Positions 1 through 52,244 of a DNA stretch of 52,244 bases are shown here, in pieces. The notes under the pieces are model-generated. The model had not been told where the DNA came from and searched no databases. It saw nothing but the letters and a program-made list of their open reading frames with translations. How positions within the stretch are numbered: the stretch's first letter is position 1; every line of letters begins with the position of its first letter. A program made the translations under genes and the position numbers. Source of the DNA: a candidate division WOR-3 bacterium (GTDB lineage: Bacteria > SDB-A); assembly GCA_016934535.1 (NCBI GenBank), contig JAFGSQ010000054.1:1-52244 (forward strand), read 5' to 3'.

Positions 1-230
1 ATTGATCCTTCTGTTACCAAATCAACTTTTATTCCAAGCTTATCTGTAAGTTCATTTTCAATTCGCAATAATTGAAGAAGTGAAATATTACCATGAAAAC
101 GCACAAGAATATCAATATCGCTTCCTTTTCCATCTTCTTTTCGAGCATAAGATCCGAACAATCCTATTAACTCCGGATTATATTCCCTTAAATGCTTGAG
201 GATAATATTTCTAATTTTTTGTCGAGACAT
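1..230 (-). CDS. Minimal nucleotidyltransferase (MNT/MntA-type antitoxin), 3'-truncated by the window edge
   Basis: Not in the ORF track; my translation from ATG at 230 is MSRQKIRNIILKHLKEYNPELIGLFGSYARKEDGKGSDIDILVRFHGNISLLQLLRIENELTDKLGIKVDLVTEGS. It has the GS-x10-DID polymerase-beta motif and a KVDLV strand. Confidence 0.88.
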   Translation of the reverse strand, partial: MSRQKIRNIILKHLREYNPELIGLFGSYARKEDGKGSDIDILVRFHGNISLLQLLRIENELTDKLGIKVDLVTEGS

Positions 231-427
231 ACTTCAAATTTAGCAATTTTTTTTAACAAAAGCTATATCATTGATCGATCACCAATCTGCACCAATGATT
301 AAGCACGTAAAGCACGCCATATAAGAGATCTACACAGTTATAAAATTTGCAGGACAAATTTTATAAAGAAAAGTTTCTTTATTCTCCTTCGTGTGACGAT
401 ATTTTGAATCTTTGATTCAAAAATCGG

Positions 428-516
428 ATTCGCGGTTAATATTCTTTTTTTCTTCTTTCTTATCTTTCGTGTTCATACGCGGTTGATTCTTCTTTATATT
501 TGTGTTCATTAGTGGT
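428..516. repeat. Short degenerate intergenic repeats, consensus TT(C/T)GTGTTCAT-N2-G(C/T)GGT
   Basis: TTTCGTGTTCATACGCGGTT (465-484), ATTTGTGTTCATTAGTGGT (498-516) and partial ATTCGCGGTT (428-437). Confidence 0.5.
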
Positions 517-609
517 GTATATTTTTTCTTATTAAACTCGTAAAGCTATATGCCGCTGCAGCTCGTAAAGATATTTGCCGCTTGACAAGAGATGAAGGAT
601 TGACATTCA

Positions 610-1041
610 TTATCTGTTTTTATAAGGCAATTGAAGTGTTTCAACAAAATCTGAAACTGATTCGAGTCCAGGATCTTTATGGACAAGTACAGCCTTTTTA
701 TCGTGAGCTGTCGCGGCAATAAAAGCGTCGGAAACGGAAAGCCTGTGGTTTGCTTTTATCCTGCCGGCCGACAATGTAATTCTTTCGCAGGGCTCGACGC
801 ATTGCAGGGGTAACGCTTTTAGCAATATTACCAATTCTTTTGCCGCGCTTTCTCCTTTTCCCTGCCATGCTATGTAATAAACTTCGGTAAAAGAGATAAA
901 AGAAATAAAACTCTCGCATTTTTTGTTTCTTGATCTCGTTAAAATATCATCTACCGTTTCGCTCCCTTTTTCGTCTTTTATGAGAGTAAACAGTGCTGAA
1001 GTATCTAAAACGTATCTTTTATTCACTTTTCCGCTCTTCAT
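610..1041 (-). CDS. vapC: PIN-domain toxin (VapC family)
   Basis: YVLDTSAL, ISFTEVYY, LSVSDAFIAATA and LVHKD carry the acidic PIN tetrad. It overlaps the upstream antitoxin; the true start may be GTG at 1026. Confidence 0.9.
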   Translation of the reverse strand: MKSGKVNKRYVLDTSALFTLIKDEKGSETVDDILTRSRNKKCESFISFISFTEVYYIAWQGKGESAAKELVILLKALPLQCVEPCERITLSAGRIKANHRLSVSDAFIAATAHDKKAVLVHKDPGLESVSDFVETLQLPYKNR

Positions 1042-1246
1042 TCCTCGATTCTATCAAAGCTTTCAAGAAATCTATGTTTTTATATTTCCCCCTCAACTCA
1101 TTTACAGGATCTTTTGGTATAGGCAGAACTGATATTGTAAATCCGTCGTCAAGCCAAGCCAGTTTAGACTTTGGGAGAATTTTGTATTTTTTTCTTATGG
1201 CCGAGGGTATGGCGGTTTGACCCCTTATGGTTACCGTGCTTAGCAT
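1019..1246 (-). CDS. AbrB/MazE/SpoVT-family antitoxin (VapB-like)
   Basis: STVTIRGQTAIPSAIRKKY is the swapped-hairpin motif. An AAGGAGG RBS lies just upstream of ATG 1246, and the gene precedes and overlaps the PIN toxin. Confidence 0.88.
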   Translation of the reverse strand: MLSTVTIRGQTAIPSAIRKKYKILPKSKLAWLDDGFTISVLPIPKDPVNELRGKYKNIDFLKALIESRNEERKSE

Positions 1247-1271
1247 ATTAGCCTCCTTTATTATCATTGAA

Positions 1272-1306
1272 ATTATACAAGATAAAAATAATATTTACAA
1301 GATAAA
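1272..1306 (-). promoter_or_regulatory. Sigma70-like promoter of the TA operon overlapped by two 11-bp direct repeats (putative operator)
   Basis: Minus strand reads TTGTAA (1300-1295), 17 bp, TATAAT (1277-1272). TACAAGATAAA occurs at 1276-1286 and 1296-1306. Confidence 0.6.
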
Positions 1307-1454
1307 TTAAGTATTTTACCTGTAATATCTTAAAAAGTCATGACGGGATGGAATTTGACATTTCCATGTTTATGCAATAGCTTATACTATAAAACACGAG
1401 GGAATACTAAAGTCAATGTTGTTTGTTTTGATTACAGGAAAGAACATTTTTTAA

Positions 1455-1721
1455 ATGAAATTTGTTATGATCTTAGGATATGTCTTGTTGATCCTGGGCG
1501 CCGTTTTATGTCTTTTCTGCTTTTCGATATACGTTCTTTCGCATCTGACATACCTTTCAGTATGTTTCAATAAGTGGGTGATGTCCGAAGCCCCCAGGTA
1601 TGCAACCGATCCGATATTGTATCTACTCGGCTCATATTTTTGGCTTTTTGTCGCTTTCATCGGAATGATAATGATCATGTTTCAAAAGATTTATGTTAAA
1701 GTTCTCGGCGAGAATAAATAA
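1455..1721 (+). CDS. Small membrane protein with two hydrophobic segments
   Basis: 88-aa ORF with two clear TM-like stretches, overlapping the start of the PAP2 gene. Confidence 0.5.
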   Translation: MKFVMILGYVLLILGAVLCLFCFSIYVLSHLTYLSVCFNKWVMSEAPRYATDPILYLLGSYFWLFVAFIGMIMIMFQKIYVKVLGENK

Positions 1722-2487
1722 ACTTCACCTCCTTGGAAACCGGTATTTTTACGTAACACTGATTTTGTCGTTTCTCGCAGTTCTCACTGCCGTGCCTGTT
1801 GTCAACATGTCTATTTTCAGATTCCTCAATAATTTATCGTCGGTAACGGGAGAGAATGTCTGGATTTTTTTTACATTCTTTTCCGACGGGTTGGTCTCTT
1901 TTGTCATCCTGACTCCTTTTGTTAGGAAAAAACCTAAAATAATATTTGCTGTCATCATCGCCGCAATAATTTCGACAATATTAAACCAAATACTGAAGAG
2001 GTCATTTCACGTCCTCAGGCCGACGAGGGTCCTGGACAGGAACTCAATGATTCTCATAGGACCTGACTGGGGACAGTATTCTTTTCCGTCGGGGCATGCG
2101 TCGATGGTTTTTGTACTGGCTTCAGTTATATCCGAAGAGGGGAAGAGGCCGCTTAAAATAATTGTTTTGTTTATAGCTTCAATTATCGCCATTTCACGGG
2201 CAGTCGTCGGGGTCCATTGGCCGTTTGACATAACTGCTGGAGCCGCTATGGGATGGATTTCAGGTTGCTTGGGTTACTGTATTGCCGGAAAGATCTTGTG
2301 GGGCACAGGCAGAAAAGCGGCGATCTTTTACGGATTTCTTTTGGCAGTATGCTGTATCGTTCTTTTTTTGTGGGACTATTCGGGTTTTGATGGAATCATG
2401 CTTTTTCAAAAGACAGTAGCCCTTGTTTTCTTTGCTGTTTGTTTAGTTGAAGTTTTTTATTTGATGAAAAGATCGCCTAAATCTTAA
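1693..2487 (+). CDS. PAP2-family membrane phosphatase
   Basis: Motifs KxxxxxxRP (LKRSFHVLRP), SFPSGH and SRxxxGxHxxxD (SRAVVGVHWPFD), plus multiple TM helices. Confidence 0.93.
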   Translation: MLKFSARINKLHLLGNRYFYVTLILSFLAVLTAVPVVNMSIFRFLNNLSSVTGENVWIFFTFFSDGLVSFVILTPFVRKKPKIIFAVIIAAIISTILNQILKRSFHVLRPTRVLDRNSMILIGPDWGQYSFPSGHASMVFVLASVISEEGKRPLKIIVLFIASIIAISRAVVGVHWPFDITAGAAMGWISGCLGYCIAGKILWGTGRKAAIFYGFLLAVCCIVLFLWDYSGFDGIMLFQKTVALVFFAVCLVEVFYLMKRSPKS

Positions 2488-2614
2488 AACACTGCATATT
2501 GAATTCTCGTATTCCAAACGATTTTGACTTGATTTTATTCTGAAATTATCGGACAATTCGTTTTTATACATCGGTCATTGCGCTCGTAAAGAGTGAAAAC
2601 GATATTTTTATCTC

Positions 2615-2687
2615 GCCCTCGTAGCTCAGTGGATAGAGCATCGGTTTCCTAAACCGGGGGCCACAAGTTCGAATCTTGTCGGGGGCG
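2615..2687 (+). tRNA. tRNA-Arg(CCT)
   Basis: Cloverleaf: acceptor GCCCTCG/CGGGGGC, D-arm GCTC/GAGC, anticodon arm TCGGT-TTCCTAA-ACCGG, T-arm ACAAG-TTCGAAT-CTTGT. CCA is not encoded. Confidence 0.95.
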
Positions 2688-2713
2688 AAATCTACGATCT
2701 TAAAGGAGAAGAA

Positions 2714-3481
2714 ATGACGAAAAATCTTCCTCATCAGGAAATAGGACACGACGATGCTTTTATTAAATACATAAAAAAAATCGTCATTCTCATCAAAAAG
2801 TATCCCTATCATTCGGCCATTGTTGTAGTCGCGGCCGTATCTCTCATAGTCCTTTTGTCCAACCTCTTCGGACGAAGAGGCGACACGATGAAAACACAGG
2901 ATCACATTCTTCTAACCATGAATAATTTTGACGCCCTGTATTACGGAGAAAACACACAGGAAGTCCTGACAGCTTTGACCCAGTCGATGGACAGGCTTTC
3001 GAAAATCTCCAACCAGGACACTACATCCAAAGGACTCATAACAACTCTCGAAGGATACTCTTTTGCTCTCCAGCTTCAATACCAAATGGCCGCCGAAAAA
3101 TGGCAGAAAGTCTTCGGAGGGGAAGTGAATGCGTCCAAAACGGTCGCGCTCGTGGCGACCTTGGGTTTCACGGATATGGTTGACCCGATTAATTCAGTGT
3201 CCATAATCTTTCCGAGACTGCAGGAATTCTTTGTAGAAGATTCCGGGCTGGCCATGCTGGCTCTTCTCGACGCCGGCGAAAACGCTGTTTTTGCGCTGAT
3301 GTACGATACTTCAGCCGCCGTAGACACTTCTACAGTTCAGTTATACGACATGGGAAAAATGGCTCTCGATTTTTCGGTTCACAACATGACCAACTTGTCT
3401 CTTAAAAATGAAGCGCTTTTCTACAGAGAAATGATAGACGTCGCCTATCAGGTCAGAAACAACAAAATAGAGACAGAATAA
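2714..3481 (+). CDS. Hypothetical single-TM protein with a helical (TPR/YfgM-like) extracytoplasmic region
   Basis: AAAGGAG RBS; one TM segment (SAIVVVAAVSLIVLLSNLF) followed by a helical-looking domain. The family assignment is tentative. Confidence 0.6.
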   Translation: MTKNLPHQEIGHDDAFIKYIKKIVILIKKYPYHSAIVVVAAVSLIVLLSNLFGRRGDTMKTQDHILLTMNNFDALYYGENTQEVLTALTQSMDRLSKISNQDTTSKGLITTLEGYSFALQLQYQMAAEKWQKVFGGEVNASKTVALVATLGFTDMVDPINSVSIIFPRLQEFFVEDSGLAMLALLDAGENAVFALMYDTSAAVDTSTVQLYDMGKMALDFSVHNMTNLSLKNEALFYREMIDVAYQVRNNKIETE

Positions 3482-3500
3482 ATAACGACTCAAGTATCGG

Positions 3501-3540
3501 AAATGCATTTTTTAGCTGAAAATGCATTTCGCCTTTTTAT
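3501..3540. terminator. Hairpin terminator between convergent genes
   Basis: Stem-loop GAAATGCATTTT-ttagctg-AAAATGCATTTC followed by GCCTTTTT. Confidence 0.6.
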
Positions 3541-3616
3541 TACCCGTGTTTGAGAATCGAACCAGTAGTAAATTTACAGAAAATCAGGAATTGTAACAGA
3601 AATTACAACTGATTTT

Positions 3617-5869
3617 TCAACGGGAACCCCATATTTTTTTCAGTTGTTCGACTGATTCTGCCATGGATTTTTTCTTTTTTTTCTTCTTTTTATCGGATTT
3701 TTTTTCAAGAGCCTTCATGCTCAGATTGATCCTTTTGAGTTCTTCGTCGACGGAGACGACTTTCACTTTCACTTTTTTTCCGACTGAAATGAATTCTTCC
3801 GGTTTCGTGACAAACGAGTTCGAGAGTTCGGATATGTGTACCAGTCCGTCTATGTGAACTCCGATATCGACGAAAACGCCGAAATTCGTGACGTTTGTGA
3901 CGACGCCGTCGAGTATCATATCGGTCCTGACTTCAGAGATGTCTGCGACTCCTTCGTTAAAAAGGAACATCTGAAAATCTTCGCGAGGATCCCTGCCGGG
4001 ATTTTTCAATTCAGTGAAAATATCAAGAACTGTCGGGAGACCGAAGGATTCCGTCGTGTACTTTTCAGGGTTGATTTTTGAAAGCAGTTCAATGTTCGCT
4101 ATGAGATCGGAAAGAGGTTTTTTGAGGTCATCTGAAATCTGATTGACAATGAAGTAGGATTCGGGATGTATGCCGGTCGCATCCAGCGGCTCGTCCCTGC
4201 CTTTGATTCTGAGAAATCCGGCGCTCTGCTGAAAAGCCCGTTCTCCGTACATTCGCACATTCATAAGATCTTTTCTGCTATTGAACGCTCCTAAATTTTT
4301 TCTGTGATCCACTATGTTTTTGGCGAGAGTTTCTCCGATTCCCGAAACATATTTCAGCAAATGGCACGATGCGATATTGAGATCGACACCAACTCTGTTG
4401 ACTACAGAGACTACTACAGAGTCGAGTTTGTTCTTCAAAAGGGTTTGATTGACGTCGTGCTGATACTGACCGACTCCAATAGCTTTGGGATCAATCTTGA
4501 CGAGTTCGGAGAGCGGGTCCTGAAAACGCCTGCCTATTGATATAGCTCCGCGGACGGTTAAATCTTTGTCGGGAAATTCTTCCCGTCCGGCTTTTGACGC
4601 GGAATAAACAGATGCGCCGGCTTCGCTTATGACCGTGACTATTATGTCTTTTCCTTCGACTGTTTTTTTTACAAGTATTTCGGTTTCTCTCGACGCGGTT
4701 CCGTTGCCGATGACGATTGCCTGAATGGAATGTTTTTCAATGCACTTCAATATTTTTTTTGATGAATCAGCCAAAGCTTTTTCGGAGCCCACCGAAAAGA
4801 ACACGAAATCTTCGGCAAGATTTCCGAGTTCGTCAATTATTGCCGTTTTACAGCCTGTTCTGTAGCCGGGATCTACGGCCATCACTTTCATGTGGCCTGC
4901 GGGAGGCGATAGAAGGAGGCTTTCAAGATTTTTTGAAAAAATCTCCACGGCTTCAACATCGGATGTCTTCTTTAGTTCAAGCCTTATGTCGAGTTCGATT
5001 GATGGCACGATGAGCCTTTTCAGAGAGTCTTCGAGCATCTTGTCCAAAAACATTCTTCTCGGATGAGAACAATCGTAGAGAAGAGTCGAAAGTTCTGAAC
5101 AGTATGAATCCTTTACGGAGGTGATTGATGTTTTGAGAACTTTTTCCCTTTCTCCTCTGGCTATGGCTAAATATCTGTGAGAAGGTATGAATTTGATCTT
5201 TTCTGTAAAATTGTAGTATTTTTCAAATTTAGAGCGTTTGTCGGCCCATCCCTCGGCGGCTGTTACAATTACGACTCCGTTTTCCCTGAGAAAATCGCGG
5301 GCTTTTTTCCTGACTTCGGAATTCTCCGAAAACTGCTCGGCGAGAATGTGACCGGCCCCTTCGAGAGCTTCTTCGGGAGTCAGTTCGAGTTTTTTTTCTT
5401 TGACATATTTCAGGGACATGTGTTTTGGCTCCCCTTGAATGTCCGGTCTCAATATGTCTTGGGAGAGGTCCAGAAGACCTTTCTCTTTGGCCATGGAGGC
5501 TTTTGTCCTGCGTTTAGGCTTGTAAGGGAGATACAAATCCTCGAGTTCGTTCTTTGAGTATACAGATTCTATTTTACTGCGGAGTTCATCCGTGAGTGAT
5601 CCCTGTTCTGAAATTGTCGTCAATATTGTCTTTTTTCTCGAGTTCAGTTCTGAAATGTAATCACAGAAATCTTTGATCTTTTGGACTACAACTTCATCAG
5701 CGCTCTGGATTTTTTCTTTCCGGTATCTCGAAATAAAAGGTACGGTCATCGAAGCGTCGAATAGCTCGATCAGATTGGCTACGGTGGTCCGTTGCACGCC
5801 GGATTCGGACACTATATAACTGATGTCCTTATCAGATATGCTGTTTTTTAAAGATGACTCGTCTTGCAT
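3617..5869 (-). CDS. tex: Tex-family RNA-binding transcription accessory protein
   Basis: TVPFISRYRKE, LEDLYLPYKPKRRTKA, DPGYRTGCK, SEAGASVYSAS, IGVGQYQHDV, an HhH region and a C-terminal S1 domain (GVFVDIGVHIDGLVHISEL). Confidence 0.97.
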   Translation of the reverse strand: MQDESSLKNSISDKDISYIVSESGVQRTTVANLIELFDASMTVPFISRYRKEKIQSADEVVVQKIKDFCDYISELNSRKKTILTTISEQGSLTDELRSKIESVYSKNELEDLYLPYKPKRRTKASMAKEKGLLDLSQDILRPDIQGEPKHMSLKYVKEKKLELTPEEALEGAGHILAEQFSENSEVRKKARDFLRENGVVIVTAAEGWADKRSKFEKYYNFTEKIKFIPSHRYLAIARGEREKVLKTSITSVKDSYCSELSTLLYDCSHPRRMFLDKMLEDSLKRLIVPSIELDIRLELKKTSDVEAVEIFSKNLESLLLSPPAGHMKVMAVDPGYRTGCKTAIIDELGNLAEDFVFFSVGSEKALADSSKKILKCIEKHSIQAIVIGNGTASRETEILVKKTVEGKDIIVTVISEAGASVYSASKAGREEFPDKDLTVRGAISIGRRFQDPLSELVKIDPKAIGVGQYQHDVNQTLLKNKLDSVVVSVVNRVGVDLNIASCHLLKYVSGIGETLAKNIVDHRKNLGAFNSRKDLMNVRMYGERAFQQSAGFLRIKGRDEPLDATGIHPESYFIVNQISDDLKKPLSDLIANIELLSKINPEKYTTESFGLPTVLDIFTELKNPGRDPREDFQMFLFNEGVADISEVRTDMILDGVVTNVTNFGVFVDIGVHIDGLVHISELSNSFVTKPEEFISVGKKVKVKVVSVDEELKRINLSMKALEKKSDKKKKKKKKSMAESVEQLKKIWGSR

Positions 5870-5928
5870 AAAATTAACTCAGGAATTATCATAATAGCAA
5901 ATAGGTAAACAAATATCAAGGCGGTGAC

Positions 5929-8145
5929 GTGTTATCAATAATTGTTTTTTCAGTGTTTGTTGTCGGAACATCAATCCACCGGATTGAATACGATAATCAC
6001 AGGCACGAAATTGACTTTACTGAAGTCGGACCGGTAAATATCCCTTTCGAAGATATCTCACCGGACGGATTGCGCTACGACTATTACGGCTATCTTCCAT
6101 ATTGGGTTTCAAACTCTGCGTACCAGGAATTCGATTACAGCCTTTTGACTCACCTGGCGTATTTCTCAGTGGAATTATCCGCTTCAGGGAGTATCGGAGC
6201 GATACCCAATCAGACAAATTTCAATGAGATAGTATCTCTTTGCCATCCCAGGGGAGTGAGAGTTCACATGACCTTCACTCTTTTCGGCAGTTCGTCGGTT
6301 TCCTCTTTTTTGAACAGTTCGGTTGCAAGGCAGGCGGCGGTCTCAAACATAACGTCTCTTGTAAATTCGAGAGGAATAGAAGGCGCCAATATAGACTTTG
6401 AATTCGTGACATCATCCGTCAGAGATTCCTTTACTCTGTTCATCAGGGAACTTTCGAATTCCTTGCACAACAGCACAGAAGGAAGAAAAGAACTTTACAT
6501 AGCGATGCCGTGTGTTCCGGGATGGTATCCCGGTTACAATTTTCAGGCTCTCGCCGACACGTGCGACGGATTATTCATAATGGCATACGATTATCACTAC
6601 AGCGGCTCTTCAACTGCCGGACCTGTCTCTCCGACTTTCAACAGTTCTTTTTGGGGATATTACGCGGTAAACACTTCTGTCGGAGACATTATCAATTCAT
6701 ACGGCACGGCGAGAGAGAAAGTGATCCTCGGCATTCCGTATTACGGCATAGACTGGCCTACTGAAACGCAGTCTGCAGGATCATCAACAACGGGAAACGG
6801 AAGTGCGGTAATATTCAAAAACGCCAAGGCAAACGCGCTGACATACGGCAGATTGTGGGACGATAATTCATCGACTCCCTGGTACAGATACAATTCGACT
6901 TCGTGGCATCAATGCTGGTACGACGATTCGGTCAGCGTCATGCTCAAGCTCGAGATCGCAAGAGACAGCCTGCTTCAGGGCGCGGGATGCTGGGCTCTCG
7001 GATACGACAGCGGAGAGGACGATTTATGGAACGTGATAGGCCACGTATTCTCTATCGAACCCCCGGAAGGACATTATTCCGCAGAGGTCGCAACTGCCGA
7101 ACTGAATGTCAGGAGCGGGCCTTCGTCTTCGTATCCGGTCATTTCTCAAATTCACTCGGGACAGAAATTCTGTGTTTTTGACAGGAACGGGAACTGGTAC
7201 AAAATATACTTTCCCTCAGGAAGCGGTTACGCTCACGGCTGGGCATACGGCGGAGACGGAAATCCTGAGCAGTATTTGAAAGGCGCTAACGGCAACGAAA
7301 TTCTTCTGGTGACGGCTTCTCTTTTGAACGTACGGTCCGGACCGACAACCGATTCTGCTGTACTGACTCTCGTTTCACGCGGTCAATGTTTCGTCCCGGA
7401 TACTTTTTCCGGAAATTGGGCGAGAATATCGCTTGCCGACAGCAATATTATCGGCTGGATACACTATGTCAGTTACACGACAACGATTCCCTGCCCCGAA
7501 GATTCGAATTGTTTTGAGGCGGCGATTGATTCAATACATTGCAGTGACACAGTTTATTCGGGAGATACATTTACTGTGAGCTTTTATCTATTGAACACGG
7601 GCGAATCGCCCCTGGATTCACTTGTTTTGTTGGGATCAGATTCAGCGAGCTGTTTTTATCTGGCCGGTTATTGGCAGGATTCTTTTAATGCCCTGACAAC
7701 CGGCATTGACGCGCTTCCAGGGCAGTATTCCGCCAGGTATTCCCTGATGTCGGCTCCGCAAGTCAACTCGCCTCAGACGATCACCGAAATCTTCAGATTC
7801 AGAAGGAGACAGACTGACATTTCACAGGATCAAAATATAAGCGTGACGGTTTTGCCAGCATCATTTGTCAGCGAAGTGGATACAGAAGAATATTCGTGCT
7901 GTTTTTCTGTAAAACCATCATCCGGTTTATTCAGGGACGCCTGCGCTTTTGAGACCAATTCTCCCGGACTTTTCGAATTGACGGTTTTCGATATTTCAGG
8001 AAGGATCAGATTCAGTTACACAGGGAAAGACAAATCTGTCGAATTCGGCTCAGGAATTCCCTCAGGTGTTTATTTCTATTCTGCAAAATTCCTCGAAAAT
8101 CCCGGAATCGGAACGATAACCGGCAAGGTGACAAAAACCGAATAA
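5929..8145 (+). CDS. Secreted GH18 glycoside hydrolase with two SH3b domains and a T9SS-like C-terminal domain
   Basis: EGANIDFE catalytic motif, IMAYDY, LGIPYYG, WYDD and WALGYD. SH3b repeats LNVRSGPS...GNWYKI and LNVRSGPT...GNWARI. C-terminus VFDISGR...PSGVYF...GKVTK. Confidence 0.88.
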   Translation: MLSIIVFSVFVVGTSIHRIEYDNHRHEIDFTEVGPVNIPFEDISPDGLRYDYYGYLPYWVSNSAYQEFDYSLLTHLAYFSVELSASGSIGAIPNQTNFNEIVSLCHPRGVRVHMTFTLFGSSSVSSFLNSSVARQAAVSNITSLVNSRGIEGANIDFEFVTSSVRDSFTLFIRELSNSLHNSTEGRKELYIAMPCVPGWYPGYNFQALADTCDGLFIMAYDYHYSGSSTAGPVSPTFNSSFWGYYAVNTSVGDIINSYGTAREKVILGIPYYGIDWPTETQSAGSSTTGNGSAVIFKNAKANALTYGRLWDDNSSTPWYRYNSTSWHQCWYDDSVSVMLKLEIARDSLLQGAGCWALGYDSGEDDLWNVIGHVFSIEPPEGHYSAEVATAELNVRSGPSSSYPVISQIHSGQKFCVFDRNGNWYKIYFPSGSGYAHGWAYGGDGNPEQYLKGANGNEILLVTASLLNVRSGPTTDSAVLTLVSRGQCFVPDTFSGNWARISLADSNIIGWIHYVSYTTTIPCPEDSNCFEAAIDSIHCSDTVYSGDTFTVSFYLLNTGESPLDSLVLLGSDSASCFYLAGYWQDSFNALTTGIDALPGQYSARYSLMSAPQVNSPQTITEIFRFRRRQTDISQDQNISVTVLPASFVSEVDTEEYSCCFSVKPSSGLFRDACAFETNSPGLFELTVFDISGRIRFSYTGKDKSVEFGSGIPSGVYFYSAKFLENPGIGTITGKVTKTE

Positions 8146-8196
8146 TAATTTATCGTTTTTTGCGGATAGAAAACCAATGCATGCGAAAACACAGTA

Positions 8197-10290
8197 TCAT
8201 AGAGGAAAAATAGTTTTACGCGGCAAGACAAGGCGTTTGTGTTTCAACAGTTCAATGACTTCTTCAGGAGTGGAAGATCCGGCGATTTTGTCGGCGTAAT
8301 CCTTGTCCCTGAAAAGACTACCGAGGGAAGCGAGTATTTCAAGGTGCGGAGATTTATCTTCAGGGGACAGTATGAGAAAAACTATTTTTGAAGGAAGTTC
8401 GTCTATAGAGCCGAATTTCACACCGTTTTTCGATATGCCGATGGCGATTTCGACTTTTTTCACCTGGCTGGTCCTGACGTGAGGAACTGCGAGACCGTTT
8501 TGGAGACCGGTACTCATTGTTTTTTCCCTGTCAAGGATCAACTTCACAACAGTTTCTTTATCTTCAATTTTCCCTTTTTTTGAGAGAACTTCAACAAGTT
8601 CGTTTATGACGCCTTCTTTTTCAGAAGATTTCAAAGGGATGGATACACATGAAGGTTCTATGTATTTCGCCAGGTCAATTTCAAATTTTGAACCTCCGTT
8701 AGTGACTATTTCTTTTTTCATCTGGACAGGTTTTGCAAGAGATTTAAGATGTTGAGAAGTGTCGAACAACTTTAGAAACGACTCGTAAATGATCGTATTT
8801 ATTAGCCCGATATCTTCCTGCCTTGCCTTGAAAATCATTTTATCGTTGAAGACGGTCAGCTTTAAAAAAATGTTGTTCCTTCTTATATAATGCAAGTTTT
8901 CTTCTGATTTTATATGAGTTATAAAAAAACCTTCCATACTGAAGTTGTTAAGTACGTTTGACAATATGAGAGCAGAAAGCTCCGGATTGGGAATGTCGAA
9001 AACCGCTTCGGCTTCTTCGACGGTTTTGGGTTCTTTTTTTACGCCTTTTTTACTGGAACGAAAAGACGCGTCAATAAACGGCGGAGCGATGAGCGTGCTC
9101 AGCATAGCCATCATGACGCAAACGCCGAAAGTCTTTTCGTCAAAAATTGAATACATAAGGGCAAAGCCTGCGATTATTAGAGCTACTTCACCTCTCGGTA
9201 TCATTCCGAGTCCGATTCTGATCGCGCCTCTGAGATTGAAATTCATAAAGTAGGCTGGCAGACCACAGCCTATGACTTTCGAAATGATTGCCGTCCCAGT
9301 GAAAATTATGCCGAAAGCGACAATTTCTTTTTGAAGAAAAATCGCGGGATTTAACAGCATCCCCATGACCGTGAAAAAAACAGGAACGAAAAAAGCTTCA
9401 AGGGAACCCAAAGATTCCTTGATAACATAACTGATGTCGGTTCTCGACAGAGAAAGACCCATGACATAAGCCCCCACTATCATTGCCAGGCCGGATTTTT
9501 CGAAAACACCGCCCATTAAAAGGGCCAGAGATAGGGACAGCAATGAAAACGTCATTCTGTTTTTAAAAACTTTTAGAGCCTTGCCGATTTTTTTCGCCGC
9601 GAGAAGAGTCAGAACGGTGAATATCAGCCACGTAGCTACGATTTTCAGTGTAAAGGTAAAAATTTTGTAGAAATTGACGTTAGAAAACTTGCCGGCGGAA
9701 TTTGTCGACGCGAAAGCGAGTATTACGGACAAGGTGATTATTCCCAAGACATCATCAATCACTGCCGCGGACAATATAGTGATTCCTTCCGGAGTGTCTA
9801 TTTTTCTTCTTTCGGAAAGAATTCTCACTGTTATTCCTACCGAAGTGGCCATGCTTATACACCCGAGAAGGAGAGATTTGAAAGAAAAATACGGTTCGTG
9901 CAGAAAAATTACGGAACAGTAGGATCCGAGTAAAAATGAAAATACTGCTCCGGCAATTCCGATGACACTGGCCGAGAGTGAGTAGTGAAGAAACAGCTTA
10001 ATGTCGGTTTCGAGGCCTGAAAAAAACAGAAGGATTATTGAAGCGACCGTGGCGAAAGAATATAGCTCTGCGCTTACAGGAAAGTTCATGGCGTGATTGT
10101 ACGGAAAAAGCCCTTCGGGAAATCCCGGTAGATGTATCTTGCCCAAAACATATGGTCCAATTACGACTCCGGCAATAATCTCGCCCAGAACAGCGGGAAG
10201 TTTTATTTTTCTGAAAAGGATTCCAGTGCCTATCGCAGCGATTATTATCAGCGAAAGCTGAAATATGAATTTTGTCATGTTTTCTATCAT
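8197..10290 (-). CDS. Cation:proton antiporter (CPA2) fused to a C-terminal PTS EIIA(Ntr/Fru)-like domain
   Basis: LGEIIAGVVIGP, GLETD, ATSVGIT, AAVIDD, PVFF and GMIPRGEVALI. The C-terminal EIIA motif is ILDREKTMSTGLQNGLAVPHVR. Confidence 0.92.
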   Translation of the reverse strand: MIENMTKFIFQLSLIIIAAIGTGILFRKIKLPAVLGEIIAGVVIGPYVLGKIHLPGFPEGLFPYNHAMNFPVSAELYSFATVASIILLFFSGLETDIKLFLHYSLSASVIGIAGAVFSFLLGSYCSVIFLHEPYFSFKSLLLGCISMATSVGITVRILSERRKIDTPEGITILSAAVIDDVLGIITLSVILAFASTNSAGKFSNVNFYKIFTFTLKIVATWLIFTVLTLLAAKKIGKALKVFKNRMTFSLLSLSLALLMGGVFEKSGLAMIVGAYVMGLSLSRTDISYVIKESLGSLEAFFVPVFFTVMGMLLNPAIFLQKEIVAFGIIFTGTAIISKVIGCGLPAYFMNFNLRGAIRIGLGMIPRGEVALIIAGFALMYSIFDEKTFGVCVMMAMLSTLIAPPFIDASFRSSKKGVKKEPKTVEEAEAVFDIPNPELSALILSNVLNNFSMEGFFITHIKSEENLHYIRRNNIFLKLTVFNDKMIFKARQEDIGLINTIIYESFLKLFDTSQHLKSLAKPVQMKKEIVTNGGSKFEIDLAKYIEPSCVSIPLKSSEKEGVINELVEVLSKKGKIEDKETVVKLILDREKTMSTGLQNGLAVPHVRTSQVKKVEIAIGISKNGVKFGSIDELPSKIVFLILSPEDKSPHLEILASLGSLFRDKDYADKIAGSSTPEEVIELLKHKRLVLPRKTIFPL

Positions 10291-10480
10291 GTTTGCGCTT
10301 GATCTTTCTTTCTGTGAGAATTTAAAAAGTTACGTGATTATACATCCGGTAAAGATAAAATCAATGAGAATATTTTCCGGAAAACAAAATGTTTCGATTG
10401 AAAAACGATGTCGTTCATGAAAATATTTGTTAGATTTAATAAATGAAAAACTTATAAATTCATAAACGCGGGAGAAATTC

Positions 10481-11221
10481 ATGAACGCTAAAATATTTTT
10501 GTTTTTTTCAATGATATTTTTATGCCGGTCCATTCATTCTTACACGGCTGAAGAAATTGTCAGGAAACTCGACGATCTTTACAGAAGCGAATCGAGTTTT
10601 GGAAAAATCGAAATGAAAATTGTCACTCCCGACTGGCAGAGAACTCTCATTTTCAACATCTGGACTCTCGGCATGGAAAAAACATTTATAAGAATAATTT
10701 CACCGGAAAGAGAAAAGGATTACGCGACACTGAGAATCGGTACGGATATGTGGAATTACCTTCCTCCGACTAACAGAGTGATGAAAATTCCGCCGTCCAT
10801 GATGCTTTCTTCGTGGATGGGGTCGGATTTCACTAACGACGACCTCGTCAAAGAATCTTCCTTCGAAGAAGATTACACATACAGAATCGTTAAAATCGAG
10901 GATTCAAAAGAAGGCGAATTGTATTTGGAAATGCTGCCGAAAGAAAATTCCGCGGTTGTATGGGGGAAGATAATAACGGCCGTTAGTGAAAACGATTTAT
11001 TGCCGCTCTGGCAAAAATTTTACGACGAAGACGGAAACTACAAAAGAACAATAACTTATTCTGACGTCAGGATTTTCGGAACAAGAGAAATCCCGTCTGT
11101 CATGGAACTCGTTCCGATGGACAGACCAGGCAACAGAACCGAAATCCGTTTCACTGAAATGGAATTCGACGCAGAGATAGACGAAGAGATTTTCACTCTG
11201 AAAAATCTTCAGAGAAACTGA
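10481..11221 (+). CDS. LolA-like outer-membrane lipoprotein-sorting family protein
   Basis: Signal peptide and MWNYLP...SWMGSDFTNDDL motif; first gene of an FtsX-type ABC operon. Confidence 0.85.
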   Translation: MNAKIFLFFSMIFLCRSIHSYTAEEIVRKLDDLYRSESSFGKIEMKIVTPDWQRTLIFNIWTLGMEKTFIRIISPEREKDYATLRIGTDMWNYLPPTNRVMKIPPSMMLSSWMGSDFTNDDLVKESSFEEDYTYRIVKIEDSKEGELYLEMLPKENSAVVWGKIITAVSENDLLPLWQKFYDEDGNYKRTITYSDVRIFGTREIPSVMELVPMDRPGNRTEIRFTEMEFDAEIDEEIFTLKNLQRN

Positions 11222-12438
11222 TGTTTTATCTAAAACTCGCCCTGAGAAATCTTCTTCGTCAGAAAAGAAGGTCCGTCATAACCGGGATAACCATGGCCGG
11301 GGGATTCGCACTTTTTTCAATTTCAATAGCATGGGCGGACGGTTCTTACAAGGGTATCATAGAGGTTTTCACTGAAAACAGACTGGGGCATATTCAGATT
11401 CACGCGGACGGATATCTCGAATCTCCGTCCATCTATAAAAGCGTGAAAGACGCTTATTCGATAGGTTCTGTCGTCTCTGAAATAGAAGGGGTCAAAAGCT
11501 GGACGCCGAGAGTTTTTGCCGGAGGACTCGGAATGGCAGGAGATAAAACAACAGCGGTTCAGATAATAGGAATTGATCCTGAAAAAGAATCGGCGACTTC
11601 GAATTTCGAAAGAAAAATGACAGAAGGCGCTTACCTCGATAATTCCGACAGTAAAAAAGTCATCATAGGCAGAGACCTGGCAAAAATAATATCGGCAGAA
11701 ATCGGTGACACGATTGTGTTTCTTTCGCAGGCGGCAGACGGCTCCATAGCGAACGACCAGTACGAAATAAAGGGAATGGTTTCGACGGGAAATCCGGCTG
11801 AAGACAGAATAAACTGCTACATAATCATTGATGACGCATGGGACCTGTTTTACATGCACGGCAGTTGTCACGAAATATCAATATTGGCTCACTCGATGAA
11901 TGACCTGGATAAGATCGCGGCTGAAATAGAATCGGAAATACCTGAAGAACTTGAGACCAAGACCTGGATTGAATTTGCCGCTCATTTTTACAAGGCCATG
12001 CAGGCAGACAGGGCAGGAGACAGAGTGTTTCGCCTGATAATAATGCTCGTGATATCAGTCGGCGTCTTTAATTCAATTTTGATGTCGGTCCTTGAAAGAA
12101 CGAGGGAATACGGATTATTAAAAGCCCTCGGTATGAAACCCGCCGGTGTTTTCAAGCTTATTTACGCCGAGTTTTTACTTCTCGCAATTTTAAGCGTTTG
12201 CGCAGGAAGTTTAATCGCTGCAGGAGCCATATCATACTTGTCAGTCAAAGGTGTTGTCATAGGGAACGGATTTTCTTACGGAGGCATGGTTTTCAAAGAG
12301 ATGAAAGCCGAATTCAATTTGAGAGCATTGCTCGAACCTCTGTTTCTCCTCTTTATTTCTGTCACAGTAGTCACGTTATTCCCCGCCCTGAAAGCTTCCA
12401 AAACCGACCCGAGCGTAACGATGAGGGATTTCGGATGA
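11221..12438 (+). CDS. ABC transporter permease (FtsX/LolE/MacB type)
   Basis: ALRNLLRQKRRS N-terminus, a large periplasmic domain and MSVLERTREYGLLKALG. Confidence 0.92.
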   Translation: MFYLKLALRNLLRQKRRSVITGITMAGGFALFSISIAWADGSYKGIIEVFTENRLGHIQIHADGYLESPSIYKSVKDAYSIGSVVSEIEGVKSWTPRVFAGGLGMAGDKTTAVQIIGIDPEKESATSNFERKMTEGAYLDNSDSKKVIIGRDLAKIISAEIGDTIVFLSQAADGSIANDQYEIKGMVSTGNPAEDRINCYIIIDDAWDLFYMHGSCHEISILAHSMNDLDKIAAEIESEIPEELETKTWIEFAAHFYKAMQADRAGDRVFRLIIMLVISVGVFNSILMSVLERTREYGLLKALGMKPAGVFKLIYAEFLLLAILSVCAGSLIAAGAISYLSVKGVVIGNGFSYGGMVFKEMKAEFNLRALLEPLFLLFISVTVVTLFPALKASKTDPSVTMRDFG

Positions 12439-13667
12439 AGATTTTTTCTCTATGGCTCAAACTTGCCGGAAGAAATATACTGAGGAACAAGAAAAGAAGT
12501 TTTTTAACTTCGTTGTCCGTCGGTATGGGTCTTGCCGTTCTTATTTTCACAGACGCCTTTATACTCGGATTTCAGGATTACATGAGAATTTCAGCGACTT
12601 CAATATTTTCAGGAGAAGCTCAGATACATGCCGAGAATTATCTCGAGACCATGCAGGCTCAAGACACTTTGTTCGGTTACAGGCAGGTTGTTGAAAGGAT
12701 AAAAGAGCGCCCGGAAGTTCTGTATTTCGCCCCGAGAATTCTGTCAACCGCAACCGTTACTTCAGCTTCAGACATAAAATACATTTATCTTGCCGGAGTA
12801 GATCCTGAAAAAGAAAGAAACATTTCCGTTTTCGACGACTGCCTCGTCGAAGGTGTGTATTTGTCTTCCGACAACCAGCAGGACATTCTATTGGGCAAGG
12901 ACCTTGCAAGAAGCCTCGGCGTCGATTCCGGAGACAAAGTCGTAGTTACGGTGGCTCAGCCTTTCACGGGTCAGATTTATCAGGAACTTTTCAGGGTTTC
13001 AGGCATATTCGAAACGGACATGGAAGAAATAAACAAGACTGTCGTTCTCGTGAATATTGAAAGAGCATCTCAAATACTCGCCCTCGAAGGGAGCGTACAC
13101 GAGATAGCCGTAAAATTCAAAAACTCATATTACGCAGAGAACCTTGAAAATGATTTTTTCAGCGAATTTTCTTTGGACGGCAACAAGACCGCCGGATGGA
13201 CGGAATTGTATCCCGACGTGTCGGCGTTTTTTGACCTTGCAAAAATATCTGTCGGAGTAGTTGCGCTGATAATTTTTTTCATAGTCAGTTTGGGAATAGT
13301 CAACACTATGTTCATGGCAATTTACGATAGAATATTCGAATTTGGCGTCATCAGAGCCATAGGAGCTAAAAAATCGTTCGTTTTTGGGCTTATCATAATC
13401 GAGACTTTTATACTCTGCTTGTGGAGCGTCCTGCTGGGCTGTGTAGCAGGATTTTTAGTCACTTATTTTTTTTCCGTTACAGGTATCGATTATCAGGGCA
13501 TCGAATATGAAAACGTTCTTTTGAGAACCATTTATCCATCCTTGAATCTGTCGCAATTCTATAAATACCCTTTGCTGCTTTTGGCTCTTTCACTTGCGAT
13601 AGCAATATATCCGGCGTCTTACGCTTCGCGCATATCTCTCACAAAAGCCGTAAAAAAAACTTTATAA
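12435..13667 (+). CDS. ABC transporter permease (FtsX/LolE type), second paralogue
   Basis: The true start is the ATGA overlap at 12435 (MKIFSLWLKLAGRNILRNKKRS); it contains MAIYDRIFEFGVIRAIG. Confidence 0.92.
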   Translation: MKIFSLWLKLAGRNILRNKKRSFLTSLSVGMGLAVLIFTDAFILGFQDYMRISATSIFSGEAQIHAENYLETMQAQDTLFGYRQVVERIKERPEVLYFAPRILSTATVTSASDIKYIYLAGVDPEKERNISVFDDCLVEGVYLSSDNQQDILLGKDLARSLGVDSGDKVVVTVAQPFTGQIYQELFRVSGIFETDMEEINKTVVLVNIERASQILALEGSVHEIAVKFKNSYYAENLENDFFSEFSLDGNKTAGWTELYPDVSAFFDLAKISVGVVALIIFFIVSLGIVNTMFMAIYDRIFEFGVIRAIGAKKSFVFGLIIIETFILCLWSVLLGCVAGFLVTYFFSVTGIDYQGIEYENVLLRTIYPSLNLSQFYKYPLLLLALSLAIAIYPASYASRISLTKAVKKTL

Positions 13668-13678
13668 AGGAGCTTTCA

Positions 13679-14368
13679 ATGGAAACGGTCATAATATCCC
13701 TAAAAAACCTGAAGAAAACATATAAAGACGGGGGAGTGCCTGTTGAAGCAGTCAGAGGGATCAGCTGTGAATTTGAAAGAGGAGAGTTCACGGCCGTTGT
13801 CGGACCGTCAGGTTCTGGAAAAACCACACTGATGAATCTGATGGCCGGACTCGATTCCCCTACGGAAGGTTCGTCTTTTCTCGGAGGAACGGACATAAGC
13901 AAGATGAAAGGATCGGAGCTTTCAGATTTCAGAAGAGACAATATAGGATTTATATTCCAATCGTACAATCTGATACCCGTGCTCACAGTGAGGGAAAACA
14001 CCGAATTCATTCTCCTTCTTCAAGGCGTCGGAAAAAAAGAACGTGACAAAAAAATATCGAATATTCTGACAGAAATCGGCCTCGATGGTTTCGCCGACAG
14101 AGTCGTCACAAAACTCTCGGGCGGCCAACAGCAGAGAGTAGCCGTCGCCAGAGCAGTCGCCGCTAATCCGAAAATTATTCTCGCGGACGAACCGACGGCG
14201 AATCTCGATTCTGAAAACAGCTTGAATCTAATAAACCTGATGCTCGACATGAACGAGAAACACGGGACAACTTTTATATTTTCCACTCACGATCAGCTTA
14301 TTATCAGCAAGGCCAAAAGAGTTCTGATAATCAGGGACGGAATGATATTTTCCGACGAAAGAAGATGA
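13679..14368 (+). CDS. ABC transporter ATP-binding protein (LolD/MacB-like)
   Basis: Walker A GPSGSGKT, signature LSGGQQQR, Walker B ILADEPT and H-loop STHD. Confidence 0.96.
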   Translation: METVIISLKNLKKTYKDGGVPVEAVRGISCEFERGEFTAVVGPSGSGKTTLMNLMAGLDSPTEGSSFLGGTDISKMKGSELSDFRRDNIGFIFQSYNLIPVLTVRENTEFILLLQGVGKKERDKKISNILTEIGLDGFADRVVTKLSGGQQQRVAVARAVAANPKIILADEPTANLDSENSLNLINLMLDMNEKHGTTFIFSTHDQLIISKAKRVLIIRDGMIFSDERR

Positions 14369-15525
14369 GCTGTTCAAAAAAACTCTTTTTATTATTTTTT
14401 ACTTTTGTCTATTTCTCCGGTCTGTTCGGAGAGACTGTGGATTTTTCCGGTTACATAAAGAATTATTTCAGCCTGTCGGAATTTACTCCGGAAAAATCGT
14501 CGAGGGGAATGAACACAAACGCAGCCTATTTGAAAATCCGTTTCATTCCGAACGAGTATTTTAGTTTCAACGCCTCGTACAAACTTTCCATGTCCGCATC
14601 GGATCCATACTTCGCGGATTATTTTACGTCTGATGAACTTTCATACAGAGTCACAGACATCAAATCGAGCATATATCCGCGAGAAAATGAAAAGGTAAAA
14701 GCGTTTTTCATCAATCATAACATCGACAGGCTCTACGTTTCCCTGAAAACTAAAAAATTCGATGTTTACACTGGCAGACAGCCGATCTCCTGGGGAATGT
14801 CCAGATTTATTTCACCGACAGATGTTTTGGCCAAAACTTCATTTTTTAATGTGGACAGGGAAGAATTCAGAGGAGTGGACGCAATCGTGGCAAGATTTCC
14901 TTGCGGCACCGGTGAACTGACCGCCGGATCGGTTTTCGGCAGAAACTTTTCAGGAAAAAACTCCGTTCATTACATCAAAACACGGATCGTGTTAAGAGGA
15001 TTTGACACGGAAATTCTGGCGGCACAGGCAAAAGAAGATTTATTGGCCGGGTTTTCATTCTCTTGTCCTTTCAAGGGAGCTTTAATCTGGTTTGAAAACG
15101 CCTGTCATTTCTCGCTCAAAGGATTCAACTCTTCCGCGGGTTTTGATTATTATTTTCCCGGCGGTTTATACGTGTTTTTTGAGTACTATTTTAACAGCTT
15201 CGGCGAAAATTCGGCTGAAAATTATCATCTCAATTCGGTCAAAACAGCTTACGAGAAGAATTTCATATATCTTCAGGCAAAGAATTACCTTTCTTTCGGC
15301 TTGAACAGGCAAATAAACCCCCTCGTATCTATGTCAATGAAAAGTTCTCTGAACGTCTGCGACGTCTCATTGTTCGTCCTGCTTTCATCGGAGATGAATC
15401 TTAGAGAAAATGTCTACATTGAAGTTGGATACGCCACCGGTGTCTCTTTGAACTCTGCTTCCCGGATTTCCGAATACGGAAATTACGGAAAAATGGCTTT
15501 CGCTTCTTCAGTGTTTTATTTTTAA
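14365..15525 (+). CDS. Predicted outer-membrane beta-barrel protein
   Basis: Signal peptide, aromatic-rich alternating strands, IDRLYV...GRQPISWG and a C-terminal VFYF. Confidence 0.75.
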   Translation: MSCSKKLFLLFFTFVYFSGLFGETVDFSGYIKNYFSLSEFTPEKSSRGMNTNAAYLKIRFIPNEYFSFNASYKLSMSASDPYFADYFTSDELSYRVTDIKSSIYPRENEKVKAFFINHNIDRLYVSLKTKKFDVYTGRQPISWGMSRFISPTDVLAKTSFFNVDREEFRGVDAIVARFPCGTGELTAGSVFGRNFSGKNSVHYIKTRIVLRGFDTEILAAQAKEDLLAGFSFSCPFKGALIWFENACHFSLKGFNSSAGFDYYFPGGLYVFFEYYFNSFGENSAENYHLNSVKTAYEKNFIYLQAKNYLSFGLNRQINPLVSMSMKSSLNVCDVSLFVLLSSEMNLRENVYIEVGYATGVSLNSASRISEYGNYGKMAFASSVFYF

Positions 15526-15553
15526 AACGCCGAAATATATTTTCACACTCAGT

Positions 15554-15582
15554 TTGACTAATATATCAAACGATTTTATAAT
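15554..15582 (+). promoter_or_regulatory. Sigma70-type promoter of the M23/bactofilin operon
   Basis: TTGACT (15554-15559), 17 bp, TATAAT (15577-15582), 18 bp before the ATG. Confidence 0.75.
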
Positions 15583-15600
15583 ACTTACAAGTGATATGAA

Positions 15601-16512
15601 ATGAAACGAAATGAAAATAAACATCTGACCATTCTGTTCATACCCCACAGCGCGAAAAATCCGCTGACAATTAATATTTCGTACTTTGTAATAAAGCTTA
15701 TGATTTCCTTGTTTGTTGTTGTAATTCTTTTTTCAGCCGTTTCACTTACTCTTACCAGGTACTACGCGAATCAAAAATCCATTCTCGCCGAGAAAAACGA
15801 AGAGCTTCAAAGCGAGAGAGACACTCTTTACAGGATAATTGATCAGGTTGAAAACATTAAAAACGAAATGATGATTCTTGAACAACTCAGACTGAAACTC
15901 AGAAACAAACTATACAGCGACAGCGATTCGGGAGACAGCCTTGAGGACATGACTTTTCTGGGACTTCTGCCTTCAATGGGCGGAAGCGCAGGGTGTGAAA
16001 GCAGAAGCAGTATTGGAGATGTCTATGAAGAGATCCTGTTCATAAGATCTGAAATCCCCGCGGCTTTTGATCTGGCGGAAAGAACCATTTCAGAAGCCGA
16101 CAGCATCGAATATGAACTTTCTCACATCCCTTCTATAAATCCCACTGACGGCAACGTCACATCGGGATTCGGATTCAGAAAAGACCCGTTTCTTCCGACC
16201 ATCAGATTCCACAACGGAGTAGACATTCCAAACGCTTCAGGAACGCTTGTATGGGCCAGCGCTGACGGCGTCGTCAATTACGCCGGAACCATGTCAGGTT
16301 ACGGAAACATTGTTAGGATTCAGCACAACTGCTCACTCGAGACCATATACGCTCATCTTGACAGCTTCACTGTCCGTTTGCGTGACAAAGTGGCAAGAGG
16401 CGACGTAATAGGCTACATGGGTTCGACTGGAAGAAGCACCGATCCTCATCTTCACTACGAAGTCAGGATTTACGATAAACCTGTTGACCCGATGAACTTC
16501 ATAAAAGATTAG
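15601..16512 (+). CDS. M23-family metallopeptidase with an N-terminal TM segment and coiled coil
   Basis: HNGVD, YAHL and TGRSTDPHLHYEV give the HxxxD/HxH zinc motifs. Confidence 0.95.
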   Translation: MKRNENKHLTILFIPHSAKNPLTINISYFVIKLMISLFVVVILFSAVSLTLTRYYANQKSILAEKNEELQSERDTLYRIIDQVENIKNEMMILEQLRLKLRNKLYSDSDSGDSLEDMTFLGLLPSMGGSAGCESRSSIGDVYEEILFIRSEIPAAFDLAERTISEADSIEYELSHIPSINPTDGNVTSGFGFRKDPFLPTIRFHNGVDIPNASGTLVWASADGVVNYAGTMSGYGNIVRIQHNCSLETIYAHLDSFTVRLRDKVARGDVIGYMGSTGRSTDPHLHYEVRIYDKPVDPMNFIKD

Positions 16513-16521
16513 GAGTTTTAA

Positions 16522-16938
16522 ATGCTTGGCAAGAATTCAAAAGGCGAAGGTAAAATTGAAAGCATCGTAGGCCAGACCACCTTTTTCGAAGGGACGGTCT
16601 CTTCTGAAAATTCAATCAGGGTTGACGGTAAAATTGAAGGAACGGTCAACGGACATCAGGACGTGATTATAGGAGAAACAGGTTACGTCAAAGGCACGGT
16701 CAAGGGAGAAAACCTTATAATAGCGGGCACTCTCGAAGGTGGAGCCGACATAAACGGAACGCTTTTCATAAAAAAAACCGCAACCATTCTGGGAGACGTC
16801 ACAGTCGGAATGATAGACATAGAAGAGGGCGGTAAATTTCTCGGCAACTGCAAAATGAAAAATGAGCTGAAACTTCTTGAAAGTTCAAAAAAAATTGAAC
16901 AGGACAGAAACAGGGAAAATCCTGAAGAAACAGAATGA
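16522..16938 (+). CDS. Bactofilin (polymer-forming cytoskeletal protein)
   Basis: IRVDGKIEGTV...VIIGETGYVKGTV...IEEGGKFLGNCKM beta-helix repeats; AGGAG RBS. Confidence 0.93.
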   Translation: MLGKNSKGEGKIESIVGQTTFFEGTVSSENSIRVDGKIEGTVNGHQDVIIGETGYVKGTVKGENLIIAGTLEGGADINGTLFIKKTATILGDVTVGMIDIEEGGKFLGNCKMKNELKLLESSKKIEQDRNRENPEETE

Positions 16939-17489
16939 AAACGAGAATTTTTTTTTATTTTCTTTTCGGGTTATTTTTCGCCGCGTGCTCGGCGGACCGG
17001 AACGGAATTGAAAGAAGTGAAAACACCATGATTTTGACGAGCGACGCATTTGATAACGGGCAAGAAATCCCCGTCAAATATACTTGCGACGGGGAAAACA
17101 TGTCTCCTTATTTGTCGTGGGATTCTTTCCCCGAAGAGACCAAATCTTTCGCAATTATCTGCGACGATCCCGACGCTCCCTCAGGGGGCTGGGTTCACTG
17201 GGTTGTTTACAATATACCTGTTGAAGTGACTTTTTTACAGGAAGGATTGGCGACGGACAGCGTGCTCGGAAACGGTATAATCCAGGGATTGACTGATTTT
17301 AAACGCACAGGATACGGCGGACCTTGCCCTCCCAGCGGTACGCACAGATATTTTTTTAAAATTTACGCCTTGAACGACTCTCTCGACCTTGGACCGGGAT
17401 TGAACGAAGAGCAGTTATTGCGGAAAATCACCCCTAATATAATCTCACAGGGCGAGCTAATGGGAACATACAGGCGTCAGGGTAGATAA
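16935..17489 (+). CDS. YbhB/YbcL family (PEBP/Raf-kinase-inhibitor-like) lipoprotein
   Basis: FAAC lipobox; YTCDG...SP, DDPDAP...WVHW and GYGGPCPPSGTHRYFF. Confidence 0.94.
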   Translation: MKTRIFFYFLFGLFFAACSADRNGIERSENTMILTSDAFDNGQEIPVKYTCDGENMSPYLSWDSFPEETKSFAIICDDPDAPSGGWVHWVVYNIPVEVTFLQEGLATDSVLGNGIIQGLTDFKRTGYGGPCPPSGTHRYFFKIYALNDSLDLGPGLNEEQLLRKITPNIISQGELMGTYRRQGR

Positions 17490-17493
17490 AAAG

Positions 17494-18525
17494 TCAAACA
17501 CTGAAAAAGAACTCGACGACGTCTCCGTCTGACATTGTGTATTCTTTACCTTCGGATCTTACCAGATTCAGACTTTTAGCTTTTTGAAAACCGCCCGCTT
17601 TTTTAAGGTCCTCGTAATGCACCACTTGAGCTCTTATGAATCCTCTTTCTATGTCGGAATGGATTTTTCCCGCCGCCTGGGGGGCTTTTGAACCGCTTCT
17701 AGTCAGCCAGGCTCTGCTTTCTTTGGGACCTGTGGTTAAAAATGAGACAAGATCGAGCCCGTTCATGAGCCTTTTCACGAGGTCGTTCCTTCCAGACGCT
17801 CCTACACCGAAATCTTCTCTGAATTTTGCAGCTTCATCTTCGGGAAGATCGGATATTTCAAGTTCGAATTTGGAGCATATAACGACCGCAGGGATCCCTT
17901 TGTCCGTGATCATAGCTTCGATTTCATTTGATTTTTCAAGTCTTTCGTCAGAATTAATGACGGCGAAAGCTTTCAAATGAGAGACGAGGCCGATTTTTTC
18001 GGCCCAAATAAAATCCTGCGGATCGAGGGCACTTCTCAACGGTTTGTTGTTTTCAAGTAAATGAAATATTTTTTCTGACAATATTTTCTTTTCAAGGTCT
18101 TCCATGTTTGTTCTTTTGAATTTATTGTCGTTCAGTCTCAGGAGTCTTCCTTCGACAGTATGAAGATCCGAAAGAATGAGAAAAGTTTCGAGAAGGTCAA
18201 GCTCTGAAAGAGGGTCAGGAGAAGGCAGAGCGGAACCGGGCAAGGTGAAATTCCTGAGACAGTACAAAATGGCGTCCTTGCCTTTTGCCTGAGGCACAAC
18301 TTGTTTTTCAAAGAAGCTTTCGTCTTCCGCGCCGGTTTTCGATGAAGGTGTGTCAACGAGTTCAACTTTTGCATACACTTTCTTTTTCGACGAACTCATT
18401 TCAGTGAGCCAATCGACTCTTTCATCGAGAAGGTCGAGAACACCCCTCGCTATTTTTGATCCTGTCAAAAATTCAAGGAGTGTCGATTTTCCCGAACTTT
18501 TTCTACCGACTATCTGAATTTCCAA
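17494..18525 (-). CDS. Atypical YchF-like ATPase (DUF933/TGS C-terminus)
   Basis: P-loop GRKSSGKST. The C-terminal FLTTGPKESRAW...APQAAGKIHSDIERGFIRAQVV...EGKEY...DGDVVEF is typical of YchF; the switch motifs are divergent. Confidence 0.85.
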   Translation of the reverse strand: MEIQIVGRKSSGKSTLLEFLTGSKIARGVLDLLDERVDWLTEMSSSKKKVYAKVELVDTPSSKTGAEDESFFEKQVVPQAKGKDAILYCLRNFTLPGSALPSPDPLSELDLLETFLILSDLHTVEGRLLRLNDNKFKRTNMEDLEKKILSEKIFHLLENNKPLRSALDPQDFIWAEKIGLVSHLKAFAVINSDERLEKSNEIEAMITDKGIPAVVICSKFELEISDLPEDEAAKFREDFGVGASGRNDLVKRLMNGLDLVSFLTTGPKESRAWLTRSGSKAPQAAGKIHSDIERGFIRAQVVHYEDLKKAGGFQKAKSLNLVRSEGKEYTMSDGDVVEFFFSV

Positions 18526-19411
18526 TAAACACTCTCAGGCTTTCAAGCATATCTTCGTCGGGATTGTATGCTTCCGTAAAAAGGTTGATTTCTCTGAAAT
18601 TCCAGTTTTTTATTCCGCCGTTTTCGTCAATTTCAATATCAATCAGGCCGACAGAAGACATGTCCGTGTGAACTCTGAAATTCAATGTGTGGTTGACAAA
18701 ACTTTCCCATGTTCCGGCAAAACCGTCGAATCCGCCGATAATTATGTCTATGCCGGACACCGCATTGGCTAAAAGAGTGTCGTGCCTGAAACTCGAATGG
18801 CTGAGTGATATTACAATGTCGCAGTCGTTCAATAAAAGCTCTTCAACCGATCTTTCGACGGCGGTCGATTCGTCGAGAATTTTATACTCGTTCAAAATAC
18901 CCTGAGGTAAAAACCATTCCGCGTGACTTGAAACGTGTCCTGTCACCCCGATTCTGACGCCGTTTATATCGTATATTCTGTAAGGGTCAAAAACGAAGTT
19001 ACCCGAGCTGTCTAAAATCGAGGAAGATATAAAACCGCACGAAAGCCCGGGGGAGAGGATTTTTAAAAATTCCACACCTTTGAAAAGGTCATCAATCCCT
19101 ACCGACATTGCGTCGTATCCGATTTTATTTGAGGCGAATATCCCCGCTTTAATTTTACCTGTCGAACCGAGAGGCGAGAGTCCCCAGAAATTACCCGCGT
19201 CGAGAAGCAGATCCGGTTTTTCGAGGGCGCAAAATCCGGAAAGAGATGCCGCGCCCCCCAATGGCGGAGGGAAGGATGAGCTTATCCAAGTGGCCTCAGA
19301 AGGGAGATAACTTCCCTGAACATCCGAGGTAAAGCATATTTTTATCCGTTCAGAAAAAAGACAGTGAACAGCAACTGTAACGAAAATCAGAGACAGTTTA
19401 AGGATTCTCAT
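18503..19411 (-). CDS. Secreted 5'-nucleotidase/UshA-like metallophosphoesterase N-domain with degenerate metal ligands
   Basis: Signal peptide; FTSDVQG, GGAASL, LLLDAGN, GYDAMSVG, VISLSH and GIDIIIGG match the fold order. Confidence 0.8.
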   Translation of the reverse strand: MRILKLSLIFVTVAVHCLFSERIKICFTSDVQGSYLPSEATWISSSFPPPLGGAASLSGFCALEKPDLLLDAGNFWGLSPLGSTGKIKAGIFASNKIGYDAMSVGIDDLFKGVEFLKILSPGLSCGFISSSILDSSGNFVFDPYRIYDINGVRIGVTGHVSSHAEWFLPQGILNEYKILDESTAVERSVEELLLNDCDIVISLSHSSFRHDTLLANAVSGIDIIIGGFDGFAGTWESFVNHTLNFRVHTDMSSVGLIDIEIDENGGIKNWNFREINLFTEAYNPDEDMLESLRVFIGNSDSR

Positions 19412-19979
19412 CTGAATAGCCCTCTTCAGCGTCGAGAATGAGCTCTTCCGTACTGTGTTCCCTGATCTTGTCGTAATAGGATCTCACTTCGCGATAGAAA
19501 TCAGACGATCTTATCATGACCGATATCTCGTTGTTTCTCGCGAGTGCGTAATAAGACCAGTTGGTCGAACCGACGACGACAATTTCGTCGTCAACCAGCA
19601 GCAACTTGTCGTGACTTGTGACGTCGGGCGGGTCCCAGAGCACCTGGACTCCGCCTTCCCGGAGCAGTTCGGCCAGCTGAAGGTTCTGAAAAGTGCTTCC
19701 GAGATTCCATGAGGAGGCGTCGAGTATGATTTCCACTCTTACGCCTCTGCTTACGGCGTCGAAAAGGTCCTGATAAAGAAGTTCGTTTACTCCGTCAGGG
19801 TGAGCCGGATAAGTTCTCGCCTGATACATTATTATCAGGATCTCATTTTCTGCATTTTGAAGAATCTCGTGAAGAATCGGGTAATAATCCCTGTTAGCCA
19901 TCATGACGACTTCATTGGCTCCGAAAGCCGCCAAAGAAAAGGCTGCAGCCGAAAACAATAAGAAAAGTCCGGTTTTCAT
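19398..19979 (-). CDS. Secreted phospholipase D-like protein with a single HKD motif (Nuc-type nuclease candidate)
   Basis: Signal peptide; HDKLLLVDDEIVVVGSTNWS fits HxK(x4)D(x6)GSxN; RGVRVEIILD and NNEIS also present. Confidence 0.88.
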   Translation of the reverse strand: MKTGLFLLFSAAAFSLAAFGANEVVMMANRDYYPILHEILQNAENEILIIMYQARTYPAHPDGVNELLYQDLFDAVSRGVRVEIILDASSWNLGSTFQNLQLAELLREGGVQVLWDPPDVTSHDKLLLVDDEIVVVGSTNWSYYALARNNEISVMIRSSDFYREVRSYYDKIREHSTEELILDAEEGYSDENP

Positions 19980-19988
19980 GTTTTCTCC

Positions 19989-21077
19989 TCAGAGTAAATA
20001 CGTGATTCCGCAGGTCATGCCGACAGAGCTTTCTCTGACTGTAAGAACCGCGTCACCTGGTTTTGGGTAATCTCTCTGATCGTATTGAAAGGACATCGAA
20101 AAAGCGATCGGTTCGAAATCCGTCAAAAATCCTGCCGTGAAAAAAAATACGCCGGCTTGTTTCTCGAAGCAGTTTTCCTCGTAACCGCCTCCGAGAGAAA
20201 AGACGGTTCTGTTGTAAAATTTATTCTCAAGACCGAAGTAAAATGAATTGACGTCTCTGAGTGAATCATTAAGCTGACCGTAAAAATTTCTCCTGAAGTC
20301 AAAATGGATTCTCGAAGGGATGAATCCGGTGTTGCCGACTGATATTCCCAGTCCTGTTTTGAGGGGAGTGTTGGTCTCTTTGTCACTCGTCGAAAAAACA
20401 AAACCTGCCGAATAATTTCTGTGAGAGGCTTTCAAGCCGCCTTTGAAAACAAACGCGTTTTCGTCAAATTTTTCTTCTACGATAGTGTCGGTTCTTCCGG
20501 TTTCGAAAAAAATGTGTTCGTATTTTTTGTCGTAATTCAACGAGAGATAATCCACTTCGGCTCCCGCTGAAAACGCTTTTCCCGAGTAATTTGCCATAAT
20601 TCCGAATATGTTGCCGTTTCCCGACGAACTTTTCGAGATTTCGCTTACTATCTGGTAAAAAGCGTTTCTTTCGACGTATTTGTATTCGTAATTGAAGTCT
20701 GCAGACTGGACCGCAAAAATACCTGTGCCAAATTTCTGGAAATTGAAATAAATCAAAGCGGAATAAGGTGTCAGATTGATACCGCTGTTCTGAGCTATCG
20801 TGAGGCGGCCTATCCTGTTGTTGTAACTGTCGAACACTGACACGACCTCGGATTCAGTTGTATATTTCAGACCGGTGTTGACCGTAAAAGAATATCTGGC
20901 CGGCATTGTGTTGGCAGGATTTACAAGAGGATCGGACGTTATGCCTGCGTAGCCTCTTGAAGCCGTCGAGGTCATGCAGGGATATATCTGCCTGCCTGAA
21001 TTGACGTATTCGAGATATCCCGAATTGAGCAGTGCCGGGAGAGTCAACAACATTAAAAAGAAACGACTAATTTTCAT
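19989..21077 (-). CDS. Predicted outer-membrane beta-barrel (FadL/PorV-like)
   Basis: Signal peptide, N-terminal RGYAG...NPA plug-like motif, amphipathic strands and C-terminal GITYLL. Confidence 0.65.
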   Translation of the reverse strand: MKISRFFLMLLTLPALLNSGYLEYVNSGRQIYPCMTSTASRGYAGITSDPLVNPANTMPARYSFTVNTGLKYTTESEVVSVFDSYNNRIGRLTIAQNSGINLTPYSALIYFNFQKFGTGIFAVQSADFNYEYKYVERNAFYQIVSEISKSSSGNGNIFGIMANYSGKAFSAGAEVDYLSLNYDKKYEHIFFETGRTDTIVEEKFDENAFVFKGGLKASHRNYSAGFVFSTSDKETNTPLKTGLGISVGNTGFIPSRIHFDFRRNFYGQLNDSLRDVNSFYFGLENKFYNRTVFSLGGGYEENCFEKQAGVFFFTAGFLTDFEPIAFSMSFQYDQRDYPKPGDAVLTVRESSVGMTCGITYLL

Positions 21078-21098
21078 CTGCGTCTCCTTGCATATTTG

Positions 21099-23483
21099 CT
21101 AAAATCTGTAATCCATCAAAACAAACAGGTACAGGTTCGATGACACATCATCGAACCCGGGCCTGACCATGGGTAAATTACCGTCCAGATAAAGTTCTTC
21201 GGATCCGTAATAGGGACTGTAAAAAAGATCGTGCCTGACTTTTAACCGCACGAATATATTCTCGTTTATCCTCTGACGGGCGACGAAATACGATTTTATG
21301 CCGTGTCCGTAAAGAAAATCTATTCCCATGTCCTCGAATTCCCACATGCTCATCTCTTCTCCGTTCCAGATGTCCATTCCTCCGAGTATGGAAAATCCTT
21401 CCGAGAATTTGTGCTCGTATCTCCCGGAAAGATAATATCCGGATATCAATTCGGAACTGCCTTTTCCTTCGCGTTGCGACAGAAGAACCTGGCTCCTCGC
21501 GACTGAAAAAGAGAGATAATCGTCATTTTCAAGAAAAAACCTGAGCCTCAGCTCGGTTTCGTTTGTGACGGACGAGCTGTAGTATGATGTTTTCTGCAAT
21601 TTTTTGTTCTGCCATTTTTGCCTGACACTCAGGCTCATGGGATATGAAAATCTGTATTCTATCGTTCCCTGAGATCTGAAATTATCGAGTCCTGTCGCCA
21701 GATTTTTCCACACGTCGACATAAGCCTTTGTCACTGTCAGATTTCTTGTTATCTGATACCTGGTTTCGACGTAAAATCCTTCTTCAGCTTTCGGAACAGG
21801 ATCATATTGAATGTACGCGTAAAGCGGATTCAGAAGCCTGTACGGCTTTTCAAATTCGGTGTCCTCAAAACGTCTTTGTTCTGAGAAACCTCTCGAGAAA
21901 GGATTGTCGTAGCCCAGATCGTAATGCCTGAAGATGAAGTCGAGATAAATGAATTCTTTCTGTATACGCGAAGTCAGTATGAAAGCCTTTGTGCCGTTCT
22001 TCTGTGAAGCGTATTCTCCAGAAAAATAACAAAATCCGGCAAGAACCGTTCTCGCTGAAAGTGAATAGGCGGTTCTCTCATCACCGGATGAAGAAAGCAG
22101 GAAATTCGCATCTTCGAGATTGTCTCTGTCTCCCGGAATATCAATCAAAGATGTCTCGGGATCGAAGCACTTGTCGTATTCTATCCTGTAAACATAGCCT
22201 TCCAGAACCGTCCCGGGCATGAAGCGGTCGAATCTCAGAGAAATACCCGCTCCGCCGAGTTTTTCTTCTACTTTATCTGAATATCCGTCTGTTTTCCAGG
22301 GAAGATGAAAAAACATGACTGCCGTGTCCCCGGAATACATCAGTGCATCTCGCCGGGTGTAGCTTCCGAATACGACAGGATACACGAAATTTTTGAAATT
22401 CAGTTCAGCGGCGATTCCTCTGAAACCGTATTGTTCGTTTGGATTCAGATCGGGATAAAGTCCTCTTATTCTTTGAGTCTGTCTCGCCCTGAATTCCTCC
22501 GAGTTGTCGATGAAAAGACCCTCGGACAATGTCAGCCTGTAGTCTCCGGCTATAATTTTTTCGAGTAATCCGAAATGTTCTAAAAGCATGAAACCGGAAA
22601 ATGAATTCAGATTTCCGGCGCTTGAATTGTAACTTACACCGGCTCTGTATCTATCTGAGTATCCGCCCTTGATTAGAATCGAATGTGAAAAATTATCACT
22701 GATTTCGGAAAGTTCTTCAAGATCTGAAATATTTGATCGCCTGAGAGAATCTATCATGTTTTGAGTCCAGCCTGAGAGTTCCAGGTCCTGATAAACTGAA
22801 GAGTTTTCGTCGCCGAGAACATTTATTCTCTGTGACAGTTCGTCCATGTAACTGTTCAGGTCTCCTTCTTCATCGCGCTGGTTTTCAAGTTCCGTTTTAT
22901 ACCTTAAAATTCCCCACGGCCTGTCTTCAATCGGTTTGTCCGGCTCAAAGACATAGTATCTTATGTTCCGGTAACCGTAAGATGAAAGATTTTCTGTGTT
23001 TCTGAGTTGACCGAGATATCTGTAATCGCCCCATTTTGATCTGTGACCGACAATTGCAGCGGCGTCGACCATGGAAACGCCGTACAGAGAATTCAACTGT
23101 TGAACAGAAGCTTCGTTGAGATCGAGTGGGAAAAGAAGGAGGTTTTCCCAATAATCGATGGCTGACTTACCGGGGTCGTCTTCGGAAGCGAGTCTGTCTT
23201 TGAGCTCGTCTATTCTCAGGTTTCTCCAATCAGCGGGATCCTGAGGGGCTAAAGAAAAATTTTCGAGAATAAACACATAATTCTCAGTGTCCATTTTTCT
23301 TACGTAATAAAGATCGGTGAAAGTCCTGAAAAATCCGTGTTCGTTCCTGTATTCAATAATATTTTCAGCGACGGTGCTGTCTATGGGAAAAGACAAAAGC
23401 TCCTGAAGCGAAACAGTATTTATGTCTTTTTTTTCAGAAGCAACAGCGCTCGCGATGATGAAAAATATAGTCAGCGCAGTCAC
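21099..23483 (-). CDS. Two helix-hairpin-helix (ComEA-like) domains fused to a predicted outer-membrane beta-barrel
   Basis: DINTVSLQELLSFP...AENIIEYRNEHGFFRTFTDL and LDLNEASVQQLNSLYGVS...AAAIVGHRSKWGDY are ComEA/HhH_3-like. The beta-rich C-terminal part ends in LMDYRF. Confidence 0.85.
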   Translation of the reverse strand: MTALTIFFIIASAVASEKKDINTVSLQELLSFPIDSTVAENIIEYRNEHGFFRTFTDLYYVRKMDTENYVFILENFSLAPQDPADWRNLRIDELKDRLASEDDPGKSAIDYWENLLLFPLDLNEASVQQLNSLYGVSMVDAAAIVGHRSKWGDYRYLGQLRNTENLSSYGYRNIRYYVFEPDKPIEDRPWGILRYKTELENQRDEEGDLNSYMDELSQRINVLGDENSSVYQDLELSGWTQNMIDSLRRSNISDLEELSEISDNFSHSILIKGGYSDRYRAGVSYNSSAGNLNSFSGFMLLEHFGLLEKIIAGDYRLTLSEGLFIDNSEEFRARQTQRIRGLYPDLNPNEQYGFRGIAAELNFKNFVYPVVFGSYTRRDALMYSGDTAVMFFHLPWKTDGYSDKVEEKLGGAGISLRFDRFMPGTVLEGYVYRIEYDKCFDPETSLIDIPGDRDNLEDANFLLSSSGDERTAYSLSARTVLAGFCYFSGEYASQKNGTKAFILTSRIQKEFIYLDFIFRHYDLGYDNPFSRGFSEQRRFEDTEFEKPYRLLNPLYAYIQYDPVPKAEEGFYVETRYQITRNLTVTKAYVDVWKNLATGLDNFRSQGTIEYRFSYPMSLSVRQKWQNKKLQKTSYYSSSVTNETELRLRFFLENDDYLSFSVARSQVLLSQREGKGSSELISGYYLSGRYEHKFSEGFSILGGMDIWNGEEMSMWEFEDMGIDFLYGHGIKSYFVARQRINENIFVRLKVRHDLFYSPYYGSEELYLDGNLPMVRPGFDDVSSNLYLFVLMDYRF

Positions 23484-24337
23484 AGCGAATAACCTACTGA
23501 CAGTACGTGGGTAATGGGGAGTACGGAGTGTTGTATTACGGCGTAATCGAGAGCGAAGCCGGTGTAATTGAGAGAAAATCCGGCTGAAAACCTGACCGGT
23601 TCGGTTTGAATACCCGCCCTCAGCGTCAGATATTCTGAAATGCCGTATTCCTGTCCGAACGCAATCCTCAGAGGGAAACCGATTTCCTGCCTGAAATCCA
23701 GGGAAGTGTTTATGTTGTCTGCGGGTTGAAATGATACTCCGGCTCTTATTACGCGGGGAAGATGTTCGGGAGATTCTTTCCCAACGGAAGGAGAATTGAT
23801 GTTTTTCATTGAAAAACCGATTTTCCAGACTCCGTAAAGAGTTCCCAGTACACCCGCATCAAGACCTATTGCGTATGCAGACCCGAATCTTTCCTGTTTC
23901 AGGGAATACGTGTTTACTGAGACACCGGACGAAAAAAACCGGTTCATAATCACTGCGTGAGTGAAAGAAACATAAAGCTCTCTGTGGAGTTCGGCGTCGG
24001 AAGATATGAGAGAACTGTCCGAACTTCTGTAGTCGCCTTTGACAGAAAGCCACCTGGCGTTCAGTGCGGTCGATCCGAGAGTGTTCTGAAAAGAAATGGA
24101 AGCGCCGGCGGAGTTTATCAATCCGAAAGGCTTTTTATAGAATGCCTTGAGCTGAACTCCGCTCAGGAATGCTATCCCAGCAGGATTGTATACCGCTTCG
24201 AGAGGATCGCGGGGGCATGACGTGACGGCTTCCGCCATCCCTTCGGCTCTCGGAGAAGTCTCGACTTCTTCGAAAACCGGCATGAGAAGTGTCGGAAGAA
24301 AAATCGCGAATAAAAGCAGGCAAGTGAATTTTTTCAT
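23480..24337 (-). CDS. PorV/PorQ-like outer-membrane beta-barrel protein
   Basis: SPRAEGMAEA...YNPAGIA N-terminal motif, GLDAG, GFSMKNI, LRAG...SAGFS and LDYA...THVLSVGY. Confidence 0.8.
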   Translation of the reverse strand: MKKFTCLLLFAIFLPTLLMPVFEEVETSPRAEGMAEAVTSCPRDPLEAVYNPAGIAFLSGVQLKAFYKKPFGLINSAGASISFQNTLGSTALNARWLSVKGDYRSSDSSLISSDAELHRELYVSFTHAVIMNRFFSSGVSVNTYSLKQERFGSAYAIGLDAGVLGTLYGVWKIGFSMKNINSPSVGKESPEHLPRVIRAGVSFQPADNINTSLDFRQEIGFPLRIAFGQEYGISEYLTLRAGIQTEPVRFSAGFSLNYTGFALDYAVIQHSVLPITHVLSVGYSL

Positions 24338-24340
24338 TTT

Positions 24341-27298
24341 TCACTCCAAAGGCGTTCCGACCACGAGAGGCCGGTTAATTGAAGTTTCTGTACCGTCCGG
24401 GGATTTGAAGCTGTAATTTATAATATAGACTCCTATACCCGCGGAAATTCCGTACTCAGTGATGCCGTCCCAGATTATCAGCTGAGGACCGCTGGAGGCG
24501 TTTTCAAGAAGCGTTTTTACAAGTCTTCCCTCCATGTCGAATATTCTCAGCGCAATTCTTGATCCTAAAGGAGAATTTAAAAACAAATTGAGATTTTCTC
24601 CTATAGAAAAAGAGACGGGATTCGGATAGACAGTGATGTTCTGTGATTCTGAAACCGGTCCGAAATCGACAGGTTGAAGATCCGTCTGGAATCTCGGCAA
24701 AAGCTGATATCCCGTGGCCGGAGGTTCATCGTATGTGTACTGGCCTACGACGCCGTATATGCTTAACAATTGACCGGGTTTTATGAATGAAAGGTCAAGC
24801 GCCGCGGCGTCGTTCACTCTGACGGTTAGCAGTGTCCTTCCATTCCTGACGGTGAAATCACTGCCTGTGCCGCTTTGCTGTGGGTAAGTCGTAATGACCG
24901 AATTGGATACTTTTACGAGTCTTCCTTCGACGATTTCGTGCAATCCCTCGTTTTCTTTGAGCGCTAAAGTGTCAGGTAAAGGTCTTTCCAGTCCCACTAA
25001 TTCTACTGAATCCGGAGCCGAATAGACAAGTTCAGTCACTCCGTTGTATTCAGTGATCACACCCCTCGCCACGACTTCGGCACCGAGAACAAAAGAAGTG
25101 TTGCCTTTGTCCTGTGAAGAAAAAACGTTTATACCGCCTGTCGAATCCTGTATCCAGAAAGAAGTTTTGGTGGTTGATCCGTTGAAAATTGCGGAGGGAC
25201 CTGTGACTACTCCCGAAACAGCGACGTAACGGCCCTGCATCGAGGAATTGTATCCTCCGGAATCCGGAGATTGTGCAAGAGCTATCGGCAGGACTGCCCA
25301 GATTTCCGGAGAGAGGTATGTTTCCTGAAGGAATTGTGCCTGTTCAACCGATGTTTTTGTTTTCAATGTAAATTTTCCGAAAGAATCCGGAGCCGTGACG
25401 TTTCTGAAAACTATTTCGCATGAACTGTCCGGCGGCAGGTGGAGGTTCCCGACGAACACAACATACCTTCTCGACGAGCCGTTTCCAGCGACGGAGTCGA
25501 CAACGGCAGGCTGACTTATGAGGACATCGGAGGTGTTCCCGCTCCAATGCCATGATGTGTCGGTAAATTCGAAAGACGCGCAGTTCAACGAGTCAATCTC
25601 GGACGTAAGTATTACGGTTATCTCACCGATCGATGAAACAGGGACGGAAGAGAGAAATGAATTAGCAAAACCGCTTCCGTCTCCGCCTTTGCGTATATCG
25701 TAAATGCCTCTCGGCATTAATTGATAACCCGTCGTGAACGGGGATGAAGGGCAGTACTGGGATATCACACCCGTAATTGAAAAACCGTCCGGCGGCAAAG
25801 GTTTTCCCGCGATATCACCGGTCTCTATCCTCAGTTCGAAACTTCCGGTTGGATCCTGTATAGTCATGTTCTGGCCTGTTTGCGGAAACACGGGTGCAGT
25901 TCTCAAAAGATTGTCGATTCTCACGAGTTTTCCTTCAAAATTTTCCACTCCTCCCGAACCTTCAAGAGAGAGGGTCGAACAGGTTGCTGTGACCGGATCA
26001 CGCGGCGTGCAGGTAAAAGGTCCCGACAATACAGTGGACGGCGACAGTTCAGTCAAGCCGTTCCATTGTGTCATTGTTCCCTGAAAAACCGCGCTGTCAC
26101 CTATGGAAAGACCGCCCCCGGGATTGTAAACGCAGACGCCCGCCGTGTTGTCCCAGAGGAAATACTGACCTCCTAATTCTCCGGCAACGGTCATTATTCC
26201 GGTTATTTTGACGGTTTCTCCGAGAAGGAGCGGAACGCCCTGAGAATTATTCTGTCTTAAAAGAGATATCGGCACCGTTCCGTCTAATCTGCTGACAAGG
26301 ATTTCCGGAAAATCCGAAACAGGGGATAGGGAAGTGTCCGATTGGGTTCCCGTGTACACGGCGAGTGTTTCTACTCCCGAAAGCCGAGGGGTCAAGTCGG
26401 CAAGGTTTAGATGCCCACCCGCGAGAGAAGTGATCCCTGCGTTTTCAATGTATAATGTGTCACCGGTTATTGTCAAAGTGGCGTTGAGAAATCCTGCTCC
26501 CGACAGGGTGTACGAACCCGGAAACTCGAAATTTTCCGGGATCAAGAGGATAATGCGGTTGATCTCGCCGAAATCGACAGAAAAAGATACGACAACATTT
26601 TCCGGAACTCCTTCAGTCAGCTGATTTGGATTAACGGTGACTCTTCCAATTCCGGAAAAAGAACCGTATATATCGAAGTCGCCGCGCGGTTCGAGTTTAA
26701 AATCGTCGTATGAATAATTAAGTATTCCGACCAATGCGGCGAGAGTGTCACCCAGAGAGGGCATCGTGTAAGAAGCTTCGTCATTGACTCTGCATGGACC
26801 GGAACCGTCGTTTATTTCCCATTCGCCGTAGCCTAGATTGACGTCAGTAACCACCGGATTCATGATTCCGACCAGCACTCCTTCGTACATTTCGGCCGTA
26901 TCCGGATTACTCGTCGCCAGAGCGCTCGTTGTCACTAAAGTTGGCGCTGGAATGTCACAATCCGTCGATAGTACTGTCAGCGAGCTGAGATATCCAATCT
27001 CTGTCTTGCCGTAGTATTCTGAGACAGTGCCGGTAACTTTTATCGAGTCTCCCGTTCTCACAGTATAGTAGCTCGTGTAAATCAAAATTCCGCTGTAAGG
27101 ACCGACTGAATCCTGAATGTATATCGGATCGTTTGTAAAAGTGCCGTTTTGGACCGTCACTACACCTGAAGTAGTCACCACAGTTCCTATGTACTGCCCC
27201 GTAGTGTCAGATTGTATGTCTCTGATCCTCACATCAGCCGTTAAAGTGAAAACCGGCAAAATGAGAAAAATTAAAAAAAGACGGCGTTTATCAGCCAT
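24341..27298 (-). CDS. Large secreted protein with three tandem OB-fold pairs (YhcR/ExeM-like) and an FlgD-Ig/T9SS-like C-terminal domain
   Basis: Three repeats of G.V...GVVT...IQD..G...GD.V...G...EY.G.TEL, each followed by E..EG.LV......Y.L.PR...DI. The C-terminus is VYPNP...IFDMEGRLVKTL...WDG...GVYI. GGAGG RBS. Confidence 0.85.
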   Translation of the reverse strand: MADKRRLFLIFLILPVFTLTADVRIRDIQSDTTGQYIGTVVTTSGVVTVQNGTFTNDPIYIQDSVGPYSGILIYTSYYTVRTGDSIKVTGTVSEYYGKTEIGYLSSLTVLSTDCDIPAPTLVTTSALATSNPDTAEMYEGVLVGIMNPVVTDVNLGYGEWEINDGSGPCRVNDEASYTMPSLGDTLAALVGILNYSYDDFKLEPRGDFDIYGSFSGIGRVTVNPNQLTEGVPENVVVSFSVDFGEINRIILLIPENFEFPGSYTLSGAGFLNATLTITGDTLYIENAGITSLAGGHLNLADLTPRLSGVETLAVYTGTQSDTSLSPVSDFPEILVSRLDGTVPISLLRQNNSQGVPLLLGETVKITGIMTVAGELGGQYFLWDNTAGVCVYNPGGGLSIGDSAVFQGTMTQWNGLTELSPSTVLSGPFTCTPRDPVTATCSTLSLEGSGGVENFEGKLVRIDNLLRTAPVFPQTGQNMTIQDPTGSFELRIETGDIAGKPLPPDGFSITGVISQYCPSSPFTTGYQLMPRGIYDIRKGGDGSGFANSFLSSVPVSSIGEITVILTSEIDSLNCASFEFTDTSWHWSGNTSDVLISQPAVVDSVAGNGSSRRYVVFVGNLHLPPDSSCEIVFRNVTAPDSFGKFTLKTKTSVEQAQFLQETYLSPEIWAVLPIALAQSPDSGGYNSSMQGRYVAVSGVVTGPSAIFNGSTTKTSFWIQDSTGGINVFSSQDKGNTSFVLGAEVVARGVITEYNGVTELVYSAPDSVELVGLERPLPDTLALKENEGLHEIVEGRLVKVSNSVITTYPQQSGTGSDFTVRNGRTLLTVRVNDAAALDLSFIKPGQLLSIYGVVGQYTYDEPPATGYQLLPRFQTDLQPVDFGPVSESQNITVYPNPVSFSIGENLNLFLNSPLGSRIALRIFDMEGRLVKTLLENASSGPQLIIWDGITEYGISAGIGVYIINYSFKSPDGTETSINRPLVVGTPLE

Positions 27299-27319
27299 TC
27301 CGGGCCTCCTTTAAGATTT

Positions 27320-27910
27320 TCACTTTATTTCACGGACGTTTTTTTCGATTTTTTCAAATTTCCTGCCGCAATTCGCACAAACGCAGGTTTCTTTTTTCTC
27401 TCCGTTCAAAGTCAAAGGAAGATTCACTCCGCACTCGCAAATCCAACCTCTGATTTTTGCGGGAACCCCCATGACGAGAGCGTAATCCGGTACATCCCTG
27501 GTAATGACTGCTCCGGCCGCGACCATCGCCCATTTACCGACCGTATTGCCGCAGACAATCGTCGAATTGGCGCCGAGGGTTGCGCCTTTTTTAACGGTAG
27601 TCGGAATCCATTTTCCGCCTTTTGGATATGGGGCTCGCGGGTTTACGTCGTTTGTAAAAACCATTGAAGGGCCGGCAAAAACACCGTCCTCGAGAGTTAC
27701 CATGGCGTAAACGGAGACATTGTTCTGAAGCTTGACTCCGTCTCCAAGGACTGCTTTATCGTCTACGTAGCAGTTTTGACTGACAGAACAGTTTTTCCCT
27801 ATTTTAGCGCCGGATCTGACATGGCTGAAATGCCATATTTTTGTGCCTTCTCCAATGTCAGCTCCGCTGTCGATCACGGCAGTTTCGTGGGCGTAATATT
27901 TATCTGACAA
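27320..27910 (-). CDS. Hexapeptide-repeat N-acetyltransferase (WbpD/WlbB-like) with a C-terminal Cys cluster
   Basis: IGEGTKIWHFSHV, KLQNNVSVY, GPSMVFTND and GAVITRDVP...GVPA; CECG...CANCG tail. A TTG start at 27910 follows an AAGGAG RBS. Confidence 0.9.
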   Translation of the reverse strand: MSDKYYAHETAVIDSGADIGEGTKIWHFSHVRSGAKIGKNCSVSQNCYVDDKAVLGDGVKLQNNVSVYAMVTLEDGVFAGPSMVFTNDVNPRAPYPKGGKWIPTTVKKGATLGANSTIVCGNTVGKWAMVAAGAVITRDVPDYALVMGVPAKIRGWICECGVNLPLTLNGEKKETCVCANCGRKFEKIEKNVREIK

Positions 27911-28835
27911 GTCGGTCTCCTTTTGACTGAAAAAATTCAATTGTTTTTTTCAATCCTTCGCCGAGAGTGGTTTCAGGTTTCCATCCGAGTTCAGATTGAG
28001 CTTTCGCATAACTGGCTACGCTTCTTCGCAGTTCTCCGGGTCTGGTGTCTTTCAAGAGAGGTTCCGGGACGCCACTGAAGTGTTTTTTCATCTCGTTGAA
28101 AAGCTCCAGAACGGAAGTGGCGACGCCGGTAGAAATGTTGTATATCTCTCCGGAGGAACCTGAATCAACGGCTTTGACAACCGCTCTGACGACGTCTCCG
28201 ACGAAAACGTAATCTCTCTCCAGTTTGCCGTGACCATACAGGATTGATTGTTTTTTAGCTTTCAACTGTTTGGCAAAAATCGCCACCACTCCGGCCTCTC
28301 CGTGAGGATCCTGCCTGGGTCCGTACACATTGGTGAATCTGAGGATCGTGTAATTCAATCCGAAATTGTGCAGATATGATCTGAGATAATGTTCACCGGC
28401 CAGCTTGCTCACTCCGTAGGGAGAAACAGGAACGGGGAAAGTCTTTTCGTCTGCCGGAGACGCGGTGTCTCCGTACATGACACCGGCCGAAGAAACGAAA
28501 ACAATTTTGCCTACTCCGTTTCTGGCGGCCGAATCGAGAATATTCAAAAGTCCTTGAACGTTGACCTTGAGATCGAAAAGCGGATCCGAGACCGATTTAC
28601 GTACGTCAATCTGGGCGGCAAAATGAATGATCCTGTCGTATTTGTTTTCAGCGAAAAGCGTACCGAAATCGAACTCTGTAATATCTTCTTTTATAAAAAA
28701 GGCTTCGCGGGGAATGTTTTCGTTTTTTCCTGAAGAAAGATTATCCATAACTGTTACGTCGTGTCCCGAGTTTATCAATGCGTCGCAGGAATGCGAGCCT
28801 ATAAAACCGGCTCCGCCGGTGACCAATATTTTCAT
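27900..28835 (-). CDS. NAD-dependent epimerase/dehydratase (UDP-glucose 4-epimerase-like)
   Basis: GGAGFIG, YGVSK (YxxxK) and NVYGPRQDPHGEAGVVAIF. Confidence 0.95.
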   Translation of the reverse strand: MKILVTGGAGFIGSHSCDALINSGHDVTVMDNLSSGKNENIPREAFFIKEDITEFDFGTLFAENKYDRIIHFAAQIDVRKSVSDPLFDLKVNVQGLLNILDSAARNGVGKIVFVSSAGVMYGDTASPADEKTFPVPVSPYGVSKLAGEHYLRSYLHNFGLNYTILRFTNVYGPRQDPHGEAGVVAIFAKQLKAKKQSILYGHGKLERDYVFVGDVVRAVVKAVDSGSSGEIYNISTGVATSVLELFNEMKKHFSGVPEPLLKDTRPGELRRSVASYAKAQSELGWKPETTLGEGLKKTIEFFQSKGDRLVR

Positions 28836-28864
28836 TTGCTCTCCTTTTATAGCGGTAAAGCTTC

Positions 28865-28932
28865 AAGTTAAATTATCGTCACCTTCCTGTCAAGTTTATA
28901 TGCTTGACAATGTTTTTGTAATGTCTGAAAAT
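28865..28932. promoter_or_regulatory. Back-to-back divergent sigma70-like promoters
   Basis: Inverted TGTCAAG-N8-CTTGACA (28888-28909) gives TTGACA on both strands; -10 candidates at 17 bp are TAACTT (minus) and GAAAAT (plus). Confidence 0.45.
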
Positions 28933-28954
28933 TTATTAAAAATTCGGGGGTGCT

Positions 28955-29347
28955 ATGGAAAATCCTAAATTCCAGATAACAGAAGACTTTCTGAAAGAAA
29001 ATTCAAAAAAAATCAGCGATGAAGACCTTAAGAGGGTCGTCGAGAAAGCCGACGAAATTGAAACAAGGGTAAAAAAAAGCAACATCCTTTCACGTTTTTA
29101 CGACGACATAAAAATGTCTCTATCGATGATTAAAGACTACACGGCGGGTAAATACAAAAAGATTCCGTATTGGGCGCTCTCTTCAATTGCTTTTACGGTT
29201 TTATACATAATAAATCCTGCGGACCTTTTTGCCGATCCTCTGCCGGTTTTAGGTCAGATAGACGACGCCGCACTGATAGGAATATGCCTTTACATGATAG
29301 AAAAGGATTTAAGAAAATACAGGGACTGGAAAACCGGTCTTAAATGA
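28955..29347 (+). CDS. YkvA/DUF1232 family protein
   Basis: YKKIPYW...LYIINPADLFADPLPVLGQIDDA matches the Y..P.D..PD..P..G..DD signature. Confidence 0.88.
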   Translation: MENPKFQITEDFLKENSKKISDEDLKRVVEKADEIETRVKKSNILSRFYDDIKMSLSMIKDYTAGKYKKIPYWALSSIAFTVLYIINPADLFADPLPVLGQIDDAALIGICLYMIEKDLRKYRDWKTGLK

Positions 29348-32300
29348 AGTTTATCAACCGCAGGTACAGAATAGACGGCGAGATAGGCCAGGGAGCCTAC
29401 GGTGTTATTTACAAAGTGACCGATCTTTGGGCGGGTAGAAAAAACCCGAAAATCCTGAAGATTTTCAACACGGACAAACTCGGGAATCAGGATCTAGAGG
29501 GTTTCAAAAACGAATATTTTTACACAAAGAACATCGACATACCCTGCGCTGTAAAAACCTATTCCTTCGAAAAGATTTACAACATCGACGGATTTTCATT
29601 TTACGGAAATTATTATTTCTACACAATGAATTTCGTGAGAGGCGAAAAAATTTCAACTTTTTCCGCATCGTCTAAAAAAGACAGAAAAATACTCGCCGAA
29701 AAAATCCTGTTCTCTTTAAAATGGCTTCACGCAAACGGATACGGTCACGGCGACCTGCATCCTGACAACATCCTGCTGGACGAAAACGATCAAATTGTAT
29801 TTCTCGACTTCATACAGCCGAAAAACATAGAACTTAACAAAGAAAACCTGACCGATTTCGTTATGGAAATAACAGGGATCAAACTTGATCCTGATAAAGA
29901 AAGTTTTCGACACGTAACTCCCAAAAGCGTCTTTGAAATCCTCAAAAAGAATTACAAACTCAACATGGGAACTCTTCGGTATGTCAGAAAAACGTTTGAC
30001 ACGGCTTTTAATCGTTCTGAAAAAGACAAAGGCAGATGTTTCAGAATAAATGCAGTCAATTATAAGAAATCTTATTACGATATTGTAAAGGATTATTTTA
30101 AATCATACGCTGAAATTCACGATTTTTTCTTCATTGATCTCGATCTTTCAAAAGATCCCTTGGCTTATTTCAGCGAATTCAGAGAACAGATGATTAAATC
30201 CCTTGATTTGAGGGGTATAAAATCCAGTGAAATAACAAAAGACGAAGCCATACTAAACGGCGAATCCAAAGCGCTGGAGCACATATTGTCGTCCGTCGTA
30301 AAACTTTCCTATTACGGTAAAGTCGCCATGAGCATAGAAGGGGATGATTGCGATCAGAAAATTACAAATGCCGTCGACAGGATTATGAGAGGTTTCAACG
30401 GAGAAAACCTGTTGATGTTTACCTGTGTTCCAACAAAATCCGATCAGGAAAGTCACTCGTATGATGTTTTTGATCCGCCTGATAAAGACGAATACGCGGA
30501 CGAAATTTCCGGCAAAATCAAAGACCTTTTCTACAACATTGACACCGGCAATCTGACGGACTATATGAGAAAAAACGGGAACTATGACCTTTGCGGTGTC
30601 CTTGAAAGAGTCCTGAAATCACCTGGCGGAATGGACAGAAACGGGAAACTCCTGATTCTTGGCAACAGAATAAGAAAGCACCTGAATGACGAATACAACG
30701 GAAAATTTCTCTCTGTAAAAAAACAGAAAGAATATGAAGAATTTTTCGCTTTTTTTGACCTTCTTATCAAGCCGGCAAATATTTCATTGTTAAAAATGTT
30801 TTTATCGGAAAGCTCTGAAAAAAACACGGAGAGGGTGATAGGGGAGCTATTAAATTCAGGTATCGTATCAAGAAACAGCCCAAACTCTCTGAATTATTTC
30901 GATGAAAATACAGAAAACAGAGTCGGTTCAATCATAAGAAACTCTGAATTAAAAAAACGTGCTGCAGAACGAATAATCGAATTTCTCGAAGGGAAAGAAC
31001 TGACGGTTGAAGAAGAAAAACTTCTGCTCAGTTTATATCTTTCATCGGGTTTAATTAATAAATATGCGTCTTATCTATATCACAATTTCATCGAGCCTTT
31101 CAGGACTTCGACAAACCTGGCAAAAATCACGGGCGATTTTTTTGAAAAAATCAACATTCGATCCAAGTTAAAAGAATCGGACATTAAAGATCCCGTGTTG
31201 AAAGAGGCGGTTGAATACGCTCAGATAAAAACAGCAAATCAGGTGGATATAGTCGAAAGGAACCGAAAACTTAATAATTTTATCCTGAAAAGAAAACCTT
31301 CAAAAATAATTCTTATTTACGTTTATTTCGATTTTTTCAATCAGTTCCTAAACGCCGGCGACATGCAGAATTCGAACACTTTTTACACAAAAATACTCCA
31401 GGAAAAAGAATATTTCAATGAATTTCAAAAACTTGCTTTTCTGATATACGAAGCTAAATTTTTCATTCTTAACTCTGATTTTTTAAAAGCTCTCTATGAT
31501 TTGAGGATATTTTTCAAACAAATCGTCAATAAAAAACACCGAAAATACGCTTATTTGCATTTGAATGCTCTTGAGACCCTTTCGGATTGCTATCACAATG
31601 GCGGTCAAATGATAAAATTCGTCAACACTCTCAAGATATATATGGTCAAAGCTGAAGAGATTTCAACGGTTTCAAAAGATTTCAGCTATCTATTTTCCTC
31701 GAACACAAATTTCGCTTTTTATCACTATAAGTACGGCAATCCTCAAATAGCCAAAAAACACTTTCAAATAGCTCTCGATATCGCTAAAAAAAATGGCGAT
31801 TACAACGATTTGATTCTCGCGTGCAACAATCTGGCTGCAATAGAAAACGACACTATAATGACACTTGCGTATTTAAAAGACGCGTTAAAATATTCAAAAC
31901 TTCTGGGCGAGAACATATATATATATCTTGTTCTTTCCAACATACTTTCATTGAACATTGAACCCTTGGAAAAATACAAATTTCTTGAACAAAATTATTC
32001 CCTTGTCAAAAGATGTTACAAAGACCATGAAATTTCAGTAAAGTTCTGCCTGAACATCTTTTATTCAATCATAAGCATATTGTTGTCGCTGAATAAAAAA
32101 GATGAACTTGTTTCATTTTTCGACCATCTGAAAAAGACTGAAATTGAAAAAAATAAAATGCCCGACGCATATCTTTTTAAAAAAATCGTGGCTTTGTTTT
32201 ATGAAATTAACGTAAATGGATATAAAAACGAGTATTATAAAATGTTTTATGATATTCTGGACGAATTTAAAAATATAAATAACTATGATTTAATTCTTTA

Positions 32301-33762
32301 CATGTATATTAACGATCTATTTAATCTTATTGACGACAGACAGATCCAGTTTATTTCAAAAAAACTTATAGCATCATTCAAAGACAAGACAACTGGTGAT
32401 GAAATTAACGCCATCAGGATATTTGTAAAATTAAGATCGTCAAAAATTGATTCCAAGGCGATAATAAGATACATTGAAAGATACGTATCTGGCATATCAA
32501 ACAGGAATTACATAACATACAGATTAATTTTTTATCTGGCCAGCGCTTATAAAAAAACGGGAAATGTTGAGTATAAAAACCTTTTATCTTACACAGCAAG
32601 TGAGCTTTCATTTGAAATGTCGCAATATTCAAATAAACGTTTTTTTAAAAAGACTCACTACGGCAAAGCGCTTGAAATTTTCAGGAAGGATTTTCCTTCT
32701 GAGTATAAACTTCTTATAGAAAAAAGAAAAAAAATTCATTTTACAAAGACAGACATGAACGAAGTCAACAGCCAACTTCATTTGAATTACTTTTCAGAAA
32801 GAGAAACTCTCTTGAAAAAAATACTTTCAACTTTGCTGGAGACAATGAATTACGACAGAGGAGCATTTTTTTCGTCTTTGCACAGCAAGTCGCCGGAATT
32901 AGTGGTTTACAGAAAGAAATATTATTATTCGGACGATGAGATGTTTTTTCTTGACAGGATTCCGCTTGAAAAAGCAGGAGAAATAAACATAAATGAAATA
33001 TATGATCCAAACCTTTCTGTTAAATCATACATTACGATACCCGTTGTAAATGAATTTTATTACAAACGATTCATGCATCACTTCGTTGCAAAAACAAAAA
33101 AATCCAAGTCATCTCTTGGGAGATCAGCTCTGTATGAAAGAGAATTACTGAACGGAGTCTTGTATTTAGACAAGAAAAACGATCTTAGAACTGATTACGA
33201 CATGGAATATCTCGGATTACTGTCTTTTACGATATCTCAATACTGGAATTACAGCACTGCAGAAAAGCTGTTTATGAGAGACGGACTGACAAAACTGTAT
33301 CTGAGAAACGTATTTTTAAACAAATTGAGAGAAATGATACACGGAGAAAAGGATTCAGTAGATAAACTGACCCTTATTATGGTGGATATTGACAATTTCA
33401 AGAACGTCAATGATTTACTCGGACATGCCAGGGGTGATTATGTTTTGAAAAAACTCGCCGAAATAATGAAAAAGAAAATTAGATCTTCCGATATTCTTGG
33501 AAGATATGGCGGAGAAGAGTTTCTGATTGCTTTGCCAAATACAGATATTTACAACGGTAAAATTGTAGCCGATAAAGTACGAGAAGCGGTCGAAAGGTCA
33601 AAAATCCTCGGAGATGTCATGAATTTGACTGTCAGCTGTGGAGTAGCTGAGTATCCAAAAGATTCTAACTGGATAGAAGAATTGATTGAGAAAACTGACA
33701 AATATCTTATAAAAGCAAAACTATTAGGAAAAAACAGCGTAATATCGTCACTTGATGAGTAA
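29344..33762 (+). CDS. Multidomain diguanylate cyclase: truncated Ser/Thr-kinase-like N-terminus, helical/TPR middle, GAF-like region and GGDEF
   Basis: IGQGAYGVIYKV and HGDLHPDNILL; TPR-like AKKHFQIALDIAKK...NNLA; DGLTKLY, DIDNFKNVND..GH..GD, RSSD I-site and GGEEF. Confidence 0.9.
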   Translation: MKFINRRYRIDGEIGQGAYGVIYKVTDLWAGRKNPKILKIFNTDKLGNQDLEGFKNEYFYTKNIDIPCAVKTYSFEKIYNIDGFSFYGNYYFYTMNFVRGEKISTFSASSKKDRKILAEKILFSLKWLHANGYGHGDLHPDNILLDENDQIVFLDFIQPKNIELNKENLTDFVMEITGIKLDPDKESFRHVTPKSVFEILKKNYKLNMGTLRYVRKTFDTAFNRSEKDKGRCFRINAVNYKKSYYDIVKDYFKSYAEIHDFFFIDLDLSKDPLAYFSEFREQMIKSLDLRGIKSSEITKDEAILNGESKALEHILSSVVKLSYYGKVAMSIEGDDCDQKITNAVDRIMRGFNGENLLMFTCVPTKSDQESHSYDVFDPPDKDEYADEISGKIKDLFYNIDTGNLTDYMRKNGNYDLCGVLERVLKSPGGMDRNGKLLILGNRIRKHLNDEYNGKFLSVKKQKEYEEFFAFFDLLIKPANISLLKMFLSESSEKNTERVIGELLNSGIVSRNSPNSLNYFDENTENRVGSIIRNSELKKRAAERIIEFLEGKELTVEEEKLLLSLYLSSGLINKYASYLYHNFIEPFRTSTNLAKITGDFFEKINIRSKLKESDIKDPVLKEAVEYAQIKTANQVDIVERNRKLNNFILKRKPSKIILIYVYFDFFNQFLNAGDMQNSNTFYTKILQEKEYFNEFQKLAFLIYEAKFFILNSDFLKALYDLRIFFKQIVNKKHRKYAYLHLNALETLSDCYHNGGQMIKFVNTLKIYMVKAEEISTVSKDFSYLFSSNTNFAFYHYKYGNPQIAKKHFQIALDIAKKNGDYNDLILACNNLAAIENDTIMTLAYLKDALKYSKLLGENIYIYLVLSNILSLNIEPLEKYKFLEQNYSLVKRCYKDHEISVKFCLNIFYSIISILLSLNKKDELVSFFDHLKKTEIEKNKMPDAYLFKKIVALFYEINVNGYKNEYYKMFYDILDEFKNINNYDLILYMYINDLFNLIDDRQIQFISKKLIASFKDKTTGDEINAIRIFVKLRSSKIDSKAIIRYIERYVSGISNRNYITYRLIFYLASAYKKTGNVEYKNLLSYTASELSFEMSQYSNKRFFKKTHYGKALEIFRKDFPSEYKLLIEKRKKIHFTKTDMNEVNSQLHLNYFSERETLLKKILSTLLETMNYDRGAFFSSLHSKSPELVVYRKKYYYSDDEMFFLDRIPLEKAGEININEIYDPNLSVKSYITIPVVNEFYYKRFMHHFVAKTKKSKSSLGRSALYERELLNGVLYLDKKNDLRTDYDMEYLGLLSFTISQYWNYSTAEKLFMRDGLTKLYLRNVFLNKLREMIHGEKDSVDKLTLIMVDIDNFKNVNDLLGHARGDYVLKKLAEIMKKKIRSSDILGRYGGEEFLIALPNTDIYNGKIVADKVREAVERSKILGDVMNLTVSCGVAEYPKDSNWIEELIEKTDKYLIKAKLLGKNSVISSLDE

Positions 33763-33811
33763 ATCCAATGGTTTGATAGATGTATAAAAGAAATGTTGTA
33801 GCGAAAAATAA

Positions 33812-33839
33812 AGCGCCGATAATAAACATTATGTTAAAT
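33812..33839 (+). other. Candidate dif (XerC/XerD recombination) site
   Basis: AGCGCCGATAA-TAAACA-TTATGTTAAAT. The right arm is identical to the E. coli XerD arm, the ATAA-N6-TTAT core is intact and the left arm matches GGTGCGCATAA at 7/11. It is intergenic between convergent genes. Confidence 0.7.
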
Positions 33840-33999
33840 TGAAAAATCCAATTATAACATAATGTTTAAAAAAACATCATTGAAAAATCCAATTTAACAT
33901 AATGTTATAACAAAACAGCTATAATATGCGGAGCAAAGAGTTATGTTAAATTGAAAAATCCAAGAACTATTTAATAACGTTTATTACAGGATTTTTCAA
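33824..33999. repeat. Cluster of direct and inverted repeats built from XerD-arm-like and TTGAAAAATCC units
   Basis: TTATGTTAAATTGAAAAATCCAA at 33829-33851 and 33941-33963; inverted arms TTATAACATAA (33852-33862) and ATTTAACATAA (33892-33902); TTGAAAAATCC also at 33880-33890 and inverted at 33989-33999. Confidence 0.85.
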
Positions 34000-34490
34000 T
34001 CGAACATTCCGGACAAACCGGCGGAACAAAGCGTAAGGAAAAATGATCCGTATATTGAAGCGTACACGCAAATTACAGAAGACCAAAGAGCCATAAATAT
34101 CGATCCAATAATTATACCGGCAAGAGCAAATTCGTCGCCTTTCTGAGGTGTTTCAGAATTTTTCAGTTGTTTTCTCGCAATAATTCCCGTGACGATAGCA
34201 GGTATTGCAGCCAACAGGTGAAGAAAAATGGAACCTATGGCAAGGGAAAAACTGACAATGGCGAGGTCGTTGTATTTTATTTTTTTTGGAGGTTCTGCAA
34301 TATTATTTTCGGGAACAGGATTTTCTACCGTTTTCTGAACAGGATATTTTTTTTCGTAGCATTCCTTGCAGTAAACTTTTGATTCAGCCTCTTCCCTGCA
34401 CAAATGACAGATTTTTTTCCCGCAGGAACTGCATTGATCGCACGCAATAATTTCAGGATGAAAATAACAATTCATACATAGAATATACAA
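33996..34490 (-). CDS. B-box-like zinc finger plus DUF4190 membrane protein
   Basis: CYFHP...CSSCGKKIC..C...YCKEC, then LAIVSFSL...PAIVTGIIARKQ...G..FALAGIIIG. Confidence 0.8.
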   Translation of the reverse strand: MYILCMNCYFHPEIIACDQCSSCGKKICHLCREEAESKVYCKECYEKKYPVQKTVENPVPENNIAEPPKKIKYNDLAIVSFSLAIGSIFLHLLAAIPAIVTGIIARKQLKNSETPQKGDEFALAGIIIGSIFMALWSSVICVYASIYGSFFLTLCSAGLSGMFD

Positions 34491-34525
34491 AAAAAAACGT
34501 CAAAAATAAACACATTTCTATATCC

Positions 34526-34554
34526 TTGACAGGGGTCAATCAGTGTATTAAATT
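34526..34554 (+). promoter_or_regulatory. Sigma70-like promoter with an overlapping TTGAC-N4-GTCAA palindrome
   Basis: TTGACA (34526-34531), 17 bp, TAAATT (34549-34554); AGGAGG RBS before 34583. Confidence 0.5.
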
Positions 34555-34582
34555 GATTCCCAATAATGATCAGGAGGACTAA

Positions 34583-35230
34583 ATGGAAAAAAAGATGAAT
34601 TTTCAAAATGCAATGGACAAAGTAAAAACCGGATGGTCGTGGTTTCAAAAAGACATAATGATGTACGGACTGACCGTTCTCGTCGGAGCCCTGGTGTCTT
34701 CGATAACAATCGGAATATTGGCAGGACCGATAATGCTCGGGATATTGAAAGCGGCACGCAAGCAGGAAAAAGGAGAAAAAGTTGAAATCAGCGACGCTTT
34801 TTCAATGATGTCAAAATTCATGCCGTCATTTCTTCTCACTATTGTATCAGGAGCGGCTTATGTAGTAATAATGATTCTTTACGGCCTTTTTATATTCATT
34901 CTCGGTGCTATAAAACTGGGTTTTTGCATCTGTATAATCCATCCCTTTTTCATAACTGTTTTCTTAGCCGCGCTGATTGTAGGCCAGGTATTTCTTATCC
35001 TGGGATTCATGCTCATTCTTTACGAGGACAAGAGTTTTTCTGAAGCCATCAAGGGTTCCATAGGATTCATTAAGACGAACATACCTAAATCTCTCGAGAT
35101 ACTAATCGCTCTTTTTATTTGCAGTCTTTTCGGAATCGTACCCATTGTCGGCGGAATAGCTGCTTACGGTATGATGGCTTTCGTCGCCAACCAGTATTAC
35201 GACGAACTCAAAGAAGCTCAGGCTTTTTAA
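34583..35230 (+). CDS. Hypothetical multi-pass membrane protein
   Basis: Strong AGGAGG RBS, 4-5 TM segments and GILAGP..LG...A motif. Confidence 0.75.
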   Translation: MEKKMNFQNAMDKVKTGWSWFQKDIMMYGLTVLVGALVSSITIGILAGPIMLGILKAARKQEKGEKVEISDAFSMMSKFMPSFLLTIVSGAAYVVIMILYGLFIFILGAIKLGFCICIIHPFFITVFLAALIVGQVFLILGFMLILYEDKSFSEAIKGSIGFIKTNIPKSLEILIALFICSLFGIVPIVGGIAAYGMMAFVANQYYDELKEAQAF

Positions 35231-35251
35231 GCGACAATATATTCAACGGTA

Positions 35252-35288
35252 AATAAAGAAGAGGGAAATCTTGTCCCTCTTCTTTATT
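35252..35288. terminator. Bidirectional intrinsic terminator
   Basis: Perfect 15-bp stem AATAAAGAAGAGGGA-aatcttg-TCCCTCTTCTTTATT between convergent genes. Confidence 0.85.
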
Positions 35289-35315
35289 GTTTTTATTGGC
35301 GTCCAATCAGTTAAT

Positions 35316-36602
35316 TTAAGGTTTTATCCTGTCCATCATCCTCGGGAAAGCGACGGATTCTCTGACGTGCTGTAACCCGCATATCCATGAAACCGTTCTC
35401 TCGAGACCCAGACCGAAGCCGCCGTGAGGCACCGAACCGTATCTTCTCAGATCGAGATACCATTCAAAATCATCTTTTGGCAGGTTGTGTTCCTTTATTC
35501 TGTCTTCTAAAATTTCGATTCTTTCCTCCCTCACTCCCCCACCCACTATCTCTCCGTAGCCTTCGGGCGCTATCACGTCGACTCCCATTGCGAGTTTCGG
35601 GTTTTCAGGATCAGTCTTCATGTAAAAAGCCTTGATTTGCGCAGGAAACCGGTGCACGCATATCGGAGAATCGGAGTTTTTAGACAACTCGGTTTCTTCG
35701 GGAGCTCCGTAATCGGCGCCCCATTCGATCGCGAAACCTTTGTTCTTGAGCATTTCAACGCTTTTGTCGTACGAGAGCCTCGGGAACGGCGCTTTGACTG
35801 ATTCGAGAGGCTTGACGTCCCTTTCCAGTATTTCGAGGTCGTGTCTGTGATCTTCCAGTATTCTTTCAAGTATGTGAAGAATGAGATTTTGAGCGTTTTC
35901 CATAATAGATTCGATGTCGGCAAAAATCCATTCCGGTTCTACCTGCCAGAACTCGGTCAGATGCCTTCTCGTCTTTGATTTTTCGGCTCTGAAAACCGGT
36001 CCGAAACAGTAAACTTTTTCAAGAGCGAGAGCGTTGGCTTCGTTGTACAACTGTCCGCTCTGGGAGAGAAAAACGTCTGTGTCGAAATACTCGACTTTGA
36101 AAAGAGTCGTCGTTCCTTCACAGGCGGAGGGTGTGAAAATCGGAGTGTCGACGCAGAAAAAATCTTCTTTTCTGAAATAATCCCTTATGGCGTGGATGAT
36201 TCCCGATCTTATTCTCATGACGGCGGACTGTTTGGGAGAACGTATCCAAAGATGGCGCATCGAAAGCAGAAAATCCGGACCGCTCGGCTTTCTCGGTATC
36301 GGATATTCACCTGAGGGCTCAGATATTATCTCAATATTTTTCAGGGCGACTTCATAGCCGAATTTGGCTTTTTCCTGTTTTAGCACTTTGCCTTCCGCCC
36401 TGAAAGCGGTTTCTATGGCGAGATGCCCGCATTTATCGAATGTTTCATCGCTGACTTCGCCCTTGACGACTGTCAGCTGACAAAAACCGGAACCGTCTCT
36501 GACCTGAAGGAAATGTATAGGTCCGGAGCTTCTCTTGCCCGTCAGCCAGCAGAAAAAAATTACGTCTTTTCCTTCGTAAACGGAAATATCTGAAATCCGC
36601 AT
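35316..36602 (-). CDS. asnS: Asparagine--tRNA ligase
   Basis: N-terminal OB fold, RHLWIRS, CEGTTTLF, LSQSGQLY, FRAEKSKTRRHLTEF, EIVGG..RE and YGSVPHGGFGLGLER (class IIb). Confidence 0.93.
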   Translation of the reverse strand: MRISDISVYEGKDVIFFCWLTGKRSSGPIHFLQVRDGSGFCQLTVVKGEVSDETFDKCGHLAIETAFRAEGKVLKQEKAKFGYEVALKNIEIISEPSGEYPIPRKPSGPDFLLSMRHLWIRSPKQSAVMRIRSGIIHAIRDYFRKEDFFCVDTPIFTPSACEGTTTLFKVEYFDTDVFLSQSGQLYNEANALALEKVYCFGPVFRAEKSKTRRHLTEFWQVEPEWIFADIESIMENAQNLILHILERILEDHRHDLEILERDVKPLESVKAPFPRLSYDKSVEMLKNKGFAIEWGADYGAPEETELSKNSDSPICVHRFPAQIKAFYMKTDPENPKLAMGVDVIAPEGYGEIVGGGVREERIEILEDRIKEHNLPKDDFEWYLDLRRYGSVPHGGFGLGLERTVSWICGLQHVRESVAFPRMMDRIKP

Positions 36603-36623
36603 AAAAACCTCCGAAAATATGTT

Positions 36624-37772
36624 TTAGGACAGATACCGGGGCACAGTGATTTCGCCCCTCGGAATATGATACATAAAGAGTTTTTCTTCTTCAACCTTTT
36701 CGTAAAGTTTTTCTACGTACGGAATTTTTTCTATGAACACTTTCTTCATGACGGATTCGTCAGCTTCTGTAACGGCCCAAATTTTGTGATCCAGGGCTAT
36801 TCTTGCCATGTGGTATGATTTATGATACCCGAATTTGTAACCTTTTTTTAAAAATGCGAGTACATCGAGCGGGTCAGTAAATCCTGAAAGCAGATCGTAA
36901 AATCCCCTGTCGCCTATTCCGTCGGAACAATGAGCCGAAAAACAAAGTATGCCGTTTTTTTTGAGTGCGCAGGAAGCGTGAATTATCGCTTTTTGAGCCT
37001 GATATAGAGTCCGGGAGTAAGGTTCGCCGACTTCGACAAAAACAGCATCTGCCAGGCGTTTGATCGGAACGGCGAAAATTGATGAAGAAAGTGAAGCCGC
37101 TTCGTAAAATGAAGTTCTTATGTCGCCTGTGAAAACATCGGCAATCTGATTTTCAGTGCCGACGATTTGGGCTGAATAAATCGGAAAATCAAAGAAGTCC
37201 AGAACCTGATCCATTTCCGCGTGGACAGGATTTCCTTCGAGTTTCAATGGCATGGCACCGGACTCAAGGGCGAGTGAATGATTTTTTTCAATGGTGCCGA
37301 AAGACGCCAATCCCGGGAGGAACGATTTTCTTCCTCCGGTGAAACCCGCAAAATAATGCGGTTCAACAGAGTTTACAGCGAGAACTGCGCCGAATTGAGT
37401 AAGGGCTTTGTTGAAATAAAGCTCGTTGCCGAAAGATGAAACACCGAAATATTCGACTTGCGAAGGATCTCTCGATTCGTGAAACAAAATTTTTCCGGGT
37501 TTGAATGAGCCCAATATTTTGGCGAGTTGTTCTTTTGAAGGGTCTTTGTGAGTGCCTGACGCGATTATGACTGTGGACTTTTTTTCAAAATCAGCGTCTG
37601 AACCCAGCAATTCGAGGACAGCGGCTGTGGGAGTTGTCCTCTCGTGGTCGTTGACTATTATCAAAATCCTCGAGTAAGAGTCGAGTTCGTCGCGAAGAAG
37701 ATCAAGTTTATCCTTCCATCCTCCGTTTACTTTCGTATTGTCTTCGGAGGGTTTGAGCGTTTCCAAAAGCAT
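36624..37772 (-). CDS. LarA-family (nickel-pincer dependent) racemase/epimerase
   Basis: NDHERTTPT, ASGTH, EPHYFAGFTGGRKSFLPG, NH, GNPVH and LYQAQKA. Confidence 0.87.
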   Translation of the reverse strand: MLLETLKPSEDNTKVNGGWKDKLDLLRDELDSYSRILIIVNDHERTTPTAAVLELLGSDADFEKKSTVIIASGTHKDPSKEQLAKILGSFKPGKILFHESRDPSQVEYFGVSSFGNELYFNKALTQFGAVLAVNSVEPHYFAGFTGGRKSFLPGLASFGTIEKNHSLALESGAMPLKLEGNPVHAEMDQVLDFFDFPIYSAQIVGTENQIADVFTGDIRTSFYEAASLSSSIFAVPIKRLADAVFVEVGEPYSRTLYQAQKAIIHASCALKKNGILCFSAHCSDGIGDRGFYDLLSGFTDPLDVLAFLKKGYKFGYHKSYHMARIALDHKIWAVTEADESVMKKVFIEKIPYVEKLYEKVEEEKLFMYHIPRGEITVPRYLS

Positions 37773-37774
37773 TT

Positions 37775-38761
37775 TTATCTCACGGCGCTGATAATGTTGC
37801 CGCAGGGGGTTTTTTCGAGCAGACCGCGAATTTCCAGATCTGAAATTATGGTCAAAGCTTTTTGCGCTGAAAGTCCGGATTTTTCAACGAGAAGAGGCAA
37901 AGATATTTCTCTTTCAGCGCATCCTATCAAGTTGTTTTCTTCTTCGGTCAGATTTTCATTTAAGCTGGAATTTTCAGTCGCTTCAATTCCCGCGGCGAGT
38001 TTGAATTCTTCAGTATTTTTAAAATATCTGCATCCGCATTCAATCAGAGCGTCAGAGAATTCAGATTGAGGTTTTTCGGCGCCGGATTTCCAAACCAGAA
38101 TTTCTTTGCCTGAATCTGCGGAGTATTCGATGAGGCTTTTTGTTCCGCTTTTCAAAGTGCCTTCGATGAAGACAACGAGATCCGACACCGATGCTATGAA
38201 AGTATTCGCGAGGGCAAAATCTGAAGCAAAAATCCTGCGGTTTTTCATCGGCGGTAAAAGCCACACTATGGTTCCTTTCGAGGACACAATCTTATCGGTC
38301 AGATCGCTGTGGTATGGAGGATATATCGTTCCTAAAGGTGAAGGAAGAACCGCAATCCCGCCGCCGTAATTTACTGCCACGTCATTTTGAACGCAGGATG
38401 AAATTCCCGTCGAAAGGTCGGAAATAATTCTGTAACCCGATGAAGCAAGCAGACGCGCTGTTTTCACTGCAGTCGTTACTCCCTCAGGCGTCGGTTTTCT
38501 TGTGCCGACTATCGCGGCGGTTCTGTCTTTTATATCGAGAGCTTTGCCGCGGTAGAAATATACTGGAAAATCGCTTAATCTTTTCGGCCCGTTTTCTTCG
38601 AATCCGGTCAGAACTATGCCTGATTCTGAAAAGTTTTTGAATTTTTCGGAGAGTTTATCGTTTCCCAGAGCTAGCCTGAAAGATTCGGCGTTGCACGCTT
38701 TCTTTGTTAACTTAGACCATTCATTTCTTGAATAATATCTGTCTAAATAACGGACGTCCAA
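37775..38761 (-). CDS. dprA: DNA-processing protein DprA/Smf-like (divergent)
   Basis: P..FYRG, AAIVGTRKPTPEG, IAVL...IYPP, IEG..KSG and a C-terminal winged helix (ISDLEIRGLL). Confidence 0.82.
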   Translation of the reverse strand: MDVRYLDRYYSRNEWSKLTKKACNAESFRLALGNDKLSEKFKNFSESGIVLTGFEENGPKRLSDFPVYFYRGKALDIKDRTAAIVGTRKPTPEGVTTAVKTARLLASSGYRIISDLSTGISSCVQNDVAVNYGGGIAVLPSPLGTIYPPYHSDLTDKIVSSKGTIVWLLPPMKNRRIFASDFALANTFIASVSDLVVFIEGTLKSGTKSLIEYSADSGKEILVWKSGAEKPQSEFSDALIECGCRYFKNTEEFKLAAGIEATENSSLNENLTEEENNLIGCAEREISLPLLVEKSGLSAQKALTIISDLEIRGLLEKTPCGNIISAVR

Positions 38762-39295
38762 TCAGGGAACCTCGATTTCAGATAAATATGAATTGATTTC
38801 TTCATAGAGGTCTTCGTGATTTTTAAGAAGCCATTTCATCAAATGATCGACAAAGGAAGGTTCGGAATGCTCAAGATATTCACGGGCGAATCTTTCAGGA
38901 TTCTTTCTTATGATTTTATCTATGGCCTTGGCGGCTTCTTCGGCCACTGTGCTGTTGTGCGAGTTTATGTTCTCGTAGATAAGCGTCACGCTTCTCGGCT
39001 CGCCGATAAGGCTGAGAGCGTAGCAAGCGCTGGATTTCAAATACCAGACTCCATCTTTCATCGAATCGAGGATCATCTGAACAGAATCCGGCCCTTTTTT
39101 TCCGAGCGCTTCCGCGGCGGCCAATCTGACGTTCCAACTCTCGTCTCCGAGCGCTTCGACGAGATTTTTGATTGAACTGACCGAGTCGCTTTCAGCGTAG
39201 AGTTTTACGTTGTCGATTCTTTCCCTGAGATTGTCAGATTTCAGATCTCCCGTCGCGATTAAAGGAGTTTCAATTATACTTTTTTCTTCAGGCAT
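38762..39295 (-). CDS. HEAT-repeat (PBS-lyase-like) protein
   Basis: LVEALGDESWNVRLAAAEALG and WYLKSSACYALSLIG; TAATG coupling with obgE. Confidence 0.85.
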   Translation of the reverse strand: MPEEKSIIETPLIATGDLKSDNLRERIDNVKLYAESDSVSSIKNLVEALGDESWNVRLAAAEALGKKGPDSVQMILDSMKDGVWYLKSSACYALSLIGEPRSVTLIYENINSHNSTVAEEAAKAIDKIIRKNPERFAREYLEHSEPSFVDHLMKWLLKNHEDLYEEINSYLSEIEVP

Positions 39296-40281
39296 TACCG
39301 ACCTCCTAAGCCCGTGATTTCTTTGTATATCATTATTATTCTTTCAAGCAGTAAATCTATGTTTTCTCTCGTCAGAGCCGAAACATAAATCGTTTCGTGT
39401 TTTATTTCAAGCTGGGGTATTTTTTTCAACAGATCGATTTTGTTGACGACAATAAGTTTGTTTTTTTCGTACAGACCGGCGTCATAGTTTTTTACTTCAT
39501 CAGAAAGGACGAAAAAATCTCCGGCCGGGTTTTTGCTCGTTCCGTCCAGAACGAAAAGCAGAATTCTCGTTCTGGAGATGTGTCTCAGAAATTCAAGCCC
39601 GAGACCTTTGCCAAGATGCGCGTCTTTTACTATTCCCGGTATGTCTGCAAAACTGATCCTGAAGCCGCCGAGGTCTTCGTAAACGCCTAGATTGGGTATT
39701 AACGTCGTGAAAGGATAGTTTGCTATCTTGGGTTTGGCGCTCGAAATAGCCGAAAGCAGAGTGGATTTTCCGGCGTTGGGAAATCCTATAAAACCGACGT
39801 CGGCTATGAGATTCAATTCGAGGGAAATTTTCAATGAAGATCCTTCTCTCCCTTTTGTGAATTCGAACGGGACCTGATTCGTCGAAGATTTGAAATTCGT
39901 GTTGCCCGCGCCGCCTTTACCGCCTTTTAAGACTGTAATTTCGTCACCTGGATTGACTATGTCGCCGATGACTTCCTCTCCGGGCAGTTTCTTTATAAGG
40001 GTGCCGAGTGGAACGTTTATGTAGAGATTATTTCCGTCCGCGCCGTGCTGTTTTCGTTTTTTGCCGTCGCCGCCGTCTTCGGCCTTGAGCGACTTCTTGT
40101 ATTTGAAATCCCTCAAAGTGCTCATCTTGGTGTCAGCGGCGATTATTACGTTTCCGCCTCTTCCTCCGTCGCCTCCGTCGGGTCCGCCGCGAGGAGCGTA
40201 TTTTTCTCGCCTGAAACTGACGACACCGTCGCCTCCTTTTCCGCTTGAGATATCTATGACAGCTTTATCAATAAAATACAT
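39295..40281 (-). CDS. obgE: GTPase Obg
   Basis: FID...GKGGDG...FRREKY...GGPDGGDGG; GFPNAGKST, YPFTT, DIPG, NKID and SA. Confidence 0.97.
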   Translation of the reverse strand: MYFIDKAVIDISSGKGGDGVVSFRREKYAPRGGPDGGDGGRGGNVIIAADTKMSTLRDFKYKKSLKAEDGGDGKKRKQHGADGNNLYINVPLGTLIKKLPGEEVIGDIVNPGDEITVLKGGKGGAGNTNFKSSTNQVPFEFTKGREGSSLKISLELNLIADVGFIGFPNAGKSTLLSAISSAKPKIANYPFTTLIPNLGVYEDLGGFRISFADIPGIVKDAHLGKGLGLEFLRHISRTRILLFVLDGTSKNPAGDFFVLSDEVKNYDAGLYEKNKLIVVNKIDLLKKIPQLEIKHETIYVSALTRENIDLLLERIIMIYKEITGLGGR

Positions 40282-40290
40282 TTTTGACGT

Positions 40291-41490
40291 TCAGTTTAAT
40301 TCCGCGAGGCCTTCTTTGAATCTTTCCAGGCCTTTACGGATGTCCTCTTCGGAAGCCGCGTAGGAAATTCTGACAGCTCCGTCGTCTCCGAACGCCTGTC
40401 CGGGAACGAGAGCGACATGCTTTTCTTTGAGAAGATACGTCGTCATATCATCGCTTGTGGCAATGGTTTTTCCGGCGTGTTTTTTACCCATGTAGTCGGA
40501 TACGTCTATCCACGCGAAAAAAGCTCCTTCCAGAGGCGCGGTGCGTATGGAAGGAACTTCCGAAATCATGTTTTTGAGGAGATCTCTTCTTTTTTCGTAG
40601 GCGTTTTTCATCTCATTCACACAGCTGAAACCGGCGTTCAAAGCTGAGAGAGCGGCCATTTGAGAAACTGAGGAAGCACAGGAAATAGTGTGGGAAGCTA
40701 TTTTCGATGAAGCTTCGGTTATGAACTGATCGGCTAACAGCCAGCCTAATCTCCATCCGGTCATGGCGAATGTTTTGGAAACTCCATTTACTATTATTGT
40801 CTTTTTCGCCGCTTCTGGCGAGACATTGGCAAAAGAATGATGCTTTTTGCCGTCAAAGACAATGTGATCGTATATTTCGTCCGAAACAACAAACATCCTG
40901 TCGTGTTTTTCAATAACTTTCCACAGGGATTTCAGGAGATCCAGTGAATAGACGTTGCCGACGGGATTTGACGGAGTGTTTATGAAAATCACCTTGGTTT
41001 TTTCCGTTATTTTTTCAGAGAGAATTTTGGGATCCAGCAGGTATCCCGTTTTCTTTGTGTCTATGTAAACCGGTTTCGCTCCGGTCAGTTCGACGAGATA
41101 AGGATAACTGACCCAGTAAGGCGAAGGTATTATGACTTCGTCTCCCGGATCGCAAAGAGCCATCAGGGCGTTGAAAATCGCGTTTTTACAGCCTGCACAG
41201 ACGGCGACATTTTCAAAAGTGTATTTCGTTGAAATAAATTCGTTGGTTTTATCGGCGACAGCTTCTCTCAATTCTTTGATTCCTGAAGACGGAAGATAGC
41301 GCGTATAACCGTTTTCAACGGCTTCGACGGCCGCTTTTCTGACGTGTTCAGGAGTGTCAAAATCAGGTTCTCCGGCTGTCAGGTTGACAACGTCCACTCC
41401 TGATTTTTTAAGTTCTTTTACCATAGAAGAAAGTCTGATGGTCTCTGAAGGTTTTATAAGGCCTGATCTGCTGGACAGGATATTTTTCAT
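40291..41490 (-). CDS. PLP-dependent aminotransferase class I/II (aspartate aminotransferase-like)
   Basis: GEPDFDTP, PYWVSY, NTPSNPVG, SDEIY and SKTFAMTGWRLG. The start is ATG 41490 after an AGGAGA RBS. Confidence 0.95.
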   Translation of the reverse strand: MKNILSSRSGLIKPSETIRLSSMVKELKKSGVDVVNLTAGEPDFDTPEHVRKAAVEAVENGYTRYLPSSGIKELREAVADKTNEFISTKYTFENVAVCAGCKNAIFNALMALCDPGDEVIIPSPYWVSYPYLVELTGAKPVYIDTKKTGYLLDPKILSEKITEKTKVIFINTPSNPVGNVYSLDLLKSLWKVIEKHDRMFVVSDEIYDHIVFDGKKHHSFANVSPEAAKKTIIVNGVSKTFAMTGWRLGWLLADQFITEASSKIASHTISCASSVSQMAALSALNAGFSCVNEMKNAYEKRRDLLKNMISEVPSIRTAPLEGAFFAWIDVSDYMGKKHAGKTIATSDDMTTYLLKEKHVALVPGQAFGDDGAVRISYAASEEDIRKGLERFKEGLAELN

Positions 41491-41501
41491 TGTCTCTCCT
41501 T

Positions 41502-42005
41502 TTAATTTCTTCTTTTTGACGGAGCGAATTTTTCGTCCAATGCGTCTTTTACAATTTGAGGAACCCATCGGCTGACGTCGCCGCCGAAAGAAGCAATCTC
41601 CTTGACCATTGTCGAACTCAGATAGATCAATTCCTCCCTCGGCGTGAGGAAGATGGTTTCAATTTGCCCGTTCAATTTTCTATTCATCAATGCGAGAGAA
41701 AGTTCGTATTCAAAATCAGAAACAAATCTCAATCCTCTTATAACTATGTTTATGCCACTTTTCAAAATGTAATCAGCGAGGAGTCCGTCGTGGATCTCGA
41801 CAGTGACGCCTGCATTCTGGACGACTGAATTCTTTATGAATCTCATCCTGTTTTTCGCGCTGAATACGTATTTTTTGCCGGGATTGTCCGCGACCAGAAT
41901 TACGAGTTCTTCGAAAATTCCGGAGGCTCTGCGGACTATATCCAAATGGCCGTTGGTAACCGGATCGAAAGATCCCGGATAAATCGCCGTGTTTTTATTC
42001 TTCAT
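41502..42005 (-). CDS. coaD: Phosphopantetheine adenylyltransferase
   Basis: YPGSFDPVTNGHLDI, RGLR..SDFEYE and SSTMVKE. Confidence 0.97.
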   Translation of the reverse strand: MKNKNTAIYPGSFDPVTNGHLDIVRRASGIFEELVILVADNPGKKYVFSAKNRMRFIKNSVVQNAGVTVEIHDGLLADYILKSGINIVIRGLRFVSDFEYELSLALMNRKLNGQIETIFLTPREELIYLSSTMVKEIASFGGDVSRWVPQIVKDALDEKFAPSKRRN

Positions 42006-42534
42006 TTAAAACCTCAAAAAAATACAATGTTTTTCCTCCGTGAGAAATCAAGTCGAATAATCGGAAAATTCCTGCAAGATTGATTCTGTCATTCGAGTGC
42101 CATATCACGGTTCCTCCATTTTCAGACAAATTCAGAATTCTTTTTGCGAGATTTTCTGTATCTTTGAAAGCGTAGGGCGGATCAACAAATATAAGACTGA
42201 ATTTTGTGTTCCATTTTAGAGACATGACGTCCGCTTTGACAACTTTAACTTTCTCGACAATGCTCCATTTCCTGGCTCGTTCCAGAATATATCCTGCTCT
42301 GCGCGAGTCTTTTTCGACGAACAATACATCTTTGCATCCTCTCGAAAGCGCTTCAAAGCCGATTGATCCTGAACCTGAAAACAAATCGAGAGCCGAAAGA
42401 CCGAAAATAGAATCTGAAAGCTTGTCGAACATTCTCTTTCTCATATACGCCGTCATGGGTCTTACACCTTCGCCCACTCCCTCTACGATCCTGTTTTTTA
42501 AAGATCCTGCTACTATTCTTGTCCCTTTAGGCAT
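41995..42534 (-). CDS. rsmD: RsmD-family RNA methyltransferase
   Basis: RIVAG...RP, LDLFSGSGSIGFEALSRG and DPPY; adjacent to coaD. Confidence 0.92.
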   Translation of the reverse strand: MPKGTRIVAGSLKNRIVEGVGEGVRPMTAYMRKRMFDKLSDSIFGLSALDLFSGSGSIGFEALSRGCKDVLFVEKDSRRAGYILERARKWSIVEKVKVVKADVMSLKWNTKFSLIFVDPPYAFKDTENLAKRILNLSENGGTVIWHSNDRINLAGIFRLFDLISHGGKTLYFFEVLNEE

Positions 42535-42539
42535 GTTCC

Positions 42540-42764
42540 CTATCCGGGTTTGTTCTCCGACAGTTTGGAAGCGTTTTCTTTCATTTGTCTGGCGAGCCGC
42601 TTTACTTCTTCAAGAAGCTCTTCCCTGTCAATCACTTCTTTTTTCACCAATATGCTGACTAACGCTTCAATTGCGATGGCATTGTTGTAAGGGAGCCTTT
42701 CGGGCAGAGGTAATGTCCCGTCGTTTCTGCAGTTTTTGTGAAAAAGTTTTCTAATATAGCTCAT
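42540..42764 (-). CDS. Small hypothetical protein
   Basis: 74 aa with an ATGA overlap and GGGAGG RBS; helical EALVSILVKKEVIDREELLEEV. Confidence 0.7.
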   Translation of the reverse strand: MSYIRKLFHKNCRNDGTLPLPERLPYNNAIAIEALVSILVKKEVIDREELLEEVKRLARQMKENASKLSENKPG

Positions 42765-43750
42765 ATGACAGCCTCCCTGTTAACGGCGTTAAAAGGAATC
42801 TCGCCTCTTAAGAAACTGACTATGCTTTCGGCGGACATAACGGCCATTTTATCGCGGGTTTCCTTTGAGGCGCTTCCTATGTGAGGCGCCAGAACCACAT
42901 TGTCGAGCTTTAACAGTTCTTCCTCTATATCGGGTTCGTGCTCAAAAACGTCGAGCGCGGCGCCGGCAATGGATTTATTTTTAAGGACTTCGCAGAGAGC
43001 TTTCTCGTCAATGAGAGGACCTCTCGATGTGTTGATGAGGTATGCTGTTTTTTTCATGGACAACAAGCGTTTCATGTCGAAAATGTGACGGGTTTCCCCG
43101 TTCAGCGGCGCGTGTAGTGTTATCACGTCAGAACTTTCAGCAAGTTCGTCCATGTCCGCATACGATGCGCCAAAGGATTTTTCAAATTCGCCGTTTTTTG
43201 TCCTCGAAAAGTATATGATCTTCATCCCGAAGCCGGAGGCTCTTCGCGCGACAGCCTGTCCTATTCTTCCGAGACCTACGACTCCGAGGTATTTTCCGTT
43301 GAGATCTCCACCCGTCAGAAGTTCGGGCGACCATCCTTTGAATCTGCGTTCTCTCACAAACCTATCTGCTTCGGGAATTCTTCTCACGACAGACAATAAC
43401 AGGGCAAAAGTGAGATCAGCCGTAGCTTCAGTCAGGACTCCCGGGGTGTTTGTCACTAAAATTTTTTTTTCATTGGCTTTTTCTATATCTATGTTGTCAT
43501 AGCCGACCGCATAGTTTGCTATGATCTTCAGTTTGTCGGAAAATTCAATCACATCGGAGTCGATTTTATCCGTGAGAAGACACAATAATGCGTCTTTGCC
43601 CGGCACTTTTTCTTTCAGTTCTTTTTTAGTAATCGGCCTGTCGTCTTTAGGAAAAATCTCAAATTCGATCGAATTGCCCCTCAGAACATCGAGCCCGGCA
43701 TCGGGAATCTTTCTGGTGACGAGTATATTTTTTGCCACAGACAGTCTCAC
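42761..43750 (-). CDS. D-2-hydroxyacid dehydrogenase (glyoxylate reductase/D-glycerate dehydrogenase)
   Basis: AVGYDNID, NTPGVLTEATAD, GLGRIG, INTSRG, LDVFEHEP and PHIGSA. Confidence 0.95.
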   Translation of the reverse strand: MRLSVAKNILVTRKIPDAGLDVLRGNSIEFEIFPKDDRPITKKELKEKVPGKDALLCLLTDKIDSDVIEFSDKLKIIANYAVGYDNIDIEKANEKKILVTNTPGVLTEATADLTFALLLSVVRRIPEADRFVRERRFKGWSPELLTGGDLNGKYLGVVGLGRIGQAVARRASGFGMKIIYFSRTKNGEFEKSFGASYADMDELAESSDVITLHAPLNGETRHIFDMKRLLSMKKTAYLINTSRGPLIDEKALCEVLKNKSIAGAALDVFEHEPDIEEELLKLDNVVLAPHIGSASKETRDKMAVMSAESIVSFLRGEIPFNAVNREAVI

Positions 43751-44292
43751 AATCCGAGTTCATCCGATATGGAAGTCATGGACGCAAGACATATATCTGC
43801 AAACTCGTCGAAGCTCAATCCTGTCTTTTCAATCGTCATTATCTGCTGGCGATTCGCTCCGGCGGCGAATCTTTTTTCCTTGAACCTTTTTTTGATGAAT
43901 TCCCTGTCAATGGATCCGAGCTTTTTTTCCGGATGCATCAGAGCGGATGCTATGATGAGGCCGCTGAAAGGATCGACGGCGTAAAGACACAAAGACATAA
44001 GATCTTCAGGCGGTTCAGTCATGCAATGGTTTTCGATCGCGGAAAGAATTTCGTCGTCCACCCCTTTTGCCGACAGCATTTCTTTTCCGACTTTTCCGTG
44101 AAGTTCCGGAGTGTCTTTCGTCAGGTCGTAATCTATGTCGTGCAGAATCCCGGCCGTAGACCATTTGGCTTCGTCTTTGCCGAAATGAAGCGCGAGACCT
44201 TTCATACAGGCTTCAACGGCAAAAAGATGTTTTTTCAGGTTTTCATTACCGATGTTTTCATCAATTAATTTAATCGCTTCATTCCTAAGCAT
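43747..44292 (-). CDS. HD/HDIG-domain metal-dependent hydrolase
   Basis: LKKH..AVEACM, GILHDIDY, HG, H, D and KEKRFAAGANR. Confidence 0.9.
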   Translation of the reverse strand: MLRNEAIKLIDENIGNENLKKHLFAVEACMKGLALHFGKDEAKWSTAGILHDIDYDLTKDTPELHGKVGKEMLSAKGVDDEILSAIENHCMTEPPEDLMSLCLYAVDPFSGLIIASALMHPEKKLGSIDREFIKKRFKEKRFAAGANRQQIMTIEKTGLSFDEFADICLASMTSISDELGL

Positions 44293-44319
44293 TTTAATCT
44301 CCCAGAATAAATATTGGTT

Positions 44320-45399
44320 TCAATTCAATATCAACGGATAATCACCAGGTGTCAGATATTTTTCCCCGCTCGAAATCAAAATAGTGTCGGAAAACCTTAT
44401 TATTCCCAAACCGGGAACGTTAAGTGACAAGATTGTTACAACTGCTTCATTTTCTCTGAACACATGGTTACTCACGGGGGTAATGTAAAAATAATCGGAA
44501 GAAGCTCCAAGTCCGAAACCTGCAACATTCGTTTGAAACTCGGCAAGTTCGCCGAGTGCGTCTGAAAGCGCGTCGGAAGCTTTTCCGGAAAGTTTGCCCA
44601 CGTCTATCCATTCAGTCATTTTCCTGTAAGCCATTAATGATCTTTCAAGTATTTTTTGCCGTTCCGGGTCCGGTGGTTTAAAAAATGCGGTCCTGCCTAC
44701 TATGGGAGCTTCGGACTTGTACCCAGCTGAAATCTCATACATGACGAGGTCTCCTTCCTGCAGGCTCCTCGCTGAAGGAACAGGATCAGGAAAACAACTG
44801 CCGTTTGAAAAATTGACCATGGTCGGCACACCGATTTTTTCCGCTCCCAGTCTGTGAAGTTCTAAGTCCAACATATTCCTGGTTTCAATTTCGGAGATTC
44901 CGGCTTTCAATGAAGGGATCGTCGATAAGATCGCGCCGTTCATCGCCGAATAAGCTTTTTTGATGAAAACTATCTGGTCTCCGTCTTTTTTGATTGCAAT
45001 TTTAGAGATCGTCGATCCTAGGTTTCTGAATGTAACAATGCCTTTTAAATCTTTTTTTATTAGAGGATTGTCAATAGCCGCAGTTGTTATTTTTTTTTCG
45101 CGAAGAGTTCTGGCGATTTCATTGATGAACAAGCCTCCGGTTGAAATGCTTTCTTTCCAGGATGCATTTTGGAATTTGAATTCAACTGGAGACAATCCCT
45201 TGAAAATTTCAGAAGTAGAAGAATCCGAGATCAGAATTATTTCGTCGAGAAAAACAACCAGAGTCGCTTTTGTCTCTATGAAATTAACAAAGTTTTCAAG
45301 CTTCAGAAGGAAATAAACGTCCAGAATTTTGGTCAGAACACAGCATTCCCAGCCTCTTTCAAGCATTTTAGCGCGCAATCTGTCGAGGGGAGTCACCAT
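44320..45399 (-). CDS. M24 (Xaa-Pro peptidase/creatinase)-fold protein, metal ligands apparently lost
   Basis: Creatinase-N-like start (RLRAKMLERG), IKKDGDQI...GISEIE, PSARSLQEGDLV and GRT. The start is likely ATG 45399, overlapping the upstream stop. Confidence 0.75.
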   Translation of the reverse strand: MVTPLDRLRAKMLERGWECCVLTKILDVYFLLKLENFVNFIETKATLVVFLDEIILISDSSTSEIFKGLSPVEFKFQNASWKESISTGGLFINEIARTLREKKITTAAIDNPLIKKDLKGIVTFRNLGSTISKIAIKKDGDQIVFIKKAYSAMNGAILSTIPSLKAGISEIETRNMLDLELHRLGAEKIGVPTMVNFSNGSCFPDPVPSARSLQEGDLVMYEISAGYKSEAPIVGRTAFFKPPDPERQKILERSLMAYRKMTEWIDVGKLSGKASDALSDALGELAEFQTNVAGFGLGASSDYFYITPVSNHVFRENEAVVTILSLNVPGLGIIRFSDTILISSGEKYLTPGDYPLILN

Positions 45400-46256
45400 T
45401 CTACTGTTCCGTCCGGCAATATGAGAATTGTCGGAGGAAGATCTCCTCTGTTTTGGGGAGTAAAAACACACCTGAATCCTATGTTTGAATAGGATATCGC
45501 AGGGTAAGCTATCCCCCTGTATGTCGTCGTCGCCAGTTCAATGGAATTTTCGAAAGAACCGCCGCGGATTACTTTGACAATATTTCCGAAATATTCGCTC
45601 TGTGCGGAACTGCCGGGATATTTGTTGTACCATGTCGAAGTCCATTCGAAAACGTTTCCCGCCATGTCCAAAGCTCCGTAAGGACTCATGGAAAGTTCTC
45701 CGAGCCAGCCTATGTTTTGAGGGACGCTGAATCTGTCTTCTATCGTTCTGGCACCCTGGTCTGTCCATTCGTTTCCCCATGGATAAATCCTGCCGTCTTC
45801 CCCGCGAGCGGCTTTTTCCCATTGACTTTCCGTGGGTATCGTCTTTGCAAGCCAGTTTGCGTATGCCGCAGCGTCTTCGTAACTGACATATCTGACAGGT
45901 TCGAAATACTTGCTCTGCGGAAGTATCCCGTTCGGCCAGTTAGACGGCTTCTGGTGTCCCGTAGCTTCGCAAAACAGCATGTACTGATAGCAAGTGACCT
46001 CGTACTTGTCTATGTAAAAATCATCCAAAAAAATTTCCTGCTCAGGCGTTTCGTCTTCAATTCCTTCGGTTGATCCCATAATAAAAGAGCCTTTTCTGAC
46101 GAGGACCATTTCCCAAACATTCATGTACTGTTCCGTCATTATTATGGGGGGATCAAACCTGTGTATTTTATTATACTTGATAGTAACTTCAGTGGTCCGG
46201 CAAGATGAAAGAATCACTGTGGCCGACAACATCAAAAATAGCGGTAGATATTTCAT
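45393..46256 (-). CDS. FGE-sulfatase (SUMF1/EgtB/PvdO-like) domain lipoprotein
   Basis: LSSC lipobox; G.F.MGS, FYIDKYEVT, PTESQWEKAARG, YPWG, DMAGNVFEW, RGGSF and IGFRC. The start is the ATGA overlap at 46256. Confidence 0.9.
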   Translation of the reverse strand: MKYLPLFLMLSATVILSSCRTTEVTIKYNKIHRFDPPIIMTEQYMNVWEMVLVRKGSFIMGSTEGIEDETPEQEIFLDDFYIDKYEVTCYQYMLFCEATGHQKPSNWPNGILPQSKYFEPVRYVSYEDAAAYANWLAKTIPTESQWEKAARGEDGRIYPWGNEWTDQGARTIEDRFSVPQNIGWLGELSMSPYGALDMAGNVFEWTSTWYNKYPGSSAQSEYFGNIVKVIRGGSFENSIELATTTYRGIAYPAISYSNIGFRCVFTPQNRGDLPPTILILPDGTVEW

Positions 46257-47218
46257 AGAATTATCGGTGATCCGCATTTTTCGCAATTCCAGGCGTCCGG
46301 TCTGTTTTCAAAACCGCATTTTGGGCATTTTATTGAATTTTCACTGTCATCCTGAGCCTCAAACATTACCGAAGTCAGTTCTTCCTCCTCTTCTTCTTCC
46401 GGTGATTCCTCTTCCGATGCAGTGTCTCCGTCGTCTTCCTGAAAGAGGCTGTCAAAAGTTTCGTCAAACGAATCTTTTGATTTTATTAGGTCTTCAGTGA
46501 CGGACTGTACCGTTTTAATCGGTTCGAAATCGTCCGAAGTCGGAGTTTGAATTTTGCCGGAAAAAGCGTCCTGCGCCAACGTTTCGGTTGTTTTTACTTC
46601 GGAATGGATGTACTCGTGTTCGCTTTCTCCAGGTTCTTTTTCCGGAATTTTTTCCTGATCGGAAAAAGAGAAAGTTGTCTCGGATAAAAAATCGTCTTTT
46701 GAATCGAATTTTGCTTCAATCTCCGCGTCTACGTCGGTTTGAAAGCTTTTCTTGGGCATCTCATAGGGCTCTTCGAAAGTTTTGGTGAAGGAGTCTTGTT
46801 TGGCAAATCTTTTTATCAATTCTTCAAAATCGTTCCTCGATTTGCTCAAAATAATCAAGCTGTCGTCATATTGTTTCTTGTTCGAATTCAGAGTATTTAT
46901 TTTCTGGTTGTAATCATCCTCTCGCATCTCCCCGACCATATACCGGAGATCGATTTCTTCTTTTTGACCCTGTATGGAGTCGATTTTTTTAGTCAAATCT
47001 TCTATGTCTTTATCAAGATTTTTAATTTTTATGTTTATCTCCCCTCCCATTCCGCTCATTTGTGAATTGTATTCGTTCAGCTGTTCGGAATAATCCCTCA
47101 TCACCTTCTCGTAAACATCGGGTCTCACTTTATCTTTAAATTGTTCGGCCTTATTTATCATTTCTTTCAAAGAAATAATCTTGGACAAAATAGCCTCAAA
47201 ATTTTTCTCTTCGGACAT
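46253..47218 (-). CDS. Coiled-coil protein with an acidic linker and C-terminal zinc ribbon
   Basis: Long heptad region with EEIDLRYMVGEMREDDY, a poly-Glu tract and CPKCG...CEKCG; AGGAG RBS. Confidence 0.8.
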   Translation of the reverse strand: MSEEKNFEAILSKIISLKEMINKAEQFKDKVRPDVYEKVMRDYSEQLNEYNSQMSGMGGEINIKIKNLDKDIEDLTKKIDSIQGQKEEIDLRYMVGEMREDDYNQKINTLNSNKKQYDDSLIILSKSRNDFEELIKRFAKQDSFTKTFEEPYEMPKKSFQTDVDAEIEAKFDSKDDFLSETTFSFSDQEKIPEKEPGESEHEYIHSEVKTTETLAQDAFSGKIQTPTSDDFEPIKTVQSVTEDLIKSKDSFDETFDSLFQEDDGDTASEEESPEEEEEEELTSVMFEAQDDSENSIKCPKCGFENRPDAWNCEKCGSPIIL

Positions 47219-47231
47219 AGAAAAAACTCCT

Positions 47232-48323
47232 TTAAATATTTATATTTATTATATCACCAATCAGGACTGAAAGTGACAAAAAAAGATCGGATCCTCCTGA
47301 TCTGACGTCTATGGTCTTGCAAAACAGAATCTCTCTCGCTTTTCCGATTTCTTCATCTTTCCATAATTTTGCCTGTTTTATGTACTCCGGGGCATTTTCG
47401 GGAGATATATACAATCCAAATTCATTGAGAAGATAATTTTGTAAAGCAAAACCGTTTGATAAAAACGGATTTTTTTCCGAATAAATCCTAACTGCTTTGA
47501 GAACGCTGAAATGTTTGGACAAAACGTTTATCAAGTCATTGCTTCTATGTCCCCACTTCAGAGTTTTCTCAAGATTGACAAGAGCTTCACCCAGTTTTCT
47601 TCTTCCCACGGCGTATGAAACGCTCTCCAGAGTGTCTTTCTTCACGAGGACATCCTCAATATCTATGCCTGTTCCGCTTAAAATCCCGCTTTCGATGATT
47701 TCAAAAACCTGATGAAGGCCGGCTGCGCTTTCAGGGCCGTTGCTCTCAATCATCGCGTTTTGACGGGGTGTCAGTTTTACAGCGTATATTTTTTCGAGTT
47801 CCGAGATAAACGACCGTCTTTCATTAGGATAAGGGTCGAGAAACATGAATGTTTCGGCAAACCGGCTTATTTCTTTTAAAAGAGAAGGGCATTTGCGCGA
47901 CGAAAGAAACTTTTTGCTGTCGCCGGAGTTTGTAATAAACACGACACAAGTTGTTTCAGGAAAATCAAACAACTCATTTATATCGGCGATGTCTTTTTTC
48001 AATTTAAGCTGGTCGGTATTGTAAACAATCAAAACTTTCGATTTTGAAAAAACAGGCAGAGACCATGCGTTTTCAATAAATTTGTCGCACGCGTCTTTTT
48101 CGTCTCCCCAAATTGCTATTCTGTCAAATGATCTGCCCGCTGGATCAGTAAGTTTTTCCTCGATGAACTTGACAAAAATTCTTTTTGAGACGAAATCAGG
48201 TCCGAGTAAAAGAAAAGAATTGCCCGTTTTTTCTTCGTTGATTTTTGACAGCGCTTGACCTAATTTGAAATGCGGAGTTTTCATAAAGTCAATTCTATTG
48301 ACATGACGCCGTGTTGTAAACAT
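47232..48323 (-). CDS. holA: DNA polymerase III delta subunit-like protein
   Basis: FLLLGPD, SLPVFSKSKVLIV and a C-terminal QAKLW...DVRSG pattern typical of HolA. The start may be ATG 48284. Confidence 0.7.
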   Translation of the reverse strand: MFTTRRHVNRIDFMKTPHFKLGQALSKINEEKTGNSFLLLGPDFVSKRIFVKFIEEKLTDPAGRSFDRIAIWGDEKDACDKFIENAWSLPVFSKSKVLIVYNTDQLKLKKDIADINELFDFPETTCVVFITNSGDSKKFLSSRKCPSLLKEISRFAETFMFLDPYPNERRSFISELEKIYAVKLTPRQNAMIESNGPESAAGLHQVFEIIESGILSGTGIDIEDVLVKKDTLESVSYAVGRRKLGEALVNLEKTLKWGHRSNDLINVLSKHFSVLKAVRIYSEKNPFLSNGFALQNYLLNEFGLYISPENAPEYIKQAKLWKDEEIGKAREILFCKTIDVRSGGSDLFLSLSVLIGDIININI

Positions 48324-48374
48324 CTGTCTTATTTATTATGAAACCGAATTTAATAGAAAAATCCGAGTTCTTTT

Positions 48375-48995
48375 TTAAAATGTTTCATATAAGTCCTGAT
48401 TTATCATTGAAATGTTGTTTTCAGGCGGCCATTTCTTTGCGACGCCGTATGATTTTCTCGCCTCCGAATCGGACATGAGAGGCGGAGTGCAGATGATGAT
48501 CGCCTTTAGTTGATCGCTTTTATCAAACTCGACCTGCCATTCTGTTTCGCTGAACTCGTAAAAAAGTATAGTTTCTTCATCATCTTCATCTCTCCAGAAT
48601 ACTCCGGGAAAAAATTTCGTGAAAACTTCTTCAGTAATACGTGTGCCCGCAAAAGCGGTTTTTCCTTCGAAAAGCAATTTGCCTTTAAAAGGCTTGAAAA
48701 GCGGATAACAGTTTTGAAAAACAATAAAGATGCAGGTTACCTTTCCGTTTTCGACTTCGAATTCAAAGCCTTTCGAATGGTAGCTGAATGACAAATTTTT
48801 GGCACCGGAGGGACTTTCCGGCTTTCCGAATTTTCTCAATGACAGGAAGTCGTCAAAAATTCCAATCCCTGAGAGTTTTGAGTATTTGAAATCGAACGCA
48901 AGGGAAAAAAGACCGGCTTCTCCCCAATCCATTCCCGGATATGATTTTCTAAAAAAATCAATTATTATTCCACGAACTTTTTGAAATAAATTCAT
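48375..48995 (-). CDS. Hypothetical protein
   Basis: 206-aa ORF with no recognisable motif, lying between holA and tRNA-Pro. Confidence 0.6.
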   Translation of the reverse strand: MNLFQKVRGIIIDFFRKSYPGMDWGEAGLFSLAFDFKYSKLSGIGIFDDFLSLRKFGKPESPSGAKNLSFSYHSKGFEFEVENGKVTCIFIVFQNCYPLFKPFKGKLLFEGKTAFAGTRITEEVFTKFFPGVFWRDEDDEETILFYEFSETEWQVEFDKSDQLKAIIICTPPLMSDSEARKSYGVAKKWPPENNISMINQDLYETF

Positions 48996-49088
48996 GATTC
49001 ATTATAAAAATCATTCCCCCGCCGTGGCAACTTTATATTGCGTTCAAAAACCTGGCAATGATTAATAAATTATTCATAATCCTGAAAT

Positions 49089-49120
49089 AAAAAAGAGGGA
49101 GCTGTTGCTCCCTCTTTTTT
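49089..49120. terminator. Intrinsic terminator downstream of tRNA-Pro
   Basis: AAAAAAGAGGGAGC-tgtt-GCTCCCTCTTTTTT. Confidence 0.88.
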
Positions 49121-49127
49121 CTGAAAG

Positions 49128-49201
49128 TCGGGGCGAGAGGATTTGAACCTCCGGCTTCTTGGTCCCGAACCAAGCGCGCTACCGGGCTGCGCTACGCCCC
49201 G
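49128..49201 (-). tRNA. tRNA-Pro(CGG)
   Basis: Reverse complement is CGGGGCG TA GCGC AGCCCGGTA GCGC G CTTGG TTCGGGA CCAAG AAGCC GGAGG TTCAAAT CCTCT CGCCCCG A. CCA is not encoded. Confidence 0.95.
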
Positions 49202-49215
49202 ATAATCAAGACTTT

Positions 49216-51585
49216 TCAGTTTAAAACAAAAACCTTAGAGTAAACCTTTCCGCGTTCAGTTGTCAATACGTAGATATAGCTTCCCGAGCCCATTGATTCG
49301 GTTGGCATTTCCAGGGAATGAGAACCCGGAGTCTGATGCCCCTCGAAAGCCGTTTGTACGTTTCTGCCTGAGATGTCGAAAGCCTTCAAAGTCACAAAGC
49401 CGGAAGAGGGCAGAAAATAATCTATCCTGACCAAATTCGCACCGGACATGTAACTTGCGTTCATGTTGAGCTCAACTTCCTGTCCTGGGAATATTATTTC
49501 TTCAACGCCGTTCTGCATGCAGACTACCGCTCCTACCGTCCAGCCGTAGTTGTAGCTGTAAGTGCTCAATTTTTCCCATCCACCTGTGTTGGTCCAGGCC
49601 CATTCGCTCTTGTTGGACACGAATGATCCTTCGTTTGCGGGAAAAGGATAGGAAGACGAGTTTTGATAAGTAAATCCGACAAGAACCCACATGTCTCCCG
49701 AAGTGTTTACAGGAACGTGATTAGCCCCGAGGACAATTTCGTACCACTGCTCGCTTCCTGAGACCGTGAATGCCGTATTAAGCAGAGTGTCTCCGGGAGC
49801 CGTTGATGTACCGTTGCCGAAGACGTAAATTCTGGCGTCGTTGGCGGGATTCGTGCCTTCAGAAAGCATGAAGATTATTCTTTCGATGTATCTTCCGGAA
49901 TAAGGAGACAGTTCCGTGGGTGTAAAACGGACTCCCATGCCCATCCATTCCGGTGGATCTCCGTAATTGAAGCTGGTTCCCACTGTGCCCCAATCCCAGT
50001 ATGTAAGCGTGTCGCACTGTGAAGCTGGTTCCGTAGCTATTGTGAAAGCAGCATCGCTGATATCGTAAACTGTCGTCGGATGATTGTAATCTCTGACGCG
50101 AACCCGGCACTGAGTTGCGGGAGTGTTTGGAATTGTCCACGACCTCGAGTTGCCGGTGATGTTGCTTGCGATCGAAGTCCATGTTGAACCGTTGTTAGTG
50201 CTGTAATGAACATCGAAATTATTTACGTTGTTGTCAGTCCAGGTGATGCTGTGAGATGAACCTATGTACCAGGTTTCACCGCCGTTCGGAGCTGTGACGG
50301 TTATATTCGTGTCTGGAGTGGTTCCCTGAAGGGAAGCGAGCGCGTTGATCTTGCCGGCGCCCATGTAGCCGTTGTTGTAATAACTGCAGGAAGGCATAGC
50401 GTCGGCGGCGTCGTAAAGCCTCTGGATTATCTGCGCGTTATTCTCTCCCGGAAACTGGCATCTCATTAAAGTGACAAGACCCGCCGTGATAGGGCAAGCC
50501 ATCGAAGTGCCGTCCATGTACATATATGATCCGAAAGGAACGGTTGAATATATGTTGACTCCGGGAGCGGATATGTCTATCCAGGTTCCGTAGTTCGAAA
50601 AATCGGCCTTCTGATTGGAGGAGTTGGTGGCGGCCACTGCGACAGTATTTTCACCCGCAGCGGGATAATACTGGGCGGAAGTGTTGTAATTTCCCGCCGC
50701 AGCAATGCAAACAACGTCGTAATTGTTGTAGGCGTCGTTTATTGCAGTCTGAATGGATGATATTGGCGAACTCGCGACCCAGCTCATGGAGATTGCGTCC
50801 GCGCCGTTCACGGCTGAAAAATTAATTCCCGAGACAATTGCGGAAACATTTAATTCAGTCCTCACTCCTATAAGACCTATACCGTAACCGATAGATGCTA
50901 TTCCTGTCGAGTTGTTTGTCACGGCTGCGGCGCAACCCGAGCAATGCGTTCCGTGGTTGTAAGATGTATTCGGCGGAGTCGGGTCGTTGTCGTTGCTGAC
51001 ATAATCGTATCCGGTGATGTAGTTACCGGCGAGGTCTGCATGTCCTCTCTCGCAGGCATCATCAACTATGGCAACTATGTGCGAGTGATTTCCCGTCTGA
51101 ATATCCCATGCCGCAGGGGCCTGTATATTTGGAAGAAACCACTGGCTGGAGTAGCTCGGATCGTTGGGAGTCAAAAATGGATCCCAGGGAGAAGCGGATT
51201 CAATTCCCGCTTTTTCCATCTGGATGTTCAGTTCGCAGAAATCGACGAAAGGGTTGTTGGCAAAAGCGCTGACACTCGACACGGCCTTTTCGTCATCTCG
51301 TGAAACGAATACATACATCATGTCCAAACCGTAATCAATGTTCCTGGAATAATCGTAATCGGGAACAATCTGTCTGTATGCGACAATCTCGTATTCGGTG
51401 AAAACAGAGTTCAATCCAGGTATGTTCGAAGACACTATTCCGTCTACTGAAGAAAATTCGATTCCTTCTCTCAGACTATTCCTGAATTTTACAATAACTT
51501 CGCCCGGTTTATGAATTTCAGCCGATAGAAGATTGGCGGCCAAAACAACAAAAACGGCAAAACAAAAAAAAGCCCTCACTTTCAA
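49216..51585 (-). CDS. Secreted S8 subtilisin-like serine protease with prodomain, Ig-like domains and a T9SS-like C-terminal domain
   Basis: VAIVDD, HGTHCSG, AAAGN and GTSMACP; APNGGETW Ig-like module; C-terminus FDISGR...SGSYIYVL...KVFVLN. TTG start with an AGGAGG RBS. Confidence 0.95.
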   Translation of the reverse strand: MKVRAFFCFAVFVVLAANLLSAEIHKPGEVIVKFRNSLREGIEFSSVDGIVSSNIPGLNSVFTEYEIVAYRQIVPDYDYSRNIDYGLDMMYVFVSRDDEKAVSSVSAFANNPFVDFCELNIQMEKAGIESASPWDPFLTPNDPSYSSQWFLPNIQAPAAWDIQTGNHSHIVAIVDDACERGHADLAGNYITGYDYVSNDNDPTPPNTSYNHGTHCSGCAAAVTNNSTGIASIGYGIGLIGVRTELNVSAIVSGINFSAVNGADAISMSWVASSPISSIQTAINDAYNNYDVVCIAAAGNYNTSAQYYPAAGENTVAVAATNSSNQKADFSNYGTWIDISAPGVNIYSTVPFGSYMYMDGTSMACPITAGLVTLMRCQFPGENNAQIIQRLYDAADAMPSCSYYNNGYMGAGKINALASLQGTTPDTNITVTAPNGGETWYIGSSHSITWTDNNVNNFDVHYSTNNGSTWTSIASNITGNSRSWTIPNTPATQCRVRVRDYNHPTTVYDISDAAFTIATEPASQCDTLTYWDWGTVGTSFNYGDPPEWMGMGVRFTPTELSPYSGRYIERIIFMLSEGTNPANDARIYVFGNGTSTAPGDTLLNTAFTVSGSEQWYEIVLGANHVPVNTSGDMWVLVGFTYQNSSSYPFPANEGSFVSNKSEWAWTNTGGWEKLSTYSYNYGWTVGAVVCMQNGVEEIIFPGQEVELNMNASYMSGANLVRIDYFLPSSGFVTLKAFDISGRNVQTAFEGHQTPGSHSLEMPTESMGSGSYIYVLTTERGKVYSKVFVLN

Positions 51586-51661
51586 ATTCGCCTCCTTTTT
51601 AAATGACTTGAAAGGCTGTAAGAAATCTTTTAAGATTTGACATTATATCAGGGATTATGAA

Positions 51662-52244
51662 ATGAGACAAATTATTACGGCAATTTTTTGCATGATACTG
51701 GCAAAAGAATTATGTTGCCAGGAAATGCCGTTTTCAGAATACGCTCATCCCGGAGAAGGATACTACAAGGAATTCCTGACAACAGCTCTTAAAATCCTTA
51801 GAACGACAGAATCCGAAACCGGATTCTTTTTCCCGGAACCCCCTCCGCTTTTCTCCCCCGCTCTCGCCAAAATGCTTGGTCGACCTCTTGAAAGCCCTGA
51901 TTTTCTGAAAAAAATCCTTTCAGACGCGAAAAATCTCCGGGTTTCAAGGTTCGTATTATCGCTGTGCGAACTGACGGATTTTTTTCATCCAAACCGTGAG
52001 ATTCATGAAAAAATGTCTCCTGAGAATCTTCTATTAAGAAATTCGTTTATTTTTATAGAAGCGTTCGGAGAAGACCGCGATTCCATTTTATCTCTGGCCA
52101 AGGATATTCTCAAAGACGATGCTTCTCTTCTCGATTTGGACCCTTACGAAGAATACAGCATGTCACTCGATTATTCACTTTTTTGCTCTTCGTTCATTGA
52201 AATTTCAGAGAAAGTTGATTTATCAAATCACTACGATGTCTTCG
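51662..52244 (+). CDS. Hypothetical protein, truncated by the window edge
   Basis: My translation MRQIITAIFCMILAKELCCQEMPFSEY... stays open to the end of the window; possible signal peptide. Confidence 0.6.
   Translation, partial: MRQIITAIFCMILAKELCCQEMPFSEYAHPGEGYYKEFLTTALKILRTTESETGFFFPEPPPLFSPALAKMLGRPLESPDFLKKILSDAKNLRVSRFVLSLCELTDFFHPNREIHEKMSPENLLLRNSFIFIEAFGEDRDSILSLAKDILKDDASLLDLDPYEEYSMSLDYSLFCSSFIEISEKVDLSNHYDVF

Follow-up and report, generated by a model that had tools for sequence, protein, structure and literature searches.

A conserved operon of uncultured bacterial phyla with a candidate role in foraging extracellular nucleic acid

Several described systems resemble the locus considered here, each in some of its parts. 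As far as the available portions of these sources go, extracellular DNA is a major pool of phosphorus, nitrogen and carbon in sediments (PMC8289736); the ddbABCDEF locus of Bacteroides thetaiotaomicron serves DNA utilisation, and its DdbD protein is a DUF5689 protein with a HIN-like fold (bioRxiv 10.1101/2025.03.18.642099); in Riemerella anatipestifer a DUF5689 protein, a β-barrel and an HhH protein (RA0C_RS04915, RA0C_RS04920 and RA0C_RS02645) are required for pilus-free entry of DNA (PMC8459023); and type IX secretion system (T9SS) cargo has cognate shuttles, that is, SprF/PorP for type B C-terminal domains (CTDs) and PorV for type A CTDs (PMC12618676).

We analysed a stretch of 52,244 nucleotides from a candidate division WOR-3 bacterium (contig JAFGSQ010000054.1; the window), for which an earlier note, made from the letters alone, had proposed a seven-gene outer-membrane system that captures, imports or degrades extracellular DNA. 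The seven co-oriented ORFs, their coordinates and spacings, the domain calls and the six signal peptides are all as that note gave them (Table 1). From the OB-protein gene to the YchF gene the intergenic gaps are +3, −4, +21, +9, −14 and −23 bp; six of the seven proteins have hydrophobic N-termini that, read by eye, resemble signal peptides; none of the six has a lipobox, and YchF has no signal. Tight spacing does not delimit the unit, because the closely packed run continues upstream on the same strand into genes for a hexapeptide acyltransferase and an NAD-dependent epimerase (gaps of +21 and −41 bp). A promoter and terminator scan gave no signal that delimits it, and three RNA assemblies from the same study yielded only chance matches of 18–33 bases.

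Table 1. Genes of the locus in the window, in gene order, with the basis of each assignment.
Feature	Size (aa)	Coordinates	Strand	Basis
Surface receptor candidate (OB protein)	985	24341..27298	-	DUF5689 and OB matches, T9SS tail, structure model
PorV-like small barrel	285	23480..24337	-	NF033709 match, profile match to PorV, gene order
Outer-membrane barrel with HhH domains, ~24 strands	794	21099..23483	-	HHH_3 twice, AF2 model
FadL/OmpP1-like second barrel	362	19989..21077	-	ESM Atlas neighbours, gene order
Single-HKD PLD, Nuc/Zucchini type	193	19398..19979	-	PLDc_2, signal peptide, no T9SS tail
Truncated pseudo-5'-nucleotidase	302	18503..19411	-	5'-nucleotidase/SoxB-like match, motif table, CD73 alignment
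YchF-like ATPase (neighbour, outside the system)	343	17494..18525	-	YchF domain match

Of the seven genes, six are part of an operon found in conserved form in several uncultured bacterial phyla. Synteny, a check that the earlier note had named, bears out the grouping: in a comparison set of 96 related loci, with each count taken over its own informative loci, a five-gene core (OB-pair/T9SS-tail protein, PorV-like barrel, 2xHhH barrel, FadL-like barrel and 5'-nucleotidase) is conserved in 70–96% of informative loci. The OB protein is present in 70 of 80 loci and absent from the other 10 despite the barrel; the 5'-nucleotidase is present in 70 of 83 and likewise absent from 13. The PorV-like gene is the immediate upstream neighbour of the HhH-barrel gene in 80/83 loci, and the FadL-like gene its immediate downstream neighbour in 78/91. 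The core is found in Fermentibacterota, TA06, Edwardsbacteria, WOR-3, and Cloacimonadota- and Latescibacterota-labelled records, plus 14 further loci; these loci are not independent, one locus search having been dominated by Fermentibacterota. The YchF gene, which had been counted as a member, is a bystander: it is downstream in 3/69 loci, of which two fall within the window's own family.

Nucleic-acid enzymes that are not related to one another turn up repeatedly next to members of the HhH-barrel family. Besides the 5'-nucleotidase these are the PLD (11/79 loci), EEP nucleases, one of which is fused to a degenerate nucleotidase domain (locus L157), and an endonuclease I with a T9SS tail (locus L154); many receptors of these loci also carry lamin-tail domains. 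The repeated nuclease swaps back the nucleic-acid theme of the earlier note, and a link to nucleic acid is most likely, given the DUF5689 OB pair, the basic lining of the pore and this repeated recruitment. No energiser or inner-membrane transporter is encoded within the locus. Our search of the main texts of openly accessible papers turned up none that treats this barrel or operon; within that search, the claim that this is not a described system stands for the architecture but not for the function and the DUF5689-type receptor, which have precedents in the ddb locus and in the competence genes of Riemerella.

The receptor candidate consists of a signal peptide, three tandem OB-pair units (approximately residues 22–215, 343–540 and 669–875) plus spacers, and a C-terminal domain of the T9SS type that ends in a distinctive VVGTxL-type motif. 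Pfam identifies DUF5689 (E 1e-11; 45.2 bits, cut-off 28.6), a profile that also responds in B. subtilis and B. thetaiotaomicron; Pfam and NCBIfam scans add matches to the tRNA_anti-codon OB fold and to the N-terminal part of ExeM/NucH, and the tail scores 23.5 bits with the type A profile TIGR04183, whose cut-off is 23. Repeat mapping identifies the last OB pair and the tail as the invariant core of the family, the minimal relatives having 334–370 residues. With the structure model (pLDDT 93), the best Foldseek matches of the OB pair are HIN–dsDNA complexes (HIN/RPA fold), and the tail superimposes on the PorU CTD (Z 12.1, rmsd 2.7, 94 aligned). The OB pair is acidic (mean net charge −14; net acidic in 35/37) and has conserved Tyr, Phe and Trp residues. 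The same type of OB domain occurs in ExeM/NucH and in B. subtilis YhcR, where it is joined to nuclease and nucleotidase functions; the OB protein described here, in contrast to both, has no catalytic domain, and these functions are split over the operon.

The small barrel encoded next to it matches NF033709 (PorV/PorQ family) with E 6e-15 and 55.7 bits, below the curated cut-off of 90 bits, and its family profile matches solved PorV (E 6e-9); we therefore call it PorV-like and not PorV. The earlier note's pairing of an OB receptor that bears a T9SS tail with a PorV-like barrel of its own is supported by the tail fold and the gene order, and we infer that the barrel is the shuttle or anchor for the tail. 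Because the window's genome encodes the SprA translocon (an ORF of 1862 aa, G000:C71), export of the OB protein is expected to depend on the T9SS; SprA is also present in 25/25 of the type I genomes searched, compared with 73/201 genomes of a broad sample. In the cargo and shuttle pairs as described in the available part of that literature (PMC12618676), a tail-bearing gene is likewise followed directly by a gene for a small shuttle-type barrel. Compared with type B pairs, the tail here is type A/PorU CTD-like with a C-terminal motif of its own, the barrel is PorV/PorQ-like and not PorP-like, and the host lies outside the Bacteroidota. The second small barrel has no Pfam or NCBIfam match and belongs to no named family; its ESM Atlas neighbours include Toluene_X/OmpP1, and it may be a partner or anchor subunit.

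The HhH barrel is the candidate channel. Pfam places HHH_3 in two stretches (E 4e-19), and the AF2 model (pLDDT 80) has an N-terminal HhH region, about 24 strands and a C-terminal aromatic residue, in agreement with the large pore that had been proposed. The accompanying idea of canonical, ComEA-type DNA binding by the HhH domains is not supported: GhG is found at the four hairpins in only 2, 1, 0 and 2 of 65 sequences, and an invariant Asp occupies the position at which this genome's own ComEA, which has GhG hairpins, has Lys. "DNA-binding pore" is thus an unproven description. As in ComEA, the HHH_3 domains lie on the predicted periplasmic side; unlike ComEA, which this genome encodes separately in canonical form, they are fused to a large barrel. 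Lumen-facing positions average 30.6 K/R and 19.2 D/E and include a conserved basic ladder. The linker of the barrel is acidic (net −4.6; negative in 177/185 sequences) and probably sits in the lumen; this acidic plug of the barrel's own can explain the basic lumen in another way. The best fold matches are generic barrels with 7–13% identity, led by FimD (Z 15.7, rmsd 4.3, 370 aligned), whose Z is only about 1 above that of unrelated porins; three structure searches found no family-level match, which does not by itself make the fold new. Coevolution on 197 barrel sequences recovers some strand neighbours (e.g., L193–I271 and E308–E360) and is too noisy for contacts between plug and barrel.

The last two genes of the operon form a cassette that sets this lineage apart. 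The PLD, a lineage add-on and hence accessory, has HxKx4Dx6GSxN and a downstream Glu, invariant in 16/16 sequences; it shares this intact HKD/GSxN/E set with Nuc, NucT and Zucchini and is predicted to be a periplasmic phosphodiesterase or nuclease. Its nearest solved proteins are MitoPLD (best), NucT and Nuc (E 8e-8 to 4e-4), and it is acidic (net −18). The nucleotidase had been read as an active enzyme, which its sequence does not bear out: it is an N-terminal metallophosphoesterase domain only, with no match to the 5_nucleotid_C domain that full-length relatives carry, and the DxH, GD, GNH and GHxH motifs are broken, leaving the first Asp and one His. Judged from these motifs it is an inactive pseudo-enzyme; the metallophosphoesterase fold is that of UshA and CD73, but here it is conserved in a dead form coupled to the PLD, for which it may be an adaptor. 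The FPP loop of the subfamily is retained in 42/43 dead and 47/48 active operon nucleotidases, including that of the window. The two genes form a cassette in 30/35 loci, also outside the operon and without any barrel, and in a nucleotidase tree built without 25 redundant Fermentibacterota rows the PLD-linked dead forms are one long-branched clade (SH-aLRT 100). Many origins of the link are unsupported: in the barrel tree the loci with a PLD are spread over five groups that are poorly resolved, but the nucleotidase tree unites the PLD-linked dead forms. Literature searches aimed at other subjects brought up no account of such a pair.

On balance we think it probable that the operon is a module of the outer membrane with which the cell forages for extracellular nucleic acid, a ddb-like function built from different parts. 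The OB-pair protein would be exported by the SprA/T9SS of the genome and held at the surface by the PorV-like barrel, as the tail fold and gene order suggest and by analogy with type B cargo and SprF/PorP. Its modelled OB pairs would bind DNA or RNA, probably single-stranded or metal-bridged, through the conserved aromatics; fragments would cross the 24-strand barrel along the basic ladder after displacement of the acidic N-terminal plug, and periplasmic hydrolysis, not TonB, would be the sink. In most lineages an active 5'-nucleotidase would finish the process; in this one the dead domain would recruit the Nuc-type PLD, with dephosphorylation by an intact UshA encoded elsewhere. Directly in hand are the gene content, the folds as models, the synteny, the state of the pseudo-enzyme and its coupling to the PLD. 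Foraging is also favoured by the canonical HhH domain that is fused to some PorV-like barrels of a paralogous (type II) subfamily, described below. Counted against foraging are the HhH domains without GhG, the acidic OB pair and the acidic PLD with MitoPLD as its nearest solved relative, as well as the lack of an energiser in the locus, the barrel loci without nucleotidase or OB protein, and the non-independence of the loci. A further reading, that the HhH-tipped barrel represents a class of nucleic-acid channel that is new, pilus- and TonB-independent and gated by an acidic plug that mimics nucleic acid, with the nucleotidase of this lineage as a scaffold that docks the PLD to the pore, is one we offer only tentatively.

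As the available part of the ddb report describes that locus (bioRxiv 10.1101/2025.03.18.642099), the two share a DUF5689/HIN-like surface binder, an outer-membrane channel, co-encoded secreted nucleases (predicted here), a PUL-like layout and mix-and-match enzymes. They differ in that the ddb channel is a TonB-dependent transporter of the DdbC type and the ddb receptor a lipoprotein, whereas here we find the HhH-tipped barrel and a receptor that has a T9SS tail and a PorV-like partner; two small barrels are additional, and a nucleotidase or the PLD/pseudo-nucleotidase pair takes the place of DdbA/B/F. Pfam and NCBIfam scans of the seven proteins detect neither a TonB-dependent barrel nor a plug or carboxypeptidase-like domain, and the genome's three TBDT matches are on other contigs.

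The PorV-like/HhH-barrel pair has a paralogue (type II) that reaches the Bacteroidota, with barrels in Parabacteroides, Bacteroides, Phocaeicola and Prevotella records, and this pair bears on a different explanation, namely a pilus-independent entry pore for natural transformation that hands intact DNA to ComEA/ComEC while the enzymes trim or salvage. In 5/17 type II loci the PorV-like barrel carries a fused HhH domain of the canonical GIG type, in one case together with OB domains and a 5xHhH neighbour; one type II locus (G019) is a few kb from two ComEC-type genes; and most Bacteroidota are not known to have type IV pili. A 24-strand barrel also equals the usher pore in size. The Riemerella system shares a DUF5689 protein, a β-barrel and HhH among its parts, and its DUF5689 protein is essential for transformation, but the available part of that screen gives no sign of this barrel among its hits (PMC8459023). 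Encoded in the window's genome are a cluster of the pilMNOPQ type, PilB/PilT-like genes next to its canonical ComEA, ComEC and DprA; its own pilus secretin, ComEA and ComEC make nutrition likelier than transformation. Secretin and ComEC occur in 25/25 other genomes with the type I barrel, so transformation is already served there, and secretin occurs in 10/12 type II-only genomes; the earlier note's independence from pili and secretins thus holds for the locus and not for the genomes. A co-encoded nucleotidase or nuclease would, moreover, destroy information. For this operon we consider an entry pore improbable, and it is more plausible for the type II pair.

We judge it fairly unlikely that the operon is an accessory module of the T9SS or an envelope module, with HhH domains that would be structural (a plug or protein-binding) and in which the barrels would pair like SprA–PorV or BamA–BamG on a protein or lipid-linked substrate, and the nucleotide enzymes would be mere neighbours. 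The non-canonical hairpins fit such a module, as do the known pairs of a large barrel with a 14-strand FadL-type barrel, the B. finegoldii barrel, which has no annotated PorV-like or nuclease neighbour, and the nesting of HhH barrels in SprA-positive genomes (37/38; only G111, 93% complete, lacks SprA). Among 201 sampled genomes, however, SprA is found in 73 and the HhH barrel in about 38; about half of the SprA-positive genomes have no barrel, so it is no core part of the T9SS, and the repeated recruitment of non-homologous nucleases is hard to put down to chance. Replacement of SprA by the barrel was also considered and rejected: SprA missed by Pfam proved to be divergent SprA in 4/5 retested genomes, and that of G181 was also recovered. 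We consider it decidedly improbable that the operon scavenges small molecules that are phosphorylated or anionic (nucleotides, NAD, nucleotide sugars, cyclic dinucleotides, teichoic-acid or lipid head groups) in place of polymeric DNA, with a PLD that may be lipid- or diester-specific. The 5'-nucleotidase is the most constant enzyme (70/83), an OB surface that is acidic and aromatic is well suited to bases or to nucleotides with bound metal, MitoPLD is the best solved match of the PLD, and the cassette also occurs barrel-free; yet small nucleotides need neither a 24-strand pore nor a multi-repeat surface receptor, and it is on polymers that the neighbours of the endonuclease I, EEP and multi-HhH kinds act.

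The analysis identifies a pore family for which no solved relative was found, tied here to a T9SS-type receptor, and because its type II paralogue occurs in culturable Bacteroidota the pore is open to genetic testing. The PLD and pseudo-nucleotidase cassette would be a clean case of an enzyme retained as an adaptor after the loss of catalysis, and both proteins are small enough for expression and assay. For Gram-negative candidate phyla few routes of DNA uptake have been assigned; if foraging is the function of the operon, it would provide both a marker and a testable machine for the use of nucleic acid by these bacteria.

The seven open reading frames that an earlier note had grouped as a candidate outer-membrane system for capturing, importing or degrading extracellular DNA are present as described (gaps of +3, −4, +21, +9, −14 and −23 bp), and family scans upheld their domain labels: an OB-fold receptor with a T9SS-type tail, a PorV-like barrel, a big barrel with two HhH domains (2xHhH; type I), a FadL-like second barrel, a single-HKD PLD, a nucleotidase-like protein and YchF. 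Tight packing is not confined to the seven genes but continues upstream through an acyltransferase and an epimerase; it cannot by itself mark the limits of the system. Our set of 96 2xHhH-barrel loci comprises the best 80 of 153 from a genome scan plus 2 and 14 from further searches (two duplicates dropped), and neighbors were counted only at loci with enough flanking DNA. In this set, the PorV-like barrel is directly upstream of the 2xHhH barrel in 80/83 loci, the OB/tail protein precedes the PorV-like barrel in 70/80, the second barrel is directly downstream in 78/91, and a nucleotidase is present in 70/83; the PLD is present in 11/79. The taxon labels include Fermentibacteria, TA06, Edwardsbacteria, Stahlbacteria, Cloacimonadota, Latescibacterota and Hydrothermota; because Fermentibacterota are over-represented, the counts are of non-independent events. 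The comparison across phyla that the note had proposed finds the core genes syntenic in these loci, in a nearly invariant order. The system is a five-gene core to which the PLD is a lineage add-on; YchF, counted as a member in the note, is a bystander (3/69 loci). At two loci of one family (L029 and L161), two CAP-domain genes separate the nucleotidase from the second barrel.

The window's receptor (985 aa) consists of three OB-pair units and a tail; the smallest relatives (334 aa) have a single pair and the tail, and the largest exceed 1200 aa and include lamin-tail, Ig and Fn3 domains. Using a predicted model of the invariant part (pLDDT 93), Foldseek ranks HIN-dsDNA complexes first, and VIA returns RPA and tRNA-synthetase OB domains (Z about 12) and the PorU tail (Z 12.1). 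The OB pair scores above the cut-off for DUF5689, a family that, according to the accessible text of the reports, includes DdbD, the binder of the Bacteroides thetaiotaomicron DNA-utilization (ddb) locus (bioRxiv 2025.03.18.642099), and a Riemerella protein essential for transformation (PMC8459023); DdbD is reported there, as is found for the OB pair here, to resemble the p202 HIN domain (bioRxiv 2025.03.18.642099). A mean net charge of −14 (below zero in 35/37) makes the OB pair acidic, and its conserved residues include aromatics but just two Arg; this composition counts against simple dsDNA binding. A VVGTxL-type motif closes the tail throughout the family; among the 68 other tail-like matches in this genome, almost none ends this way. 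The accessible part of one report describes a T9SS type B cargo gene followed by its own SprF/PorP shuttle barrel (PMC12618676), the same cargo-then-small-barrel order as the receptor and PorV-like barrel. From the tail, this gene order and the T9SS translocon SprA encoded in the window's genome, we reasonably infer that the PorV-like barrel may anchor the receptor at the surface.

In the model of the big barrel (pLDDT 80), two helical domains form the N-terminal part, and we count 24 membrane strands from the strand list. Fold searches return generic barrels only; the best, the usher FimD (Z 15.7, rmsd 4.3, 370 aligned), is about 1 Z above unrelated porins. Inferred lumen-facing positions average 30.6 Lys/Arg vs 19.2 Asp/Glu, and conserved basic residues occur on strands 1–4, 13–17 and 22–23. 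GhG is nearly absent from the barrel's HhH hairpins (2, 1, 0 and 2 of 65 sequences for the four in turn), in contrast to the canonical ComEA encoded by the same genome; in the second HhH domain an Asp is invariant. The linker joining the two domains is acidic (negative in 177/185), and alignments with TonB-dependent transporters and other plugged barrels, which start at model residues 84–103, suggest that it may sit in the lumen. The 'DNA-binding pore' of the note thus becomes, in our reading, a pore with a basic lining and, probably, an acidic plug. This architecture fits a polyanion gate, but the plug also provides an explanation of the lining that does not involve DNA. That the barrel represents a new class of nucleic-acid channel is tentative and, in our view, doubtful. 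One barrel relative (P0075, 1251 aa) has a long N-terminal extension, TPR-rich by our reading, ahead of the 2xHhH barrel. Another, 73% identical to the window's barrel, is assigned to a WOR-3 bacterium, whereas records of this family are labeled Desulfuromonadaceae; we regard the host as belonging to a candidate lineage near the FCB group.

In the window's nucleotidase (302 aa), the C-terminal domain is missing and most metal ligands have been lost. Among 60 aligned operon neighbors (three omitted for length), all 11 that adjoin a PLD show this same shortening and inactivation; those without a PLD neighbor keep GNH in 48/49, the exception being at locus L040. Within the best 80 of 163 matches from a metagenome scan for the PLD, some at redundant loci, a nucleotidase-like gene adjoins 30 of the 35 high-scoring PLDs for which enough DNA was available and one of 28 low-scoring ones, and GNH or GHxH is kept in 0/30 alignable PLD-adjacent proteins. 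Of these PLD/pseudo-nucleotidase pairs, twelve belong to the barrel operon; for at least twelve, the available upstream DNA (3.5 kb or more) contains no barrel gene. PLD and pseudo-enzyme therefore travel together. Barrel-less cassettes (L186, L190, L195, L196, L201, L227, L238, L270) are often directly 3' of what we read as a lipoyl-synthase-like gene, and the PLD is about double length in L227 and L238. In a tree the dead nucleotidases form one clade, sister to the active operon members, which argues for a single origin and long retention. The subfamily's FPP loop is kept in 47/48 active and 42/43 dead proteins; the genome's ordinary UshA lacks it. The PLD carries the complete Nuc-type motif set; since MitoPLD, NucT and Nuc all match, its sequence does not separate nuclease from lipase. 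In our reading, the inactive domain would serve as an adaptor that docks a nuclease.

A type II paralogue has one HhH domain (about 570–720 aa, the profile match spanning most of the length). Related proteins occur in Phocaeicola, Bacteroides and Prevotella records, the B. finegoldii copy without an annotated PorV-like neighbor; both types co-occur in some genomes. At 5 of the 17 type II loci, a PorV-like barrel and a canonical GIG-type HhH domain are joined in one fusion protein, in one case along with OB domains and next to a protein with five HhH domains; the type II barrel, which such fusions adjoin in other genomes, was not found in the window's genome. Type II locus L172 (G111:C44) encodes a PorV-OB-OB-HhH fusion, a five-HhH/LysM protein and a barrel, and its genes are directly upstream of a type II secretion-like cluster.

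SprA is present in 37/38 barrel genomes examined, G111 being the only one where it was not found, vs 73/201 sampled genomes overall; this overlap is exaggerated by shared ancestry, and about half of the SprA-positive genomes in the sample have no HhH barrel. A T9SS or envelope role for the operon is one reading, which we rate as rather unlikely. SprA-like genes are widespread outside Bacteroidota (73/201 genomes), including small genomes of 1.2–1.9 Mb, with open frames mostly of 1550–2360 aa in this sample; the window's genome has 69 T9SS-tail-like matches.

The strongest support for a nucleic-acid substrate comes from the neighbors of the HhH barrels, which include an endonuclease I with a T9SS tail (locus L154), more EEP-family nuclease and PLD genes, and frequent lamin-tail domains; lamin-tail and nuclease proteins are also described, in the accessible text, for sediment DNA-degradation loci (PMC8289736). 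The window's genome encodes a secretin in a pilMNOPQ-like cluster (pil names from our sequence reading), PilB/PilT-like genes adjoining the canonical ComEA, ComEC and DprA, and a secretin and ComEC are likewise encoded by each of the 25 further type I genomes tested. A second route of genetic uptake is therefore not needed, and with hydrolases co-encoded, transformation is an unlikely role; scavenging of small molecules we consider distinctly unlikely. The co-encoded hydrolases favor nucleic-acid foraging, which we judge to be somewhat more likely than not.

Coordinates of the operon and of other features in the window, its genome (G000) and locus L157
Feature	Location	Strand	Remark
Seven-gene run	window 17494-27298	-	
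GH18 chitinase-like protein with SH3 domains	window 5929-8145	+	
LolA-like, two FtsX/LolE-like permeases, ABC ATPase (our reading), 386 aa barrel-like protein of no named family	window 10481-15525	+	one run
Ser/Thr-kinase-like domain with C-terminal GGDEF fusion, 1472 aa	window 29344-33762	+	conserved in genus
DprA	window 37775-38761	-	housekeeping run, 10 kb from operon
S8 protease	window 49216-51585	-	T9SS-tail match weak
PorV-like barrel with C-terminal canonical ComEA-type HhH fusion	G000:C16:8855-9880	-	window's genome, other contig
PorU-like gene adjoining PorV-like gene	C45:22275-27514		window's genome
Degenerate nucleotidase N-domain fused to EEP nuclease	L157:4910-6790	-	operon's enzyme slot
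Second EEP with lamin-tail and dockerin domains	L157:3280-4860	-	operon's enzyme slot, after fused gene

In function the operon would resemble the ddb locus, and the two have a receptor type (DUF5689) in common; however, the TonB-dependent transporter of the DdbC type, a feature of ddb, is absent, so the operon is not a ddb member. The literature covered, mainly the text of openly accessible papers, yielded no description of this barrel or operon. We conclude that the operon is real, conserved and apparently undescribed; what the window contributes is its PLD/pseudo-nucleotidase variant.
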